A DNA stretch of 64,000 nt from an uncultured Chloroflexia bacterium (lineage in GTDB: Bacteria > Chloroflexota > Limnocylindria > Limnocylindrales > CSP1-4), in the NCBI GenBank assembly GCA_963746845.1, contig CAVVCZ010000001.1, positions 64,001-128,000 on the forward strand, in the 5' to 3' direction. A program made the translations under genes and the position numbers. Shown piece after piece: positions 1 through 64,000 of this stretch. Under the pieces are notes generated by a model, which searched no databases, had not been told where the DNA came from, and was given only the letters and a program-made list of their open reading frames with translations. Every line of letters begins with the position of its first letter. Positions within the stretch are counted from its first letter, which is position 1.

Positions 1-69
1 ATCGCCATCGGTGCGGGGCGCGCGCCAAGCGCGGTGCCCAACCGCGTGCGCGTCGAGCGAGGGGTCGGC

Positions 70-3000
70 GTGAGCTATCCGATCCAGCCCGGGAAGGTCC
101 AGGCACCCGCGCTCCGGGACGAGACCCTGGCCCGGACGCGCCTGCTCGACTGGCTCGAGATCAAGATCCACAGCCGCGTGATCTTCGTGATCGCCGACGC
201 CGGCTACGGCAAGACCACGCTCCTCGCGGACTTCTCCCGGCGGACGCGGCTGCGAACGATCTGGTATCGGCTCGACGAGGACGACCGCGACTGGGTCGGG
301 TTCCTGTCCCACCTCGTCGCTGCGGGTCGCGAGCACGATCCGGACTTCGCTCCGCGGACGGTTGCGACCCTTCGATCACTGGAGCCCGGCGGGCCGACCC
401 GCGACGACGCGATCGAGACGTTCCTCTCGGAGCTGCCGACGATCGCGCCCGAGGGCGCAGCGCTGATCTTCGACGACTTCCACATGGCGGACGAGGTCGG
501 CGACATCCGGCAGATCGCCCGCGAGATCGTCGCCCGGGCGCCGGACCGCTTGTCGATCGTGTTCGCCAGCCGCCGCCAGCCGCCGATCCCCGTGACGAAG
601 CTCCGGGCGCTCGGTGAACTGGCCGAGCTCGGGATCGCCGACCTCCGGTTCTCCGACAGCGAGCTCGAGCAGCTGTTCCGGGAGACCTACGGCAGGCCGC
701 TCGAACCCGACGTGCTCAGCGAGCTCGCCGCACGGACGGAGGGCTGGGCCGCGTCGCTCACCCTCGTCCAGGCGGCACTGCGCGAACGTTCGCCGTCCGA
801 AACGCGGTCGTTCGTGCGAGGTCTGTCGGGCGCTCGGGATGAGCTCCACGACTATCTCGCCGAGGAAGTCGTCGGCGACCTGCCGGAGATCCACCAGCAG
901 TTCCTGATGCGGACCTCGGTCCTCCAGGTCGTGACGCCCGAGCTGGCGCAGGTCGCGACCGGGTTGTCGGCAGTCGAGGTCCAGTCGCTCATGCTCGAGT
1001 CCGAGCGGTTGGGCCTCCTCGGCCGGCGGCCGAACCGGCGCTCGACGGCCCAGCGCTATCACCCGCTGGTGCGCGAGTTCCTCGAGGAGCGGCTCCGCCG
1101 CGAGATCGGCTCCGCCGGCGTCGACGAGCTCCACGTCGCGGTCGCCCGATGGGCCGAAGCTTCCGACTGGCGAACCGCCGCCCACCACTTCGCATCGGCC
1201 AGACGCTGGCCGGACCTCCAACGGGTACTGGACACCCACGTCGAAACGATCGTCGCCTCAGGCGCATTCGTTGCCGCTGCTGTTTACGTCGATCTGCTTG
1301 ACAAGTCCTCAGCCTCAGGATCCGTGGAGGTCGTCCGCTCTCGGGCGGCGAGTGTTACGGGCGACCTCGAAGTGATGCTTATCCATGCAGATCGTGCGGC
1401 CGAATTGGATCCGGGATCAGACGCGGTGACCATCAACTTGATCGCCTCGAACTACGTCGGTGGCGATATCAGACGGTCGGTCGAACTGGCTGAGCGCCTT
1501 TCAGTCGAGGGCAAGACCGCTCTCGCTCGTCAGCTTGGCGAAGGCACCCGCATGAATGTCTCCGGCTCCTTGGACGGAAACCTACAAGACATTGCCGACT
1601 ATCTGGAGCGACTTGCTGAGCGTAATCTCGCGGATGGACACCGCCATTACGAAGGCGTCAGTTTGCTGAACCTGTCCTTGACTTTGAAGGCTATGGGCGA
1701 AGTAGATCGCGCACGGGACGCGGCGTCTCAGTCCGTCGACGCGCTAGTAGCTAGTTCGTCAGGAATGGAACTAGCCTCGGCCAGATTTGCTTACGCGTGG
1801 GCGATCGCGTGGAAAGGCGATTTGGCTCAGGCTCGACAACTCTTCCTCGAGCAAGCACCCCTGCTCAAACATGCGATGCAGGCGGAGCTCCAACTCGAAA
1901 TTGCCGACCTTGAAACGGAGCTCGGCGACTCACAGGTCGCCGCCAGAGCCATGAGGTCTCTCGATTCAGAGGATCCGCCCCAATCAATCCAGGACATGGC
2001 CGCCTCTGCGAGGGCTCTCCTGCTGGTTCGCAATGGACAATCCCGCGACGCTCTTGCGCTGCTCGATTCGCTTCAGTCACCGACGCCAGCTCCGGAACCT
2101 GGCAGGCTCAGCCGTCTCAAGGCAATCCACGCCTATGCCGCCCTAATGGCAGGCCGGACTGATGCTGCGGACCTCGCTATGGACGCGGAACGGTTCGGGG
2201 AGCGCCAAGGCGCCGGCCGGCACCAACAGATGGCTTCCATCGTGCTTGCCGCCAGCGAGGAGCGACTTAGCGCTGAGATCGCTTCCATGCCTGCGAGCAG
2301 AGTCCCAGTTCTTTCCGTGATGACGGAGCTTCTTACCTCTCAGCTCCACCGTCTCGACAGTCATGCGCTGGATGTCTTGATCGAAGAAGCGTCGTTGCGG
2401 TCCGACAGATGGCTGCCAAGTCTGCGGGCTGCCACGGCCAATTCGTCAAACCCCGGCAGGCTTGCTGCCGCTCGTGTGTTGGATGTCGTGGGCGAGGCGG
2501 AGGACGTCGCACGGCTTCGACGGGTAGCCAAGGAGCCACGCCGCTCCACGAGGGATCGGACCCTGGGACGAGGCCTCGCACGGCGCCTAGCTTCCAAGGC
2601 ACTTGTCCTCGACCTAGGACGAGTCCGCGTTGTGCTTGGGGACAGGGAGGTCGCGGGCGGAGAGATCAGGAGAAAGGTTCTTGCACTCCTCTGCTTCCTG
2701 TTGGCCAAGCCGCGTATGACGGCTACCAGAGAGGAGGTCATGGAGGCCCTCTGGCCCGATGTCGACCCCAATGGCGCCATCAACTCCCTGAATCAAACCG
2801 TGTACTTTCTTCGGCGCGTCTTCGAACCTGAATACCAAGAAGACGTCTCGCCGAACTACGTACATCAAGAATCAGACTTGGTATTTCTCGACTCGGAGTT
2901 GGTTTACTCGTCCAGCGGCCGGTGCGCGACCCTCATCGCCTCAATCGATCGAAACCGAACCATTGAACTGGTCGATCAACTGAGCGAAACCTACGTTGGC

Positions 3001-3309
3001 CGATTTGCCGCTGACTTTGCCTACGAAGATTGGGCGGCCGACTATCGGGATTGGCTGCACGTCGGCTACTTGCACATTGTTGAGACTGAGATCGCCGATG
3101 AGATTGCACACGGGAGGTTTGAGCGAGGCGTGCGGCTGGCACGCCGCGCCCTAGAGGTCGACCCAAGGCTCGATACGCTTGGCCTGTCGCTCCTGCGTAT
3201 GTTGAAGGGGTCCGGCGCTCACTCGGCAGCCGCAGAGCAGTACGAGCGATATGCGTCGCTGCTTCGGTCCGAGATCGGCGTGGAACCACCGGCATTTGAC
3301 TCTGTCTAG
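70..3309 (+). CDS. MalT-like STAND ATPase / TPR / winged-helix-BTAD (SARP-type) transcriptional regulator
   Basis: ORF 34..3309; likely start GTG70 (VSYPIQPGKVQAP). Walker A ADAGYGKTT, WYRLDEDD, Walker B IFDDFH, TEGWAASL, RYHPLVREFL; helical TPR-like middle; C-terminal LGRVRV...LWPD...NSLNQTVYFLRR wHTH and BTAD-like end. Confidence 0.85.
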   Translation: MSYPIQPGKVQAPALRDETLARTRLLDWLEIKIHSRVIFVIADAGYGKTTLLADFSRRTRLRTIWYRLDEDDRDWVGFLSHLVAAGREHDPDFAPRTVATLRSLEPGGPTRDDAIETFLSELPTIAPEGAALIFDDFHMADEVGDIRQIAREIVARAPDRLSIVFASRRQPPIPVTKLRALGELAELGIADLRFSDSELEQLFRETYGRPLEPDVLSELAARTEGWAASLTLVQAALRERSPSETRSFVRGLSGARDELHDYLAEEVVGDLPEIHQQFLMRTSVLQVVTPELAQVATGLSAVEVQSLMLESERLGLLGRRPNRRSTAQRYHPLVREFLEERLRREIGSAGVDELHVAVARWAEASDWRTAAHHFASARRWPDLQRVLDTHVETIVASGAFVAAAVYVDLLDKSSASGSVEVVRSRAASVTGDLEVMLIHADRAAELDPGSDAVTINLIASNYVGGDIRRSVELAERLSVEGKTALARQLGEGTRMNVSGSLDGNLQDIADYLERLAERNLADGHRHYEGVSLLNLSLTLKAMGEVDRARDAASQSVDALVASSSGMELASARFAYAWAIAWKGDLAQARQLFLEQAPLLKHAMQAELQLEIADLETELGDSQVAARAMRSLDSEDPPQSIQDMAASARALLLVRNGQSRDALALLDSLQSPTPAPEPGRLSRLKAIHAYAALMAGRTDAADLAMDAERFGERQGAGRHQQMASIVLAASEERLSAEIASMPASRVPVLSVMTELLTSQLHRLDSHALDVLIEEASLRSDRWLPSLRAATANSSNPGRLAAARVLDVVGEAEDVARLRRVAKEPRRSTRDRTLGRGLARRLASKALVLDLGRVRVVLGDREVAGGEIRRKVLALLCFLLAKPRMTATREEVMEALWPDVDPNGAINSLNQTVYFLRRVFEPEYQEDVSPNYVHQESDLVFLDSELVYSSSGRCATLIASIDRNRTIELVDQLSETYVGRFAADFAYEDWAADYRDWLHVGYLHIVETEIADEIAHGRFERGVRLARRALEVDPRLDTLGLSLLRMLKGSGAHSAAAEQYERYASLLRSEIGVEPPAFDSV

Positions 3310-3343
3310 CCGCCTCACGCGTCCAGATAGGTACGTTGCCGTA

Positions 3344-3373
3344 TTGACCGGTTCGCTCCGGGCTCCCTATAGT
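3344..3373 (+). promoter_or_regulatory. sigma70-type promoter of the riboswitch/peptide operon
   Basis: TTGACC (3344-3349), 18 nt spacer, TATAGT (3368-3373). Confidence 0.75.
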
Positions 3374-3421
3374 CCGCCCCACTTCCCAGTACGGAGGTAC
3401 TAGGAAGAGCAGTTAAGACGC

Positions 3422-3491
3422 TCGGACGCGCCGACGCCTCACCTGAAATGGGCACTTAGGGTGAGGCTGAGCGAGTAGTGCAACCGACCGA
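3422..3491 (+). ncRNA. cyclic di-GMP-II riboswitch aptamer
   Basis: Hallmark UGGGCACUU (3449-3457) and GAG..AGUAGUGCAACCGACC (3469-3489). P1 TCGG 3422-25 / CCGA 3488-91; stem GCCTCACC/GGTGAGGC; pseudoknot GCACT 3452-56 with AGTGC 3477-81. Lies upstream of an HD-GYP gene. Confidence 0.88.
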
Positions 3492-3521
3492 CACGTGTGT
3501 CAGGTCGGTTTTCGTGTTCTT
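3482..3521 (+). terminator. riboswitch expression-platform terminator overlapping the aptamer 3' end
   Basis: AACCGACC-GACA(CGTG)TGTC-A-GGTCGGTT followed by U-rich TTCGTGTTCTT; mutually exclusive 12-bp stem 3506-3517 / 3533-3544. Confidence 0.65.
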
Positions 3522-3559
3522 GGGAGGGACAGACACGAAAACCGGAAGGAGGAACGAGC

Positions 3560-3592
3560 GTGGAGCCTCAGTCCGTAATCAAGAGCTGGTAG
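3560..3592 (+). CDS. 10-aa micro-ORF MEPQSVIKSW (uORF or peptide)
   Basis: Strong SD AAGGAGG 3546-3552, 7-nt spacer, GTG...TAG; immediately after the riboswitch. Confidence 0.45.
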   Translation: MEPQSVIKSW

Positions 3593-3608
3593 TCAGGAGT
3601 CGACATCG

Positions 3609-3698
3609 ATGAAGAATCGGCTGGTCCGGCTCTTTACTGCGGCAGGCGCTGTCGCAGCGATGGCAATCGCGGGGGGCGCGTCGCTCAAGGGCTTCTAG
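3609..3698 (+). CDS. 29-aa putative signalling peptide precursor MKNRLVRLFTAAGAVAAMAIAGGASLKGF
   Basis: SD AGGAG 3595-99, ATG3609, TAG 3696-98; basic N-terminus, hydrophobic helix, short GGA-SLKGF tail. Confidence 0.75.
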   Translation: MKNRLVRLFTAAGAVAAMAIAGGASLKGF

Positions 3699-3770
3699 TA
3701 CGTTTGGTCGTGTTCGAGTTTGGGCTCGGAGGGGTTAGAGTTTTCGAGACGACCACCGTATAGGGAACCA

Positions 3771-5206
3771 ATGTCTAGGTCCCTCAAGCTCTACATCGCA
3801 CTGCTCGCGGGTCTGAGCGTCTTGGCGCTTGCACTCGCGAGCTTTGTGTATGCGCAGGATCCGGCGCGGATCCTCGGCCTTCGGACCTCTATCGCGCTGC
3901 GCCTCGGCGGACCCGAGACCCCGGCCACTGAGGCTAATGTCCTTGCTGGGCTCGGCTTCTGGATCCTGATCACCCTCTTTGCGGGCGCACTGCCTGTCCG
4001 CATGCCTCGCGGGATGCTGGTGTCGGTCGCCATCGCCCCAATCGTCGCGGCAATGGCACTTGGGGGGCCTGTCGCCGCCGGATGGGTGGCCCTGATCGGA
4101 ACGATCGAGGGTCGCGAAGTCTCCGGGACAGATTCCTTGGTACGGGACCGTCGCCAATCACGCCGGCGTGCTCCTTCCCGCGATCGCCGGCAGCCTTGTC
4201 TGCGAGGCTGTGCTCTCGGTATCGACGACCGCGATCTGGTCGTTCGTCGCGACTGTGCTTGGCGCGGTCGTGCTGTTCGTCCTCAACTTTGCGATCGCCT
4301 CAGTGATGATTGCCCTCAAGTCTGGCCAGCCGCTGCGCATCGTCGTGGTCGGAGACGCTCGTGGCATTGTCGCTGAACGCACTCGCCCTCGCCCCACTCG
4401 CCTGGCTCATGGCGCAGATGTACGTCACCGCGTGGTGGGCTTCCCTGCTGTTCGCCCTTCCGCTCTACACGACCCGGGTCGCGTATCACCGGTTCGTCGA
4501 GATGCGCGACATGTTCACGCAGACCATCGGCGCCCTGGCCGAAGCCGTGGACAAGCGCGATCCGTACACCAGCAAGCACAGCCATCGGGTCAAGCAGATC
4601 GCCGTCGACATCGGGCGCGAGATGCGGGTCAACGCCCAGGAGCTCGAGGCGCTCGAGTGGGGCGGCCTGCTCCATGACGTCGGCAAGATCGGCGTGCCGG
4701 ACGCCGTCCTGCTGAAGTCGGACCGACTGACGCGGGACGAGCGGATGACGATGAACGCCCATCCGGTGCTCGGTGCCCAGATCATCGCGCCGGTCACGAA
4801 GCTCGCCCCGGAGCTCCCGATCATCCGCCACCACCACGAGTGGTTCAACGGCTCCGGCTACCCGGATCGCCTGATCGGTGACGAGATCCCGAAGCTTGCC
4901 CGGATCCTCCACGTGGCCGACGCCTTCGAGGCGATGACGGCCCAGCGGCCGTACCGGATGACGCCCCTGACGCCGGAGCAGGCGCTGGCCGAGCTCCGCA
5001 AGTTCGCCGGGATCCAGTTCGACCCATCCGTCGTCGACGCCTTCGTCCGGACGCCCTGGGTGCACGGGGTCTCCGACCCCGGCCGCCGCGAGGAGCCGCG
5101 CCAGATCCCGCTCATCGGGCAGGTCGCGGACCGGATGGCCCAGGCGAGCGGCCCGGCCCCGGCGAACACGGCTGCTCCCGTCACGGCCGGCGCCGACCAG
5201 GGCTGA
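3771..5206 (+). pseudogene. membrane-sensor HD-GYP c-di-GMP phosphodiesterase with two apparent +1 frameshifts (~4122, ~4369); real inactivation or sequence error
   Basis: TM helices continue over three frames (MSRSLKLYIALL.. -> GQIPWYGTVANHAG.. -> LNALALAPLAWLMA..). Intact HD-GYP domain: LLHDVGKIG, HHHEWFNGSGYP, DAFEAMT, RPYR. Confidence 0.85.
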
Positions 5207-5392
5207 CGCAGACCGGTTCGGTCATTCGCGTCGACCCCGCGACCCGCGCCGTCGAGCCCGCGACCGCAAACCGGTCGAACGCATGTCGCGACTCACCACA
5301 CGCACCGGACCGACTGCCCACCGTTCCCCGGCGGCTGACGACAGGCATCATTCGAGCGCGATGACGCCGAGACCGCGCCGACCCGTCTCCGC

Positions 5393-7546
5393 ATGCTGAT
5401 CGTCGGCATCCTGTTCGGCCTCACGCTGGGCCTGCTCGGCGGGGGCTCGATCAACAACCTCGCGAACGTCCGGCTGCGCTGGGTCTGGGTGCTGCTCCTC
5501 GCGGTAATCCTCCGGTTCGGCACGGAGTACCTGCTGATCCGCGGGAACGAGATCGTCGAGGCCCTGCGACTGCCGCTCTTCGTCGCCGCCTTCGGGATGC
5601 TCCTCGCCGCACTCTGGGTCAACCGCTCGCAGCCGGGCCTCCGGATCGCGTTCGTCGGCATCCTCCTGAACACGATCGCGATCCTCGCGAACGGCGGATA
5701 CATGCCGATCTGGCTGCCCAGCCTGCTGGCCGCCGGGTTCCAGCCGTCGGACGTGACGCCGTTCCACGTCCTGCTCCCCGCCGGCCTGACACTCGACTTC
5801 TTCCGGCACGCCGGACCGATCGCCGACATCCTCCCGATCCCGCTGCCGCTGATCCAGAACGTGGCCTCGATCGGCGACGTCTTCCTCACGGCCGGCCTGG
5901 CCTTCTTCCTGTTCGCCACGGTCGTCCGCACCCAGGACGAGGAAGACGAAGCAGCCGAGGACCTGGGCGAGCGCCACATGGCCGGGCTGGCGGCGACCGC
6001 GCGGATGCCGCGCAGCCTCTCGAGCGCCATGGGCGGCCAGCGGATCCGCCCGGGCACGGGTCTGGCCCCGGGCCTCACCGAGACGGCCGCCCTGAACCGG
6101 CCACTCGTCTTCGGCACGCCGGCTCCCGGTCTCGCGGGCCCGAGCACCGACCGGGTCGAGCTGATCGGCCGGCCGGGAACCCTCAGCGCGGCCGCGATGG
6201 GTGGACGGGTGGTCGCGCTCGCCCCGGTCCCCGCGGCCGGCACGGTCCCGTTCGACGACGGGGTCGCGGCCCCGGCGCGTCCACGGGTCGAGGTCGGCGC
6301 GCGGGTCCGCCGGCACCCGTACGTCCGTCTCGCCCTCAACGGCTCGTTCTCGGCGCTGTGGACCGGACAGTTCATCAGCCTCTTCGGCGACCGGGTCCAT
6401 CAGATCGCGCTGACGTTCCTCGTGGCGGCGGTCACGGATTCGCCGCTCGCGGTGGCATTCGTCTTCGTCGCGGCCACGATCCCGAACCTGCTGCTCTCGC
6501 CGATCGCAGGCACCTATGTCGACCGGTGGAACCAGCGCGACGTGATGATCGTGAGCGATCTCCTGCGGGCCGCCCTCGTCTTGCTGATCCCGATCGCGGC
6601 TGCCGCGAACATCTACCTCGTCTACCCCTTCGTCTTCCTGCTCACCTCCATCTCGATCTTCTTCCGGCCGGCTCGGGTCGCGGTCCTCCCGCGGATCGTC
6701 CGGGGGGACGAGCTGCTGACCGCGAACTCGGCGATGTGGGCGGGCGAGACCTTCGCGGACGTCATCGGCTACCCGCTGGCGGGCATCTTCGTGGCGTTCC
6801 TCGGGCCTGCGCTACCGCTGGCGTTCTGGTTCGACGCCGCGACCTATGCGGCCTCGGCGATCCTCATCGCGACGATCGCCGTCCCCGCCGTCAAGCGGCG
6901 ACGCGCGGCGAGCGCCGACGGCGGCAGCCCCGAGGGCGGTGTCCTCGCCGAGATGCGCGAGGGCTTCCGGTTCCTCCGCCGCGAACCGGTCCTGCTCGCG
7001 AACACGATCCAGGCGACCTTCGCCCAGTTCGCGATCGGGTCGCTGACAGCCCTCACGCCGATCTTCGTGCGCGACGTCCTGGCGCCGACGAACGTCGACC
7101 CGAAGGCGGCCTACGCATTCCTGGAAACGGCGATCGGCGTCGGCAACCTGGTCGGTGGCTTCGTCATCGGCCTGATCGGGGTGCGGCTCGCGAAGGGCCG
7201 CAGCATCATCGCGGGCTACGTGATGTGGGGCATCACGATGATCCTGTTCGCGTTGAGCGGAAACCTGCTGGTCGACTTCGGGATCCTGTTCGGCGCGGGC
7301 GTCGCCAACATGGTGTTCGTGATCCCGAGCCAGGTCCTGTTCCAGGAGCGCACGCCGGCCGACATGATCGGGCGGGTCGTGGGCTTCCGATTCGCGCTCG
7401 TCTTCGGGTCGATGACGCTGGCGATGGCCCTCGGAGGCCTTGCCGCACAGGCGGTCGGGACGGTGCCGGTGCTCGTCGTGAGCGGCCTGATGTCGGTCGT
7501 TGCGGGACTCGCCGGCCTGCTGGTGCCGCCGCTGCGTGACGCCTGA
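5393..7546 (+). CDS. DUF5317-like membrane domain fused to an MFS transporter (DHA3/MefA-like)
   Basis: N-terminal ~180 aa with GILLNTIAILANGGYMP, IADILP, SIGDV; Pro/Ala linker; 12-TM MFS with LWTGQFISLFGD, GTYVDRWNQRDVMIVSDLLR, GRVVG. Confidence 0.8.
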   Translation: MLIVGILFGLTLGLLGGGSINNLANVRLRWVWVLLLAVILRFGTEYLLIRGNEIVEALRLPLFVAAFGMLLAALWVNRSQPGLRIAFVGILLNTIAILANGGYMPIWLPSLLAAGFQPSDVTPFHVLLPAGLTLDFFRHAGPIADILPIPLPLIQNVASIGDVFLTAGLAFFLFATVVRTQDEEDEAAEDLGERHMAGLAATARMPRSLSSAMGGQRIRPGTGLAPGLTETAALNRPLVFGTPAPGLAGPSTDRVELIGRPGTLSAAAMGGRVVALAPVPAAGTVPFDDGVAAPARPRVEVGARVRRHPYVRLALNGSFSALWTGQFISLFGDRVHQIALTFLVAAVTDSPLAVAFVFVAATIPNLLLSPIAGTYVDRWNQRDVMIVSDLLRAALVLLIPIAAAANIYLVYPFVFLLTSISIFFRPARVAVLPRIVRGDELLTANSAMWAGETFADVIGYPLAGIFVAFLGPALPLAFWFDAATYAASAILIATIAVPAVKRRRAASADGGSPEGGVLAEMREGFRFLRREPVLLANTIQATFAQFAIGSLTALTPIFVRDVLAPTNVDPKAAYAFLETAIGVGNLVGGFVIGLIGVRLAKGRSIIAGYVMWGITMILFALSGNLLVDFGILFGAGVANMVFVIPSQVLFQERTPADMIGRVVGFRFALVFGSMTLAMALGGLAAQAVGTVPVLVVSGLMSVVAGLAGLLVPPLRDA

Positions 7547-7647
7547 CCTTCGGTACACTGGCGCCCGCACTGCGCGCCCGGGCCCGAGCCCGATCTCGCG
7601 GGCCGGCGCGGCGGAGCGCCCCCCACACACAGGAGTGACAGGACCGG

Positions 7648-8436
7648 ATGACCGAACCGAAGGACGGCGCGCCCGACGCGACCCAGCCGATCGACGATCC
7701 CGTTCCGGACGCGACGGCCGAGGAGTCCGACGACGACGCCGCCCGCGCCGAAGCCGAGGCCGCCGCACTCGCGGTCAACGAGGTCGACGACGGAGAGGAC
7801 GCGACGGCGGACGAGGTCGATGCCGAGGTCGAGGAGGAGGCGTCCGATGGGGACGAGGAGCCCGAAGCCGCCGACGCGGAGGACGGCGACGGCGCCGGCG
7901 GCGAGGACGATGACTTCGACGAGGAGGAGGAGGAGGACGCGGCCCTCGTCGGTGTTCCCGCCGCGGCCGGCGCTGCCGCGGCGGCATCAGCGCCGCTGAC
8001 CGGTCGGGCGGCCCGGGAGGCCCGCGAGGCCCGCATGGCGGCCGCGGGCCAGTCGATCCCGATCGACCCGTCGATCCGGATCCGTGACAACGCCTCGAAG
8101 TGGTTCGTGATCGGCACGCTCGTCGTGCTCGGCCTGATCTTCCTCAACGGGATGCTCCTCGGCACCGGCGGGCTGTTCCGCCCATACGTGTCCCCGAGCC
8201 CCGAGCCGACGCCAAGCGCGACCGCCCCGGCGTCTGTCGCACCATCGGCGTCGGTGGCGCCATCCGGCTCGCCGTCGGCCTCTGGGTCGATCGCCCCGTC
8301 CGGCTCGCCCGCGGCCTCGGGGTCGCCCGCGGCTCCGTCGGCGTCCGCGTCGGCCGCTCCGTCGGGCCCGGTGCCGTCCGCGTCGGGCGGTCCATCGGCG
8401 CCAAGCGCCGCGCCATCGGGGTCCCTCGCGCCCTGA
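7648..8436 (+). CDS. single-TM protein with acidic N-terminus and Ser/Pro/Ala-rich extracellular tail
   Basis: D/E-rich N-terminus; TM WFVIGTLVVLGLIFLNGMLLG; repeated APSASVAPSGSP; SD AGGA. Confidence 0.75.
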   Translation: MTEPKDGAPDATQPIDDPVPDATAEESDDDAARAEAEAAALAVNEVDDGEDATADEVDAEVEEEASDGDEEPEAADAEDGDGAGGEDDDFDEEEEEDAALVGVPAAAGAAAAASAPLTGRAAREAREARMAAAGQSIPIDPSIRIRDNASKWFVIGTLVVLGLIFLNGMLLGTGGLFRPYVSPSPEPTPSATAPASVAPSASVAPSGSPSASGSIAPSGSPAASGSPAAPSASASAAPSGPVPSASGGPSAPSAAPSGSLAP

Positions 8437-8502
8437 TCCGGATGCGCCCCGGGCGGCCCGAAGGCCGTACTCCGGCGGCGCGTCCGTGCGATCCTCGGAG
8501 GC

Positions 8503-9180
8503 ATGACCGGATCGAGCGGTCAGGGCGGCCCGGATCCGTGGGCCGACGAGCGGGCGCGGATGGTCGAGCGGCAGCTCCGGCTGCGCGGCATCGCCGATGC
8601 GCGCGTCCTCGCGGCCATGGGCGTGGTGCCCCGCGACGCGTTCGTCGACCCGTCCCAGATGCGCCACGCGTACGCCGACGAGGCGCTGCCGATCGCTTCC
8701 GGCCAGACGATCAGCCAGCCGTACATCGTCGCGCGGATGACCGAGCTGCTCGGGGTCGGGCCGTGGGACCGGGTGCTCGAGATCGGGACGGGAACGGGCT
8801 ACCAGGCGGCCGTCCTGGCGGCGATGGGCTGTCGGGTGACGACGATCGAGCGGCTGCCCGAGCTGGCGGCGGCCGCGCGGGAACGGCTGGCGAGACTCGG
8901 GTTCGGGACGATGGTCGAGGTACGGGTGGGTGACGGGAGCGTCGGGGCGCCGGATGGGGCGCCGTGGCGCGGGATCCTCGTCGCCGCGGCGGCGCCGGCG
9001 ATCCCGGACGCGCTGCGTGAGCAGCTCGATCCGGCCGGCGGGCGGCTGGTCCTGCCGGTCGGCCCGCGGAACCGCCAGGACCTGATCGTGATCGTCCGGA
9101 ACGGGAACGAGTGGGTCGAGCGGAACGACGGCTCCGTGGCGTTCGTACCGCTGGTCGGGGAGGGCGGGTTCCCGGACTGA
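8503..9180 (+). CDS. pcm: protein-L-isoaspartate O-methyltransferase
   Basis: AYADEALPI, GQTISQPYIVA, VLEIGTGTGYQAA, GDGSVG, FVPLVG. Confidence 0.93.
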   Translation: MTGSSGQGGPDPWADERARMVERQLRLRGIADARVLAAMGVVPRDAFVDPSQMRHAYADEALPIASGQTISQPYIVARMTELLGVGPWDRVLEIGTGTGYQAAVLAAMGCRVTTIERLPELAAAARERLARLGFGTMVEVRVGDGSVGAPDGAPWRGILVAAAAPAIPDALREQLDPAGGRLVLPVGPRNRQDLIVIVRNGNEWVERNDGSVAFVPLVGEGGFPD

Positions 9181-9455
9181 GGGCCCGTCGGCGCCCCGCG
9201 GAGCGATCCCCTGGGTCGAGCTCGACGAAACCTGATCAGACAGTCGCCGGCGGACCGTAGGCGTCGCTTCGGGCGCCGTGGACCAGCCGGTCCGGGGTTC
9301 GGGCCGTCGCTCCGCACTCGGCGCGTCGCGCTTCCGGCCCGGGCAGAGGTCCCGACGGCCGCCAACGGTCGGTGGGTGGGCGTTGGCTCAGTTCCACCCG
9401 GCCAGGGTGCCAGATTCCCGCCCCATGTCGACGAACCGCCGCCGGTGCCGGATCG

Positions 9456-9604
9456 GGTGCCAGATCGACACCTGAGGTCGAGTAGGCGCGGTCAGCGGCG
9501 TGGATCGGGTCCCGACGAGCTGAGCTGAGCGTGGCGAGACGCTGACCCGCCCTCACAGACGGCGCTGAGCGTGCCGAGTCGACACCCGGCGTCGATCTGG
9601 CACC
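9456..9604. repeat. intergenic inverted repeat (REP/MITE-like)
   Basis: GGTGCCAGATCGAC 9456-9469 and exact reverse complement 9591-9604; a partial third copy near 9405. Confidence 0.5.
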
Positions 9605-9752
9605 GAAGCGGGGCGATCCTGGCCGTAGTCGTCACCAGGCGTCGAAATGGCAGGCTCGATGCGGCGTCGGGACGACCGGGGCGGCGAAGTGGGACCGGGG
9701 CGAGCCGGTGACGGCACGAGGCGCCGAGCACCCTCGGTATACTCGGCCGGCC

Positions 9753-10847
9753 ATGACCCACGTCTTCGTCGCGCCGCATCCCGATGACGTCGCGCTCTCC
9801 TGCGGGGGGCTGATCGCGAGCCTCCGGGAGCTGGGCCAGAACGTGACGATCGTGACCGTCTTCTCGGGAGCGGGGGCCGCGGCGGAGAACGGCGCCGGCC
9901 TGACGGGCTACCAGCGGGAGGCGCTCGGGTACGGGTCGAAGACGATGTGGCCCGTGACGGAGGCCTTCAACCGCGCGCACATTCGCGCGGACTTCCCCGT
10001 GTACGGCGACCCGGACGTGCTGCCGGCGTGGGCCGCGACCGACGACCGCCTCGAGGCGACCCAGAGCGACGCCGACGCGGCCGCCAAGCGGTTCTGGCAG
10101 CGTTCGTCGTGGTACCGCCGGGCGAGCATCCGGAGCCATCCGCTCGCCGGACAGCCGCTGATGGACGAGCTCAGCACGCAGGGCCCGGTCGCGACGGAGG
10201 ACCTGGTCGACGCCGCGGCCGGGGGCGACTCGATGGCCCAGCGTCGTCTCGAGGACGAGCACTTCGCTGCGTTCGCCGAGGCGTCGATCGTCTTCCTCGA
10301 TCTGCCCGACGCGGTCTTCCGCGGCTACGCGAACGACGACGAGCTGCTGAGCACCCCCCGCGACGATGATGCGACGCCGTTCGACGTCCTCCGCCGCGAG
10401 ATCACCCGGCTCGAGCCCCAGAAGCTGTACCTGCCGCTCGGCGTCGGCAACCACGTCGACCACCAACTCTGCCGCGACGTCGGCGTGCGATTGCTCGAAG
10501 AGGGCCGGCGCTGGGTGATGCCGGGCCCGGAGTACGCCGGCATCGTGACCTTCTACGAGGACTTCCCCTACGCGTGGTGGAACGACTTCACGAAGCTCGA
10601 GGATCTACCGGCCCACGCGCTGGCGCGCCTGCCGTCCGACGTCGGGCTGGCGCCCGAGTACGCCGACATCGCCGACCAGCTCGAGCGCAAGATCACGGGC
10701 GTCAACATCTACCAGAGCCAGATCGAGCGGCTGTTCACCTCGACGAAGGAGATGGCGCGACAGGTCCGCGCGAACGCCCGCAAGACGGCGCTCCTCGGCG
10801 GGTCCGCGGGCTCCGCCGAGCGCTACTGGACGACCCAGCCCGCGTAG
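9753..10847 (+). CDS. PIG-L/LmbE family deacetylase
   Basis: VAPHPDDVALSCGG, RRLED, PLGVGNHVDH, FYEDFPY, YQSQ. Confidence 0.85.
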   Translation: MTHVFVAPHPDDVALSCGGLIASLRELGQNVTIVTVFSGAGAAAENGAGLTGYQREALGYGSKTMWPVTEAFNRAHIRADFPVYGDPDVLPAWAATDDRLEATQSDADAAAKRFWQRSSWYRRASIRSHPLAGQPLMDELSTQGPVATEDLVDAAAGGDSMAQRRLEDEHFAAFAEASIVFLDLPDAVFRGYANDDELLSTPRDDDATPFDVLRREITRLEPQKLYLPLGVGNHVDHQLCRDVGVRLLEEGRRWVMPGPEYAGIVTFYEDFPYAWWNDFTKLEDLPAHALARLPSDVGLAPEYADIADQLERKITGVNIYQSQIERLFTSTKEMARQVRANARKTALLGGSAGSAERYWTTQPA

Positions 10848-10934
10848 GCGACGAAGCACGCCCGGTACCAACGAACCCTTTCATCGGGCTGGCCGCGGCT
10901 GGGATGATCGGCCCATGCACGAGCGCGTGAGCCC

Positions 10935-12218
10935 ATGCTGATCGGCCTCGGGTACCCGGACGTCTCGACGCCCGCGACCCGGCGGGCGTCGGCGATCCTC
11001 GTGTTCGGGACCGCGCTCGGGCTCGCGATGGTCCTCCGGATCGTTCTGCTGCGGACCCTGGGGCTGACCGGCGACCTCGACCAGTTCGTCCTGTGGGTCC
11101 ACGGGATCGCAACGGCGCCGTTCACCCACGCCTACGACCAGGACATCGCGTTCCCGCCGGTCATGGCCTACATCTGGGGCGTGCTGGCGACGCTCGAGCC
11201 GGCGTTCCGGACCGTGACCACGTCGGCGGACCCGGCCATCCGGGCGATCATGAAGGCGCCGGCGAGCCTCGCCGACCTCGCGATCGGTGGGCTGATCGCG
11301 TGGCATCTCCGGGCGACGCCGAAGTGGGCGATCGGTGGCGCGCTGCTCGTCCTCCTCCACCCGGCCGTGATCGACGTCAGCGCCTGGTGGGGCCAGTACG
11401 AGTCGATCTACGTCCTCTTCGGGGTCGTGGCGTTCCTCCTCGCCGTCCGCGGGCACTCCCTCCTCGCGGCTGCCGCGCTCGCCGTCGCGTTGATGACGAA
11501 GCCGCAGGCGCTGCCCTTCATCGTCCCGTTCGCGGCGTGGTTCCTCGCTCGCGACGGCTGGCTCGGAGCCCTGAAGGCGGGCGCGGTCGGGGCGGCGATG
11601 ATCGGCCTCCTGTGGCTGCCGTTCATCCCCGCGGGCGGCGTCCAGGGCTACCTGCACACCCTCGGCATGTACCAGGGTGACGTCTACGCGATCCTGTCCC
11701 TCCGAGCCTGGAACCTGTGGTGGCTCGTCCAGGAGCTGCTGGCGGGCGGCTCGTTCGTCTCCGACCAGGGCGCCATCCTCGGCCCGATCACGCTCCGCCA
11801 CGTCGGCTACGCCATGGCGCTGATCGGGGAGATCGCGGTCTTCGTCCTCGTCTATCGCGCCCGCACTCCCAGGGCCCTGGCGCTCGGTGTCGCCGCCGCG
11901 GCGCTCGTCGCCTTCTGCTTCCTCACGACGATGCACGAGCGCTACGCCTTCGCCGTCCTCGCGTTCCTGCCGCTCGCATTCCCCGACCGACGCGTCCTCG
12001 TCCTGTCGGTCGTGTTCGGTGTCGCCTACACGCTCAACCTGCTCGCCGCGGCCCCGCCGACCGAGGCCATCGGGTCCGCGATCCCGATCGGCGGCCCGCT
12101 CGGTGTCGTCGGCTCGATCACGATCCTCGTGGTCCTCGGCGGCATCCTGGCGGTGCTCGCCGGTGAGGCCCGGACCGCGACGGAGCGATCGACGCTGATG
12201 CCGGACCTGACCCGATGA
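10935..12218 (+). CDS. GT-C polytopic glycosyltransferase (GPI-mannosyltransferase/ALG6-like)
   Basis: GDLDQF, FPPV, SAWWGQYES, KPQA, AWNLW, TTMHERY; many TM helices. Confidence 0.75.
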   Translation: MLIGLGYPDVSTPATRRASAILVFGTALGLAMVLRIVLLRTLGLTGDLDQFVLWVHGIATAPFTHAYDQDIAFPPVMAYIWGVLATLEPAFRTVTTSADPAIRAIMKAPASLADLAIGGLIAWHLRATPKWAIGGALLVLLHPAVIDVSAWWGQYESIYVLFGVVAFLLAVRGHSLLAAAALAVALMTKPQALPFIVPFAAWFLARDGWLGALKAGAVGAAMIGLLWLPFIPAGGVQGYLHTLGMYQGDVYAILSLRAWNLWWLVQELLAGGSFVSDQGAILGPITLRHVGYAMALIGEIAVFVLVYRARTPRALALGVAAAALVAFCFLTTMHERYAFAVLAFLPLAFPDRRVLVLSVVFGVAYTLNLLAAAPPTEAIGSAIPIGGPLGVVGSITILVVLGGILAVLAGEARTATERSTLMPDLTR

Positions 12219-13024
12219 CCGTGACGACCGTGGACGCAGCCCAGACCGCGCCCGCCGAACGCAACCCCGCCGCCCGGGCCGCCCGCGTCGTCCTGGCCAC
12301 GATCATCGGGCTCGAGCTGCTGTGGATCGTCTTCGTCTTCGTCCAGCAGTGGCTGACGAACCCCGCGTTCGGCCTCGACTTCCGTTGGCACGTGGCCGCG
12401 GCCCAGCGTCTGCTCGACACGGGCACCCCGTACTGGCCGTGGCAGATCGCCGGTCCCTACGAGATCAGCGACGGCGCGATCCTCTACCCGCCGACCGCGT
12501 TCCTCCTGTTCATCCCGTTCATCTGGCTGCCGGCGGTCCTGTGGTGGGCGGTCCCGATCGCCATCCTCGTCGTGGGGATGGCGATGCATCGGCCGCCGCT
12601 CTGGGCGTGGGCCGTGATCGGCGGGATCGTCGCGTTCGAGAAGTCGCTCAACGTGTTCGTGTTCGGCAACCCGTCGATGTGGATCGTGGCCGCCATCGCC
12701 GCCGGGACGATCCTCGCCTGGCCGTTCGTCCTCGTCATCGCCAAGCCGACGTTCGCCCCGATCGCCCTCCTCGGGATCCGGCATCGCTCGTGGTGGATCG
12801 CGCTGGCGGTGCTGATCGTCCTCAGCGTCCCGTTCGCCCGCGTGTGGCTCGACTGGTTCAAGGTCGTGACGAACTCGAACGTCAGCCTCGTCTACAACCT
12901 GCCAACGCTGCCCCTGATGTGCGCACCGCTCGTTGCATGGCTAGCCGGCGTTCGTCGCCCGCGGCTTCGACCGGCGGAACCGGCCGCGCAGCGCGGCGAA
13001 GTACCAGCGCAGGTAGTGGGGTAG
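12215..13024 (+). CDS. GT87/DUF2029-like membrane glycosyltransferase
   Basis: LDFRWH, ILYPP, GN, KP motifs; ATGA coupling to upstream gene. Confidence 0.7.
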   Translation: MTVTTVDAAQTAPAERNPAARAARVVLATIIGLELLWIVFVFVQQWLTNPAFGLDFRWHVAAAQRLLDTGTPYWPWQIAGPYEISDGAILYPPTAFLLFIPFIWLPAVLWWAVPIAILVVGMAMHRPPLWAWAVIGGIVAFEKSLNVFVFGNPSMWIVAAIAAGTILAWPFVLVIAKPTFAPIALLGIRHRSWWIALAVLIVLSVPFARVWLDWFKVVTNSNVSLVYNLPTLPLMCAPLVAWLAGVRRPRLRPAEPAAQRGEVPAQVVG

Positions 13025-13702
13025 CCACTTCCGGAGCTTGAAGTTGCTCTGGCCGGCGGTCCGGTCGCTCCACGTCGTCGGGACCTCGGCGATGCGCCGT
13101 CCCGCGAGGGTCGCCTTGACGGTCAGCTCCAGGGCGAGCTCGAAGCCGGCCGTGCTCTCGATCGGGGTCGCCTCGAGGAACGAGCGCCGGTAGAGCTTGA
13201 AATTGTTCGTCGGGTCGTGGGTCGGGACGCCGGCGATCCAGTGCAGGCTCAGCCCGGCCGTCCGGCTCATCAGCCGCTTGACCAACGGGCCGCCGATCTG
13301 GTGGCCGCCGTGCATGTACCGGCTCGCCGCGACGATGTCGGCGCCGTCCCGCGCCAGGGCGACCATCGGGTCGACGATGTGCGGCTCGTCGGAGCCGTCG
13401 GCCATCGAGATCAGGACGAGCGGCCCGCTCGTCCCGGCGATCCCTGCCTTCATCGCGTTCAGGACCCCCCGACCGAGGTCGTTCCGGAGGCCGCGGAGGA
13501 CCGGGATATCGGCGACCAGACGGGCGATCACGGGCACGGTCGTGTCGCCGTCGAAGTCGTACACGACGACGAGCTCGTGGGGCGTGGCGATGCCCGCGTG
13601 GAGCGCGCGCAGGACCGGTTCGACCGCCTCGCCCTCGTTGTAGACAGGCAGGACGACCGACAGCTCGGGGACCGTGACGTCAGTGGGGTCGGCGACCGAC
13701 AC
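12941..13702 (-). CDS. GT2 polyprenyl-phosphate glycosyltransferase (DPM1-like)
   Basis: LSVVLPVYNE, MADGSD, ASRY, DPTNNFKLY, EVP..W.DR..G.S. Confidence 0.85.
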   Translation of the reverse strand: MSVADPTDVTVPELSVVLPVYNEGEAVEPVLRALHAGIATPHELVVVYDFDGDTTVPVIARLVADIPVLRGLRNDLGRGVLNAMKAGIAGTSGPLVLISMADGSDEPHIVDPMVALARDGADIVAASRYMHGGHQIGGPLVKRLMSRTAGLSLHWIAGVPTHDPTNNFKLYRRSFLEATPIESTAGFELALELTVKATLAGRRIAEVPTTWSDRTAGQSNFKLRKWLPHYLRWYFAALRGRFRRSKPRATNAG

Positions 13703-13705
13703 GGC

Positions 13706-14743
13706 TCAACTCGACTCCGCTTCGGCCGTGGCGAGATTCGTCGAGTCCGTCGGGGCTGGATTCGACCACGGCAGCCCGTCGGCCGCGGACGCGAACCGAT
13801 AGGCGGCGAGCCCAACGACCACCGGAGCCAGCAGCCAGAAGCTGAACAGGTTCACGGGGAACGCGCACACGAGGAGCTCCATCCAGACGACGTCGAACAG
13901 CGTGATCGGCACGAGCAGGAACAGGCCCAGCATGACGGCCACGAGCGCTCTCGTGACCACGACCGCGTCGATCCCGGGCAGGAGCGAGCGGAGGAACAGT
14001 GACGGAGCGATGTTCGTGTCCGCGACCTGCTCGATGTTCTGGAACGCCACGACGAAGTCGGACAGGACGCTTCGACCGGTCGTCAGGCTCAGCAGGAGCA
14101 CGATCGCGACCGCCGCGCCCGCCGCCACGAGCAGCGGCCGGATCCGGCCGGTGCGCACCATGTAGATCGCGAGCGGGATCGCTGGGACGACCTTGATCGA
14201 GGCCAGGAAGACGCCGATGACCAGCAACCCCGGCCGATCCTTGCGGATCCCGATGACCCAGACCACCAACCCCAGGAGCACCAGCGCCTCCGCGTTCCCC
14301 CACGCAACGATCATCCACAGCGGTGTCGACGCGAGGAGCAACGCGATCGTCAGGAGCCGGTGACGGCGCGGAACGGCAAGGACGATGGCGAGCGCCGCGG
14401 CGACGACGATCGTCAGCCACCAGACAACGGCGCCGGCCAGTCCCGGCAGGACCGCGGCGTGGACCACCAACGGCAGGAACCACGGCGGCATGTTGAACAT
14501 GCCCTGCACGGCGGGCGCCAGGTAGTCGTACGGGCCGGCCAGCAGGCTCGGGTCGTACAGCGGGAGTCCATGGACGAGGCGGTCGAACCCGTCCCGGTAC
14601 GTCGTCCAATCGGCACCGATGGTCGATGGGTACCTGGCATACGGGATCAGGAGCTCATTGACGACGAGCCCGATCAGCAGAAGCGCAACCCATGGCCGAT
14701 CCGAACGTGGGCTTGGGACGCGGTTGCGGATCTCGCGAACCAA
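13706..14743 (-). CDS. GT87/DUF2029-like membrane glycosyltransferase
   Basis: ADWTTY, PLYD, FNMPP, WGN, IKVVP. Confidence 0.7.
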   Translation of the reverse strand: MVREIRNRVPSPRSDRPWVALLLIGLVVNELLIPYARYPSTIGADWTTYRDGFDRLVHGLPLYDPSLLAGPYDYLAPAVQGMFNMPPWFLPLVVHAAVLPGLAGAVVWWLTIVVAAALAIVLAVPRRHRLLTIALLLASTPLWMIVAWGNAEALVLLGLVVWVIGIRKDRPGLLVIGVFLASIKVVPAIPLAIYMVRTGRIRPLLVAAGAAVAIVLLLSLTTGRSVLSDFVVAFQNIEQVADTNIAPSLFLRSLLPGIDAVVVTRALVAVMLGLFLLVPITLFDVVWMELLVCAFPVNLFSFWLLAPVVVGLAAYRFASAADGLPWSNPAPTDSTNLATAEAESS

Positions 14744-14757
14744 GGAGCGTTCGATCG

Positions 14758-15774
14758 CTATGAACTCCCGGAGGCCACCGTCTGCTCCGCCACGTCGCGG
14801 TCGAAGCTCGACGAACGCATCCAGCGCGCGGTGGCTTCCAGACCTGCCGTCAGGGTGATCTGCGGCGCCCAGCGAAGCATCCGCCGGGCCTTCTCGATGT
14901 TCACGACGCGACGGCGGATGTTGTCGATGTCTCGCCGGTCGATGTGGACGACGTCGACGTCCACGCCGACGGCTCGGCCGATCTTCGCGGCGAGGTCGTT
15001 GACCGACGTCTCGATGCCCGTGCCGACGTTGAACACCTCACCCTCCGCGCGGGGACGGATCGCCGCGAGGAGCGTGGCGTCGACGGCGTCGTCAATGTAC
15101 GTGTAGTCACGGGTCTGCTCGCCGTCGCCGTGGACCTGCAGCGGCTTGCCGTCGATCGCGGCCGCGAAGAACTTGGCGATGACCCCGCAGTACGGGTTGT
15201 CCGGCCGCTGGCCCTCCCCGAAGACGTTCGAGTAACGGACGACCGACACCGGGACGCCGTAGTTCTCGTAGAACGCGTTGCAGTACAGCTCGCCGCCGAG
15301 CTTGCTGACCGCGTAGGGCGAGAGGGCGACCGGTGGATCGTCCTCGTTGATCGGGATCGAGCGCGGGTTGCCGTAGATCGAAGTCGAGCCCGTGTAGACG
15401 ATCCGGTCGACCTTCGACTCGCGAGCCGCGAGGAGCACGTTGAGCGTCCCGCCGATGTTCGTGGCGAAGTCCTCGCGCGGGTCCTTGGTGCTCGCGATGA
15501 TGTTGCGCGCGGCCATGTGGAAGACCATGGACGCGTCCGCGACGAGCTCCCGAACGAGCGGCTCGTCGACGACGGAGCCGGTGACGAGCTGGGCGTTCGT
15601 CGGGACCACCTCGGCCTGGCCCGTGAACAGGTCGTCGAGCACGGTGACGCGGGCGCCCGCCTCTGCGAGCCGGCGGACAAGCGAGCCACCGACGAACCCG
15701 GCGCCGCCCGTGACGAGGACGCGCCGGCCGGAGAAGGCCCGGGCGACCTGGTCGGTCATCCGTGGCTCGGTCAT
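14758..15774 (-). CDS. NAD-dependent nucleotide-sugar epimerase/dehydratase
   Basis: VTGGAGFVG, SPYAVSK, RYSNVFG, GDGEQTRDY; start ATG15774. Confidence 0.9.
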   Translation of the reverse strand: MTEPRMTDQVARAFSGRRVLVTGGAGFVGGSLVRRLAEAGARVTVLDDLFTGQAEVVPTNAQLVTGSVVDEPLVRELVADASMVFHMAARNIIASTKDPREDFATNIGGTLNVLLAARESKVDRIVYTGSTSIYGNPRSIPINEDDPPVALSPYAVSKLGGELYCNAFYENYGVPVSVVRYSNVFGEGQRPDNPYCGVIAKFFAAAIDGKPLQVHGDGEQTRDYTYIDDAVDATLLAAIRPRAEGEVFNVGTGIETSVNDLAAKIGRAVGVDVDVVHIDRRDIDNIRRRVVNIEKARRMLRWAPQITLTAGLEATARWMRSSSFDRDVAEQTVASGSS

Positions 15775-16484
15775 CGCTTCACGCCGGCCCGGAGCAGGAT
15801 CGCGGGACGGAAGAGGCGCCACCAGTCCTTGAGGCCGCGCATCTTCGTGTAGCCCTCCTTCGCGTGGTAGCGAACGGTACACGGCACCTCGATCACCTTG
15901 TAGCCCCGCCGGATGGCCTTGTACAGGACATACGGCTCGAGGTCGTAGCTGGTGAGCCACTCCTGGTCGAGGTCGATCTTCGGGTCGCGGAGGATGTCGG
16001 CCTTGAAGATCCGGAAGCCATTCGTCGCGTCCGTGACGTGGCGCAGGACGAGGACGGAGAAGACGAACGAGTAGAGCCGCGTTCCGAAGCTGCGGTGGCC
16101 GATCGGGCCCACGACCCGGCCCCCCTTCCGCCAGCGGGAGCCCTGGGCGTAGTCGGCGCCGGCGGCCTCCAGGGCCGCGAGCGCGGTGATCAGCTCCGCA
16201 GGTTCGTGCTGGTCGTCGCCGGACAGGAGCGCGAGGTACTTGCGCTCACGGCGGAGACCTTCCTTCCAGCCATCGCGGATCGCGGCGCCGACACCGCCGC
16301 GCTCCTCGTGGCGGATGACGACGGCCGCGCCATGGGCACGCGCCTCGTCGCCGGTCCCATCCGTGGAGCCGTCGTCGACGACGATCGCCTCGAACCAGCC
16401 ACTCGTCGGCAGCTTGTCCAGGACGCGCCCGATCTTGCCCGCCTCGTTGAGAGCGGGGATCACGACGGCCACGATCGGCGTCAC
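15771..16484 (-). CDS. GT2 polyprenyl-phosphate glycosyltransferase
   Basis: VVIPALNE, VDDGSTD, SGDDQH, GSRW, TDATNGFR; start GTG16484 inferred. Confidence 0.85.
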   Translation of the reverse strand: MTPIVAVVIPALNEAGKIGRVLDKLPTSGWFEAIVVDDGSTDGTGDEARAHGAAVVIRHEERGGVGAAIRDGWKEGLRRERKYLALLSGDDQHEPAELITALAALEAAGADYAQGSRWRKGGRVVGPIGHRSFGTRLYSFVFSVLVLRHVTDATNGFRIFKADILRDPKIDLDQEWLTSYDLEPYVLYKAIRRGYKVIEVPCTVRYHAKEGYTKMRGLKDWWRLFRPAILLRAGVKR

Positions 16485-16632
16485 GGCGGTCGGTCGATCA
16501 CCCTCCAAGGCGGCCGACCCGGGCGTCTGTCCTTCCACGTCTCCCCGATTGCTCACGGAGCGAACTGCATGCGGGGAGATCGTGACCGGCAACGGTCCCG
16601 GTCGGCAACCCCCCGCCAGTACCAGTGCCGTC

Positions 16633-17664
16633 TCACGTCGCGGGCTCGGAGCGCGTCGTCCCGCGGCTGAAGTCCAGTCCGCGGCTTGTCTCGGTCCACG
16701 GAGCGGCGATGGCCAGGAGCGACACGAGCCCGGACGCATACAGGGCGGGCGTCCCGAGCACCGAGGCCAGCAGCGCGACGACGAAGGAGGCACGCGGCCA
16801 CCGAGCGCCGAGGAGCCAGCTGGCGACGAAGCCGAGCGCGAGGAACGCGTAGCTGCCCCAGGACACGCCGAGGAGCCCGGACAGGCTGAGCTCGGTCGGC
16901 CGGTTGCCGGGCAGCGTGGCGAGGTAGTCCAGGTACGACCCGGGCCCGGCGCCGACCGCCCCGAGCACGAGCATGAACGCAAGCGTGCCGAACGCGGCGG
17001 CGATCGCCATCCAGCGACGGCCGCCCGCCAGCCAGCCGGTCATCGCGATCGGCGAGAGCTTGATCGAGGCGGCCAGGCCGATCAACGCCCCGGAGGCGGG
17101 GCGATCACGGAGACGCCAGACGAGGATGTACAGGGCGGGCATGAAGGCGTTCACGTTCGCGACGGCGAGCTGCTCACCGATCGCGTGTGACAGAAGCAGA
17201 GCGAGCAGGACGCCGGGCAGACCCGTCTTCAGGACGACGTACAGGACGGTGCCGAGCAGGGCCACCCAGCAGGCGACCACCCAGAGCGTGATCCCCCAGT
17301 CGACCGCCGCGAGCGGGCGCCACAGGACCGCGATCGGCGGGGGCGACAGGAGGGGCGCGGAGTACAGGCCGGGGATCGTCAGCACCGGCAGGTCGCCCGG
17401 GACGAGGCGATACAGGTCGTGCCCGAGGTTCAGCCGATCTCCGGCCGCCCGGTACGTCATGGCATCGGTGAACGGCTCCATGAGATTGCCGGGTGCGTTG
17501 TAGACCGAGATGTTGGCGGCGGTCCAGGCGAGGATCGTCCCGAGGACGAGCCCGACCAGGAGCAGGTTCAGGATTCGCCGGACGACCGGGCTGACGGGAG
17601 GGTTCGCGACCGCCCCGAGCCGCGAGACCTCGGTCGAAACGTCGACCGCCGGAGCCGTGGTCAC
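16633..17664 (-). CDS. GT87/DUF2029-like membrane glycosyltransferase
   Basis: TDAMTY.AAGDRLN, SPPP, ANVN, IKLSP; GTGA overlap with upstream stop. Confidence 0.72.
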   Translation of the reverse strand: MTTAPAVDVSTEVSRLGAVANPPVSPVVRRILNLLLVGLVLGTILAWTAANISVYNAPGNLMEPFTDAMTYRAAGDRLNLGHDLYRLVPGDLPVLTIPGLYSAPLLSPPPIAVLWRPLAAVDWGITLWVVACWVALLGTVLYVVLKTGLPGVLLALLLSHAIGEQLAVANVNAFMPALYILVWRLRDRPASGALIGLAASIKLSPIAMTGWLAGGRRWMAIAAAFGTLAFMLVLGAVGAGPGSYLDYLATLPGNRPTELSLSGLLGVSWGSYAFLALGFVASWLLGARWPRASFVVALLASVLGTPALYASGLVSLLAIAAPWTETSRGLDFSRGTTRSEPAT

Positions 17665-18683
17665 AGCCGCCCCGCCTCGACCTCGTCGCGGATCCACGGG
17701 ATGACCTCGTCGAGCATCATCTCAAGCGAGGTCGTCGCCTCGTAGCCAAGGACCGCCTTCGCCTTGCGCACGTCGGGGACGCGGAGCTGGACGTCGTGCT
17801 CGAATGGCGCGTCGGAGACGTAGGCGAACGGCCGGCCGTCGGTGTGGATCTTCGACCAGATGCATTCCGCAAGCTCGAGCACGGTCGTCGAGCGCGCGGT
17901 CGAGAGGTTGAAGTCGTTGTTGAGCGCGTCCGGCGACTCCATCGCCAGCCGGATCCCGTGGGCGAGGTCGCCGCCGTAGGTGTAGTGGCGGACCTGTGAG
18001 CCGTCGCCGAGGATGTGGAGCGGGTCCTGACCCTTGAGGACCTTGAGGACCAGGTCCGGAACGACGTGCGACAGGGCCAGCTTCACGTTGCCGGACATGA
18101 TGTCCGTGTCGCGGACGGCGCGGCGCTCGCCGATTCCGACGCAATTGAACGGGCGAACGATCGTGTACGGCAGCTCGTACTGCTCCCATGCGCCCTTCGC
18201 GAAGTACTCCGCCGCAAGCTTCTGGAAGCCGTACGTGGACACCGGCGGCGGGGACGTCAGTTCCGCGCCCTCCGGGGTCGGGAAAACCGTCGCGGACTCG
18301 TACACCATCGAGCTGCTGACGACGATGATCCGCCCGAGCGTGCGCTTCCGGTGCGCGGCGATGGCGGCGTCGAAGGTCGCCGCGAGGATCCGCTCGTTCT
18401 CCGCGATCAGGTCGTAGGCGAACTCGTGGAAGTAGCTGATCCCGCCGATCATCGCGGCCGCTGCGACGACCTGGTCGACGTCCGACGCCAGCTCGGTCAT
18501 CAGCGCGACGTCCTTCGCGTCGCCCTCGACGAAGCGGTAGCGCGGGTGGTCGTCGTACGACTTCGTCAGCCGGCCGTACTTGCTGAAGTCGTCGAGCCCG
18601 ACGACCTCGTGGCCGGCCTCGAGCAGCTCGGGCACGAGGTAGCCGTTGATGAACCCGGCGGCACCGGTGACGAGGACCTTCAC
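17661..18683 (-). CDS. NAD-dependent nucleotide-sugar epimerase/dehydratase
   Basis: VLVTGAAGFING, SSSMVY, YGFQK, RPFNCVG, GDGSQVR. Confidence 0.9.
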   Translation of the reverse strand: MKVLVTGAAGFINGYLVPELLEAGHEVVGLDDFSKYGRLTKSYDDHPRYRFVEGDAKDVALMTELASDVDQVVAAAAMIGGISYFHEFAYDLIAENERILAATFDAAIAAHRKRTLGRIIVVSSSMVYESATVFPTPEGAELTSPPPVSTYGFQKLAAEYFAKGAWEQYELPYTIVRPFNCVGIGERRAVRDTDIMSGNVKLALSHVVPDLVLKVLKGQDPLHILGDGSQVRHYTYGGDLAHGIRLAMESPDALNNDFNLSTARSTTVLELAECIWSKIHTDGRPFAYVSDAPFEHDVQLRVPDVRKAKAVLGYEATTSLEMMLDEVIPWIRDEVEAGRL

Positions 18684-19348
18684 CCGACCTCCTCGGCGCT
18701 TCTGCCGACATACAGCGTCTGCCGTCCGAGAATCCACCAGGCCGGCCGGAACGCCAGATAGGCGCGGACGAGCCAGCCGTTCTGGGGGAACTTGCTCTTC
18801 GTCGTGTAGGGCAGGAACCGGACCACGAGCTCCTCGGTCTCGAAGCCTGCAGTGTCCGCCGCCTCTTCCAGGCTCTTTTCGGTCAGCGGCGTCTTGTGAT
18901 CGAGGAAGTCCCAATACGAGCCACCGACGAGACGGATGTTCGGCTGAAGAATGATCACGCGCCCGCCGGGCCGGAGCACCTGGCTAACGACCTTCAGCTG
19001 GGCGACGACCTCGTCCGCCGAGCCGAGATGCTCCAGGTAGTTGCTCATGAAGACAACATCCACCGAGGCGGGCGCGATGTGGTCGAGGATCTCGAGCCCG
19101 TTGCTCTGGACAAACCGGACGCCCGGATCCAGGTGGGTCCGGACGTCGCGCAGGTCGACGGCGATGCGATCGCCCGCCGTGACGACGTTGATGAACGCGC
19201 CTCGGTCGCAGGCGAGGTCGAGGACCGTCGACGACGGATCGATGTAGCGCTGGAGGAACCGCGTGATCTCGCGCCAGACCTCGCCGCGGCGCGGCGAGTC
19301 GGCGTCGCTGAACCGCCGAGCGTAGATTGCCGGAAGGTCATCGTCCAC
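18680..19348 (-). CDS. class I SAM-dependent methyltransferase
   Basis: VLDLACDRG, DVVFMSNYLEHL, LRPGG. Confidence 0.82.
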   Translation of the reverse strand: MDDDLPAIYARRFSDADSPRRGEVWREITRFLQRYIDPSSTVLDLACDRGAFINVVTAGDRIAVDLRDVRTHLDPGVRFVQSNGLEILDHIAPASVDVVFMSNYLEHLGSADEVVAQLKVVSQVLRPGGRVIILQPNIRLVGGSYWDFLDHKTPLTEKSLEEAADTAGFETEELVVRFLPYTTKSKFPQNGWLVRAYLAFRPAWWILGRQTLYVGRSAEEVG

Positions 19349-19369
19349 CGGGTCAGCGGCCGCCGGCGG

Positions 19370-20566
19370 TCACAGGGAGATCCCGCCGCCGAGGGCACCC
19401 CAGACGTCGATGACGTCCTTGCCGCCGATCTCGAGGTTCCGGTAGGCATGGTGGGGGACGCCGAGGACGATGATGTCGCTCTGCTGGAGCACGGAGTCGA
19501 GCGTCGTGAGGCGGTCGTCGATGACGTACGGGTCCGTGCAGACGACGGTCGCCCCGGCCCACGCCAACAGCTTGCGGAGCTTGTAGCTGAGCGAGGCTCG
19601 CGTGTCGTCGGACTCCGCCTTGAACGCCATCCCGAGGACGCCGACGGTCTTGCCGCCCAGGCCGCCGTAGCGTCGCTCGAGGGCCGAGACGATGTACGCG
19701 GGCAGCCCCTCGTTGACCTGCATCGCCGCCTGACCGAGCGGGAAGTGATCGCTCGTGAAGGCGGCGAGCTGCATCGTGTCCTTGAACAGGCACGGCCCCG
19801 CGGCGAAGCCCGGTCCGGGAAGGTCCTGAGCGCGCGGGTAGTCGGTCCGGATCGCGTTGAGCACGTTGGTGTAGTCGACGCCGGCCTGGTGCGAGATCGT
19901 GAAGAACTGGTTCGCGACGGCGAACTTCATGTACCGCCACGTGTTCGTGAAGAGCTTCGCGAGCTCCGCCTCCTTCGAGCTCGTCCGGATCGTCTGCTTG
20001 ACGAGATGCCCGAACAGGCCCGCGGCACGCTCCGCCGCCCGATCGTCGTCGGCGCCAATGATCTGTGGGAGCGTGTGGAGCTCCTCCAGCGCGTGACCCT
20101 CCGCGATCCGTTCGGGGCAGAAGGCCACGTCCACGTCGCAACCGATCGCCTGCATCCGCTGGGCGACGTAGGCCGTCGTGCCCGGATAGACCGTGCTGCG
20201 GAGGGCGATCAGCGCCCCGCGCCGGACATGGGGCGCGATCTGGTTGACCGCCCGCTCGAAGACCGTCATCGATGGCCCGAGGAACTCGTCCACCGGGGTG
20301 CCGATCACGACGACGATCTGGTCGGTCCGCTCGAGGATCGCGCCGTCGGTGCTCATCTCCAGCCGACCCGTCGCCAGCACCTTCCGGAGGAGCTCGTCGG
20401 CGCCGGTCTCGAGGAATGGCATGTCGCCCGCCGCGACCCGGTCCAGGGTCGGCTGACTGAGGTCGTAGATCCCGGTCCGCAGACCGGCGTCGGCGAAGAC
20501 GAGGCTCAGCGGAAGCCCGACGTGGCCCGCACCTCCAAGGACCACGACGTCGAGATCGGACGGCAT
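19370..20566 (-). CDS. UDP-glucose/GDP-mannose family nucleotide-sugar dehydrogenase (WecC-like)
   Basis: GGAGHVGLP, RSTVYPG, PERIAEG, AELAKLFTN, GPCLFKD, LGMAFK; start ATG20566. Confidence 0.9.
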   Translation of the reverse strand: MPSDLDVVVLGGAGHVGLPLSLVFADAGLRTGIYDLSQPTLDRVAAGDMPFLETGADELLRKVLATGRLEMSTDGAILERTDQIVVVIGTPVDEFLGPSMTVFERAVNQIAPHVRRGALIALRSTVYPGTTAYVAQRMQAIGCDVDVAFCPERIAEGHALEELHTLPQIIGADDDRAAERAAGLFGHLVKQTIRTSSKEAELAKLFTNTWRYMKFAVANQFFTISHQAGVDYTNVLNAIRTDYPRAQDLPGPGFAAGPCLFKDTMQLAAFTSDHFPLGQAAMQVNEGLPAYIVSALERRYGGLGGKTVGVLGMAFKAESDDTRASLSYKLRKLLAWAGATVVCTDPYVIDDRLTTLDSVLQQSDIIVLGVPHHAYRNLEIGGKDVIDVWGALGGGISL

Positions 20567-20870
20567 GGTGGAAACGGTAGCAGCCCGGTGCGCTGCGACA
20601 CCACGCGCCGATGGTCCCAAGCGGCGAGCGGTACGCGGGCGCCGTCTGCCCGCGCGCGGTCGACGATCAGAGAGGCGAGCGCCGGGCCGAGCTTGGTCGG
20701 CTTGCCCGTGCGCGCTGTCGGCCCGGGGGGAATTGCGACGAAAGACGGGCGGGGCGACCCGGGTCGGGTTGCGCTCCGGCCTGCACCGACTCCCATCTGG
20801 TTCCGGCTGGCAACGGTTCGTGCGCGGCAACCTCCACGGCGGGGTCCTAGGACCGTACTGTTCTGCCTCC

Positions 20871-22451
20871 GTGATTCCGCGGTCCCGCGTCCCTCCGCCG
20901 CTCGACCGCCGAAAGGCGGTTGCTGGCGTTGGCGCCCGACATGCGATCGGCGCCGGGCTGATCGGCGTCCTCTTGTCCCTGCCGGCGATGCTCGCTCCCC
21001 TGAACCTCTACGACGGCGGGCTGGCATCGTCGGCCGCGACCTTCCTTGTCCACGGCGCGCTGCCGTACCGCGACTTCTGGTGGCTGTACGGACCGGGCGG
21101 TCCGATCCTCCTGGCTCCGTTCGTGGCGGTGTTCGGTCCGAGCCTCCTCGGCATTCGACTCGCTGGGCTCGTCGTTGCGTTCTGGCTGACGGCTGCCGGC
21201 TATGCGTGGATGCGTGCCGCACGACTCACGTTCATCCTGGCGGCCCTCATTCCGGCCTCCACGGTCGGGTTCATGTCGTTCCTCAACGGGCTCGAACCGA
21301 CGACGTGGTTCATCGGAATGGCGTTCGCGATGTCGGGCCTGTACCTGCGCGCCTTCCGGACGGAGCGCGCCGTGCTGGCCGGTGTGCTGATCGCAGCCAC
21401 GGCCCTGACGCGTCCGGATCTCGGGGCGTACGCCTTCATCGCCGCGTTGTTGGTTCCGGGTCGGACCCGGTTTGTCGCGACGGTCGGCGGGATTGGCGTT
21501 GTTGCGGCCGTCCTCATGCTGGTCACGGCGGGGCTACCGGCATTGGTCGAACAGCTGATCTGGTATCCGATCGTGGGTCCTCGCCAATTTCGCGGGCTTC
21601 CGCTCCCGCAGATCAGCGACCTGACCACGGCGCTCGCCTTCCTCGTGGCGGTGATGATCCCGAAAGCCGGCGTCGTCATCGCGATCACGCAGATGCTCGT
21701 CGTCCGCCGCCGCGACCTGGGGCTGGTTGTCCTTACCGTGTTTGCGGCGTTGTGCCAGCTCCAGACGGCCGGCCGGAGTGACCTGTATCACCAGGTCCAG
21801 GGCGGGTTCCCCGGGACGCTGTTGTTGGGCTACACCCTCGGCCGGATGTCCGACGTGCCCCTTCGGCGGATGCCGTCGATCGGCGCCGCACGCCTGGTTG
21901 CGCTCGGTCTACTCGCGGGCGTCTGCGCGTTCAACCTTTCCATCGTCTCGATCGGCCTCCGCCTGCCGGAGCTCGGGACGCTGCGATCGAGCGAGCAGGC
22001 ATTCGTCGCGGCGGTCCGGACGATCTCGAGCAGCGCGGGCCCCGACGAACCGATCTTCGTCGCGCTGACATCCAACCGGATCACCTTCGCGAACGACATG
22101 CTCGCCTACTACCTCGCCGATCGGCGGTCCGGCGTCCATGTCGCGATGTTCAATCCGGGCGTCTCCAACACCGACCTGGTCCAGCGCCAGATGGTCGACC
22201 AGCTCGAGTCCAGCGGGACGCGGTTCGTGCTCCTTGACCACCACTGGGCCGAGGCGAGTGAACCGACGAACGACAGCTCGATCCTCGGGAGCACGATCCT
22301 GGACACGTACCTCTCGACGCACTTCGTGCCGGCATGCGACTACGGCACGATCCTGGTTTCGGTTCGCGTGTCAGCCCTCGGATCGATCCGCTGCGCGGAT
22401 GCGGTGGATCGATCGATCGTGGATGTCCTCCCGGCCCTCGTCTCGAGGTAG
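20871..22451 (+). CDS. polytopic membrane protein, probable GT-C glycosyltransferase
   Basis: YDGG..., G.LPYRDF...YGP, multi-TM with C-terminal extracellular domain; start inferred (ORF open from 20565). Confidence 0.6.
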   Translation: MIPRSRVPPPLDRRKAVAGVGARHAIGAGLIGVLLSLPAMLAPLNLYDGGLASSAATFLVHGALPYRDFWWLYGPGGPILLAPFVAVFGPSLLGIRLAGLVVAFWLTAAGYAWMRAARLTFILAALIPASTVGFMSFLNGLEPTTWFIGMAFAMSGLYLRAFRTERAVLAGVLIAATALTRPDLGAYAFIAALLVPGRTRFVATVGGIGVVAAVLMLVTAGLPALVEQLIWYPIVGPRQFRGLPLPQISDLTTALAFLVAVMIPKAGVVIAITQMLVVRRRDLGLVVLTVFAALCQLQTAGRSDLYHQVQGGFPGTLLLGYTLGRMSDVPLRRMPSIGAARLVALGLLAGVCAFNLSIVSIGLRLPELGTLRSSEQAFVAAVRTISSSAGPDEPIFVALTSNRITFANDMLAYYLADRRSGVHVAMFNPGVSNTDLVQRQMVDQLESSGTRFVLLDHHWAEASEPTNDSSILGSTILDTYLSTHFVPACDYGTILVSVRVSALGSIRCADAVDRSIVDVLPALVSR

Positions 22452-22474
22452 CCGGATCGACCGTCGCTCGACCG

Positions 22475-23920
22475 TCAGTAGGGTCGGCTCGGCCCGACCA
22501 GGACCGTCCCATCCTCGTCGTGGAACGCCTGGCGCCAGCCGTTGGCTTCGAGCCGCTTGATCATCTCCGTCTGATCGGGCGCCGCGACAACGATGGTCAC
22601 GCCCCAATCCTTCAGCGTGTCCTCCCAGCCGGATGACCCGCTCGCGATCCGCTCCGCTCCGTCCCAGGCCGCGGCAGGGATGAGCTCGATCCGGGAGTCG
22701 ACCGCGACCGACGCCTCCGGCAGGGCAAACTCGAACCACGAGCCCCACGGCTGCGGAGCGAGCAGCCGATCCCCGGGCTGCACCAGGTCGCGAAGCGCGG
22801 CGGTGATCCCGGGCGGGGCGGTCCCGACGACCCCGGCCGGCGTGCCGAGCTTCGGGTCCACGGGCCGCCAGACGGGCAGGGCGGCAATCCCGACGATCAC
22901 GAGGATCACCGCGATGGCGGCGTTGAGACGGCGCATCAGCGGTGGGTCGACGCGCTCCGGTCGGACGGCCCGGCCCTCCGCGGCCACCGGGACCGCAAGC
23001 GGGGCGATCGTCGCGGCGGCGACGAACGGCCACCAGGCGAGGCCTCGGACGGCCCAGGCGCCGAGCACAAGGAACGGCACGAGCCACAGGAGCATCGTCC
23101 ACGGGACGTGCCGGCCGCGTGCCGCGGCCGCGACCGCCGCGATGGCGACGAGCCCCGCCGACAGGAAGAACAGCGCCCCTTCCGGGGTCCGGATCGTCGT
23201 CGGCTGCCACTCCGTGATCTGGCTCGTGATCAGGCTGTTCGTCGAGATGCCGACCGCGTAGCCCCAGACGCCCGGCCCGAATGGGTTGACGAAGGTCGCG
23301 AGGACCGTCGCGACGAGCAGCCCGACGGTCACCTTCCAGCGGGGGTCGCGCTCGATCAGGTCTTCGGCCAGCGCGATCGCGACAAGGGCGGGCGCCAGGA
23401 TGAATGAGCCGTGGACGTTTGCCCAGACGACGACCAGGGGCACCGTCAGCCAGACGAGGCGGGGCGCCTCCCGCCGGCGGAGGACGAGCCACAACACGGC
23501 CGCGAACAGGGCGACCCCGAACAGCTGCGGCCGGAGGCCGAGGGTGATCGCGGCGCAGCCGAAGGCCGCCAGGGTGAGCCACGCAGCCACACGCACCGAC
23601 CCGGACCGTCGCCGGCAGAGATCGAACAACAGCCCGAACGCGATTCCGACGAGGGCGGCCCGGAGCAGCACGAGGCCGGTCCAGCCAGCGAGGCGGTAGG
23701 CGAGGGCGAGGGCGACCTGGGCCAGCCACTGCTGGTCCTGCCAGGCCATGCCGGCCGCGGTGTACGTCCAGGTGTCGACGCGCGGGATCGCCCCGGTGTC
23801 GAGGATCTCGCCGCCCGCCCGCAGGTGGTAGGCAAGGTCGACGGTCGGGAACGGGGCGATGACCGCGGCGAGCACGGGCAGCCCGATCGCGAGGAACGCC
23901 CAGAGGCTCCGGAGGCTCAC
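22475..23920 (-). CDS. polytopic membrane protein, probable GT-C glycosyltransferase
   Basis: DLAYHLRAG, WLAQ, RPQLF, WANVHGSF, NPFG, ITEWQP, DSRIE. Confidence 0.68.
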   Translation of the reverse strand: MSLRSLWAFLAIGLPVLAAVIAPFPTVDLAYHLRAGGEILDTGAIPRVDTWTYTAAGMAWQDQQWLAQVALALAYRLAGWTGLVLLRAALVGIAFGLLFDLCRRRSGSVRVAAWLTLAAFGCAAITLGLRPQLFGVALFAAVLWLVLRRREAPRLVWLTVPLVVVWANVHGSFILAPALVAIALAEDLIERDPRWKVTVGLLVATVLATFVNPFGPGVWGYAVGISTNSLITSQITEWQPTTIRTPEGALFFLSAGLVAIAAVAAAARGRHVPWTMLLWLVPFLVLGAWAVRGLAWWPFVAAATIAPLAVPVAAEGRAVRPERVDPPLMRRLNAAIAVILVIVGIAALPVWRPVDPKLGTPAGVVGTAPPGITAALRDLVQPGDRLLAPQPWGSWFEFALPEASVAVDSRIELIPAAAWDGAERIASGSSGWEDTLKDWGVTIVVAAPDQTEMIKRLEANGWRQAFHDEDGTVLVGPSRPY

Positions 23921-23977
23921 CCGCGGGATGCTAGCGGCAGCCGGTGCGGGCCCGCACCGCGACGATGGTCCTGGGGC

Positions 23978-25177
23978 TCAGCTCGCCGCCGACTCCGCGA
24001 GACGCACCGCCCGGGCTCCTGCGTCGTAGATCTCCTCGATCGCCTTGACCATCAGCTCCACGCAGAACCGCTCGTGGACGAGGTCGTGGCCGGCCCGCGC
24101 GATCGTGTCCGCATAGGCGCGATCGCGCAGCAAACGCACGAGCGCGGCCGCGAGCGCGACCGGGTTGTCGTGCTCGACGAGGAGGCCCGTGACGCCGTCC
24201 TCGATCATCTCCGGGATCCCGCCGACGTCGGACGCCACGACCGGTCGCGACAGTGCCATCGCCTCGAGGATCGACAGGCCCTGGGCCTCACGCCAGGAGG
24301 GCAGGACCGCGACGTCGAGGGCAGCGGTCACGGCCGGGACATCGTCGCGACGGCCGGTGAAGATCACGCGGTGGGCGACCTTGTGGGCTGCGGCCCACTG
24401 CTCGAGGAAGTCGCGCCGCGAACCCTCGCCGACGATCAGCAGGTAGGCGTCCGGGACCTCGCGGAGGACGTGCGGCCACGCCTCGATCAGCGTCTGGTGG
24501 CCCTTCTCCGGCTCGAGCCGAGCGACGACGCCGACGATCTGCGAGCCCGACTCCATGCCGAACTCGTCGCGCAGCGTCGAGGCGCCCTGGTGGTCGTAAC
24601 GCTGGAGGTCGACGCCGTTGTAGATCAGCCGGACGGGGGCGCCGGTCCGGTGCTCGTCGGCGATCTTCCGGACGATCGACCGGCTGACCGCGATCAGCTG
24701 GTCCATGTGCGGGGTCAGCTGGCGGATCAGATCGCGGTCCTCGGCGGACCGGACCCGCGACGAGTGGACCGTCGACACGACGTACGGCCGGCGGTGACCG
24801 GTGGCGTCGAGCGCCATCACGGCCCGAGTCCCGACGACATCCGCCCGGTACATGTGGGTATGGACAACGTCCGGCCGGACGAGAGCCAGGTGCGCGGTCA
24901 CCGCGGCGATGGCCGACGCGTCGTCCGGATCGTCGATCACCGTCACGGGGATGCCGTGGCGCTCGAGCTTGCGGACCGCGCTGCCGCCGGACAGTGCGAC
25001 GACCGAGGCGTCGTAGTGGGCCGCGTCGAGCCGCGTCATCAGGGAGAACAGGTGCTCCTGGGCGCCGCCGTTCGTGCCCGTGGCGAGGATCTCGACGACG
25101 CGAACGCGGTCCGGCCCCGGCAGCCCGAGATGCTCGATCGGGACGAGACAGGGATCCCAGGCGGGGGGGGCGCCCAT
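23978..25177 (-). CDS. GT4 family glycosyltransferase
   Basis: GGAQ, IYNGVD, ARLEPEKG, EAQGLSILEAMA, SDVGGIPE. Confidence 0.9.
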   Translation of the reverse strand: MGAPPAWDPCLVPIEHLGLPGPDRVRVVEILATGTNGGAQEHLFSLMTRLDAAHYDASVVALSGGSAVRKLERHGIPVTVIDDPDDASAIAAVTAHLALVRPDVVHTHMYRADVVGTRAVMALDATGHRRPYVVSTVHSSRVRSAEDRDLIRQLTPHMDQLIAVSRSIVRKIADEHRTGAPVRLIYNGVDLQRYDHQGASTLRDEFGMESGSQIVGVVARLEPEKGHQTLIEAWPHVLREVPDAYLLIVGEGSRRDFLEQWAAAHKVAHRVIFTGRRDDVPAVTAALDVAVLPSWREAQGLSILEAMALSRPVVASDVGGIPEMIEDGVTGLLVEHDNPVALAAALVRLLRDRAYADTIARAGHDLVHERFCVELMVKAIEEIYDAGARAVRLAESAAS

Positions 25178-26376
25178 CAGGCCCGGACCTCGTCGCGGCG
25201 GACGAGCAGCCGCTGGATCGGCTCGTCGACCGAGCCCCACTCGTACTTGTACGGCTCGTCGCCGCGGAGGAAGTCGAACCGCTTCGCACCCGACTCGAGG
25301 GCGGCCTGGACGTAGCGCGCGGCGAGGACGACGCCCGGCGACAGGTCGCGGGCGTCCGGATCGATCCCGGCGTTATAGAACATCCAGGTGTCCGGCGTCT
25401 CGACGTGGATCCCGGCGGCGATCCGCCGGTCGTCCAGGGTCAGGAACGACAGCCGGATCGGTCCGGTTCTTCCGCACTCCTCGAAGACACGCCGGATGAA
25501 CACGCGCGAGTTGGCGCCGCCCGGCGTCGGCGGGAAGAGGCCGTCCGGGCCCCACCGTCGCTGGTGGAGGTCGATGAACGCCTCGAGGTCCGCGAGCGGG
25601 TCGTCGGAGACGGTCAGGCGGAGGGCTCCGGCGGCCTCGGCCCGCCGGACCTTGCGGCGGATCTCGTGGCGGGCCTTCTTGTCGAGCGTGGCGAGGTAGT
25701 CGTCGAACGAGGCGCCCGCGGGGAATGTCACGACCGGGCAGACGTCCTCGCGCTCGAGGTTCAGCGTCCAGCGCTCGCGGATCTCCCGGGCACCGAACGC
25801 GGCGGCCAGCGCGTCAACGGTCGGGTCGCCGCACCGGAGCCGGCGGAGGTCGACGACGTCCCACGGCGTCGGGTGGTCGGGGTCGACGACGGAACCGGCC
25901 GCGGCGAGGTGGTCGACGACCGCGTCGGCGACGGCCGGCAGGTCGTCCGGCGCGGCGAGGATCGTCGCGTAGTCGGCGTGGTAGGAGGCACCGAAGAAGA
26001 CGGCCTTCGCGCTTGCCGGCACGGGCGTGAGCGCCGCCTCGTCGCCGTGGCGGATCTTCGTCGCGGCGACCGCGTCGGTCGGCTCGACCTCGTGTCGATG
26101 CATCAGCGGGACGATCGCGATCGGCTCGTCCGAGGGCGACATGGCCGCTCCGGCGACGCCGAACCCCTCGCACACGATCAGGGTCTGGTCGTGGGCGCCG
26201 GCGCCGTACGCGTCCCACCACGCGCGCTGGAACGCCCAGCCGCTGAACGGCGTGGCCCACGGGTTCGCGGCGGCCAGTCGGTCCCACGTGTGGCGCGGGA
26301 TGTCGTCGAACGCGGCCCGGGCGACGCGGAGGTCGCGCCGGGTGCCTGTCGTGGTCGTCGAATTCGACCGCGTCAT
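25177..26376 (-). CDS. GNAT acetyltransferase (Acetyltransf_6/CelD-BcsL-like)
   Basis: TPF...W..AW, HADY, SPGVVL, FDFLRGDEPYKYEWG. Confidence 0.8.
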   Translation of the reverse strand: MTRSNSTTTTGTRRDLRVARAAFDDIPRHTWDRLAAANPWATPFSGWAFQRAWWDAYGAGAHDQTLIVCEGFGVAGAAMSPSDEPIAIVPLMHRHEVEPTDAVAATKIRHGDEAALTPVPASAKAVFFGASYHADYATILAAPDDLPAVADAVVDHLAAAGSVVDPDHPTPWDVVDLRRLRCGDPTVDALAAAFGAREIRERWTLNLEREDVCPVVTFPAGASFDDYLATLDKKARHEIRRKVRRAEAAGALRLTVSDDPLADLEAFIDLHQRRWGPDGLFPPTPGGANSRVFIRRVFEECGRTGPIRLSFLTLDDRRIAAGIHVETPDTWMFYNAGIDPDARDLSPGVVLAARYVQAALESGAKRFDFLRGDEPYKYEWGSVDEPIQRLLVRRDEVRA

Positions 26377-26568
26377 CAGTGGTGGTGGGCCCCCGGGCGT
26401 CGGACGAGCCCGGACAGGCAGGCTCCGCGTCGGGAGCGAGCGTCGTCACACGGCCGAGGATATCACCGGGCCTCGGAAGGTGATTGAGCAGGCAACGGCC
26501 TGCGGAACGCCGAGTGTCGGTTGGCGCCGCCTGCCGCCGCTCGCCGTTGCCAGGCGGCCACCGCCGTC

Positions 26569-26637
26569 GCCGGATTCCCATCTCGCGAACACGCTCCACG
26601 AAGTCCCCGCCGGGCGTGCGCGTGATGGGAATCCGGC
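26569..26637. repeat. intergenic hairpin/inverted repeat
   Basis: GCCGGATTCCCATC 26569-82 and exact reverse complement 26624-37. Confidence 0.5.
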
Positions 26638-26838
26638 AACCGGCCGGCGGTGCGGAACCTGAATCCGAGCGTGCCGTCCGACACGCCGTCTGTCCCCGGG
26701 TCTCGGCGTGTTCACCGGGCGAGAATCCCGCAGACGGATCCGCGTGGCACGAGCGGGCGATGGCCCGATCGGGGGATCGACGCGGGCGGGGGCGATGGTA
26801 TGGTCCGGACCGCCTGATCCACGCCCGGAGACCCAGCC

Positions 26839-27861
26839 ACGAGCTCCGACATCCGCCTTCCGTTCGCCCGCCCGAACACCACCGCCCGCGCGCCGGAGAC
26901 CGGCGACGCCGCCGCATCGCGCCACCGGAACGCCGCCGCCAGGTGGCTGCCGACCTTTGTCCTCGGCCTGATCGGGGTGGCCTTTGCGATCGCCTTCTTC
27001 GTCAGCCGCGTCGCACCGGTCGACACCCTGCACTACTTCCAGACCGGCCAGATGGACCACTTCTACGGCACGGTCTGGGGGAGCGGCGAGGGGGCGGAGG
27101 CGTGGTACGTCTACCCGCCCCCGTTCGCCTACCTCGTCAAGGCCTTGTCGATCGGTGGCTGGGGCGAGTGGATCGTCGTCTGGACGGTCCTCCTCGCGGT
27201 CAGCTTCTCGGTCATCCGCTGGATCGGCGTCGCCGCGGTCGTCGTCGGGTTCGCCGCGCGGATCTTCCTCGACAACTTCAAGCCGATCTCCGAGCCGGCC
27301 AACCACCTGACGATCGGGAACCTCCAGCCCCTGATCCTCGCCACGGTCGTCCTCGGGCTGCGTTATCCGGCGATGTGGGCGATCCCCCTTCTCACGAAGA
27401 TCGGCCCCGGGATCGGGATCCTGTGGTTCGTCGTCCGCCGCGACTGGCGGAGCCTCGGCATCGCGCTCGGGGTGACGGCGGCGATCGCGGGCGTCAGCTT
27501 CGTGATCGACCCGGGATCGTGGGGCGATTGGGTCCGGTTCATGCTCGCGAACGTCTCGACGCCGAGCCCGGTCCCGGTCGTGCCGATCCCCGCCTGGGTC
27601 CGGTTCCCGATCGCGATCGCGCTGATCGTCTGGGGCGCCCGGACGGACCGGGCGTGGACGGTCCCGATCGCGTGCGGGATCGCCTCGTTCGCGCTCTACG
27701 AGTGGTCCTACCTGACGATCTGGCTCGGCGTGTTTGCGTTCGTCGGACCCTGGGCGCCACGGGATCCCGACGGGCGACCGAGCCTGGCCGGCCCGCGGCT
27801 GAAGGGCCGGCCGGCGCCGGCACCAGCGCCGGCGTCCGCGTCCGCGTCCGCGGCGAGCTGA
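26839..27861 (+). CDS. GT87/DUF2029-like membrane glycosyltransferase (possible ACG start)
   Basis: VDTLHY, YVYPPP, GN, LTKIGPG; frame open from in-frame stop 26815; SD GGAG precedes ACG26839; next canonical start GTG26977. Confidence 0.7.
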   Translation, partial: TSSDIRLPFARPNTTARAPETGDAAASRHRNAAARWLPTFVLGLIGVAFAIAFFVSRVAPVDTLHYFQTGQMDHFYGTVWGSGEGAEAWYVYPPPFAYLVKALSIGGWGEWIVVWTVLLAVSFSVIRWIGVAAVVVGFAARIFLDNFKPISEPANHLTIGNLQPLILATVVLGLRYPAMWAIPLLTKIGPGIGILWFVVRRDWRSLGIALGVTAAIAGVSFVIDPGSWGDWVRFMLANVSTPSPVPVVPIPAWVRFPIAIALIVWGARTDRAWTVPIACGIASFALYEWSYLTIWLGVFAFVGPWAPRDPDGRPSLAGPRLKGRPAPAPAPASASASAAS

Positions 27862-27864
27862 TCC

Positions 27865-30800
27865 CTACCGCGCCCGGGCGTTCGACTCCGCAGACAAGGG
27901 CCCCGTCCCGACGGCATTGACCGCGGCGACCTTGTAGTAGTAGCGCGTGCCCGCGGTCGTCGCGGTATCCGTGTAGGTCGTGACGACGCCGACCGCGACG
28001 AGGAACGTCTCGGTTCCGCTCGATGTGCTCCGGTAGATGCGATAGCCGCTGATCGCGGCGCCACCCGTCGACGTCGGGGCCAGCCAGGTCAGCCTGACGC
28101 CCTTTGTCGTGGCGGTGCTCGCGCTCAGGCTCCGCGGTGCCGTCGGGACCGTTGCCGGTCGAGCCGACACCTCGGTCGACCGTGGGCTCTCACCGACCGC
28201 GTTGACCGCGGTGACCTGGTAGTAGTACGTCGTCCCGTTGGTCAACCCGGCGTCCGCGAAGGTCGTCGTTCCGGCACCCAGCGTCGTCCGCAGCGTCTCG
28301 CCCCCGGAGGCGATGCCCCGGTAGACGCGATAGCCGGTGATCGGGCTGCCGCCGGTGCTGGCCGGGGCGACCCAGGTCAGCCCGACCTGGCCGTTGCCGG
28401 GGGTGGCGACAAGACCGGTCGGGGCACCGGGCGCGGTCGGTGGCGGGGGCGGCGCGACCGGGGTCGCGCTGGCGGGGGCCGACGCCGGACCCGGTCCGAC
28501 CGCGTTGGCGGCGACGACGGTGAACGTGTAGGGCGTGCCGCTGGTCAGGCCGGTGACCGTGCAGTTGAAGGTCGAGCCGCCGGCCGTGCAGGTCGCGCCG
28601 CCCGGGCTGGCGGTCGCGGTGTAGCCGGTGATCGGGCTGCCGCCGGTGCTGGCCGGGGCGACCCAGGTCAGCCCGACCTGGCCGTTGCCGGGGGTGGCGA
28701 CAAGACCGGTCGGGGCACCGGGCGCGGTCGGTGGCGGGGGCGGCGCGACCGGGGTCGCGCTGGCGGGGGCCGACGCCGGACCCGGTCCGACCGCGTTGGC
28801 GGCGACGACGGTGAACGTGTAGGGCGTGCCGCTGGTCAGGCCGGTGACCGTGCAGTTGAAGGTCGAGCCGCCGGCCGTGCAGGTCGCGCCGCCCGGGCTG
28901 GCGGTCGCGGTGTAGCCGGTGATCGGGCTGCCGCCGGTGCTGGCCGGGGCGACCCAGGTCAGCCCGACCTGGCCGTTGCCGGGGGTGGCGACAAGACCGG
29001 TCGGGGCACCGGGCGCGGTCGGTGGCGGGGGCGGCGCGACCGGGGTCGCGCTGGCGGGGGCCGACGCCGGACCCGGTCCGACCGCGTTGGCGGCGACGAC
29101 GGTGAACGTGTAGGGCGTGCCGTTGGTCAGGCCGGTGACCGTGCAGTTGAAGGTCGAGCCGCCGGCCGTGCAGGTCGCGCCGCCCGGGCTGGCGGTCGCG
29201 GTGTAGCCGGTGATCGGGCTGCCGCCGGTGCTGGCCGGGGCGACCCAGGTCAGCCCGACCTGGCCGTTGCCGGGGGTGGCGACAAGACCGGTCGGGGCAC
29301 CGGGCGCGGTCGGAGGCGGCGGCGGTGGGGGTGGCGTGGAGCCATCGCCGAGGAACAGGCCGGCGAGCACGGCGGTGTTGCCGGCGGTCTTGTCGGCGGT
29401 GATCGTGACGGTGCCGCCGGCGGCGACGTTGATCGGGGCGTGGATCCAGGCTCCCTGGACGTACGCGGTCCCGAGCTGGGCGGTCTGCGCTCCGTGGCCG
29501 TCGTTGATCGTGACGTTCTGGAAGCGGTTGCCGCCGTACGCGTCCCAGTCGAGGGCGTACAGGTGGAGGGTGCCGGTGTAGGCGTTGGCGAACGTCAGGT
29601 GGAGACGGAGCGAGCTCGTGTCGTACCAGGTCATCGACCGTCGCTCGGTCATCGTCGGGCTCTGGAGGGCCCGGACCTCGGTCGTCGTCGCGGCCCACAC
29701 GTAGCGGCCGCCCTGGTCGAGGCTGAAGGTCACCCCGGCCGGGAGGCTCGAGAGGTCGGCGTTGTTGCCGGTCCAGTTGGCGAGGACATAGCCGTCGTGG
29801 CCATACGTCCCGACCCAGTTGCCCTGGACCCCGGGGCTGTCGACGGGGAGTGGCGGCGGGGGCGGCGGCGGAAGGGCACCGGGACCGCCGAGCAGGAGGC
29901 CGGCCAGCACGGCATTGCTCGCCGTCCGGTCGACGGTGATGACGACCGAGCCGCCGGCTCCCACGGCAAACGGTGCATGGACCCAGGCCCCCTGGACATA
30001 CGAGCCAGCCGCGAGCGAAGCCGTCCGACGGCCGGCGCCGTCGTCGATGCTCACATCCTCCCCGCGCGGTCCGTAGGCGTCCCAGTCGAGGGCATACAGG
30101 TGGAGCGTGCCGGTGTAGGCAGCGGCGAAGGTCAGCCGGATCCGGATCTGGTTGGCGTCGTACCAGGTCAGCGACTTCCGGCCGTTGCCGCTCGGATCGC
30201 GTAGCGCTCGCACGTCGGTCGTCGAGGCCGCCCACGTGTATCGCGCACCCTGCTCGAGGCTGTAGGTCACCCCCGCAGGCAGGCTCACGAGGTCGTTGCT
30301 GCCGTTCCAGTTCGCGAAGACGTAGCCGTCCGCGCCGTAGGTGCCGAGCCAGTTGCCCTGGACCCCGGGCAGGTCGACCGTCGGCGCCGGCGGCGGAGGC
30401 GGCGGGGGAGGTGGCAACGGTCCCGCGCCGCCGAGGAACAGGCCGGCGAGCACGGCGGTGTTGCCGGCGGTCTTGTCGGCGGTGATCGTGACGGTGCCGC
30501 CGGCGGCGACGTTGATCGGGGCGTGGATCCAGGCTCCCTGGACGTACGCGGTCCCGAGCTGGGCGGTCTGCGCTCCGTGGCCGTCGTTGATCGTGACGTT
30601 CTGGAAGCGGTTGCCGCCGTACGCGTCCCAGTCGAGGGCGTACAGGTGGAGGGTGCCGGTGTAGGCGTTGGCGAACGTCAGGTGGAGACGGAGCGAGCTC
30701 GTGTCGTACCAGGTCATCGACCGTCGCTCGGTCATCGTCGGGCTCTGGAGGGCCCGGACCTCGGTCGTCGTCGCGGCCCACACGTAGCGGCCGCCCTGGT

Positions 30801-32547
30801 CGAGGCTGAAGGTCACCCCGGCCGGGAGGCTCGAGAGGTCGGCGTTGTTGCCGGTCCAGTTGGCGAGGACATAGCCGTCGTGGCCATACGTCCCGACCCA
30901 GTTGCCCTGGGCGTTCGCGGCCGTGCGGACACTGACGGTGTGGCTCCGGGTCTGCCCGGCGGTGTCCGTCGCGGTCGCCGTGAACGTGTAGGCGCCGCCG
31001 TCGACGCTGTTCGCATCCCATGGCATCGTCCAGCCGTTCGAGCCGTCCGTGTCGCTTGCGGCGAGCCGGCCGTTGACGAAGAAGTCCACCTTCGCGACGC
31101 CGACGTCGTCGGTGGCCGTCGCGGTCACGACGATCGGTCCGGAGACGGTGGCGCCGTCGAGGGGCGCGGTGATCTGGACGGTCGGCCGTCGGTCGCCCGG
31201 GTTCCCGCCGCTGACGGCGTTGAGCGCGTTGACGAGCGGCTCCGCGACGCCGTCCCGATCGTTGCCCCACTGCCCCTTGCCGACGCAGTCGCCGCTCCCG
31301 TTGGCGTCGGCGAACGCTCCGTTCGGACACTGCCCGGTCGACTTCAAGCGATCTCTCACGTCGGCGGGGGTCAGGTTGGGGAACGCTGCCAGCAGCAGCG
31401 CGGCGACGCCGGCCACGTGGGGCGAGGCCATGCTCGTGCCCATCTCGGTGGCGTAGCCGCCGCCGGTCCAGTCGGAGGTGATCTGGGTCCCGGGGGCCGT
31501 CACGTCGATCCGGGTCCCGAAGTTGCTGAACTCGGCGAGGGTGTCGTCGCAGTAGAAGAAGAACAGCCAGCAGCCGCCGAGCCCGCCGGGTTCGCCGTCG
31601 AGATCCGTGACCGCCGAAACGGCGATGACCTCGGGGAACGCCGCCGGGATGAACCCGGACACGTCCACGGTCGAGTTGCCCGCGGCCGCCACGTACGTGA
31701 CCCCGGCCGCGACCGACTTGCAGATCGCCTCGCGCACACCGCCGTCGGTGCACGTCCCGATCGTCCCGACGTCGCCGAGGCTCATGTTCGCGACGCGGAT
31801 GTCGTTCGTCGGGTCGTTGTCGGTCGCATACGCGGTCAGGGTGTCGATCGCGCAGATGAGGTTCGACCATTCGCCCGAGCCGCTGTCGTCGAGCACCTTG
31901 AACGGGACGAGGCGGGCGTGCGGCGCGACGCCGACGACCCCGAGGCCGTTGTCGGCCGCGGCGATGATGCCGGCGACATGGGTCCCGTGGCCGTGGCCGT
32001 CCTGGGGCGGACCCGCGGTCATGCAGTTCTTGCCGAGCCCCACGTCGAGGTTCGGGACCAGGTCCGGGTGGGTCAGGTCGATGCCGGTGTCGAGGATCGC
32101 GACGCGCACGCCTTGGCCGGTGAACCCGGCGTCGTAGGCGCTCGGCGGGGTCGAGTGGTTCGCGGCGATGCGCGAGATCCCCGTCGGGATGGTGTCGTCG
32201 AGCGCGTGGATCGTGCCGTCGGCCACGACCGAGCGGACGTTGGGGTTGCGCGCCAGCGCTGCGGCGGCCTTCGCCGAACCCTTGAAGACGAACCCGTGGA
32301 GCGCGTGACGGAAGACGAACCCGGCCTTGCCGCCCTCACCCTGCGCGAGCGTGCCCGCCAGTCGGTCGGTGTCCGCCCGGGGCTGCATCGAGACGATCCA
32401 GCTCGTCGCCGTCGCCACGCCCGGGCCGACGGGGACCGGAGCCGGTCTCGCGGGCGGGGCGGCCGAAACCGTATTCGGGACTGTCAGGAGCAGGACGGAT
32501 CCGAACAGGATCGCCGTTCGGAAGCGCCACCCTCGCGCTCCGCTCAT
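27865..32547 (-). CDS. secreted S8 subtilase with I9 propeptide, Ig-like domain, three unknown beta-rich repeats and five FN3 domains
   Basis: Signal peptide; catalytic DTGID, HGTHVAG, AAGN, GTSMASPHVAG; QGNW.GTYG.DGY x3; PGAPTGL..W.AP FN3 repeats. Confidence 0.92.
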   Translation of the reverse strand: MSGARGWRFRTAILFGSVLLLTVPNTVSAAPPARPAPVPVGPGVATATSWIVSMQPRADTDRLAGTLAQGEGGKAGFVFRHALHGFVFKGSAKAAAALARNPNVRSVVADGTIHALDDTIPTGISRIAANHSTPPSAYDAGFTGQGVRVAILDTGIDLTHPDLVPNLDVGLGKNCMTAGPPQDGHGHGTHVAGIIAAADNGLGVVGVAPHARLVPFKVLDDSGSGEWSNLICAIDTLTAYATDNDPTNDIRVANMSLGDVGTIGTCTDGGVREAICKSVAAGVTYVAAAGNSTVDVSGFIPAAFPEVIAVSAVTDLDGEPGGLGGCWLFFFYCDDTLAEFSNFGTRIDVTAPGTQITSDWTGGGYATEMGTSMASPHVAGVAALLLAAFPNLTPADVRDRLKSTGQCPNGAFADANGSGDCVGKGQWGNDRDGVAEPLVNALNAVSGGNPGDRRPTVQITAPLDGATVSGPIVVTATATDDVGVAKVDFFVNGRLAASDTDGSNGWTMPWDANSVDGGAYTFTATATDTAGQTRSHTVSVRTAANAQGNWVGTYGHDGYVLANWTGNNADLSSLPAGVTFSLDQGGRYVWAATTTEVRALQSPTMTERRSMTWYDTSSLRLHLTFANAYTGTLHLYALDWDAYGGNRFQNVTINDGHGAQTAQLGTAYVQGAWIHAPINVAAGGTVTITADKTAGNTAVLAGLFLGGAGPLPPPPPPPPPAPTVDLPGVQGNWLGTYGADGYVFANWNGSNDLVSLPAGVTYSLEQGARYTWAASTTDVRALRDPSGNGRKSLTWYDANQIRIRLTFAAAYTGTLHLYALDWDAYGPRGEDVSIDDGAGRRTASLAAGSYVQGAWVHAPFAVGAGGSVVITVDRTASNAVLAGLLLGGPGALPPPPPPPLPVDSPGVQGNWVGTYGHDGYVLANWTGNNADLSSLPAGVTFSLDQGGRYVWAATTTEVRALQSPTMTERRSMTWYDTSSLRLHLTFANAYTGTLHLYALDWDAYGGNRFQNVTINDGHGAQTAQLGTAYVQGAWIHAPINVAAGGTVTITADKTAGNTAVLAGLFLGDGSTPPPPPPPPTAPGAPTGLVATPGNGQVGLTWVAPASTGGSPITGYTATASPGGATCTAGGSTFNCTVTGLTNGTPYTFTVVAANAVGPGPASAPASATPVAPPPPPTAPGAPTGLVATPGNGQVGLTWVAPASTGGSPITGYTATASPGGATCTAGGSTFNCTVTGLTSGTPYTFTVVAANAVGPGPASAPASATPVAPPPPPTAPGAPTGLVATPGNGQVGLTWVAPASTGGSPITGYTATASPGGATCTAGGSTFNCTVTGLTSGTPYTFTVVAANAVGPGPASAPASATPVAPPPPPTAPGAPTGLVATPGNGQVGLTWVAPASTGGSPITGYRVYRGIASGGETLRTTLGAGTTTFADAGLTNGTTYYYQVTAVNAVGESPRSTEVSARPATVPTAPRSLSASTATTKGVRLTWLAPTSTGGAAISGYRIYRSTSSGTETFLVAVGVVTTYTDTATTAGTRYYYKVAAVNAVGTGPLSAESNARAR
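28331..29312. repeat. 291-bp near-identical tandem repeat (~3.4 copies) encoding FN3 domains
   Basis: Period 291 (28337, 28628, 28919, 29210); only one difference seen (Asn/Ser codon). Confidence 0.9.
29346..30910. repeat. 482-bp direct repeat (29346-29827 = 30429-30910) flanking a diverged third copy
   Basis: Offset 1083; appears identical by eye; encodes domain copies 1 and 3. Confidence 0.85.
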
Positions 32548-32705
32548 CGCATCCCCACCCCTGGCGATTCGATCCGCCGCGATCGAAGGTCGTGAGTGTC
32601 CGTCGCGCTCGAATCGGCGTCAATGAGGGAACTGCCGTATTCCGATCGAACGGTGCGGCGATGCGCCGGCCAGTTGCGGGCCTCGGCCGGTTCGGCCCGC
32701 CCGTC

Positions 32706-35051
32706 CTAGCCCTGCGACAGCTTGAACAGCTCGGTCGGTGACAGCTTCGGCGAGTGATCGCCGAACAGCCGGCGGAGCAGCCAGTACTCGGGGAGGGGAC
32801 GGTCGTCCGTGATCAGCGGCCCGTCGCCCACGATCCGCGCGACGTCGTCGCCCTGGATCCAGACCAGCCCCGGGATCTTCGTCGCCCAGCCGTCCACGGT
32901 GTGCTCGGGTGAGTCGTACGCCGACGAGATGTCCTCGAGGATGCCGGGCCTGGCGAGGACGTCCCGGATGTTCTCGTCGGTGAACTGAAGCGGTTGGTCG
33001 CTGCCGATCAGGAAGAAGCCATAGCCACCGGGCCCGAACGCGACGATGACGTTCGGGAAGACCGTCCGGAACGTCCGGATGTGGTCGAGGAACTCGTCGA
33101 CCGTCCCGCCGTACGGCGTCCACTGCATCATCACGCCGCCCGGGTTGAGGCGGCTGGCTCCGGCCTGGTAGTACTCGAGCGACGAGATGACGGCCGCACC
33201 GGAGCTCTCGATCGGCGGCGGCGGGTCCGTCACGATGATGTCGTAGTGCTTCGGCGTCAGCTCCAGGTGGTTCCGCCCGTCCGTGACGATGACGTTGGCA
33301 TTCGGCTTCCCGACGATCGCGTCCGCGTCCGGGTAGAACCAGTGGAACATCTTCGGGACGGACGGCACGAGCTCCACGGCGTCCGTCTGGAGGCCTGCGA
33401 TGACGGCCGCCCGGAACGCGGAGCCCATGCCGAACGCGATCGTGGCGGCCGACTGCGAATCCGGCCGGAGCATCAGCGGCAGGATCGGCATCAGCTTCGC
33501 GTCGACCGTCAGCAGGGTCATCGCCGTCCCGGTGACCCACAGCTGCCGGCCCTGGGTGTTGCCGGCCTGGACCGACGCGATCTCGTCCTCCTCGGACTGG
33601 TAGATCGTGCCGTTCATCGCCTGGATCCGCGCTACTGATGGATCGACGAAGCGGGTCGTGCCCGGTGCCACGAGGTTCCAGACGATGGCGACGGCCACCA
33701 CGGCCGAGCCGGCCGCCACGACCCCGCGCGCGACGGGGGTCACCCCGGTTGCGGAGGCGATCAGCAGTCCGGCGAGGCCGAGGTTGACGAGCGCGACCAG
33801 GGCGACCGTCGCGGGCGAGCCGAGGATCGGGATCAGGAAGAACGGGACGACGAAGGTCCCGACGATCGCGCCCACGGTGTTCGCGGCGAGGAGACGGCCG
33901 GCGAGCGTCGCGATCTTCGACGGGTCGTCGTCGAGCAGGCTCGACGACGCGGGGAAGCTCATGCCCATCACGAACGTTGCGGGCAGGACGACGAGGATCG
34001 CCGGTCGGAGGATCGCCCAGAGCGTCTCGAGCGCCTTCGACGGCTCGAGGGCGTAGGGCTGACCGATCACGAGGACCAGGCCGCCGACGGTGATGACGGC
34101 GACGGCGAGCTGGGTGAAGGCGAGGAACAGGACCGGCTGCCGGATCCGGGGCCGGATGTTCGCGTAGACGGTCGCGCCCAGGACCAGCCCGATCAGGAAG
34201 ATCGCGAGGATCGTGCTGAAGATGTACGTGGAGTTTCCGGTGCCGGACGACAGCAGGCGGTTCCACAGCGTCTGGTAGGCAAGCGACGTCAGCCCCGAGA
34301 TGAACGCGACCGTCAGAGCGAGGCTCGGCCGGGCGCGGCCGGTGGGGGTCGCGGGGTGCGCTGTCGGCTCCGGGTCGATCGTCGCGAACGTGGGCGGCTC
34401 GACCGCCGGCCGGGGCCCGATCTCGGCCTCGGCGGCGGCCCGCCCGCGATCGATCAGCAAGGCCGCGATGCCGGCGATCCCCGAGCAGGCAGCGCCGACG
34501 AGCAGGGTGGTGGAGAGGCCGAGCAGCTCGATCAGGAAGAAGCCCGCGGCGATCGTCCCGAGGATCGCCCCGAACGTGTTCGCCGCGTAGAGCCGCGAGA
34601 ACGCCCGCGACAGGTGCTGGTCGTCGGTGAGGTAGCGGGTCAGCGTCGGGAGCGTGGCGCCCATCAGGATCGTCGCCGGCGCCAGCGCGACGATCGCGAG
34701 CCCGAACCGGACGAGCGCGAGCAGCCCGGGCTGGGTCTCGAGGCTGGTGAACGCGGCGCGATAGACCTCGTGGAGGAGGCGGAACGTGATCGGGGTCAGG
34801 ATCACCACCACGACGAGGACGAGCTCCAGGATGCCGTACAGCTTGAGCGGCGATCGGACCCGGTCGGCGAGCCGGCCGCCGAGGAACGAGCCCACGGCCA
34901 TCCCGCCGAAGAAGCCGGTCAGGATCGTCGCGACCGCCTGGGTCGTGTTGCCGAACACGAGCACGAGCTGCCGCGACCAGACGACCTCGTAGACCAGGCC
35001 GGCGGCGCCCGACAGGACGAAGATCGCGAGGATCAGGCCGGATCGGCGCAC
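32706..35051 (-). CDS. fused membrane (MFS-like) / spermidine synthase-like protein
   Basis: SGAAGLVYEVVWSR, LYAANTFGA; C-terminal VELVPSV, DGRNHL, YDIIVTDPPPP, TDDRP. Confidence 0.85.
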   Translation of the reverse strand: MRRSGLILAIFVLSGAAGLVYEVVWSRQLVLVFGNTTQAVATILTGFFGGMAVGSFLGGRLADRVRSPLKLYGILELVLVVVVILTPITFRLLHEVYRAAFTSLETQPGLLALVRFGLAIVALAPATILMGATLPTLTRYLTDDQHLSRAFSRLYAANTFGAILGTIAAGFFLIELLGLSTTLLVGAACSGIAGIAALLIDRGRAAAEAEIGPRPAVEPPTFATIDPEPTAHPATPTGRARPSLALTVAFISGLTSLAYQTLWNRLLSSGTGNSTYIFSTILAIFLIGLVLGATVYANIRPRIRQPVLFLAFTQLAVAVITVGGLVLVIGQPYALEPSKALETLWAILRPAILVVLPATFVMGMSFPASSSLLDDDPSKIATLAGRLLAANTVGAIVGTFVVPFFLIPILGSPATVALVALVNLGLAGLLIASATGVTPVARGVVAAGSAVVAVAIVWNLVAPGTTRFVDPSVARIQAMNGTIYQSEEDEIASVQAGNTQGRQLWVTGTAMTLLTVDAKLMPILPLMLRPDSQSAATIAFGMGSAFRAAVIAGLQTDAVELVPSVPKMFHWFYPDADAIVGKPNANVIVTDGRNHLELTPKHYDIIVTDPPPPIESSGAAVISSLEYYQAGASRLNPGGVMMQWTPYGGTVDEFLDHIRTFRTVFPNVIVAFGPGGYGFFLIGSDQPLQFTDENIRDVLARPGILEDISSAYDSPEHTVDGWATKIPGLVWIQGDDVARIVGDGPLITDDRPLPEYWLLRRLFGDHSPKLSPTELFKLSQG

Positions 35052-35145
35052 GAAGCTCCTCCGCGTCGGTTCGGGATGGATCTAGGGAGGCGCGCAGTGT
35101 CGCACGCGCTCGGGCAGCCTGCCACGGCCCCGCGAACGAGGGGCG

Positions 35146-36165
35146 TCAAGGCAACCCGGCGACCGGGGGTTCGGGGGCCGACGACGACGCGGGGCCGCCG
35201 GCCGCGGCGTCGCCGTCACTCGTCGGGCGAGCGCGTCGGGAGCGCTCGACGGCGGCGGCCAGCGGCGGGCCGACCGCCACGACGACCAGGGCGATGACCG
35301 GCGCGCCCTCGATGGGAGAGCCGAGGACCGCGGCGGCGATCGCCAGCGTGATGACCATCGACAGGGGCGACCGGTCCCCCGCCGGGTCGGCAACCCCGGG
35401 GATCGCCATCGACGAGTAATACCACTGGGTCCAGGGCCAGAACACGGGCATCGCCAGCCACGCCGCTCGCTCGCGATCGCGGCGCAGGAGCATCACGAAT
35501 GTCACGACCGCGACGACCACCGCCACCGCGAGGATCGGCATCGACAGCCCCCACACGCTCGATCCGCCGCCGGCGGTCGCGTCGAGGTGATCCTGGATCG
35601 TCTGGCGCTCGGCGAGGTACGTCGCCCACGGCACGAACGGTGCGGTCACGACGACCGCAACGCCGGCGAGGATGAGCGTCCTGAGCTCGAGTCGGATCAG
35701 CGGCACGATCGCGGCGTAGACCTTCACGACGATCGCGAGCGCGCCGAGGACCGCGCCACCCGCAACGAGGAGCGGCAGGACGAGCGCGTGCGGGTTGGCG
35801 TTCCAGACCCCGTCCACGAGTGGCGGAAACGCGAGCCACCAGAGCGGCAGCCCGAGCCGCCGGATCGCCCAGACGCTGCCGACCACGCACAGCACGAGCA
35901 GGAGCCCCACCCCGAGCGTTTCCGGCAGCAGCGCGAACGGGATCATCGGGATGAGCGACGGGGGCGGCGCCCCGAAGTACACGCCGCCCTGGACGACGGC
36001 CCACGGATCCTGACCCGCCAGCCAGGCGACGGTCGCGGAGCGATAGAGACGCCCGTCGAAGCCCGGCCCGCCCGGTGCGATCAGGATGAGTCGCATGACG
36101 GTGATCACGACGAACCACGTCGCGAGGAGGACCGGCACGATGCGCCGGATCTGCACCTCTCTCAC
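35146..36165 (-). CDS. GT87/DUF2029-like membrane glycosyltransferase
   Basis: GFDGRLY, APPP, NAN, VKVY; GTGA overlap. Confidence 0.68.
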   Translation of the reverse strand: MREVQIRRIVPVLLATWFVVITVMRLILIAPGGPGFDGRLYRSATVAWLAGQDPWAVVQGGVYFGAPPPSLIPMIPFALLPETLGVGLLLVLCVVGSVWAIRRLGLPLWWLAFPPLVDGVWNANPHALVLPLLVAGGAVLGALAIVVKVYAAIVPLIRLELRTLILAGVAVVVTAPFVPWATYLAERQTIQDHLDATAGGGSSVWGLSMPILAVAVVVAVVTFVMLLRRDRERAAWLAMPVFWPWTQWYYSSMAIPGVADPAGDRSPLSMVITLAIAAAVLGSPIEGAPVIALVVVAVGPPLAAAVERSRRARPTSDGDAAAGGPASSSAPEPPVAGLP

Positions 36166-37433
36166 AGGTGGTACGCCCAGTAGACGCCCGCCGCGCCGAC
36201 GACGACGCCGAACCCGATGAGCAGGCGCCAGCCCATCCCGATGCCCGCCCCCGTCAACCCCACCGACTCGCGGATCCTCTCGTCGCGGGCCGCCGCGAGC
36301 GCGCACAACGCCCAGACGAACGGGATCGAGTCGAGGGCGTAGCGGTAGCCGTACTGGAGCCAGCCGCCGCCGTAGTACAGGAGCGTCGGGATCAGGACGA
36401 GCAGGGCCGCCCCCGCCAGCCACCACGTCCGCGACTGACGCCACGGCGCGCGGACGGCGTACAGGAGCCCCGGGCTCGTGAAGAAGATCGACATGCCGAG
36501 GCCATCCGGCTGGAAGAACGGGAACGTCGTCGAGAACGTCGGGAGCTTCGTGAACAGGTAGTTGACGTTCATCGCGATGTGGGCCGTCGAGAACAGCCCG
36601 AGCCGGCGCTGCGCCTCCAGCCACTCGGGGAGCACGGCGAGGGCATAGCCGGACTCGAGCGGCGAGCCGAACCGCACGGCGTTGTACCAGAAGAAGAACG
36701 CGATCGACGGCAGGACGCCGAGGGCGAGCGCGAGCCACGTCCGCCACGGCCACTGGCGCGGCTCCCAGATCCGGTCGCCGGCGAGGAGCAGGGCGAAGAA
36801 CGGGATCGCGAAGACGAGCGGGGCGCGGGTCAGGAACGCGAAGCCGGCGAGCAGCCCGATGAGCCACGGCCGGCGGCTGCCCCACAGCTCGAGGAGGATC
36901 GCGAGGGTGAGGATCGTCGCGATCAGCTGGCCCGTGTGCCAGACCCCGCCACGGGTCGTGACCCACCAGATCTGGGTCGAGAACCCGAACAGGACGCTGA
37001 GCAGGAAGCGATCGACCAGCGACCGGACGTTGGCCCGACCGGTGAACCACCAGGCCATCCCGACCGTCGCCGCGGCGAGGGCGGCGTTGATGCCGCTCTC
37101 CCACTGGTCGGCGACCCCCGGCCCGGTGATCGCGACGAGCGGCATCAGGGCGATTGCCGGGAACGGGGCGAACGGAACGTAGATCCGGCCGTCCTGGATG
37201 ATCACGTCCTGCGGCCCGAGCCGGACGTCCAGCCAGGTCCGGCCGTGGAGGAACGCGTCGGCGAGGTAGAAGAAGTCGCCCCGCATCGCGTCGAAGTAGC
37301 GGTTCGACAGCCAGTAGATGACGCCCGCGGCGATCGTCAGGAGGATGCCGATCCGGGCGGCCGTGTCGATCCGCTCGAGGAACCCGACGCGCGGACGGGT
37401 CTCCGCGTTCGCCGTCGGTGCCTGGGCCGTCAT
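36162..37433 (-). CDS. polytopic membrane protein, probable GT-C glycosyltransferase
   Basis: FFYLADAFLHG, YVPFAPFP, YNAVRFGSPLESGY, QYGYRYALD; ATGA overlap. Confidence 0.65.
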   Translation of the reverse strand: MTAQAPTANAETRPRVGFLERIDTAARIGILLTIAAGVIYWLSNRYFDAMRGDFFYLADAFLHGRTWLDVRLGPQDVIIQDGRIYVPFAPFPAIALMPLVAITGPGVADQWESGINAALAAATVGMAWWFTGRANVRSLVDRFLLSVLFGFSTQIWWVTTRGGVWHTGQLIATILTLAILLELWGSRRPWLIGLLAGFAFLTRAPLVFAIPFFALLLAGDRIWEPRQWPWRTWLALALGVLPSIAFFFWYNAVRFGSPLESGYALAVLPEWLEAQRRLGLFSTAHIAMNVNYLFTKLPTFSTTFPFFQPDGLGMSIFFTSPGLLYAVRAPWRQSRTWWLAGAALLVLIPTLLYYGGGWLQYGYRYALDSIPFVWALCALAAARDERIRESVGLTGAGIGMGWRLLIGFGVVVGAAGVYWAYHL

Positions 37434-38569
37434 GCAGCCGCGGGCGAGGCCGCCATCGCGACGATGGCCTCGTCCCGGCGCTCGCGCAGGCCGACGACGA
37501 AGACCGCCAGGAGCGCGACCCAGAACACGATCGGGTAGATGGCCGCCGGGAGGTTGACGAACAGCGTCGCCGCCGAGGTGACCAGCGGGATGGCGACGGC
37601 CCACCACCGGCGGCGCTCGAGGAGCCAGGCGACCGGCAGCAGGAGCAGCATCGCGTAATGGTCCCAGAGGACCGGCGAGAGCAGCTGGCTCGCGACGATC
37701 GTGACGAGGAGCGAGGCGTCGGCCGGGGTCCGCAGCGCGGCGACGATGACGACGGCGACGACCAGCACGGAGCTCGCGAGCTGGATTGCGGTCGCGGCGC
37801 CGACCGGGACGCCCGCCTGGTACGCCGCGGCGCCGGGCGTGAAGTTGTGCGGGGTCGTGATCGGGTCGCTGACGTTGCGGATCAGCGCGACGTAGTCCTG
37901 CCACATCCCGATCCCGCCGAGCAGGACCGTGGCCGCGGCCGCCGCGGCGAGGAGGATCGCCGCCCCGACGAGCACCGCCTGCAGACGCCGGGTGAGCAGC
38001 GCCCAGACGAGGATCAGCCCGGGCTGGATCTTCACGATCGCGCCGAGCGCACCCGCGGCACCCACGGCCAGCGGGCGATCGAGCCAACGCCAGCCGATGG
38101 CGAACAGGAGGAGCAGGAGCGGCCCCACCTGGCCGAGCTTCAGGGCGTAGGCGACGGGCCACGACAGGCCGGCGAGGAGCAGCGTGGTCCAGCGGATCGT
38201 GGGACGAACCGGCATGAGCGCGATCCCGCCGACCAGCATCGTGACGGACAGGCCGATCCAGGTCCAGGTGGCGACGGTCGGCGAGAGGAGACCGAACGGC
38301 AGCACGGCGAGGACGAACGGCGGCGGGTAGTAGAAGAGACCGAACCCACCGGTCTGCTGGACCGTCGGGTCGTAGAGCCGCTCCCCGTCGAGGACCCGTC
38401 CGGCCGCCTGGTGATAGGCGAGGAAGTCGAAGCCGAGCGTGCCCGCCGCCTGCGCCGCGAGGATCACGAGCCCCGAGACGGCCACGAGCGAGCCGATCGC
38501 CAGGATGGGCAGCGCGGCGCGCCCGAGGGCATCGATGTCCAGCCCGCGACGGGCGGTCCGGTCAGCCGT
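37430..38569 (-). CDS. GT87/DUF2029-like membrane glycosyltransferase (possible ACG start)
   Basis: GFDFLAY, FYYPPP, LGQV, VKIQP, SPVLWDHY; SD AGGAG 7 nt before ACG38569; next canonical start GTG38485. Confidence 0.8.
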   Translation of the reverse strand, partial: TADRTARRGLDIDALGRAALPILAIGSLVAVSGLVILAAQAAGTLGFDFLAYHQAAGRVLDGERLYDPTVQQTGGFGLFYYPPPFVLAVLPFGLLSPTVATWTWIGLSVTMLVGGIALMPVRPTIRWTTLLLAGLSWPVAYALKLGQVGPLLLLLFAIGWRWLDRPLAVGAAGALGAIVKIQPGLILVWALLTRRLQAVLVGAAILLAAAAAATVLLGGIGMWQDYVALIRNVSDPITTPHNFTPGAAAYQAGVPVGAATAIQLASSVLVVAVVIVAALRTPADASLLVTIVASQLLSPVLWDHYAMLLLLPVAWLLERRRWWAVAIPLVTSAATLFVNLPAAIYPIVFWVALLAVFVVGLRERRDEAIVAMAASPAAA

Positions 38570-38715
38570 GGATCGTCTCCTGATGCGACGTCGACGAGGC
38601 GAAGTCTAGCCGCGGGCCTCGCCGGGACGCACCCGCCGGATGGTCCTGCCGGCCGGGACCGACCCGGGACCGTGGAGCCCCTCGACGTCCGCCGCCCATC
38701 GGCTAGGGTGGCGCC

Positions 38716-39642
38716 ATGCTGCGCACCGCGAGCTGGCTCGGACTCGTCGCGTTCTCGATCGTCGTGTGGATCGCGGCGTTCCGTGCGTTCGGGTTCGACC
38801 CGACGACGCCCGGCAGCGACGCGTGGAACTACCTCGGCGCCGGTGAGCGGCTGAACGCCGGGCATCCGCTGTACGCCCTCTCGCCGGGCGACCGGCCGAT
38901 CCCGCTGGCACCGCCGTACTGGTCCGTGCCGCTCCTCGCCCCGCCGCCGATCGCCGTCCTGTGGCGCCCACTGGCCCTGCTCGGCGACCCGTCGATGACG
39001 CTCTGGGCCACGGCCGGGCTCGTGACGACGCTCGTGACGGCCGGCTGGCTGCTGGCGGGCGGCGGCCTCCTCGTCGCCGGGATCATCGCGCTCATGGCCG
39101 CGCCGCTCGCGCTGCAGTCTCTTGCAGGGAACGCGAACGGGTTCCTCTTCGCCGCCCTCGTCCTGGCCTGGGTGTGCCGGACGCGGCCGGCCGTCGTCGG
39201 GTCGCTCGTCGCGGCCGCGATCGTCGTCAAGCTGACGCCGGCGCTGCTCCTGATCTGGCTCGCGACCGCGTCGCGCTGGCGGGCGGTCGGCGCGACGGTC
39301 GTCGCGCTCGCGGTGATCGGGGTCGTGTCGCTCGCGGGTGCCGGGATCCAGAATCACCTCGACTGGATCGCCTCGATCCCGCTGGCCGCGCCCGCGCCGA
39401 CGTCCCTGGCGGGGATCACCGGCCTCCCGTCAACCGTGATCCTCGCGATCGCGGCGGTCGTCGTGCTCGTCGTCGGGCGGCGCGGCGACGAGCGGCTCAC
39501 GTTCAGCGTCGCGGTCGCCGCCGTCGCGCTGGCCTCGCCGGCCCTGTACCTCGGGACCCTCGGCATTGCCGCCGCCGCCGCCGCGCCGTGGATCGGCGAG
39601 CGCCGTTCGGTCGCCGCAAGCCTCCGGACACGAACCACATGA
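38716..39642 (+). CDS. GT87/DUF2029-like membrane glycosyltransferase
   Basis: SDAWNYLGAGERLNAG, APPP, GNAN, VKLTP. Confidence 0.72.
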   Translation: MLRTASWLGLVAFSIVVWIAAFRAFGFDPTTPGSDAWNYLGAGERLNAGHPLYALSPGDRPIPLAPPYWSVPLLAPPPIAVLWRPLALLGDPSMTLWATAGLVTTLVTAGWLLAGGGLLVAGIIALMAAPLALQSLAGNANGFLFAALVLAWVCRTRPAVVGSLVAAAIVVKLTPALLLIWLATASRWRAVGATVVALAVIGVVSLAGAGIQNHLDWIASIPLAAPAPTSLAGITGLPSTVILAIAAVVVLVVGRRGDERLTFSVAVAAVALASPALYLGTLGIAAAAAAPWIGERRSVAASLRTRTT

Positions 39643-40460
39643 CGGACGACGCCGCGGACCGCGTCGCCGCGCCGGGGATCCCGGCTCCCACGATCCCCGC
39701 GCCCGCCCGGACCTTCGACCGCGACCGGCTGGTCCGGGTCCTCGCGCTCGTCCTCTCGGGCATCCTCGTCGTCGCGATCGCCCTCGAGGTCGTCGAGATC
39801 GTCACGAACCTCGACCGCCTCGCCTTCCCGCTCGACGGGGACCGGGTGCTGTACATGGACGCCGCCCGGAGCTGGCTCAACGGGACCGGCTTCTACCACG
39901 ACTACCAGCTCGCCGGGCCCTATCCGGTCCGCTCGGGCGACATCCTCTATCCGCCGCCGATGCTGCTCGTCTTCGCCCCGCTCGCGGCGATCCCGGAGCC
40001 GCTCTCGGCGGTGCTGTATTACGCGATCCCGCTCGGGATCACGCTCGCCGCGGTCGTCCGGCTGCGGCCGGCGATCGTCGGCTGGCCGGCGATCCTCTTC
40101 TGCCTGTGGTGGCCGACGACGATCGTCGTGATCGCCGGCGGCAACCCGGGGATCTGGCTGATGGCGTTCATGGCCCTCGGCACGCTCTGGCGGCCGCTGT
40201 CGGTGCTCGTGTTCCTCAAGCCCACGCTCGCCCCGTTCGCGTTCTTCGGCGCGAACCGGCGCTCGTGGTGGGTCGCGCTCGGCGCGCTCGGGCTCGTGTC
40301 GCTGCTGTTCCTGCCGATGTGGCCCGATTACTTCCGCGCGGTCCTGAACGCCCAGGGCGGCGGCGGGATCTTCTACTCGATCGGTCAGGCGCCGATGCTG
40401 TTCCTGCCGCTCGCGGCCTGGGCGACATCGACGCGGCGGAGGTCCACGCCACCGCGCTGA
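39639..40460 (+). CDS. GT87/DUF2029-like membrane glycosyltransferase
   Basis: DRVLY, ILYPPP, GGNP, LKPT; ATGA overlap; resembles 12215-13024. Confidence 0.7.
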   Translation: MTDDAADRVAAPGIPAPTIPAPARTFDRDRLVRVLALVLSGILVVAIALEVVEIVTNLDRLAFPLDGDRVLYMDAARSWLNGTGFYHDYQLAGPYPVRSGDILYPPPMLLVFAPLAAIPEPLSAVLYYAIPLGITLAAVVRLRPAIVGWPAILFCLWWPTTIVVIAGGNPGIWLMAFMALGTLWRPLSVLVFLKPTLAPFAFFGANRRSWWVALGALGLVSLLFLPMWPDYFRAVLNAQGGGGIFYSIGQAPMLFLPLAAWATSTRRRSTPPR

Positions 40461-41392
40461 TCGCCGGCGCGCTGATCGCCGGCGGCGACGCGGGCCCGGT
40501 CGCGGGCGCGATCCTCGCGCCACAGCGGGATCGCCGCGACGAGCAGCGCCAACCCGTGGAACCAGATGATCGGAAGGCTGATCGTCGCCGCGACCGGCAC
40601 GACCCAGCGGCGATCCGTCCGCGCGCCCCACCAGACGAGCGCGATCGCGACCGCCATCCGGATCGGCAGCGGGATCGGGACCGGGTATGGATGGCCCGGG
40701 TCGTAGTCGAGGTTGTTCACCATCGTCGAGACGTACTGGCGCCACAGCTCGGGCGCGAGCGCGTAGCTGACGGCGACGATCACGATCGTCCCGACGACGG
40801 CGATCCCGAACGCTCGCCACTCGCGACGGAACGCGAACCACAGCGCGCCGACGCCCGGTGACACCTTCGTCAGGACGATGAACGCCCAGGCCATCGGGTA
40901 GCGGAAGCCGACGATGATCGCCACCGCCATGAACAAGTGGATGTTGCCGTGATAGAGCTCGAGCGGGATCGGCGGGAACGCCAGCAGGACGAGCCACGTC
41001 CGGCCCGTCATCCAGATCAGCGCGCCGATCATCGCGGCGAAGTACAGGGCGAAGAACAGCTCCCACGGCAGGACGCCGAAGACGGAGAACGCCTGGCCGG
41101 CGGCGGGCGTGTACCGGAACGCGTCCAGGTCCGACGTGTTGCCGGTGGAGTTCCCGTACAGGTTCGTCAGGTCGACCGCCCAGTACGCGTGGGCGTCGAA
41201 CCCGAACATCGAATGGGCCTGGTTGACGACGATGATGTACGGCAGCGAGACCAGCCCGACGATGATCAGGGCGTGGCGCACCGCCCGGAGCCGGGCCGGG
41301 CCGATCCGGGCCGCGAGCGCCTCGAGTCGGGCCGGGACGTCGACGCGACCGAACACTCTCGACCGGTCCGCGGCCGCCTGTCCGCCGGTCAT
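40385..41392 (-). CDS. GT87/DUF2029-like membrane glycosyltransferase
   Basis: GFDAHAYW, FRYTP, HGNI, LTKVSPG. Confidence 0.72.
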   Translation of the reverse strand: MTGGQAAADRSRVFGRVDVPARLEALAARIGPARLRAVRHALIIVGLVSLPYIIVVNQAHSMFGFDAHAYWAVDLTNLYGNSTGNTSDLDAFRYTPAAGQAFSVFGVLPWELFFALYFAAMIGALIWMTGRTWLVLLAFPPIPLELYHGNIHLFMAVAIIVGFRYPMAWAFIVLTKVSPGVGALWFAFRREWRAFGIAVVGTIVIVAVSYALAPELWRQYVSTMVNNLDYDPGHPYPVPIPLPIRMAVAIALVWWGARTDRRWVVPVAATISLPIIWFHGLALLVAAIPLWREDRARDRARVAAGDQRAGDQRGGVDLRRVDVAQAASGRNSIGA

Positions 41393-42195
41393 CCCTCGGC
41401 GGGCCGCGGCGCGCGGCCGAGCCGGCGATGGATCAGCGGGATCCGGAACAGGTCCCACGCGACACGGATGGCGAGGCTCGGCCGCGCACGCATCCGGGAG
41501 CCGCGTCGGTCGGCCCACGTGATCGGCACGACCGCCATCGCGTAGCCGCGCCGGCGAGCGAGGTAGATCAGCTCGACGTCGAACACGATGCTCGTGATCC
41601 GCTGCCGCCCGAACAGGTCGTGGGCGGCGTCGCGCCGGAACCCCTTGAAGCCGCACTGCGTGTCCTGGACCGGGCCCACGACCCACAGCGATGCGAGCAG
41701 GTGGAACGCCTTGCCGAGCAGCCGGCGGTAGCGCGGCTGGCTCTTGCGCATGTCCGATCCGTCCGGCTGGATCCGGCTGCCGAGCGCGACGTCGGCCTCG
41801 CCCAGCGCCGCCACGAGCGGGACCAGCATGTCCGGCGGCGTCGCCATGTCCGCGTCGGCGAAGACGACCAGGTCCGATCCGGCGTGAAGCATCCCGGCCC
41901 GGACCGCGGCGCCCTTGCCGCCATGGGGCACCGTCAGCACCGACAGGATCGCGCCGGACTGGGAATCCTTCGTCTCCGGTCGGGCACGGACGAGGTCGCC
42001 GGTGCCGTCGGTGCTGCCGTCGTCGACGACGAGGACCTCGATCTGGTCGGGCAGGCGTGCCGCGCCCGGCGCCCCGTCGCGGGCCGATTCGCCGCGGCGT
42101 CGGAGATACCCGAACAGCTCGTCCAGGGCAGGCTCGATCCGCCCGGCCTCGTCGAAGGCGGGCAGGACGATCGTCAGCGTCGGGGACGGACCCAT
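41389..42195 (-). CDS. GT2 polyprenyl-phosphate glucosyltransferase (ALG5-like)
   Basis: VLPAFDE, VDDGSTD, GKGAAVR, FADADMAT, DTQCGFK, FDVE. Confidence 0.88.
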   Translation of the reverse strand: MGPSPTLTIVLPAFDEAGRIEPALDELFGYLRRRGESARDGAPGAARLPDQIEVLVVDDGSTDGTGDLVRARPETKDSQSGAILSVLTVPHGGKGAAVRAGMLHAGSDLVVFADADMATPPDMLVPLVAALGEADVALGSRIQPDGSDMRKSQPRYRRLLGKAFHLLASLWVVGPVQDTQCGFKGFRRDAAHDLFGRQRITSIVFDVELIYLARRRGYAMAVVPITWADRRGSRMRARPSLAIRVAWDLFRIPLIHRRLGRAPRPAEG

Positions 42196-42225
42196 CGCCG
42201 GCAGTCTAGGTCCCGGATGCACGTC

Positions 42226-43779
42226 TCAGGGGGAGACGATCGCACCGTTCGGGTCATCCATCTGGTGCAGTTCGAACTCGTCGGCGGCGTTGAACATGTA
42301 CGACCCGGCGGGGTCGACCCGCGGGAACGTCGTCCCGAGCACGGGGTTCAGGAGGTCCGGGAACACGTTCACGAGCTCCTCGTCGTCCGGGAGCGGATGA
42401 GCCTCACCCGGCACGCGCGCCGCGAGCAGGGGCAGGAAGCGGAGACGCGGGTCGCCGGGCATCGCGCCGACCCACGATCCGTGGTCGCCGAAGACGAGGA
42501 TCACCGGCGGGACGGCCGCCACGTGGTCGATGGCGTCGATCTCGTCGAGGAGCGGCCCCTGGAGGTACTCGACCGATCCCGCGTAGCCGGCCTTCAGCTG
42601 GTCCTCGGTCAGGCCCGTCTGGACCGGGTCGTCGGCGTACAGGGCGCGGATGTCCGGCACGGTCCGCGGGCTGCCGTCGGCGTTGAACACCCAGGGCGGA
42701 TGAGGGCTCGGGATGTGGTCGAAGATGAACCGCGGGTGGCCCGGGTTCTCGGCCGCGAGCTCGCCGAGCGCCGCGAAGTTCGCCGTGATCCGGCTGCGCG
42801 CCGACTGGCTCGCGAAGTCGGGCGCGACCGCGTTGAGCACGTCGCCGAACACGGTTCGCCGGAGCATCCCGACCTCGACCTCGTTCAGGGCCGCCCCGGT
42901 CGTGATGAACCGGTCGGCCTCGCGGAGGTTGACCTCGGCGAAGCCCGACGAGATCCCGACGATCTCGTAGCCGCGCTCGTGGAGGGCGGCGAACAGGGGG
43001 TTGTCGATGACGACCCGGTGGGTGATCGCGGCCTCGGCCTGGACGTCCCCGCCGTCGAGGAGCGGCTGGAGCGCCGGGATGTCCTGGAGCAGGCGCATGT
43101 TGAACATTGACATCAGGACCTCGACGGTCGTCGGGTAGTTCGTCACGGCCCTCGAGGACACGCTGAGCCCGCGATCGGCGAGCCGGCCGAGGAATCCGCT
43201 CTCGTCGACGTCGAAGACCTGCCGGAGCGCATCCGCCCGGGCATAGCCGTCGAGGAGGATCACGTAGATGTCCGGGGTCGCGGGTGACGTGACGCCGGTG
43301 AAGGTCCGTGCGGCCCGCAGCGGCGGCTCGTTCGTCAGCGAGCGGCCGATCACGGCCACCGCACCAAGTTGGACGGCCTGGACCACGATCAGGAGGCAGA
43401 GCAGCAAGGCGAAGACCCGCGAGATCCGTCCGATCTGCGGCCACGACACCCGGACATGACCGTGCAACACGCGACCGTCGACGAACAGGACGACAACCAG
43501 AAGGCCGACCGCGAGGACGAGCCGCGGGTCCCCGCCGATGAGGGCGACCATCGTCATGAACGCGGCCAACGCGGCGCGATCCCGATCGCCCAGCACCACC
43601 CGCATGACGACCGACACGACGATCCCGAGCAGCAGGACGGCGATGAGCGCGCGGAACGACACCCAGAAGCCGACGCCGTTGATCGCGACCAGCTGCAGGA
43701 ACAGCGCCAGGCCGACGACGACCGGGTAGACGGGCACGTCGGAGCGGGGCCGCCATCGTGCGACGGAGCGGTCCGTCAC
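42226..43779 (-). CDS. membrane-anchored sulfatase/alkaline-phosphatase-fold protein
   Basis: N-terminal TMs; PDIYVILLDGY, NYPTT, H..SPHPP, FGDHG. Confidence 0.72.
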   Translation of the reverse strand: MTDRSVARWRPRSDVPVYPVVVGLALFLQLVAINGVGFWVSFRALIAVLLLGIVVSVVMRVVLGDRDRAALAAFMTMVALIGGDPRLVLAVGLLVVVLFVDGRVLHGHVRVSWPQIGRISRVFALLLCLLIVVQAVQLGAVAVIGRSLTNEPPLRAARTFTGVTSPATPDIYVILLDGYARADALRQVFDVDESGFLGRLADRGLSVSSRAVTNYPTTVEVLMSMFNMRLLQDIPALQPLLDGGDVQAEAAITHRVVIDNPLFAALHERGYEIVGISSGFAEVNLREADRFITTGAALNEVEVGMLRRTVFGDVLNAVAPDFASQSARSRITANFAALGELAAENPGHPRFIFDHIPSPHPPWVFNADGSPRTVPDIRALYADDPVQTGLTEDQLKAGYAGSVEYLQGPLLDEIDAIDHVAAVPPVILVFGDHGSWVGAMPGDPRLRFLPLLAARVPGEAHPLPDDEELVNVFPDLLNPVLGTTFPRVDPAGSYMFNAADEFELHQMDDPNGAIVSP

Positions 43780-45221
43780 GGCCGCCGCGTCATGCGCAGG
43801 AGGATCCGGCCCGTGCCCGGGATCGGGCGCTCGTCGACGATGGCGTAGCGTCGCTCGAAGGCGGCGCGGAACTCGTCGAGGTGATAGTCGCGGAAGACGT
43901 CCTCGCGGGTCGCCAGCAGCCGGCGCACCATCGGGTCGTCGCGGCCGACCCATTCGATGACCAGGTCCGGGGCCAGGGTCGCGAGGAAGTCGGCCAGCCG
44001 GCCGAGCGGGACGTTCCGCCCGATCGCGAGATGGTGCACGAGCGCGAGGGCGAGGAGGACGTCCGCGTCGGCGCGGTCCACGAGCGAACGGCGTTCGGCG
44101 AGCGCCCAGCCCATGGACCCGCTGGGGTTCGCGAGATCCGTGAGGAGCGGCAGGACGGCGGTCGCTCTCCGTTCCCGGATCGTCCGGAAGTGGCGCTCGA
44201 CCGCAGCCGGGTCCGCGTCCCATGCGACGACCCGCCGACGGAGGTCCGCGGCGATCGCGCTGTGCCGTCCGACGTTCGCCCCGAAATCCCACACGACGCT
44301 TCCGCCCGCGTCGGCGAGCATCGTCCGGACGAGGACGTCCTTGCCCGCGGCCGCCGTTCGTGCGGCGTCGTCCGTGGCGTCCCGCGCCTCGTAGTCGGCC
44401 CACTCGGTGCCCGCCGGCGTCCAGTCGAGCGCCTCGACCGTGCGGCGCAGGCTGTCGAGCAGCGCCTCGCCGCCCAGCTTTCCGACCGACGCCCGGCGCA
44501 CCTCCGCCGCGGCCGTCTCACCGCCCGATGCGTGCGTCCGCTGCGCTCGCGCATGCAGGTGGAGGTGGGCGCTCAGGCCCGGGTTGAGGCGGGTCCGCCC
44601 GGGCAGGAGACCGGCCGCGAGGTCCAGTGGGATCCCGTCGAGATGGCTGCGGAGGAGCCCACCCAGTCGCACGTCGCGTCGGGCCATGAGGGCGAGCGGC
44701 GCCAGGAAGTGCTCGCAGAACTGGCGATAGGCGGGCCACGGCGCACCGGGCTCGGCCGGGGCCAGCGACAGCGTGTCGACGAGGATCGGCCGCCCGTTCT
44801 GGTAGAGGACGTTGTAGGCGCTTGCATCCCGCAGCGTGAACCCCGCGGCCACGGCCTCGGCCTGGATGTCGAGGGTCAGGAGCGCCGCGTCCCGGAGCAT
44901 CCCGAACGACCACTCGTACGGATAGGAGACGAACTCGACCTCGAGCGGACGGATGACCGCGTGGGCGCGATCGGCGTCGGCGGCGAGCTCGAGCGCGACG
45001 GGCTCGTGGGGGATCAGCCGGCCGGCGGCCTGGAGGCGATCGAGCAGGCCGTCCGCGACCACTCGATCCCAGCGCTCGCCGAACGATCGATCGACCTGGC
45101 GGAGGAGGATCCCGTCGCGACGGTACATGAAGCCGGCCGGGTCGCGGAACGACGACGGCTCTGGCTGGACGACGGAGTCGACGGCCGGGTCGCGAACGGT
45201 GGGGTCGGCGGCGGCCGTCAA
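43776..45221 (-). CDS. NoeA-like SAM-dependent methyltransferase
   Basis: SFRDPAG, SYPYEW, DASAYN, AYRQFCEHFLAPL, DFGANVG, LALALVHHL. Confidence 0.8.
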   Translation of the reverse strand: MTAAADPTVRDPAVDSVVQPEPSSFRDPAGFMYRRDGILLRQVDRSFGERWDRVVADGLLDRLQAAGRLIPHEPVALELAADADRAHAVIRPLEVEFVSYPYEWSFGMLRDAALLTLDIQAEAVAAGFTLRDASAYNVLYQNGRPILVDTLSLAPAEPGAPWPAYRQFCEHFLAPLALMARRDVRLGGLLRSHLDGIPLDLAAGLLPGRTRLNPGLSAHLHLHARAQRTHASGGETAAAEVRRASVGKLGGEALLDSLRRTVEALDWTPAGTEWADYEARDATDDAARTAAAGKDVLVRTMLADAGGSVVWDFGANVGRHSAIAADLRRRVVAWDADPAAVERHFRTIRERRATAVLPLLTDLANPSGSMGWALAERRSLVDRADADVLLALALVHHLAIGRNVPLGRLADFLATLAPDLVIEWVGRDDPMVRRLLATREDVFRDYHLDEFRAAFERRYAIVDERPIPGTGRILLRMTRRP

Positions 45222-45235
45222 GCCTTCGATCGGGC

Positions 45236-45421
45236 TCAGTTGGCGTGGTCGGCGCGGTGATCGGTCCGAGCCGATCGGCCGCCGAGACGTCCGATCGAGC
45301 GCACCGCGCGGGCGATCTGGCGACGGAGGACGTAGGGGATCGCGAGCAGCGCTGCGAGGGTCGCCTGGATGACCATGCTGCCGGCGCCGGGGTCGATGTA
45401 CGCGACGAACCAGTGATCCAT
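45236..45421 (-). CDS. small membrane protein with AYIDPGxGS motif
   Basis: 61 aa: AYIDPGAGS, TM helix, basic tail; SD AAGGA. Confidence 0.7.
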   Translation of the reverse strand: MDHWFVAYIDPGAGSMVIQATLAALLAIPYVLRRQIARAVRSIGRLGGRSARTDHRADHAN

Positions 45422-45572
45422 CTGTCTGTCGAGTTCCTTGTCGATCGCGCGTCCGCCCCGTCAGCGCAACGAGATGCTACTGCACCGCACGTTCGGGGTC
45501 GTTTCGTTCGCGGCGGAATCTCCCATCCGCCGGCATCGGGGCCGAATGACCCGAAGGTCCCGGCACGCTCGA

Positions 45573-46766
45573 TCAATCGCCGATCGAATCCTCCCGGCTT
45601 GCCCGGATTGCCGCGAGAACCAGCCCGATGGCGACCCAGACGAGCGGCAGGAATGCGATCGCGACGGCGGCGACCAGCAGTGCCCCGGCGATCAGCGCCC
45701 GGACGCGCCCGAACGCCGGGCCGCCATGGCTTCGGAGGAGCGCCGCCAGCCCGAACGGCACCATCGCCGACGGGTAGTGGAACCAGGTGACCGGCAGCGT
45801 TGCCAGCGAGGCCGCGGCGGCCCAGCCGAAGCGCTCGACGGGATCGCCGCCCCGGCGGCCGGCAATGATCGAGAGGGCGAGCACGGCGAGCGTCACCGCG
45901 ATCTGGGCAATCCGAGCGAACCGGTCGTCCGCGCCGATGAGCAGCGCGAGCTGCGCCGCGGGGCCGGCGTTGCGCGGATCGACGAGGTCGGCGTTGCTCC
46001 CGGCGCGGACGACGGCGACGTAGTCCGTCCAGGGGCTCAGCCCCCCGACGGCGAGGCTGACCGCGAGGAGCGCCACGCCGACGAGAACGGCGACGGCCAG
46101 CGCCCGGGCGCTCGCCCGGTCGCCACCGATGGTCCGCGTCCCGAACCAGACGCCGAGCGACGCCGGATGGAGCTTGGCGATCGACGCCGTCGCGAGGGCC
46201 AGCCCGCCGGCACGCTGCGACCCGACGGTCGTGCCCGGGGCCACCGCGAGGAGCATCGCCCCGTACAGGAGCGGGAAGAAGACATCGAGGTTGCCGAACA
46301 GCAGCCCGATCGCGAACGGGAAGCAGAGCGGGGCCAACGCGACCACCGGCACGACGACCGAGCGCGTCGGAAGGTCGGGGGCGAACCGCCGGCCGAGGGC
46401 CGCGGCGACCGCGGCGAGACCGGCGACCGCGGCGACGCTCCAGGCCAGGAACATCACCGGCGAGGGGATCGGCGCGAAGAGGGCCATCGCCTGGGCGATG
46501 ACCGGCGGGTACGAGTAGAACAGGCTCTCGGCAACCGGCGCGCCGCCCGCGACGAGCGCCGGGTCGTACGGCGACCGGCCGGCCGCGACGTCCCGGCCCG
46601 CGCGGAGGAGCAGCTCCAGGTCGAAGCCGGCCTTCGGTGGCGTCGCCGCATACAGCGTCGCCCCGATCCACAGCAGCCCGAGCCAGCCGACGATCCCGAG
46701 GATCAGGAGCGCGCCGCTCGCGAGCGACCGGCTGGCGGCGGGCCGGATCGTCAGCTCGTCGGTCAT
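45573..46766 (-). CDS. GT87/DUF2029-like membrane glycosyltransferase
   Basis: GFDLEL, YSYPP, FGN, AKLHP, WFHY. Confidence 0.78.
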   Translation of the reverse strand: MTDELTIRPAASRSLASGALLILGIVGWLGLLWIGATLYAATPPKAGFDLELLLRAGRDVAAGRSPYDPALVAGGAPVAESLFYSYPPVIAQAMALFAPIPSPVMFLAWSVAAVAGLAAVAAALGRRFAPDLPTRSVVVPVVALAPLCFPFAIGLLFGNLDVFFPLLYGAMLLAVAPGTTVGSQRAGGLALATASIAKLHPASLGVWFGTRTIGGDRASARALAVAVLVGVALLAVSLAVGGLSPWTDYVAVVRAGSNADLVDPRNAGPAAQLALLIGADDRFARIAQIAVTLAVLALSIIAGRRGGDPVERFGWAAAASLATLPVTWFHYPSAMVPFGLAALLRSHGGPAFGRVRALIAGALLVAAVAIAFLPLVWVAIGLVLAAIRASREDSIGD

Positions 46767-47635
46767 CGGTCGTCCGGATCGCGGGCGGCGGCGACGAGGC
46801 TCGACAGCTGGTACAGGAGGAGGCGCGGCGACGCCAGGACGGACAGGGTCACCGCCGCCGCCCAGCCGTAGGGACGCGGGGCGGCCCAGATCGCGAACGC
46901 CGTGCCGCCGACGACGAGCACGGCCCACAGCGCCGGCGAGATGGCATACGGCGACAGGGACACGACGCTACCGACCTGGTCGAGCCGGAGGAACGACAGG
47001 TAGGCGATCGTGTCCGCCGGGGCGAGCACCAGCTGGAAGGCGATCAGACCCGCCATGCATGCCGCGAGCCAGCCGAGGGCGCGCCAGTCGCGCCGGCCCA
47101 GCCACCACACGGCGGCGAGGATCGGGAAGACCTTGAGGTTCGCGGCCAGGGCGATGGCCCAGGGCATGCCGAGCGACAGCAGGAGCGTGACCGCGACCTG
47201 CGCCTGGCCGATCACGAGGCTCCAGCCGGTCGGCAGCGCGAGGGCGCAGACGAGGAACAGGCTGCGCGGCCGGCGCAGGTCCAGCCGGATCAGCGTGGCC
47301 ACGAGCATCAGGACCAGGAGTCCCATCCAGATGGTCGCGGCGACCCCGAACGGGAGCAGCGCCAGCGGCCGGAAGAGGATCGCCAGGAGCGGCGGGTACC
47401 GGTAGAACGCGGCCTCATCGACGCCCGCCGGCTGGTCGTAGAGCGGCTGGCCGGCGTTGAGCCGGGCCCCCGCGTCGTAGTAGGCGTGGACGTCCGCCAG
47501 GGGATCGCTCAGGAGATGGAGGACCACGGTCTCGACGCCGAGGGCGATCCCGACGAGCATCGCCAGGCGGAGGACGAGGCGGACCCGAGGCGTCGCCCAG
47601 ACGGTCGGACGACCCGAGCGGATGTCGCTGGTCAC
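46763..47635 (-). CDS. GT87/DUF2029-like membrane glycosyltransferase
   Basis: ADVHAYY.AG.RLN, YRYPP, IGQ, LKVFP. Confidence 0.78.
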   Translation of the reverse strand: MTSDIRSGRPTVWATPRVRLVLRLAMLVGIALGVETVVLHLLSDPLADVHAYYDAGARLNAGQPLYDQPAGVDEAAFYRYPPLLAILFRPLALLPFGVAATIWMGLLVLMLVATLIRLDLRRPRSLFLVCALALPTGWSLVIGQAQVAVTLLLSLGMPWAIALAANLKVFPILAAVWWLGRRDWRALGWLAACMAGLIAFQLVLAPADTIAYLSFLRLDQVGSVVSLSPYAISPALWAVLVVGGTAFAIWAAPRPYGWAAAVTLSVLASPRLLLYQLSSLVAAARDPDDR

Positions 47636-47747
47636 CGGGCCATCCTAGCGGCGACGGACGGCCGGACAGGGGACCGAACGACGCCGTCGGCATAGCCCAT
47701 TCGTACCGGTCGGAGGCCCCGGGGGCCGGTGCTACGCTGCACCGGCC

Positions 47748-49442
47748 GTGCGGATCCCGATCCTCCTCTATCTGCTCGCGCTCGTCGTCCGGATCGGATT
47801 GGTGATCCTCTACCCCGACCCGGCGTACCCCGATTCCTACTACTACGTCGACGTCGCCCGGGCGCTCGCCGCCGGCCACGGACTGAACCTCGACTTCATC
47901 TGGATCTTCGCCGAGGTCGGCAACCACATCCCGGCCAATCCGGTCCTCCCGATCCCCGGCAATGCCCACTGGCTGCCGCTGGCGTCGTTCCTCCAGGCGC
48001 CGTTCATCGCGGTCCTCGGGCCGACAACGCTCGCGTCGGCCATCCCGACGGTCCTCATCGGCTCGCTCACCGCGCCGCTGGCCTGGTTCATCGCCCGCGA
48101 CGCCGGCTCGGTGAAGGCCGTCGGGATCGGGGCCGGCATTCTGTGCGCGATCCCCGCGGCGGGGGCCGTCTTCATGGCCCAGCCGGAGAACTTCGCGATC
48201 CTCCAGCCGCTCGTCGCCGCGACGATCTGGCTGACCGTCCGGGGCCTGAAGGGCAGCACCCGCTCCTACGTGGCGGCGGGGTTCCTCGTCGGGCTCGCGT
48301 CCCTCGCCCGCAACGACGGCTTCATCCTCGGCCTGGCGGTCGGGCTCGTGTTCGTGTGGGACCGGTTCCGCTCCTGGCGATCGCGTGGTGCGGTCGCGCC
48401 GCGGCTCCCGTGGCGCGCGGCGGTTGGCTGCTTCGGGCTCTACCTGGTGGTGATGGTCCCCTGGTTCGTCCGCCAGGAGGTCACCTTCGGGTCGATCTCG
48501 CCGACGACATCCGGCGGCAGTGCGCTCTGGATCCGGACGATCCAGGAGTGGAACAGCATCACCGCGGATCCGTCGCTCTCGAAGTTCCTCGCCCAGGGTC
48601 CCGGCCCGATCATCGCGTCGCGGCTCGGCGGCCTCCTCTCGGCGATCGGCAACTTCGCGGTGATCATCGGCTCGGTCGTCCTCGTCCCGTTCCTGCTTGT
48701 CGGGGCGTGGCTGCGTCGGCGCTCGATCGACTTCGGCCCGTGGTTCCTCTACACGTTCCTCGTCTTCCTCGGGGCGACGTTCCTCTACCCGCTCCACGTC
48801 CCGGGCGGCGCGTTCATCCACTCCGCGGTCGGGCTCGAGGCCTACGCGTACATCCTGTCCCTCGAAGGCGTGGTGGCCCTCGTGATGTGGATCGCGAAGC
48901 GCCGGCCGAAGTGGGACCCGAAGGCCGCCGTGCCGCTGTTCGTCGGTGCGGTCGTCTTCTTCGTGGTCGCAACGGCGCCGCTCTATGCGGTCGCCCTGGG
49001 ATCCGCGTGGAGCGAGAGCCGCGCCCCGCGGGTCGCGCTGGCGAACCAGCTGGACAGCCTCGGGGTGGGCCCGAACGACCGGCTCCTGACGATCGACAGT
49101 GCCGGGTTGAAGTACTTCACCGGCCGGCCGGGGATCGTGACCCCGGACGACCCGATCGACACGATCGAGCAGGTCGCGCGGGCGTACGACACGCGCTGGC
49201 TCGTCCTCGAGCGCGACGACATCGTCCGGGCGCTGGCGCCGATCCTCGCCGGCGGCCCGCGACCGTCGTGGATCGGGGCCCCGGTGTTCATCGTCCCCGC
49301 TACGGACGGCGGGGTGGCACGCCTCGCGCTCTTCCCGGTCTGCCTCGACAACAGCGACGAGCGGTGCGCCGGCGGCCCGACCCTCGCCAGCGGCCCGACC
49401 CTCGCGGACGGGGCGACCTTCGCGGACGCGCGCCGCCCGTGA
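47748..49442 (+). CDS. ArnT/PMT-like (GT39/GT83) membrane glycosyltransferase
   Basis: PDSYYYVDVARALAAG, HWLPL, LARNDG, C-terminal extracellular domain. Confidence 0.72.
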   Translation: MRIPILLYLLALVVRIGLVILYPDPAYPDSYYYVDVARALAAGHGLNLDFIWIFAEVGNHIPANPVLPIPGNAHWLPLASFLQAPFIAVLGPTTLASAIPTVLIGSLTAPLAWFIARDAGSVKAVGIGAGILCAIPAAGAVFMAQPENFAILQPLVAATIWLTVRGLKGSTRSYVAAGFLVGLASLARNDGFILGLAVGLVFVWDRFRSWRSRGAVAPRLPWRAAVGCFGLYLVVMVPWFVRQEVTFGSISPTTSGGSALWIRTIQEWNSITADPSLSKFLAQGPGPIIASRLGGLLSAIGNFAVIIGSVVLVPFLLVGAWLRRRSIDFGPWFLYTFLVFLGATFLYPLHVPGGAFIHSAVGLEAYAYILSLEGVVALVMWIAKRRPKWDPKAAVPLFVGAVVFFVVATAPLYAVALGSAWSESRAPRVALANQLDSLGVGPNDRLLTIDSAGLKYFTGRPGIVTPDDPIDTIEQVARAYDTRWLVLERDDIVRALAPILAGGPRPSWIGAPVFIVPATDGGVARLALFPVCLDNSDERCAGGPTLASGPTLADGATFADARRP

Positions 49443-51064
49443 GCCGCCGCGAGGCGGGCCTGACGGCCGGCGTCATCTTCCTCATCGCGCTGGCGATCCG
49501 CGCGGTCGCCGCGATGCTCGTCGTCTTCCCGAAGCCGGAGGACACGGCCTACTACGTCGACGTCGCCCGGAACCTCCTCGGCGGCCGCGGGCTCGTCAGC
49601 GACGCGCTGTGGAGCTTCGGGACCCAGCCGCTCGTCGTGCCGCGGGCGGCGTTCGAGGTCTGGCTCCCCCTCCCGACCCTTGTCGCGGCGATCCCCATGG
49701 CCCTCGTCGGGGCGACCTTCGCCGCGGCCCAGGTCAGCTCGGTGGTCATCGGGGCGCTCGTGCCGGTCCTCGCGTGGCGGCTCGCCGCCGACGTCGCGGA
49801 CGAGAAGGGCCTGCCCCATGGCCGGGCGCGCACCCTCGCGATCGGCACCGGGATCACCGCGGCGGTGTCCCTGCCGCTGATCCTCCACTCGACCCTGCCC
49901 GACTCGACGATGCCGTTCGCCGTGCTGACCCTCGCCGCGACCCTTCTGATGGCGCGGATCCGGCGGACGATCACCACCGATGGCGCGACGACGGGTTCGA
50001 CCCGGGCGCTCCTCGCCCTGGGCGCGATCCTCGGTCTCGCCGCGCTGACCCGCAACGAGGCGCTCTGGCTCGGGCTGGCCTGGTCGATCATCGCCGCGAC
50101 CCTGCCGATCGCGACCCGCGATCGCCTCCGGGTGATCGTCATCCCGGCCGTCGTGGCGCTGGTCCTCTTCCTCCCGTGGATGATCCGCGACCAGATCGCC
50201 TTCGGCAGCCCGCTCCCGGGTCAGGCCCTGAGCAACGCCCTGTCCCTCGACGGGTCGGACATCTTCGCCTGGCAGGACCCACCGACCCTGTCGCGCTACC
50301 TCGCGGCCGGCCTGCCCCGGCTCGTGGAGCTGCGGGTCCTCGGGATCGGCCACAACTTGTTCGACGTCCTGCTGTTCCCGGGCGCCCCACTGTCGTTCAT
50401 CGGCCTGCTCGGCCTGCCGTGGATCGCCCGGCTGCGGTCCGTCCAGCCGCTCCTGATCGTCTCGATCCTGATCTTCGCGATCACCGGCCTGCTCTTCCCC
50501 GTCTCGACGACGTGGGGCACGTTCCTCCACGCGGCGGGCGCGATCCACGTCCTGATGATCGTCTCGGCGCTCGTCGCGCTCGACGCGTTGATCGCGGAGA
50601 TCGGCCGGCGCCGGGGCTGGCACCGGCCCGTCGCCTGGCTCGCACCGGCGCTGACGGTGTCCGGCGCGGTGCTGTTCTCGGTCGTCTTCCTTCCGGCGTT
50701 CGGGAGCGGATCGGCGGCGACGGAGCGGACGTTCAGCGCCCTCGACGACCGCATGGCCGCGGCCGGCATCCCGCTCGGCGGCGACCAGCCGGTCATCACG
50801 GACGCCCCGATCTGGGTGCCGTACGTCGGCGGCGGGACCGCGCTGGCGCTCCCGTTCGAGCCACCGAGCAGCGTGCTCGATCTCGCCCGGCACTTCGGGG
50901 CGACGACCGTGGTGGTCGTCGGTGGCGATCATCCGTTCCCCTCGAATCTCGCGGCCGGCGGCGAGGGGGCCGACTGCTTCCACCAGGTGGCGCTGCCGGG
51001 CAGTCCGCTCCTGTCGTCCGAGGACTCCGACACCACCCGGGTGTACCGGGTCTCGTGCCCATGA
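49439..51064 (+). CDS. ArnT/PMT-like (GT39/GT83) membrane glycosyltransferase
   Basis: EDTAYYVDVARNLLGG, WLPLP, LTRNE; GTGA overlap; paralog of previous gene. Confidence 0.72.
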   Translation: MSRREAGLTAGVIFLIALAIRAVAAMLVVFPKPEDTAYYVDVARNLLGGRGLVSDALWSFGTQPLVVPRAAFEVWLPLPTLVAAIPMALVGATFAAAQVSSVVIGALVPVLAWRLAADVADEKGLPHGRARTLAIGTGITAAVSLPLILHSTLPDSTMPFAVLTLAATLLMARIRRTITTDGATTGSTRALLALGAILGLAALTRNEALWLGLAWSIIAATLPIATRDRLRVIVIPAVVALVLFLPWMIRDQIAFGSPLPGQALSNALSLDGSDIFAWQDPPTLSRYLAAGLPRLVELRVLGIGHNLFDVLLFPGAPLSFIGLLGLPWIARLRSVQPLLIVSILIFAITGLLFPVSTTWGTFLHAAGAIHVLMIVSALVALDALIAEIGRRRGWHRPVAWLAPALTVSGAVLFSVVFLPAFGSGSAATERTFSALDDRMAAAGIPLGGDQPVITDAPIWVPYVGGGTALALPFEPPSSVLDLARHFGATTVVVVGGDHPFPSNLAAGGEGADCFHQVALPGSPLLSSEDSDTTRVYRVSCP

Positions 51065-52233
51065 CCGGCCCGTATACTCCGAAGCCAATGGACGCCGCAC
51101 GATCCAGCGACGAGACGCGGGCCGTACGGGACGTGCGGATCGACGGGCTGCGCGCGGAGGCCTCGGAGGCCGTCGGCTACAGCGCGAACACGCTCCGCGC
51201 GGTCAGCCAGCGCTACCGCACCGCCTACACGGACGAGCTCACCCGCTGGCAGGTGCTCCGCGACGAGCTCGACATCGCCGAGCGCGCCGGCGCCGGGGGA
51301 GCCGACCGCCGACACGCCGAAGCCGACGCTCTGGCCGATGGCGACGACGGCGCGGCGGCGACCGCCGACGCCGCGGCCCTGGCCGCCGAGGTCGGCGCCG
51401 AGGACGCCCGCGTCCGCGCGTTGCGCTCGGAGGTCGAGTCGCTCGGGCGCGAGCTCGGCCTGCAGCAGACGGAGCTCGCGAAGCTGGAGATCGCCCTTCG
51501 CAACCTGGAATCCACGTGGCTCTTCCTCGAACGCGGGGACTCGAGCCTCGTCAGCGACACCCAGGGCCTGCCGACCGACGTCCAGATGCGGATCGTCGAG
51601 GCCCAGGAGTCGGAACGATCGCGTCTCGCCCAGGAGGTCCACGACGGACCGGCCCAGGTGCTGTCGAACGCGATCTTCCAGGTGGAATACATCGAGCGCG
51701 TGATCGACACGGACCAGCGCACGGCGAGGACAGAGCTGCGCTTCCTGCGCGACCTGCTTCGCCGCGAGCTCGGCTCCGTTCGAACCTTCATCAGTCAGCT
51801 CCGACCGCCCGTCCTCGACGAGCTCGGGCTGGATGGGGCGATCTCCGATGCCATCGGCCGGGCAACCGCGCTGACGGGCCTCGCGATCAGCTCCGATCTC
51901 GCCGCGCCGGCCGAACGACTGAGCCCTGCCCAGCAGACGGTCGTCCTGCGCGTGCTGCAGGAAGCACTGCAGAATGTACGGAAGCACGGCGCGGCCTCGG
52001 CCGTCACGGTCGCCAGCGCGATCGACGGTGATGACTGGGTCCTGACCGTCCGCGATGACGGTCGTGGCTTCGATGTCGGCGCGGTGGCTGCCCGCGGTCG
52101 GCGGAACTTCGGTCTGCAGTTCATGCGTGAGCGAGCCGAACTGATCGGCGCCCGGTTCGAGGTGCATTCGCGACCGGACGGTGGCACGCTGGTCCGGCTC
52201 GCGATCCCGGTGGGAGCAGAGGAGACCAGCTGA
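51061..52233 (+). CDS. cytoplasmic DegS-like histidine kinase (HisKA_3 + HATPase)
   Basis: Coiled-coil N-terminus, no TM; ERSRLAQEVHDGPAQ, QEALQNVRKH, DDGRGF, FGLQFMRERA. Confidence 0.9.
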   Translation: MTGPYTPKPMDAARSSDETRAVRDVRIDGLRAEASEAVGYSANTLRAVSQRYRTAYTDELTRWQVLRDELDIAERAGAGGADRRHAEADALADGDDGAAATADAAALAAEVGAEDARVRALRSEVESLGRELGLQQTELAKLEIALRNLESTWLFLERGDSSLVSDTQGLPTDVQMRIVEAQESERSRLAQEVHDGPAQVLSNAIFQVEYIERVIDTDQRTARTELRFLRDLLRRELGSVRTFISQLRPPVLDELGLDGAISDAIGRATALTGLAISSDLAAPAERLSPAQQTVVLRVLQEALQNVRKHGAASAVTVASAIDGDDWVLTVRDDGRGFDVGAVAARGRRNFGLQFMRERAELIGARFEVHSRPDGGTLVRLAIPVGAEETS

Positions 52234-52970
52234 TGGCTTATTCGGGACCTGAACGTCGCCGCGGCGGGCCAGACCGGCGCGGGGATGGAGAGCGGACGAA
52301 GATCCTGATCGTCGACGACCATGCCCTGTTCCGTGTCGGGATCAGCAACATCCTCGAGCGCGAGCCGGACTTCGAGGTCGTCGGCGAGGCCGACGACAGC
52401 CGCTCGGCGATCGACCGATCGCTCGAGACGTCGCCGGACATCATCCTCATGGACCTGTCGCTCCCGTCACCCGGTGGGATCGAGACGACCTCGAGGATCA
52501 AGCGCGAGCTGCCCTCGACCGGGATCATCGTCCTGGCCGTCTCCGAGGACGAGGACGCGCTGTTCGACGCGATCAAGGCCGGCGCGGCCGCGTTCATCCT
52601 CAAGGACGTCGGTCCGGATGACCTCGTCACGATCATCCGCCGGGTCGTCTCCGGCGAGTACCTGATCAACGACAAGGTCTTCTCGAAGCCGGCGGTCGCG
52701 TCGCGGGTCCTCAAGGAGTTCCGCGAGCTCGCGGTCTACGGCCAGGAGGCCGCCCCGATCTTCGCGCCGCTCTCGCCGCGCGAGGTCGAGATCCTCGACA
52801 ACATCGCCCAGGGCATGACGAACAAGCAGGTCGCCTACGCCCTGTCGATCAGCGAGCAGACGGTCAAGAACCACATGAGCTCGATCCTCCGGAAGCTCTC
52901 GGTGAACGACCGGACCCAGGCCGTCGTGTACGCGATGCGCCAGGGTTGGATCCGGATGCCGGAAGACTGA
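52233..52970 (+). CDS. NarL/DegU-family response regulator
   Basis: VDDHALFR, LMDLSLP, ILKD, LSPREVEIL...NKQVA...TVKNH. Confidence 0.93.
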   Translation: MAYSGPERRRGGPDRRGDGERTKILIVDDHALFRVGISNILEREPDFEVVGEADDSRSAIDRSLETSPDIILMDLSLPSPGGIETTSRIKRELPSTGIIVLAVSEDEDALFDAIKAGAAAFILKDVGPDDLVTIIRRVVSGEYLINDKVFSKPAVASRVLKEFRELAVYGQEAAPIFAPLSPREVEILDNIAQGMTNKQVAYALSISEQTVKNHMSSILRKLSVNDRTQAVVYAMRQGWIRMPED

Positions 52971-52979
52971 TCGGAACCC

Positions 52980-54219
52980 GTGTCCCCATCCAGGCGCGAC
53001 CCGTCCGACGACGCCGGAGCCGCCGCCGCTGATCTCGGCACGCGGCTCGGGCTGGAGATCCATGGGCTCGACGGCGAGCTGACCGAGATCGAGATGCTCG
53101 TCAACCAGGCGCGCACCGAGGCGACCCGACACGAGCAGAAACGCGCCCAGATCGCGGACAAGCTGGCCGGCGCGGTGAGCCTGCCACCGGAGGATCTCGC
53201 CGCGCTCAACGCCCAGCTGGTCACGCTGACGCGCCGGGCATCGGTCATGGAGGCCCAGGTCGAGGTGCTCGAGGGGAAGCGGAAGACGCTCGCCCGCTCG
53301 CGCGACGTCCTGACCGCGATCGCGACCGAGTACGGGGCGGTCGTCGCGTCGGAAGCGTCCGGGGCACCGCGCCTCACGGCGGGGCCGGGTGGGACCGATG
53401 CGGGCGCGCCCATGAGCCGGATCGTCCTCAACGCCCAGGAGGACCTCCGGCGCGAGATCGCGCGGGCGATGCACGACGGGCCCGCCCAGAGCCTGACGAA
53501 CATCGTCCTCCAGGCCCAGATCGTCGAGCGGCTGCTCGGACGGGATCCCGACGGCGCCCGGGGCGAGCTGCGGCTCCTCGTCCAGATGGTCCAGCAGACG
53601 CTCGATGCGACGAAGACATTCATCTTCGACGTCCGGCCGATGGTCCTCGACGACCTCGGGCTCGTGCCGACGCTGCGCCGGGCGGCGCGCGAACGCGGGC
53701 GGCGGGCCGGCGTGGCGGTCGAGTTCGACACGATCGGCGCGGATCACCGGATCGAGGTCGACCTGGAGAGCAGCCTCTTCCGGATCGTCGACGAGGCGCT
53801 CGCCGCCTATCTGGCGGCCAACCCGGACCGGGTCGCCGTGCGGCTGGACTGGTCGGACGGGATCGTCGAGGTCGTCGTGGCCGCCCAGCGCGACCCGACC
53901 GAGACGATGGCCGCCGCGGACCGGCAGCTTGTCGAGACGCTCGAGGCCGAGGAGGCCGCCGGCAAGGACCTGCCGCCGGCCCTCGAATCGATGCTCGTGG
54001 ACCGGCGCGAGCAGGCCGAAATCGGCGGTGACCGCGGCACGCGAGGCCGCGGTGGTCGGGCTGCCCGCCAGCACCTGGCGGGAGATCGAGGGGCGGGCGG
54101 TCACCACCGGGATCGCCGCCGAGCTGAGCGACGGCGGCGCGACCCTCCGGCTGCGCGTCGAGGTCGGTCCTCCGACCGGCACGGGAGCGACGGCCGATGC
54201 GGTGGCCCAGGTCGAGTAG
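52980..54219 (+). CDS. DegS-like kinase homologue with degenerate ATPase domain; apparent +1 frameshift at ~54020
   Basis: H-box REIARAMHDGPAQSL, RPMVLDDLGL; N and G boxes missing; an extra A in GAAATCG shifts to the frame ending VAQVE* at 54219. Confidence 0.72.
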
Positions 54220-54388
54220 GGCTCGACTGCGCCGGGCGCTGCGAGCCGTGCACGGCCAGGGCATCGTCGAGTACGGGCTGATCCTGTCGCTGTCGGCCCT
54301 CCTGGCGGTCGTCCTCCTCGTCTTCTTCGGCGGGACCCTGAGCGCGCTCCTGCAGGTCGTCGGCGACGCGATCGACGCGGCCACCTGA
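54197..54388 (+). CDS. flp: Flp family type IVb pilin (divergent)
   Basis: GQGIVEYGLIL followed by hydrophobic helix; start uncertain. Confidence 0.75.
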   Translation: MRWPRSSRARLRRALRAVHGQGIVEYGLILSLSALLAVVLLVFFGGTLSALLQVVGDAIDAAT

Positions 54389-54527
54389 GCTGCCCTGGTG
54401 CCGGTGCGCGCTCCCACCACCGGCATACCCGACCGGTACCAAATGGCTAGTGGAGTTCGAGGAATCCCTTTGCCATGATGGCCGCGCCCTCAACCGGGGG
54501 TGAGTACTCATCCAGGAGGCTGCCTCA

Positions 54528-54698
54528 ATGGCGCTCGTTCACCAGTTCCTCGCCTCGCTTCGCCGGGACGAGGAAGGCCAGGGTCTCGCGGAGTACGCGC
54601 TGATCCTCGCCCTCATCGCGATCGTGGCGATCATCGCCCTGATCTTCCTGGGCACCCAGGTCAGCACGATCCTGTCGAAGGTCGGCGCGTCGGTCTAG
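54528..54698 (+). CDS. flp: Flp family type IVb pilin
   Basis: SD AGGAGG; MALVHQFLASLRRDEEGQGLAEYALILALIAIVAIIALIFLGTQVSTILSKVGASV (not in ORF track). Confidence 0.93.
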   Translation: MALVHQFLASLRRDEEGQGLAEYALILALIAIVAIIALIFLGTQVSTILSKVGASV

Positions 54699-54720
54699 CC
54701 GACTCTCCACCGAGACACCG

Positions 54721-54752
54721 GAACCGCCGGGGCCTTCGGGCTCCGGCGGTTC
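54721..54752 (+). terminator. terminator hairpin after flp
   Basis: GAACCGCCGGGGCC-TTCG-GGCTCCGGCGGTTC. Confidence 0.75.
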
Positions 54753-55039
54753 GTTGTGTGTCCGGGATCCGTCGTCGCGTTCTCCCGGCCTTCGCTCGTC
54801 GCGCGCGTGTCGGTGGCACACGCGAGGACGGGGGTCGATCGCCGCGCGAGCGTGGCCCAGTTCGCGGGCATGTGCGTGGCACACCGGTGACACGACTTGG
54901 GGCACCCGAGCGTCCACGCGTGTGCATGACACACGCCCGCGACGCGGAACCCGGGCGACCGGCGCGGAGCCCCATCACCGACGCGGACTGGTGCGGCGCG
55001 GCTCCGCAAAGTCGGCGGACGGACTGGCCAATCGTCTCA

Positions 55040-55069
55040 TTGACACCCATCGCGTTCCGCCCGTACTTT
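55040..55069 (+). promoter_or_regulatory. sigma70-type promoter
   Basis: TTGACA-18-TACTTT. Confidence 0.7.
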
Positions 55070-55125
55070 GGCGCCCGCCTTCGGCTTCGACCGGGGAGCT
55101 CTCGAGGAAAGGAGGTAATGCCCAG

Positions 55126-55296
55126 ATGACGTTCTTCACCGCACTCATGTCTTCTCTTCGTCGGGATGAGGAAGGCCAGGGTCTCGCCGAGTACGCGCTG
55201 ATCCTCGCCCTCATCGCGATCGTCGCGATCATCGCCCTCATCTTCCTCGGCACGCAGGTCAGCACGATCCTGTCGAAGGTCGGCGCCTCCGTCTAG
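55126..55296 (+). CDS. flp: Flp family type IVb pilin
   Basis: SD AAAGGAGGT; MTFFTALMSSLRRDEEGQGLAEY... Confidence 0.93.
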   Translation: MTFFTALMSSLRRDEEGQGLAEYALILALIAIVAIIALIFLGTQVSTILSKVGASV

Positions 55297-55312
55297 CCTC
55301 GGATCAACGAAC

Positions 55313-55354
55313 AGACCGCCGGCCCCCTCCGGGGCGCCGGCGGTCTTCGTTTCT
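55313..55354 (+). terminator. terminator hairpin after flp
   Basis: AGACCGCCGGC...GCCGGCGGTCT then TCGTTTCT. Confidence 0.75.
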
Positions 55355-55403
55355 CCCGGACTGCGCGCGGGTCGCACGGTCAACGGTTTCGGCGCCAACC
55401 CGC

Positions 55404-55433
55404 TTGACGCCCGCCGAGGGCCACCCGTAAGGT
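55404..55433 (+). promoter_or_regulatory. sigma70-type promoter
   Basis: TTGACG-18-TAAGGT. Confidence 0.6.
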
Positions 55434-55491
55434 TCGCCGGCCTCCGGACGTCGTCCGGGGAGCTCTCTGAGGAAAGGAGGTCTCACCCCAG

Positions 55492-55662
55492 ATGTCCGTT
55501 CTGCATGCACTCATTGCATCCATCCGCCGGGACGAGGACGGCCAGGGTCTCGCGGAGTACGCGCTGATCCTCGCCCTCATCGCGATCGTGGCGATCATCG
55601 CCCTGATCTTCCTGGGCACCCAGGTCAGCACGATCCTGTCGAAGATCGGCACGTCCGTCTGA
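55492..55662 (+). CDS. flp: Flp family type IVb pilin
   Basis: SD AAAGGAGGT; MSVLHALIASIRRDEDGQGLAEY...SKIGTSV (not in ORF track). Confidence 0.93.
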   Translation: MSVLHALIASIRRDEDGQGLAEYALILALIAIVAIIALIFLGTQVSTILSKIGTSV

Positions 55663-55668
55663 CGTCCA

Positions 55669-55712
55669 GCGATGAGCCGCCGGCGCGCTAGGCGGCGCCG
55701 GCGGCTCATCGC
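55669..55712 (+). terminator. long hairpin after flp
   Basis: GCGATGAGCCGCCGGCGC...GCGCCGGCGGCTCATCGC; no U tract. Confidence 0.65.
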
Positions 55713-55769
55713 ATCCGGGCGATGGAAACCACTGGTGCGCGACCGCGCCATTGGGTACCAAGGGACCTA

Positions 55770-55797
55770 TTGACAGTCCTACCAGACGACCTACCGT
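55770..55797 (+). promoter_or_regulatory. sigma70-type promoter
   Basis: TTGACA-16-TACCGT. Confidence 0.5.
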
Positions 55798-55875
55798 GCG
55801 TCGTGCCGGGGGCGTCTCATCCCGACCTCCGGGATCGCCCGTTCGGGACGTTTCGTCGGAAAGGAGGTGAATCAG

Positions 55876-56067
55876 GTGTCCCAAGTCCGGCGGATCGCCG
55901 CCCGGTTGCGTCAGTCCTGGACTGACACTGACGGCCAGGGACTGGCCGAGTACGCACTCATCCTTGCGCTCATCGCGATCGTCGCCATCGTTGCCCTCAT
56001 CTTCATGGGACAGCAGGTGAGCGATAAGCTCAGCGTCATCGGCAGCACGATCAAGTCCGTGCAATAG
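55876..56067 (+). CDS. flp: Flp family type IVb pilin
   Basis: SD AAGGAGGTGA, GTG55876; DGQGLAEYALILALIAIVAIVALIFMG. Confidence 0.9.
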   Translation: MSQVRRIAARLRQSWTDTDGQGLAEYALILALIAIVAIVALIFMGQQVSDKLSVIGSTIKSVQ

Positions 56068-56087
56068 GCTGCGAACCGCGCTCATTC

Positions 56088-56122
56088 GAACGGCCCGTCC
56101 GGTCCTCCGGACGGGCCGTTTC
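56088..56122 (+). terminator. terminator hairpin after last flp
   Basis: AACGGCCCGTCCGG-TCCT-CCGGACGGGCCGTT-TC. Confidence 0.75.
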
Positions 56123-56305
56123 GCGTCCCCGGAATGGCCCCGCGCACCGGCGAGCGGTCGCACCGACAAACATTGCGAGTTGCCTTGCTTCGTGCGTGAT
56201 TTCCTCCCGTTTCTTCCCAATGGTCCTAGCCCATTGGTATAGTCGCGCGCCCCGAACCCGGTGCTAGAGTGGTGCCACCTGTCACACGGCTCGGGGAGAC
56301 CTAAC

Positions 56306-57211
56306 TTGAAGCGCTCGAATCGGCTTGTCCTGCTCGTCGGGGTGTTCCTGGCGGTCGTTGCGTTCGTGGGAATCGCTCTGTTGCTGAGCAACGGAAACAG
56401 CACCTCGAACCCCAACACTGCGGCCCCGACACAGCTTCCGACTGTCATCGCGAAGCAGGACATCAACCTCGGGGTGACTGTGACCGCAGACATGGTCGAG
56501 ACGCAGACGCTCGACGTGACCAACCGCAAGGCGACCGCGTTCGGTGATCCGAGCCAGGTCGTCGGGCAGGTCGCGCGCCGGCCGATCAAGGCCACCGCGC
56601 AGCTCGAGAGCGCCGACTTCGACACGAGCGGCACGGGCGTCTCCACGGTGACCGTCCCGCCCGGCATGCGCGCGATCTCCGTCCAGGTCGACCAGGTCTC
56701 CGGCGTCGGCACCGTGATCAACACGGGCGACTACGTCGACCTCCTCGTCGGCTTCACCGGTGACAAGTTCCCCGTCGTGACCGTCAACCCGCAGGACGAC
56801 TCGATCAGCGTCGTGAGCGGCCTGAACGGGACGAGCGTCAAGCTCCTCCTCGAGGGCATGCAGGTCCTCGGCCGGCAGCTCCCGCCGCCGACCACGACCC
56901 AGGCCCAGCAGCCGGCCGACAACGGTCAGACCGGCAGCGGTCAGCCGACGACGTCGCTCAACGGCCAGCAGGAGATCGTCATCCTCGCCGTGACCCCGTC
57001 CCAGGCAGAGGTGATCAAGTTCGCCCAGCTGGACGGCTCGGTCAGCCTGATCCTCCGCTCCTCGAAGGACTTCGTGGACGACTCCGGCAACGCGGTTGTC
57101 ACGCCACCGAGCGGCACCGAGGGCGTCACGCTCAAGAAGCTCACCACGGACTTCGCGGTTCCGATCCCGGAGCTCGTCGAGGCCATCCTCCCCGCCCAGG
57201 CCCGCCGCTAG
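56306..57211 (+). CDS. cpaB: Flp pilus assembly protein CpaB/RcpC
   Basis: TTG start after GGGGAG; N-terminal TM, SAF-like region, PPGMRAISV...GDYVDLL, LILRS. Confidence 0.88.
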   Translation: MKRSNRLVLLVGVFLAVVAFVGIALLLSNGNSTSNPNTAAPTQLPTVIAKQDINLGVTVTADMVETQTLDVTNRKATAFGDPSQVVGQVARRPIKATAQLESADFDTSGTGVSTVTVPPGMRAISVQVDQVSGVGTVINTGDYVDLLVGFTGDKFPVVTVNPQDDSISVVSGLNGTSVKLLLEGMQVLGRQLPPPTTTQAQQPADNGQTGSGQPTTSLNGQQEIVILAVTPSQAEVIKFAQLDGSVSLILRSSKDFVDDSGNAVVTPPSGTEGVTLKKLTTDFAVPIPELVEAILPAQARR

Positions 57212-57369
57212 CCGGCCCAGGCCCCACCGCCGGTCGCGAGAGCTACCGGTCGACTCGAGCCAAAGCGCGACGGGCGCGTCGGACTCCGGTCCCCGCGCCC
57301 GTCCAACGCTCCGGGGACCCGATCCCCGGCCATCCCCCCAGCAGCGAGATCCATCGGAACCCCTGACGA

Positions 57370-58629
57370 ATGGCCGACCAGATCCGCGTCCTGATCGTGG
57401 ACGACATCCCGGAGACCCGCGACCACCTCACGAAGCTTCTCGGGTTCGAGAGCGACATCGAGGTGGTCGGGTCCGCCGCTTCCGGCAGCGAGTCGCTGTC
57501 GATGGCGGGCGAGCTGCTCCCGGACGTCGTCCTCATGGACATCAACATGCCCGACATGGACGGCATCGCCGCGACGGAGAAGCTCTCCTCCGAGGTGCCG
57601 ACCGCGTCTGTCGTGATGATGTCCGTCCAGGGCGAAGCCGACTACCTTCGTCGGTCGATGCTCGCGGGGGCCCGCGAGTTCCTCGTCAAGCCGTTCAGCA
57701 GCGACGAGCTGACGGCGTCGATCCGGCAGGTCTACACGCGTGAACAGGAGAAGATCAGCCGGATGGCCGTCGCGCCGATCGCGACCGGGACCCCGGCCGG
57801 CGGTGGCGGTGGCGGCGGCGACGACGGCAAGGACGGCCAGGTCGTCGCGATCTTCAGCCCGAAGGGCGGCGTCGGCCGGACCACGGTCGCGGTCAACCTC
57901 GCGGTCGCGGCCGCGACAGAGCTCGGCAAGTCGGTCGTGCTCGTCGACGGCTCGTTCCAGTTCGGGGACGTCGGCGTCCTGCTCAACCTGAACCCGAAGA
58001 ACAAGTCGATCGCGGACCTCGTGCCGGAGCTCGAAGCCGGCGAGCCGGAGTCGCTCGACACATTCATCATCAACCACTCCGCCGGGATCCGGGTGCTGCT
58101 CGCCCCGCCGTCCCCGGAGATGGCCGAGCTGATCACCCCGTCCGGCGTCCGCCGCGTCCTCGACGCGCTCCGGCGCGGCCACGACCTCGTGATCGTCGAC
58201 TGCACCTCGTGGTTCAACGAGACCACGCTCGCGATCCTCGATGCGGCAGACGTCGTCCTGACGATGCTCAGCCTCGAGATCACGAGCATCAAGAACATGC
58301 GGCTGTTCCTGGAAGTCGCCGAGCAGCTCGGCTACGACCAGCAGAAGGTCAAGCTCGTCCTCAACCGGGCGGACTCCAGCCTCGGCATCCGCGTCTCCGA
58401 CGTGGAGAGCTCGATCGGCCGCAAGGTCGATCACACGATCGTCAGCGACGGACGGTCCGTCGTGTACGCCCTGAATCGGGGCGTACCGTTCTTCCTCTCG
58501 AACCGGGAGGCGCAGGTCTCCCAGGACATCCTCCGTCTCGCCCAGTCCATCTCCGGGGAACGGGTCGCTGCCCCGCGAGAGGACGACCGCAAGGCGGCGC
58601 AGAAGAAGTCTCTGTTCTCATTCCGATGA
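57370..58629 (+). CDS. cpaE: CpaE/TadZ (receiver + MinD/ParA-like ATPase)
   Basis: REC domain VDD..LMDINMP; SPKGGVGRTT; LVLNR. Confidence 0.88.
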   Translation: MADQIRVLIVDDIPETRDHLTKLLGFESDIEVVGSAASGSESLSMAGELLPDVVLMDINMPDMDGIAATEKLSSEVPTASVVMMSVQGEADYLRRSMLAGAREFLVKPFSSDELTASIRQVYTREQEKISRMAVAPIATGTPAGGGGGGGDDGKDGQVVAIFSPKGGVGRTTVAVNLAVAAATELGKSVVLVDGSFQFGDVGVLLNLNPKNKSIADLVPELEAGEPESLDTFIINHSAGIRVLLAPPSPEMAELITPSGVRRVLDALRRGHDLVIVDCTSWFNETTLAILDAADVVLTMLSLEITSIKNMRLFLEVAEQLGYDQQKVKLVLNRADSSLGIRVSDVESSIGRKVDHTIVSDGRSVVYALNRGVPFFLSNREAQVSQDILRLAQSISGERVAAPREDDRKAAQKKSLFSFR

Positions 58630-58676
58630 TGTCGTCGGTCACAGCAGCCCAAGCGGCGCGATAAGGGGTTGATGCA

Positions 58677-60092
58677 ATGTCACTGCTGAAGCGGATCGAG
58701 AGCGCTCGACCGGGCACGGGGCCGGCTCCGGCCACGCCCGGAGTGCCGGCTGCCCCGGGCGGCCCGGCCGTCCCGACCGGACCGAGCGGGTCCGCGCCTC
58801 CGGCCCAGCGCCTGATGACCCAGGCACCGGTCCGTGAGTCGTTCCGCGACGTCAAGTTCCGGATCCAGAGCCGGGTCATCCAGGACCTGGACCCGAAGCT
58901 CGACCTGAGCAACCAGGTCGAGGTCCGGCGCCAGATCGAGGAGATCTTCGGCAAGGTCATCGACGAGGAAGGCCTCGCGCTGACCCGCGCCGAGCGCGTC
59001 CGGATGCTCGAGCAGATCACCGACGAGATCATCGGCCTCGGCCCGTTGGAGCCCCTCCTCCGTGACGAGTCGATCTCGGAGGTCATGGTCAACGGCCCGC
59101 GCCAGGTCTACATCGAACGCTCGGGCAAGCTCGAGCTGACGAACGTCGTCTTCCAGAACGACGACCACGTCATGCGGATCATCGACCGGATCATCGCGCC
59201 GATCGGTCGCCGCGTCGACGAGTCCTCGCCGATGGTCGACGCCCGCCTGACCGACGGCTCGCGCGTCAACGCGATCATCCCGCCCCTGTCGCTCGTCGGC
59301 CCGGTCATCACGATCCGGAAGTTCTCGGCGTCGCCGTTCACCGTCGACGACCTGGTCCGGTTCGGCACCGCGACCCCGGACATGTTCGACTTCCTCCGCG
59401 CCTGCGTGGAGGCCCGCCTGAACATCTTCGTGTCCGGCGGCACGGGCTCCGGCAAGACGACGACCCTGAACGTCCTCTCCTCGTTCATCCCGAACGACGA
59501 GCGGATCGTCACGATCGAGGACGCCGCCGAGCTTCAGCTCCGCCAGGAGCACGTGGTGACCCTCGAGTCGCGCCCGCCGAACATCGAAGGCAAGGGCGCC
59601 ATCCCGATCCGCGAGCTCGTCCGGAACTCCCTCCGGATGCGGCCCGACCGGATCATCGTCGGAGAGTGCCGCGCCGGCGAGGCGCTGGACATGCTCCAGG
59701 CGATGAACACCGGCCACGACGGATCGATGTCGACCGGCCACGCCAACAGCCCCCGCGACATGCTCGCCCGGCTCGAGACGATGGTCCTCATGGCCGGCGT
59801 CGACCTCCCGGTCCGCGCCATCCGCGAGCAGATCGCCTCGGCGGTCGACCTCATCGTCCAGCAGAGCCGCCTCAAGGACGGGACCCGGAAGATCGTCAAC
59901 ATCACCGAGGTCCAGGGCATGGAAGGCGACGTCATCGTCATGCAGGACGTCTTCGTCTTCGAGCAGACCGGTGTCGTCGAGGGGAAGATCCAGGGCCGCC
60001 TGAAGGCGACCGGGATCCGGCCCAAGTTCGTCGAGAAGTTCGAGGTGATGGGCATCCATCTGCCTCCGGGCCTCTTCGGCTTCAGCTACTGA
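58677..60092 (+). CDS. cpaF: Tad pilus ATPase CpaF/TadA
   Basis: GGTGSGKTT, TIEDAAEL, LRMRPDRIIVGECR, MNTGHDGS. Confidence 0.95.
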   Translation: MSLLKRIESARPGTGPAPATPGVPAAPGGPAVPTGPSGSAPPAQRLMTQAPVRESFRDVKFRIQSRVIQDLDPKLDLSNQVEVRRQIEEIFGKVIDEEGLALTRAERVRMLEQITDEIIGLGPLEPLLRDESISEVMVNGPRQVYIERSGKLELTNVVFQNDDHVMRIIDRIIAPIGRRVDESSPMVDARLTDGSRVNAIIPPLSLVGPVITIRKFSASPFTVDDLVRFGTATPDMFDFLRACVEARLNIFVSGGTGSGKTTTLNVLSSFIPNDERIVTIEDAAELQLRQEHVVTLESRPPNIEGKGAIPIRELVRNSLRMRPDRIIVGECRAGEALDMLQAMNTGHDGSMSTGHANSPRDMLARLETMVLMAGVDLPVRAIREQIASAVDLIVQQSRLKDGTRKIVNITEVQGMEGDVIVMQDVFVFEQTGVVEGKIQGRLKATGIRPKFVEKFEVMGIHLPPGLFGFSY

Positions 60093-60111
60093 GCACGGAG
60101 GAGGCCTCGGA

Positions 60112-61125
60112 ATGCCAGTCATGACGCTCGTCGTCGCGGGCGTCGCAGCGGCCGCGATCTTCCTGATCGCGATCGGCATCGCGACGTCCGGCAGCGGCTC
60201 CGGGGTGAGCGCACGCCTCGAGCGGTATGCGTCGGCTCGCCAGAGCGGCAAGCCCGAGGCGTCCGGCCAGGGCGGTCTCGCCGACCTGCTCGCGCAGTCC
60301 GTCGCTCTCGCCCAGCTGAACCGGGTCGTCGAACAGCGCGACTTCGGGGCGAACCTCGCCCGCGACATCGCCCGGGCCGACCTGAAGCTCAAGCCGTCCG
60401 AGTTCCTGGCGATCTGGGGTGCCGCGATCGTCGGCATCCCGATCCTGTTCGTCCTCGTGTCGGTCGCCCTGCCGGCGCTCCGCAGCCCGATCGCGCTGCT
60501 CGTCGGGGCGTTCCTCGGGTTCTGGCTGCCGCGCTTCTGGCTCGGTCGCCGCAAGGCCGGCCGGCTGAACGCGTTCAACAAGCAGCTGCCCGACACGATC
60601 ACCCTCCTCGCGAACGGCCTCCGCGCCGGCTCGTCGTTCCTCCAGGCCGTCGAGCTCGTCGTCCGCGAGTCGCGGCCGCCGATGTCGACCGAGTTCAGCC
60701 GCGTCATCCGCGAGGTCAACCTCGGCCTGCCGTTCGAGCAGGCGATGGAGAACATGGTCCGCCGCGTCCGGTCCGACGACCTGGAGCTGATGGCGACCGC
60801 GATCAACATCCAGCACACCGTCGGCGGCAACCTCGCCGAGATCCTCGACTCGATCGCGTTCACGATCCGCGAGCGGATCCGGATCAAGGGCGAGATCCGC
60901 ACCCTCACCGCCCAGCAGCGACTGTCGGGCTACGTCGTCGGCTTCCTGCCGATCGGCCTCGCCGGGTTCCTGTTCATCGCGGCACCGCACTTCATGGACC
61001 CGATGTTCCAGAAGCCGCCGGAGGCCCTCGGGCTGCCGCTCGGCATGGTCATCCTGTTCTTCGGCGGTTTCATGATGTTCATCGGCTTCATGCTGATCCG
61101 CCGCATCGTCGACATCGAGGTCTAG
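60112..61125 (+). CDS. tadB: Tad pilus inner-membrane protein TadB
   Basis: QLPDTI.LLANGLRAG, GGNLAEILD; T2SSF fold. Confidence 0.9.
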   Translation: MPVMTLVVAGVAAAAIFLIAIGIATSGSGSGVSARLERYASARQSGKPEASGQGGLADLLAQSVALAQLNRVVEQRDFGANLARDIARADLKLKPSEFLAIWGAAIVGIPILFVLVSVALPALRSPIALLVGAFLGFWLPRFWLGRRKAGRLNAFNKQLPDTITLLANGLRAGSSFLQAVELVVRESRPPMSTEFSRVIREVNLGLPFEQAMENMVRRVRSDDLELMATAINIQHTVGGNLAEILDSIAFTIRERIRIKGEIRTLTAQQRLSGYVVGFLPIGLAGFLFIAAPHFMDPMFQKPPEALGLPLGMVILFFGGFMMFIGFMLIRRIVDIEV

Positions 61126-61128
61126 CCG

Positions 61129-62076
61129 ATGCCAGCCTTCATCCCGATCCTCATCGCCGCCGCTGCCGCGGGGGCCATCCTGCTGATCGCCCTCGGGCTT
61201 GCCGGCGGCTCGCCCGTCGATCCGGTCCAGGCCCGCCTGACCCAGCTCGGCACGATGCAGGCGAAGAACCTCGAGGAGCTGGAGCTGCAGGCTCCGTTCC
61301 TCGAGCGCACCCTGCGTCCGATCGCGGCCCAGCTGTCGGGCCGGCTGTCGCGGGTCGCGAGCAGCTCGTTCCAGGAGCGGACCGAGAAGCGGCTCGCCCT
61401 GGCCGGCAACCCGGGCAACCTCCGGGTCGCCGACTGGCTCGGCATCAAGGCCGTCTCGGCGGTCGTCGGTGCGGTCCTGTTCCTGCTCCTGTTCGGCGTC
61501 GTCGGTCTCCTCGGGCTGCCGCCCGTCCTGCGCCTCCTCATGGGCGCGATCGGGCTGATGTTCGGGTACACGATCCCGGAGTTCTGGCTTGGCGGGCGCG
61601 TCAAGAAGCGCCAGCACCTGATCCTGCTCCAGATCCCGGACACGCTCGACCTGCTGACGATCTCGGTCCGCGCCGGTCTCGGCTTCGACGCCGCGCTCGG
61701 CAAGGTCGTCGAGAAGATGGAAGGCCCGCTCGTCGACGAGTTCCGTCGGGCGCTGGCCGAGGTCCGGGTCGGCAAGGCGCGCCGCGAGGCGCTCCGCGAC
61801 ATCGTCCCCCGGACCGAGGTCCCGCCGCTGACGAACTTCATCGGCGCGATCATCCAGGCCGAGCAGCTGGGTGTCTCGATCAGCAAGGTGCTCCAGGTCC
61901 AGTCGGAGCAGCTCCGGATCGAGCGCCGCCAGCGCGCAGAGGAGCAGGCGGCGAAGGCGCCGATCAAGATGCTGTTCCCGCTCGTCGGGTGCATCTTCCC
62001 GTCGCTGTTCATCGTCATCCTCGGCCCGGCGATCATCCTGATCATGCAGAACCTGACGGCGACCCCGGGCACGTGA
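61129..62076 (+). CDS. tadC: Tad pilus inner-membrane protein TadC
   Basis: PDTLDLL..SV.AGLGFD, QAEQLG, AAKAPIKMLFPL. Confidence 0.9.
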   Translation: MPAFIPILIAAAAAGAILLIALGLAGGSPVDPVQARLTQLGTMQAKNLEELELQAPFLERTLRPIAAQLSGRLSRVASSSFQERTEKRLALAGNPGNLRVADWLGIKAVSAVVGAVLFLLLFGVVGLLGLPPVLRLLMGAIGLMFGYTIPEFWLGGRVKKRQHLILLQIPDTLDLLTISVRAGLGFDAALGKVVEKMEGPLVDEFRRALAEVRVGKARREALRDIVPRTEVPPLTNFIGAIIQAEQLGVSISKVLQVQSEQLRIERRQRAEEQAAKAPIKMLFPLVGCIFPSLFIVILGPAIILIMQNLTATPGT

Positions 62077-62519
62077 TCGAGCCCGGCACCGCGCCGGAAC
62101 CCACGCACGCCGCCGAACCGGACCCGGACGCACCGCGCGTCGACGGGTCCGGCGGCCTGGCCGTCCGGAACGTCAGCCGCGGGACCGTTCTCGCGGCCGA
62201 CGTCGAGACGGCCGCGGGGCTCTGGGGCAAGTTCATGGGCCTGATGGGCCGGCCGTCGCTGCCGGCCGGGGCCGCCCTGTGGCTGCCGGACAGCAACGGC
62301 ATCCACATGATGTTCATGCGGTTCGCGATCGACGCGATCTTCGTCGGCCGGCCGGACGGCGTCGATGGCTCGCGCACGGTGGTGTCCGTCCACGAGCACT
62401 TGCCCGCGTGGCGCGGGTTGGTCCCGCTCGTCCGAGCGGCCCACGGCGTGCTGGAGCTGCCCGCCGGCACGATCGCCGCGACGGGCACGACGGTCGGAGA
62501 CCGCCTGCTCCTGAGCTGA
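62073..62519 (+). CDS. DUF192 family protein
   Basis: GLMGR, IHMMFMRFAIDAIFV, VLELPAG; GTGA overlap with tadC. Confidence 0.85.
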   Translation: MIEPGTAPEPTHAAEPDPDAPRVDGSGGLAVRNVSRGTVLAADVETAAGLWGKFMGLMGRPSLPAGAALWLPDSNGIHMMFMRFAIDAIFVGRPDGVDGSRTVVSVHEHLPAWRGLVPLVRAAHGVLELPAGTIAATGTTVGDRLLLS

Positions 62520-62688
62520 GGCGGCCCTCGCCCGCGCCGCGCCGGGCCCCGCCCCGGTCGCGCCGCGCGCTCCGCCCGCGCGCCCCGGTCGCCCGCCAAC
62601 TTCTCAGGCGTGGCTCACGCCCACGCGAGCACAGGAAACCCTGCGATGCGTGGTCGTGGCCCTCGCATGACAAGGCCCGGAAGGCAGC

Positions 62689-63408
62689 TCACGCTCGATC
62701 GGCGCGCCGAGGGCGCCTGACCTGCGTTCTCGCGTGGGACACAGCCACAGGCGTGACGAACCACAGCCCGGCGAAGTCACTCGTCGGCGACCGGAGCCAG
62801 CCACGGGTCGCCACGGAGTCCACGGGAAAGGTCGCGTCGAAGACGGCGCGATGGCGCCGGACGACCGACCGATTGGCAGCCGTCCCGGTCACCACGAGGA
62901 TCCGGCCGAGTCGCGCTCGGTCCCAACCCCGCTCTCGCGCGACGCTCGACGGCACCACGCGGACCTTCCGCGACATCGACATCAGCATCGACTGGAGGTC
63001 CGTCAGCGCGGTCTTCGCCTCGACAATGAGCAGGGCACGAAACTCGGGCTGCCACGCAAGCACGTCCACCGAACCGCGATCTCCGTACTCATTGAACGTG
63101 AACTCGGGCTCGACGAACCAGCCTGCATTCTTGAGCTCGCGGGTCACCCGCTCGACGATCGAGGCGTGTCCGCGATCGAGCAACCGGTCGACCGCGCCGC
63201 CGCGCCAACGCGCCTCCACGACAAGCTCGACCCCGAGTCTCGCACTGAGCCGGCGCGCGGTTCGTAGCGATACCGCCTCCAGCCGGCCGGCTTCGAGATC
63301 CGTCATGACGGATCGATCGACGTCGATCGGACCGGCCACGTCCTGCTGGCGGAGTCCGCGATCGATGCGCACGGCGCGAACGATCCGGCCGACACGGGCG
63401 TCGTTCAT
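62689..63408 (-). CDS. XRE-family HTH fused to a PD-(D/E)xK nuclease-like domain
   Basis: RAVRIDRGLRQQDVA...LEAG; EFTF..GDRGSVDVL...IVEAKT. Confidence 0.68.
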   Translation of the reverse strand: MNDARVGRIVRAVRIDRGLRQQDVAGPIDVDRSVMTDLEAGRLEAVSLRTARRLSARLGVELVVEARWRGGAVDRLLDRGHASIVERVTRELKNAGWFVEPEFTFNEYGDRGSVDVLAWQPEFRALLIVEAKTALTDLQSMLMSMSRKVRVVPSSVARERGWDRARLGRILVVTGTAANRSVVRRHRAVFDATFPVDSVATRGWLRSPTSDFAGLWFVTPVAVSHARTQVRRPRRADRA

Positions 63409-63528
63409 CCGGGCATCGTCGCCGGTGGCGCTTCACCACCGCTTCGCCGCCGGTGCACGGCGAATTGCGTGAGCGCGGGTGAAGCCGTAGCGAACCGGGC
63501 GATACGACGGACGCGCGATGCTCGGGCG

Positions 63529-64000
63529 ATGGCGACCCGGATGGTGACGCGCGCACTCGATGTCGCCTTCCCCGCCCGGTGTCCCGGGTGCGGCCGCGAG
63601 GGCGCGCCGATCTGCCGCGACTGTCTTCCCGCGCTCGACGCGCGGCTCGATCGGCCGGCCGGCGTCTCGATCGGGTTGCCGTCCGATGTCCCGGCGCCGC
63701 TCCTCCAGCTGGAGTGGTGCGCGCCGTTCGGTGGCCTGGTGCGGCGCGCCCTCCACGAGCTGAAATACGGCGGCGAGACCCGCCTGGCGGAGCCGCTCGG
63801 CGAGGCCGTCGCCCGGCGCTGGGCGCGTGCGGGCGCCGGCGGCGACCTGCTCGTGCCGGTGCCGGTCCACGCGGAGCGGCGGCGTCACCGGGGATACGAC
63901 CAGGCGGAGCTGATCGGGGCCGCCGCGGCTCGCGCCCTTCGCCTCCCGATGGCGCCCATCCTCCGGCGCGCGCGCGCCACGACCGCCCAGTTCGACCTCG
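63529..64000 (+). CDS. comF: ComF-family zinc-ribbon phosphoribosyltransferase (truncated by window end)
   Basis: FPARCPGCG..ICRDC, LHELKYGG, VPVPVH..RRR.RGYDQAEL. Confidence 0.85.
   Translation, partial: MATRMVTRALDVAFPARCPGCGREGAPICRDCLPALDARLDRPAGVSIGLPSDVPAPLLQLEWCAPFGGLVRRALHELKYGGETRLAEPLGEAVARRWARAGAGGDLLVPVPVHAERRRHRGYDQAELIGAAAARALRLPMAPILRRARATTAQFDL

What the first reader, a model, noticed from the sequence alone, without database searches (positions are those of the whole stretch)
1200..4450. Lower-GC patch crossing gene boundaries: possible swappable specificity (pherotype) cassette
Seen: the regulator's ATPase part and the HD-GYP catalytic part use GC-rich codons (line 481: 44/60 GC). 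From ~1200 to ~4450 codons often end in A/T (line 1561: 33/60; line 2821: 27/60). The patch covers the TPR/BTAD region, riboswitch, peptides and receptor TM domain. Known: agr specificity groups vary in a block spanning peptide and sensor, with breakpoints inside genes. Inference: recombination exchanges signal and receptor together.
Basis: partly seen in the sequence, partly recalled or inferred. Interest (0 to 1): 0.78.

Follow-up and report, generated by a model that had tools for sequence, protein, structure and literature searches.

The report
Lower-GC variable sensor block, c-di-GMP locus
A 3.2-kb stretch with AT-richer codons runs from the middle of a regulator gene to the middle of a c-di-GMP-degrading enzyme gene; the same dip occurs at this locus in related Chloroflexota genomes and marks a fast-changing, recombining sensor block rather than a recent foreign insert.

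Summary
Window 1148-4350 is the one long stretch that does not fit the genome's high-GC3 coding pattern. GC is 0.612 there, against at least 0.668 in any other window of equal length. GC3 falls from 0.92 to 0.66 inside the regulator ORF at nt ~1149 and climbs back to 0.94 by ~4400 inside the HD-GYP gene.

It is not a recent import. In 24 of 24 intact orthologous loci from Limnocylindria MAGs the same block has lower GC3 than its flanks (mean 0.71 against 0.89). The block is the regulator's sensor and DNA-binding part, the intergenic region and the MASE9 membrane domain. The dip does not depend on amino-acid conservation.

The regulator is mosaic: its ATPase part and its middle and C-terminal parts give conflicting, well-supported trees.

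Inside the block lie a conserved promoter, a c-di-GMP-II riboswitch with terminator, and two conserved micro-ORFs that share a C-terminal K/R-G-aromatic motif.

The pherotype reading is only partly supported. The regulator's variable part and the membrane domain do not co-vary. The peptide ends are mostly conserved. Membrane-domain alleles form a continuum rather than a few groups. Peptide to membrane-domain co-variation is weak.

The HD-GYP gene carries two single-base frame breaks of unknown origin.

The parts
34..3309 (+). Regulator gene, 1091 aa, intact. It has an N-terminal P-loop ATPase (Walker A GYGKTT), a variable TPR-like middle part, and a C-terminal OmpR-type winged helix plus BTAD (a SARP-type output).
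   Evidence: ORF. Pfam: BTAD 43.3 bits (cutoff 22.1), Trans_reg_C 24.7 (cutoff 26.2), AAA_16 23.7 (cutoff 32.6). 920 homologues, many carrying source names of MalT/SARP type and precomputed TPR families.
34..1146 (+). High-GC3 flank: the ATPase module of the regulator, GC3 0.92.
   Evidence: Mean identity to 52 homologues is 0.74-0.92 in every 60-aa window that begins before residue 332.
1148..4350 (.). The lower-GC block (GC 0.612). It holds regulator residues ~372-1091 (GC3 0.64-0.67), the intergenic control region (GC 0.59) and the membrane (MASE9) part of the HD-GYP gene (GC3 0.76-0.82).
   Evidence: HMM segmentation; change points at 1149 and ~4399; window statistics.
3344..3373 (+). Sigma-70-like promoter, TTGACC-18-TATAGT. 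It is conserved in relatives, and a conserved element (GATAGGTA...CGTA) sits just upstream of the first hexamer.
   Evidence: Scan: 10 of 12 matches, 1 site found against 0.1 expected; conservation in the alignment of 58 intergenic regions.
3382..3407 (+). Leader hairpin, CTTCCCAGTAC-GGAG-GTACTAGGAAG. The palindromic TAGTAC core is conserved in relatives.
   Evidence: MFE fold; alignment.
3416..3498 (+). c-di-GMP-II riboswitch aptamer.
   Evidence: Rfam RF01786, 65.5 bits, gathering score 53.5, full model 1-84. Aptamer plus terminator are 81% identical on average over 44 sequences, and the helix that the Rfam match pairs (3439-3446 with 3463-3470) differs on both strands between sequences (read by eye, pairs not counted).
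3484..3512 (+). Intrinsic-terminator-like hairpin (CCGACCGAC...GTCAGGTCGG) followed by TTTT. Its 5' arm overlaps the 3' strand of the aptamer's closing helix.
   Evidence: MFE fold; Rfam alignment of the closing helix; conserved in 44 sequences. The simple terminator scan did not report it, so it rests on the fold and on conservation.
3560..3592 (+). sORF1, 10 codons (MEPQSVIKSW), GTG start 7 nt after AGGAGGA. The family consensus is M-x-P-E-x-x-x-K-G-W/F/Y.
   Evidence: Found in 45 of 58 intergenic regions; sequences.
3609..3698 (+). sORF2, 29 codons (MKNRLVRLFTAAGAVAAMAIAGGASLKGF). It has a basic N-terminus, a hydrophobic stretch, and a conserved A-x-A-GGASL[KR]GF end, so it looks like a signal peptide or a single-pass membrane peptide.
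   Evidence: Found in 50 of 58. Coding signature: entropy per codon position 1.02/0.63/1.67 bits, with invariant residues over fully variable third positions.
3771..5206 (+). MASE9-HD-GYP c-di-GMP phosphodiesterase gene, read in three frames (3771-4127, 4129-~4360, 4361-5206). Each of the two breaks equals one extra base, at ~4120-4128 (TCCGGGACAG) and at ~4357-4363 (ATTGTCG). The HD and GYP motifs are present.
   Evidence: Frame plot; alignment to intact orthologues; HD_5 136.4 bits; MASE9 above cutoff on orthologues P0172 and L022, no match on the window's fragments; HHEWFNGSGYP and LLHDVGK visible in the translation.
5393..7546 (+). DUF5317-MFS fusion gene. It is the syntenic right-hand neighbour, GC3 0.94, and is used as flank.
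   Evidence: Pfam; synteny in the loci; GC3.

Best explanation
The patch is this genome's copy of a standing variable sensor block in a locus that is conserved across Limnocylindria (Chloroflexota). The locus order is: STAND-type ATPase regulator with a SARP output, then promoter, c-di-GMP-II riboswitch, terminator and two micro-ORFs, then a MASE9-HD-GYP phosphodiesterase, then DUF5317-MFS.

Shown here:
- The block runs from regulator residue ~372 to about residue 200 of the HD-GYP protein.
- Its synonymous sites sit at GC3 of about 0.7, against about 0.89 in the flanks, in every intact relative examined.
- This holds whatever the conservation of the encoded residue, so it is a regional property and not a codon-bias effect.
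- The protein-coding parts of the block are the fast-evolving sensor domains.
- The left edge is a recombination junction.

Inferred cause: the conserved flanks keep recombining homologously between lineages and are driven GC-ward by GC-biased gene conversion. The divergent sensor-coding DNA rarely recombines, except by replacement of whole segments anchored in the conserved ATPase module, the conserved intergenic region or the catalytic domain. It therefore drifts toward the AT-biased mutational equilibrium.

Inferred function: binding of c-di-GMP stabilises the aptamer's closing helix, which competes with the terminator. High c-di-GMP would then switch on the two micro-ORFs and the phosphodiesterase, giving negative feedback.
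For: - Patch boundaries and statistics.
- The dip is family-wide. Block GC3 is below flank GC3 in 24 of 24 intact loci (0.714 against 0.886; difference 0.006-0.234), and block GC3 is uncorrelated with flank GC3 (r = -0.18).
- In 33 of 34 full-length regulators the first 370 codons have higher GC3 than the rest, and 26 of 34 show a change point with log-likelihood ratio of at least 10.
- The averaged profile shows the same trough.
- Regional, not site-level: GC3 is 0.87-0.90 in flank columns and 0.70-0.78 in block columns in every conservation bin.
- GC3 of the three block parts correlates across loci (r 0.46-0.60) but not with the flanks.
- Mosaic regulator. By the ATPase part the window sits in a 12-row clade (support 99). 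By the middle part it sits in a different 12-row clade (95), and that clade is recovered again from the C-terminal part (98).
- AU tests agree: the middle-part data reject the ATPase clade (delta lnL 156), the ATPase data reject the middle-part clade (delta lnL 238, p 0.0025), and the C-terminal data reject the ATPase clade (p 6e-7).
- The crossover lies at about nt 1240-1280, within ~130 nt of the GC3 step.
- 12 of the 16 contigs that end inside the regulator end at residues 319-458 (binomial 6e-7). This is as expected if co-occurring variants share the ATPase module and then diverge.
- HD-GYP: catalytic identity 0.90-0.97 but membrane part 0.44-0.66 in 90 homologues. Among 54 pairs with at least 99% catalytic identity, membrane identity ranges from 0.47 to 0.99.
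- Riboswitch and terminator overlap.
Against: - The link to GC-biased gene conversion is inference; no recombination rates were measured.
- At the depth of the 24 loci, every segment rejects every other segment's tree, flanks included (30 of 30 tests, p-AU at most 0.008). The flanks therefore do not behave as one clean backbone, and model misfit may contribute.
- One locus (L022) has no dip (0.84 against 0.83) and L051 has a small one.
- The conserved intergenic region (81% nucleotide identity) lies inside the low-GC block. Low recombination because of divergence cannot hold for that part.
- The clades tested by AU were named after the trees were seen, except for the C-terminal confirmation.
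- A nearly invariant catalytic domain carries little phylogenetic signal, so pairs at 99% or more need not be recent relatives.
- No closer donor of the window's middle part exists in the protein collection (best 61%), so no recent exchange is documented.
Confidence: 0.45

Rival explanations
1. Pherotype-type specificity cassette. The micro-ORF peptides are signals. The MASE9 domain, the regulator's TPR-like part, or both are their receptors. Signal and receptor diversify and are exchanged together by recombination in the conserved flanks, as in agr.
For: - The variable block is bounded by conserved catalytic modules, with intragenic edges.
- There is recombination at the left edge.
- sORF2 is under peptide-level selection and looks exported.
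- The C-termini of sORF1 and sORF2 vary in step in some lineages: KPY/KPY, KGY/KGY, and KGF/KGF in 5 loci.
- Similarity of the peptide ends tracks membrane-domain identity after controlling for the flanks: partial r 0.44, 0 of 2000 permutations, 17 taxa.
Against: - The co-variation falls to partial r 0.23 (p about 0.046) with 27 taxa, and sORF1 alone shows none. Simple physical linkage would also produce it.
- There is no co-variation of the peptides or the membrane domain with the regulator's variable part.
- The presumed mature end, AGGASL[KR]GF, is nearly invariant across loci whose sensor domains are only 20-60% identical.
- There are 55 membrane-domain clusters at 80% identity among 90 homologues, a continuum and not a few groups.
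- No agr-type genes are present.
- The idea does not by itself explain the lower GC3.
Confidence: 0.15
2. Repeated import: the block is drawn again and again from an allele pool kept in lower-GC lineages or on mobile DNA, so it never reaches the host's composition.
For: - Block GC3 is uncorrelated with flank GC3, and its parts share a GC3 level within each locus.
- The window has the sharpest contrast (0.92 against 0.64-0.67) and an abrupt left edge.
- The regulator has mosaic ancestry.
Against: - No lower-GC donor was found: locus GC of all 34 full-length relatives is 0.66-0.71.
- The best match to the window's middle part is 61%.
- There is no tRNA and there are no flanking repeats, and no mobile-element family appeared among the Pfam matches of the 43 window ORFs scanned.
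- The regulator's middle part and the membrane domain do not share histories.
Confidence: 0.2
3. Weak constraint: sensor domains evolve fast and use fewer GC-ending optimal codons, so the dip merely mirrors low protein conservation.
For: The block coincides with the least conserved protein segments.
Against: - GC3 is flat across conservation bins in both compartments: flank 0.87-0.90, block 0.70-0.78.
- The conserved winged-helix segment keeps low GC3, and poorly conserved MFS segments keep GC3 of 0.87.
Confidence: 0.05
4. Artefact or decay in this genome only: a chimeric assembly joining two strains, or a dying locus. The two frame breaks would be the sign of it.
For: - There are two single-base frame breaks within ~240 nt, the second near the right edge of the patch.
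- Many of the relatives' records named MFD (long contigs) show several frame changes in these genes.
- Short-read assemblies break at the left edge.
Against: - The same dip is present in 24 of 24 intact loci from many independent assemblies.
- The regulator stays an intact 1091-codon ORF through 2.1 kb of the patch.
- The parts after each break remain open, conserved and of orthologue length.
- Other genes of the window give full-length domain matches in one frame.
Confidence: 0.05

Closest known systems
agr hypervariable region of staphylococci (parts of agrB, agrD and agrC)
   Same: It is a variable block that starts inside one gene, spans a small peptide gene and ends inside the membrane sensor part of the next gene. 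Conserved catalytic parts lie on both sides (PMC10482373, passages).
   Different: There are no agr homologues. The output is a c-di-GMP phosphodiesterase and a STAND/SARP regulator, not a histidine kinase. The peptide ends are mostly conserved. Alleles form a continuum rather than four groups. The parts of the block do not share one history. The block also holds a conserved riboswitch.
MASE9-HD-GYP phosphodiesterases (for example TM1467 and HdgA of Streptomyces venezuelae, as named in bioRxiv 10.1101/2021.11.05.467447)
   Same: The domain order is the same: an integral-membrane MASE9 domain followed by HD-GYP. Orthologues score above the Pfam cutoff for MASE9. The paper proposes ligand binding within the membrane (passages).
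   Different: Here the gene follows a c-di-GMP-II riboswitch and two conserved micro-ORFs, and its MASE9 part is hypervariable with lower GC3. The word riboswitch occurs 0 times in that paper's main text.
c-di-GMP-II riboswitches (Rfam RF01786)
   Same: There is a full-length match above the gathering score, followed by a terminator-like hairpin as expression platform.
   Different: The context differs: it sits upstream of micro-ORFs and a c-di-GMP-degrading enzyme in Chloroflexota. A search for 'c-di-GMP-II riboswitch' together with 'HD-GYP' found 5 papers. The 4 that were listed have neither term in title or abstract, and none was opened.
MalT/LAL-type STAND regulators and SARP regulators such as AfsR (recalled from general knowledge)
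   Same: It has a P-loop ATPase, a TPR-like sensor part and a DNA-binding output. Source names for the homologues say MalT and SARP.
   Different: The SARP output (winged helix plus BTAD) is at the C-terminus after the ATPase and sensor parts, whereas MalT carries a LuxR-type HTH there. In AfsR, as I recall it, the SARP part is N-terminal.

Membership tests
agr-type pherotype cassette | Variable block with edges inside the flanking genes | tested here: met
   Identity and GC3 steps at regulator residue ~370-400 and HD-GYP residue ~200-210.
agr-type pherotype cassette | A few discrete allelic specificity groups | tested here: not met
   55 clusters at 80% and 18 at 70% membrane-domain identity among 90 homologues.
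agr-type pherotype cassette | The signal peptide varies and co-varies with its receptor | tested here: inconclusive
   Peptide ends are mostly AGGASL[KR]GF and K-G-W/F/Y. Partial r with the membrane domain is 0.44 (17 taxa) but 0.23 (27 taxa); there is none with the regulator.
agr-type pherotype cassette | Whole block inherited or exchanged as one unit | tested here: not met
   All segments reject each other's trees. Partial correlation is 0.07 between the regulator's middle part and the membrane domain, and -0.14 between its C-terminal part and the membrane domain.
agr-type pherotype cassette | AgrB/AgrD/AgrC/AgrA homologues | tested here: not met
   No such Pfam families in the locus or in the rest of the window.
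agr-type pherotype cassette | Cognate activation and cross-group inhibition | not testable with these tools
   Needs peptide and receptor assays.
c-di-GMP-II riboswitch (RF01786) | Covariance-model score above Rfam's gathering score over the full model | tested here: met
   65.5 bits against 53.5, model positions 1-84 of 84.
c-di-GMP-II riboswitch (RF01786) | Binds c-di-GMP and controls the downstream genes | not testable with these tools
   Only the overlap of the closing helix with the terminator arm is seen.
HD-GYP phosphodiesterase | HD_5/HD profile match with the HD and GYP motifs | tested here: met
   HD_5 136.4 bits; LLHDVGK and NGSGYP in the translation.
HD-GYP phosphodiesterase | One intact reading frame | tested here: not met
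   Two +1 frame changes in the membrane part. Whether they are in the cell or only in the assembly is unknown.
MASE9 membrane sensor domain | Pfam PF20972 above its cutoff | tested here: inconclusive
   Orthologues P0172 (36.1 bits) and L022 (32.3) pass the cutoff of 24.3. P0135, L009 and the window's two fragments give no match.
STAND ATPase with SARP output | P-loop ATPase plus winged helix plus BTAD | tested here: met
   BTAD is above its cutoff; AAA_16 and Trans_reg_C are just below theirs. Walker A GYGKTT is invariant in 48 sequences.
Genomic island or mobile insertion | Insertion with flanking repeats, a tRNA or mobility genes | tested here: not met
   No tRNA; only short chance-level repeats; the block consists of in-frame parts of syntenic genes.

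The most novel reading that the evidence does not exclude
The locus is an undescribed peptide-signalling module wired into c-di-GMP turnover. At high c-di-GMP the riboswitch lets through two micro-ORFs that carry the same C-terminal motif. One has an export or membrane segment (sORF2) and one does not (sORF1). sORF2's product would act on the hypervariable MASE9 domain of the co-transcribed phosphodiesterase from within or outside the membrane. sORF1's product would act on the regulator's TPR-like sensor. Peptide and MASE9 would co-diversify, which would make the block a specificity cassette whose persistent AT-richer codons are the footprint of long-lived, non-recombining alleles.
Probability: 0.15. 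Interest if true: 0.85.

Novelty: new variant of a known kind. Interest (0 to 1): 0.55.

Why it matters
If the explanation holds, a within-gene step in synonymous GC content marks a long-lived boundary between a freely recombining backbone and a divergent sensor block, across a whole bacterial class. That is a cheap, sequence-only way to find such blocks in uncultured organisms. It also offers a natural test case for GC-biased gene conversion in bacteria.

The locus itself gives a testable circuit in the poorly known Limnocylindria: a c-di-GMP-II riboswitch in front of a c-di-GMP-degrading enzyme. It also contains two conserved micro-ORFs whose shared C-terminal motif suggests an unstudied peptide or small-membrane-protein partner for MASE9. 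No ligand is named for MASE9 in the passages I read.

Tried and rejected
- **Recent foreign insert.** Rejected because the dip is present in 24 of 24 intact relatives and there is no tRNA and no flanking repeats.
- **Codon bias following protein conservation.** Rejected by the conservation-bin control.
- **Search for a closer allele of the regulator's middle part.** The best match is 61%, with only 12 hits, so no donor was found.
- **Six-segment all-against-all AU tests on 25 taxa.** Every tree was rejected by every other segment's data. This gave no evidence for a co-inherited block and may partly reflect model misfit at this depth.
- **Pairing regulators with HD-GYP homologues by equal contig length.** This gave only about 9 pairs and none for the clade that shares the window's middle part. 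Whether the membrane domain moved with that part could therefore not be tested.
- **Search with sORF2.** The tool needs at least 40 residues, so the peptide's wider distribution is unknown.
- **Rfam on 7 divergent loci.** Only 2 reach the gathering score, so the riboswitch is not shown for the whole family.
- **Custom covariance model.** Planned and then dropped; the exact 12-mer count (44 of 58) and the alignment were used instead.
- **The simple terminator scan** did not report the hairpin at 3484-3512.
- **Frame errors elsewhere in the window.** These could not be excluded formally. Only full-length Pfam matches in single frames argue against them.
- **Not used.** No structure prediction, complex prediction, atlas search or representative-library search was run. 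Both micro-ORFs are below the 30-residue minimum of these tools, so the peptide questions could not be put to them.

Full report
**1. The observation**

The window has 70.5% GC. The kb bins 1001-4000 have 60.9-62.2%, and no other bin is below 65.5%. Codon-position analysis of the intact 1091-codon regulator ORF (34-3309) shows GC3 of about 0.9 up to nt ~1150 and 0.60-0.67 afterwards. The change point is at nt 1149, with a 2-log-likelihood interval of 1134-1194 and a log-likelihood ratio of 51.

An HMM with states for the six coding frames and one non-coding state marks 1148-4350 as the one long stretch (3203 nt) that does not fit the high-GC3 pattern. That block has GC 0.612, and no equal-sized window outside it is below 0.668. 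The right edge is gradual. GC3 is 0.76, 0.82, 0.88 and then 0.94, with a change point near 4399 (interval 4314-4588).

**2. What lies there**

- **Regulator.** It has a P-loop ATPase part, a middle part that carries TPR families in the precomputed annotation of homologues, and a winged helix plus BTAD at the C-terminus.
- **Control region, in order.**
  - A promoter-like site, TTGACC-18-TATAGT, at 3344-3373.
  - A leader hairpin at 3382-3407.
  - A c-di-GMP-II riboswitch at 3416-3498 (65.5 bits).
  - A terminator-like hairpin with a T-run at 3484-3512. Its 5' arm overlaps the 3' strand of the aptamer's closing helix.
- **Two small ORFs with Shine-Dalgarno sites.** sORF1 is at 3560-3592 (MEPQSVIKSW). 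sORF2 is at 3609-3698 (29 aa) and has a basic start, a hydrophobic stretch and the end AIAGGASLKGF.
- **HD-GYP gene.** It starts at 3771. Its catalytic part is clear (HD_5 136 bits; HD and GYP motifs visible). Its membrane part matches Pfam MASE9 in two intact orthologues out of the four intact relatives scanned. MASE9-HD-GYP is a described architecture (bioRxiv 10.1101/2021.11.05.467447, passages).
- **Frame breaks.** In the window this gene changes frame twice. Alignment to intact orthologues shows that each break equals one extra base, at TCCGGGACAG (~4120-4128) and at ATTGTCG (~4357-4363). Orthologue length and conservation are preserved after each break. Whether these are real mutations or consensus errors cannot be told without reads. 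Other genes of the window give full-length domain matches in one frame. Many of the relatives' records named MFD (long contigs) carry several frame changes in the same genes.
- **Right-hand neighbour.** A DUF5317-MFS fusion follows at 5393-7546.

**3. Relatives**

The regulator has 920 homologues in the protein collection. The few that carry a source's organism name are called Chloroflexi/Chloroflexota or Limnocylindrales, with one 'Patescibacteria group'. A scan of species-representative genomes returned 80 loci, nearly all titled as Limnocylindria or other Chloroflexota MAGs; one is titled Candidatus Sulfotelmatobacter. The order regulator, ~450-nt spacer, membrane HD-GYP, DUF5317-MFS is the same throughout.

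The spacer is strikingly conserved. Aptamer plus terminator average 81% nucleotide identity over 44 sequences, and the helix that the Rfam match pairs (3439-3446 with 3463-3470) differs on both strands between sequences; this was read by eye and the pairs were not counted. An exact 12-base core is present in 44 of 58 spacers, the window included. Of 7 divergent loci lacking it, 2 reach Rfam's gathering score.

sORF1 was found in 45 of 58 spacers, sORF2 in 50 and both in 41. sORF2 shows a clear coding signature: entropy of 1.02, 0.63 and 1.67 bits at codon positions 1, 2 and 3, with invariant A-G-G-A-S-L over freely varying third positions. The two ORFs end alike, with K/R-G-aromatic. In some lineages they change together: KPY/KPY, KGY/KGY, and KGF/KGF in five loci. 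Sometimes the DNA is nearly identical (17 of 18 bases in L046) and sometimes the codons differ.

**4. The dip is family-wide and regional**

- In 33 of 34 full-length regulators the first 370 codons have higher GC3 than the rest. In 26 of 34 the change point has a log-likelihood ratio of at least 10, and it falls between codons 235 and 543.
- 24 loci have all three genes intact, and in all 24 block GC3 is below flank GC3. The block here is the regulator after residue 440 plus the first 200 HD-GYP residues; the flank is the ATPase part plus the catalytic part plus MFS. The means are 0.714 and 0.886 and the difference ranges from 0.006 to 0.234. L022 is the one locus without a dip. Block GC3 is uncorrelated with flank GC3 (r = -0.18).
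- GC3 of the three block parts correlates across loci (0.46-0.60; 0.28-0.50 without L022). It does not correlate with the flanks, which correlate among themselves.
- The decisive control: GC3 is 0.87-0.90 in flank columns and 0.70-0.78 in block columns in every bin of residue conservation. In the window alone it is 0.62-0.74 against 0.88-0.95.

The dip is therefore not a by-product of weak protein constraint and not a recent import into this genome.

**5. Recombination**

Among 114 full-length regulators, pairs with at least 95% identity in the ATPase part range from 37% to 94% in the middle part. Some pairs at 60-70% in the ATPase part reach 67% in the middle part.

Trees of 58 proteins conflict:
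- By the ATPase part, the window, P0002 and P0003 join P0011, P0021, P0022, P0027, P0028, P0030, P0035, P0048 and P0053 (support 99).
- By the middle part they join P0004-P0010, P0012 and P0013 (support 95).
- The C-terminal part recovers that second clade independently (support 98).

AU tests reject each clade on the other part's data: delta lnL 156; delta lnL 238 with p 0.0025; and p 6e-7 for the C-terminal data against the ATPase clade. The clades were named after the trees were seen, except for the C-terminal confirmation. The switch in the window's affinities lies at about nt 1240-1280, roughly 100-130 nt beyond the GC3 step.

An independent sign comes from contig ends. Of the 16 contigs that end inside the regulator, 12 end at residues 319-458. 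The binomial probability is 6e-7, allowing only positions after the search motif. This is what assemblers do when co-occurring variants share one part and diverge in the next.

**6. Is it one cassette?**

- For the window plus 24 loci, six segments were compared: the ATPase, middle and C-terminal parts of the regulator, the membrane domain, the catalytic domain and MFS. Each segment's data reject all five other trees (30 of 30 tests, p-AU at most 0.008). The three block segments therefore show no special agreement.
- Identity matrices of five of the segments correlate at 0.73-0.93. The membrane domain correlates with all of them at only 0.46-0.56. Its partial correlation is 0.07 with the regulator's middle part and -0.14 with the C-terminal part.
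- Of the 120 best HD-GYP homologues, 30 shorter than 450 aa were dropped. In the remaining 90 the catalytic part is 90-97% identical to the window's and the membrane part 44-66%.
- Catalytic and membrane identities are almost uncorrelated (Spearman 0.15). Among 54 pairs with at least 99% catalytic identity, membrane identity runs from 0.47 to 0.99 (22 pairs at 0.4-0.6, 23 at 0.8 or more).
- The membrane domains fall into 55 clusters at 80% identity and 18 at 70%. That is a continuum of alleles.
This suggests that the documented exchange involved the regulator segment only. The margin is small, and no membrane domain from the other clade was available.
- Similarity of the peptide ends tracks membrane-domain identity after controlling for the flanks: partial r 0.44 with 0 of 2000 permutations in 17 taxa, but 0.23 with p about 0.046 in 27 taxa. 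It does not track the regulator parts. Adjacency alone could produce this.
- A search restricted to the window's middle part found nothing closer than 61%.

**7. Explanation**

Shown: a standing, regional drop of synonymous GC over the sensor half of the locus in a whole class of bacteria, edges that coincide with steps in identity, and mosaic ancestry at the left edge.

Inferred: the flanks recombine homologously and are pushed GC-ward. A link between recombination and GC content in bacteria is reported in PMC4450053 (abstract read). The divergent sensor-coding DNA seldom recombines except by segment replacement, and so sits nearer the AT-biased mutational equilibrium.

A pool of alleles imported from lower-GC sources is the main rival. 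No such source was seen: locus GC of the 34 full-length relatives is 0.66-0.71. The two ideas are not exclusive. The conserved spacer inside the block does not fit the divergence argument and remains unexplained.

The switch logic is read from the overlap of the closing helix with the terminator arm. On that reading, c-di-GMP favours read-through into the micro-ORFs and the phosphodiesterase, which gives negative feedback. It is untested.

**8. Comparison and novelty**

The layout resembles the agr hypervariable region (PMC10482373, passages), but the locus is not an agr system. It also fails two of that model's features: discrete groups and inheritance as one unit. Each component is of a known kind (the riboswitch, MASE9-HD-GYP, and a STAND regulator with SARP output).

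Searches of the paper library:
- 'Limnocylindria' together with 'c-di-GMP': 0 papers.
- 'MASE9': 2 papers.
- 'c-di-GMP-II riboswitch' together with 'HD-GYP': 5 papers. The 4 that were listed have neither term in title or abstract, and none was opened.

These three searches are not a search for the locus as such. No term for the micro-ORFs or for the GC dip was tried, and the library lacks most subscription journals. I rate the finding as a new variant of a known kind.

**9. Left open**

- Reads of this assembly.
- The wider distribution of the micro-ORF peptides (too short for the search tools).
- The supplementary figures of the MASE9 preprint were not seen.

Noticed in passing
window 3560-3592 and 3609-3698; loci L001-L078 spacers: The two conserved micro-ORFs downstream of the riboswitch end in the same K/R-G-aromatic motif. 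The ends change together in some lineages (KPY/KPY in L046, KGY/KGY in L053). In L046 the last 18 bases are 17/18 identical between the two ORFs, which suggests gene conversion or a shared RNA-level or peptide-level constraint.
   Followed up: partly
L069 spacer (sORF1 position): sORF1 is expanded to 28 codons by a triplicated unit (…DQNTRPW LPDQNTRPW LPDQNTRPW), so the C-terminal motif is repeated three times.
   Followed up: no
window 3397-3402 (- strand), 3696-3701, and the near-match TAGGTAC just after the regulator's stop codon: The rare hexamer TAGTAC occurs 5 times in the window against 1.08 expected. Two of the five copies lie in this spacer: one in the leader hairpin (its partner arm in the window reads CAGTAC) and one at the stop codon of sORF2. 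The sORF2 end (CTTCTAGTAC) nearly repeats the hairpin's 5' arm, so it could pair with the 3' arm or be a protein site.
   Followed up: partly
window 3415-3431 and 3807-3823: A 17-nt inverted repeat (88% complementary) lies between the 5' end of the riboswitch and the start of the HD-GYP coding region. It may be chance.
   Followed up: no
L045 10379-12000: The regulator match is interrupted by about 1.6 kb between residues ~790 and ~786 of the query. This may be an insertion inside the gene.
   Followed up: no
loci L007, L010, L012, L015, L024, L025, L026, L028, L048, L066, L077, L080: These contigs, most with megahit- or SPAdes-style names, stop inside the regulator at residues 319-458, at the conserved-to-variable junction. 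This hints that several variants of the block co-occur in the sampled communities.
   Followed up: partly
window 54921-56326: This is the second-longest stretch that does not fit the high-GC3 coding pattern (1406 nt; kb bins at GC 0.655-0.660). It lies just upstream of a Tad/Flp-pilus-like gene set at 56243-62076 (RcpC/CpaB, receiver-ParA-like ATPase, T2SSE ATPase, two T2SSF proteins).
   Followed up: no
window 12900-47650: A large cell-envelope glycosylation region holds eight GT87-family ORFs, several GT2/GT4 transferases, two sugar epimerase/dehydratases and a UDP-glucose/GDP-mannose dehydrogenase.
   Followed up: no
window 27865-32619 (- strand): A 1585-aa subtilase (Peptidase_S8) carries a bacterial Ig domain and five fibronectin type III repeats.
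   Followed up: no
window 9546-10847: The PIG-L deacetylase domain matches only profile positions 1-42 of 129. The protein is either divergent or disrupted.
   Followed up: no
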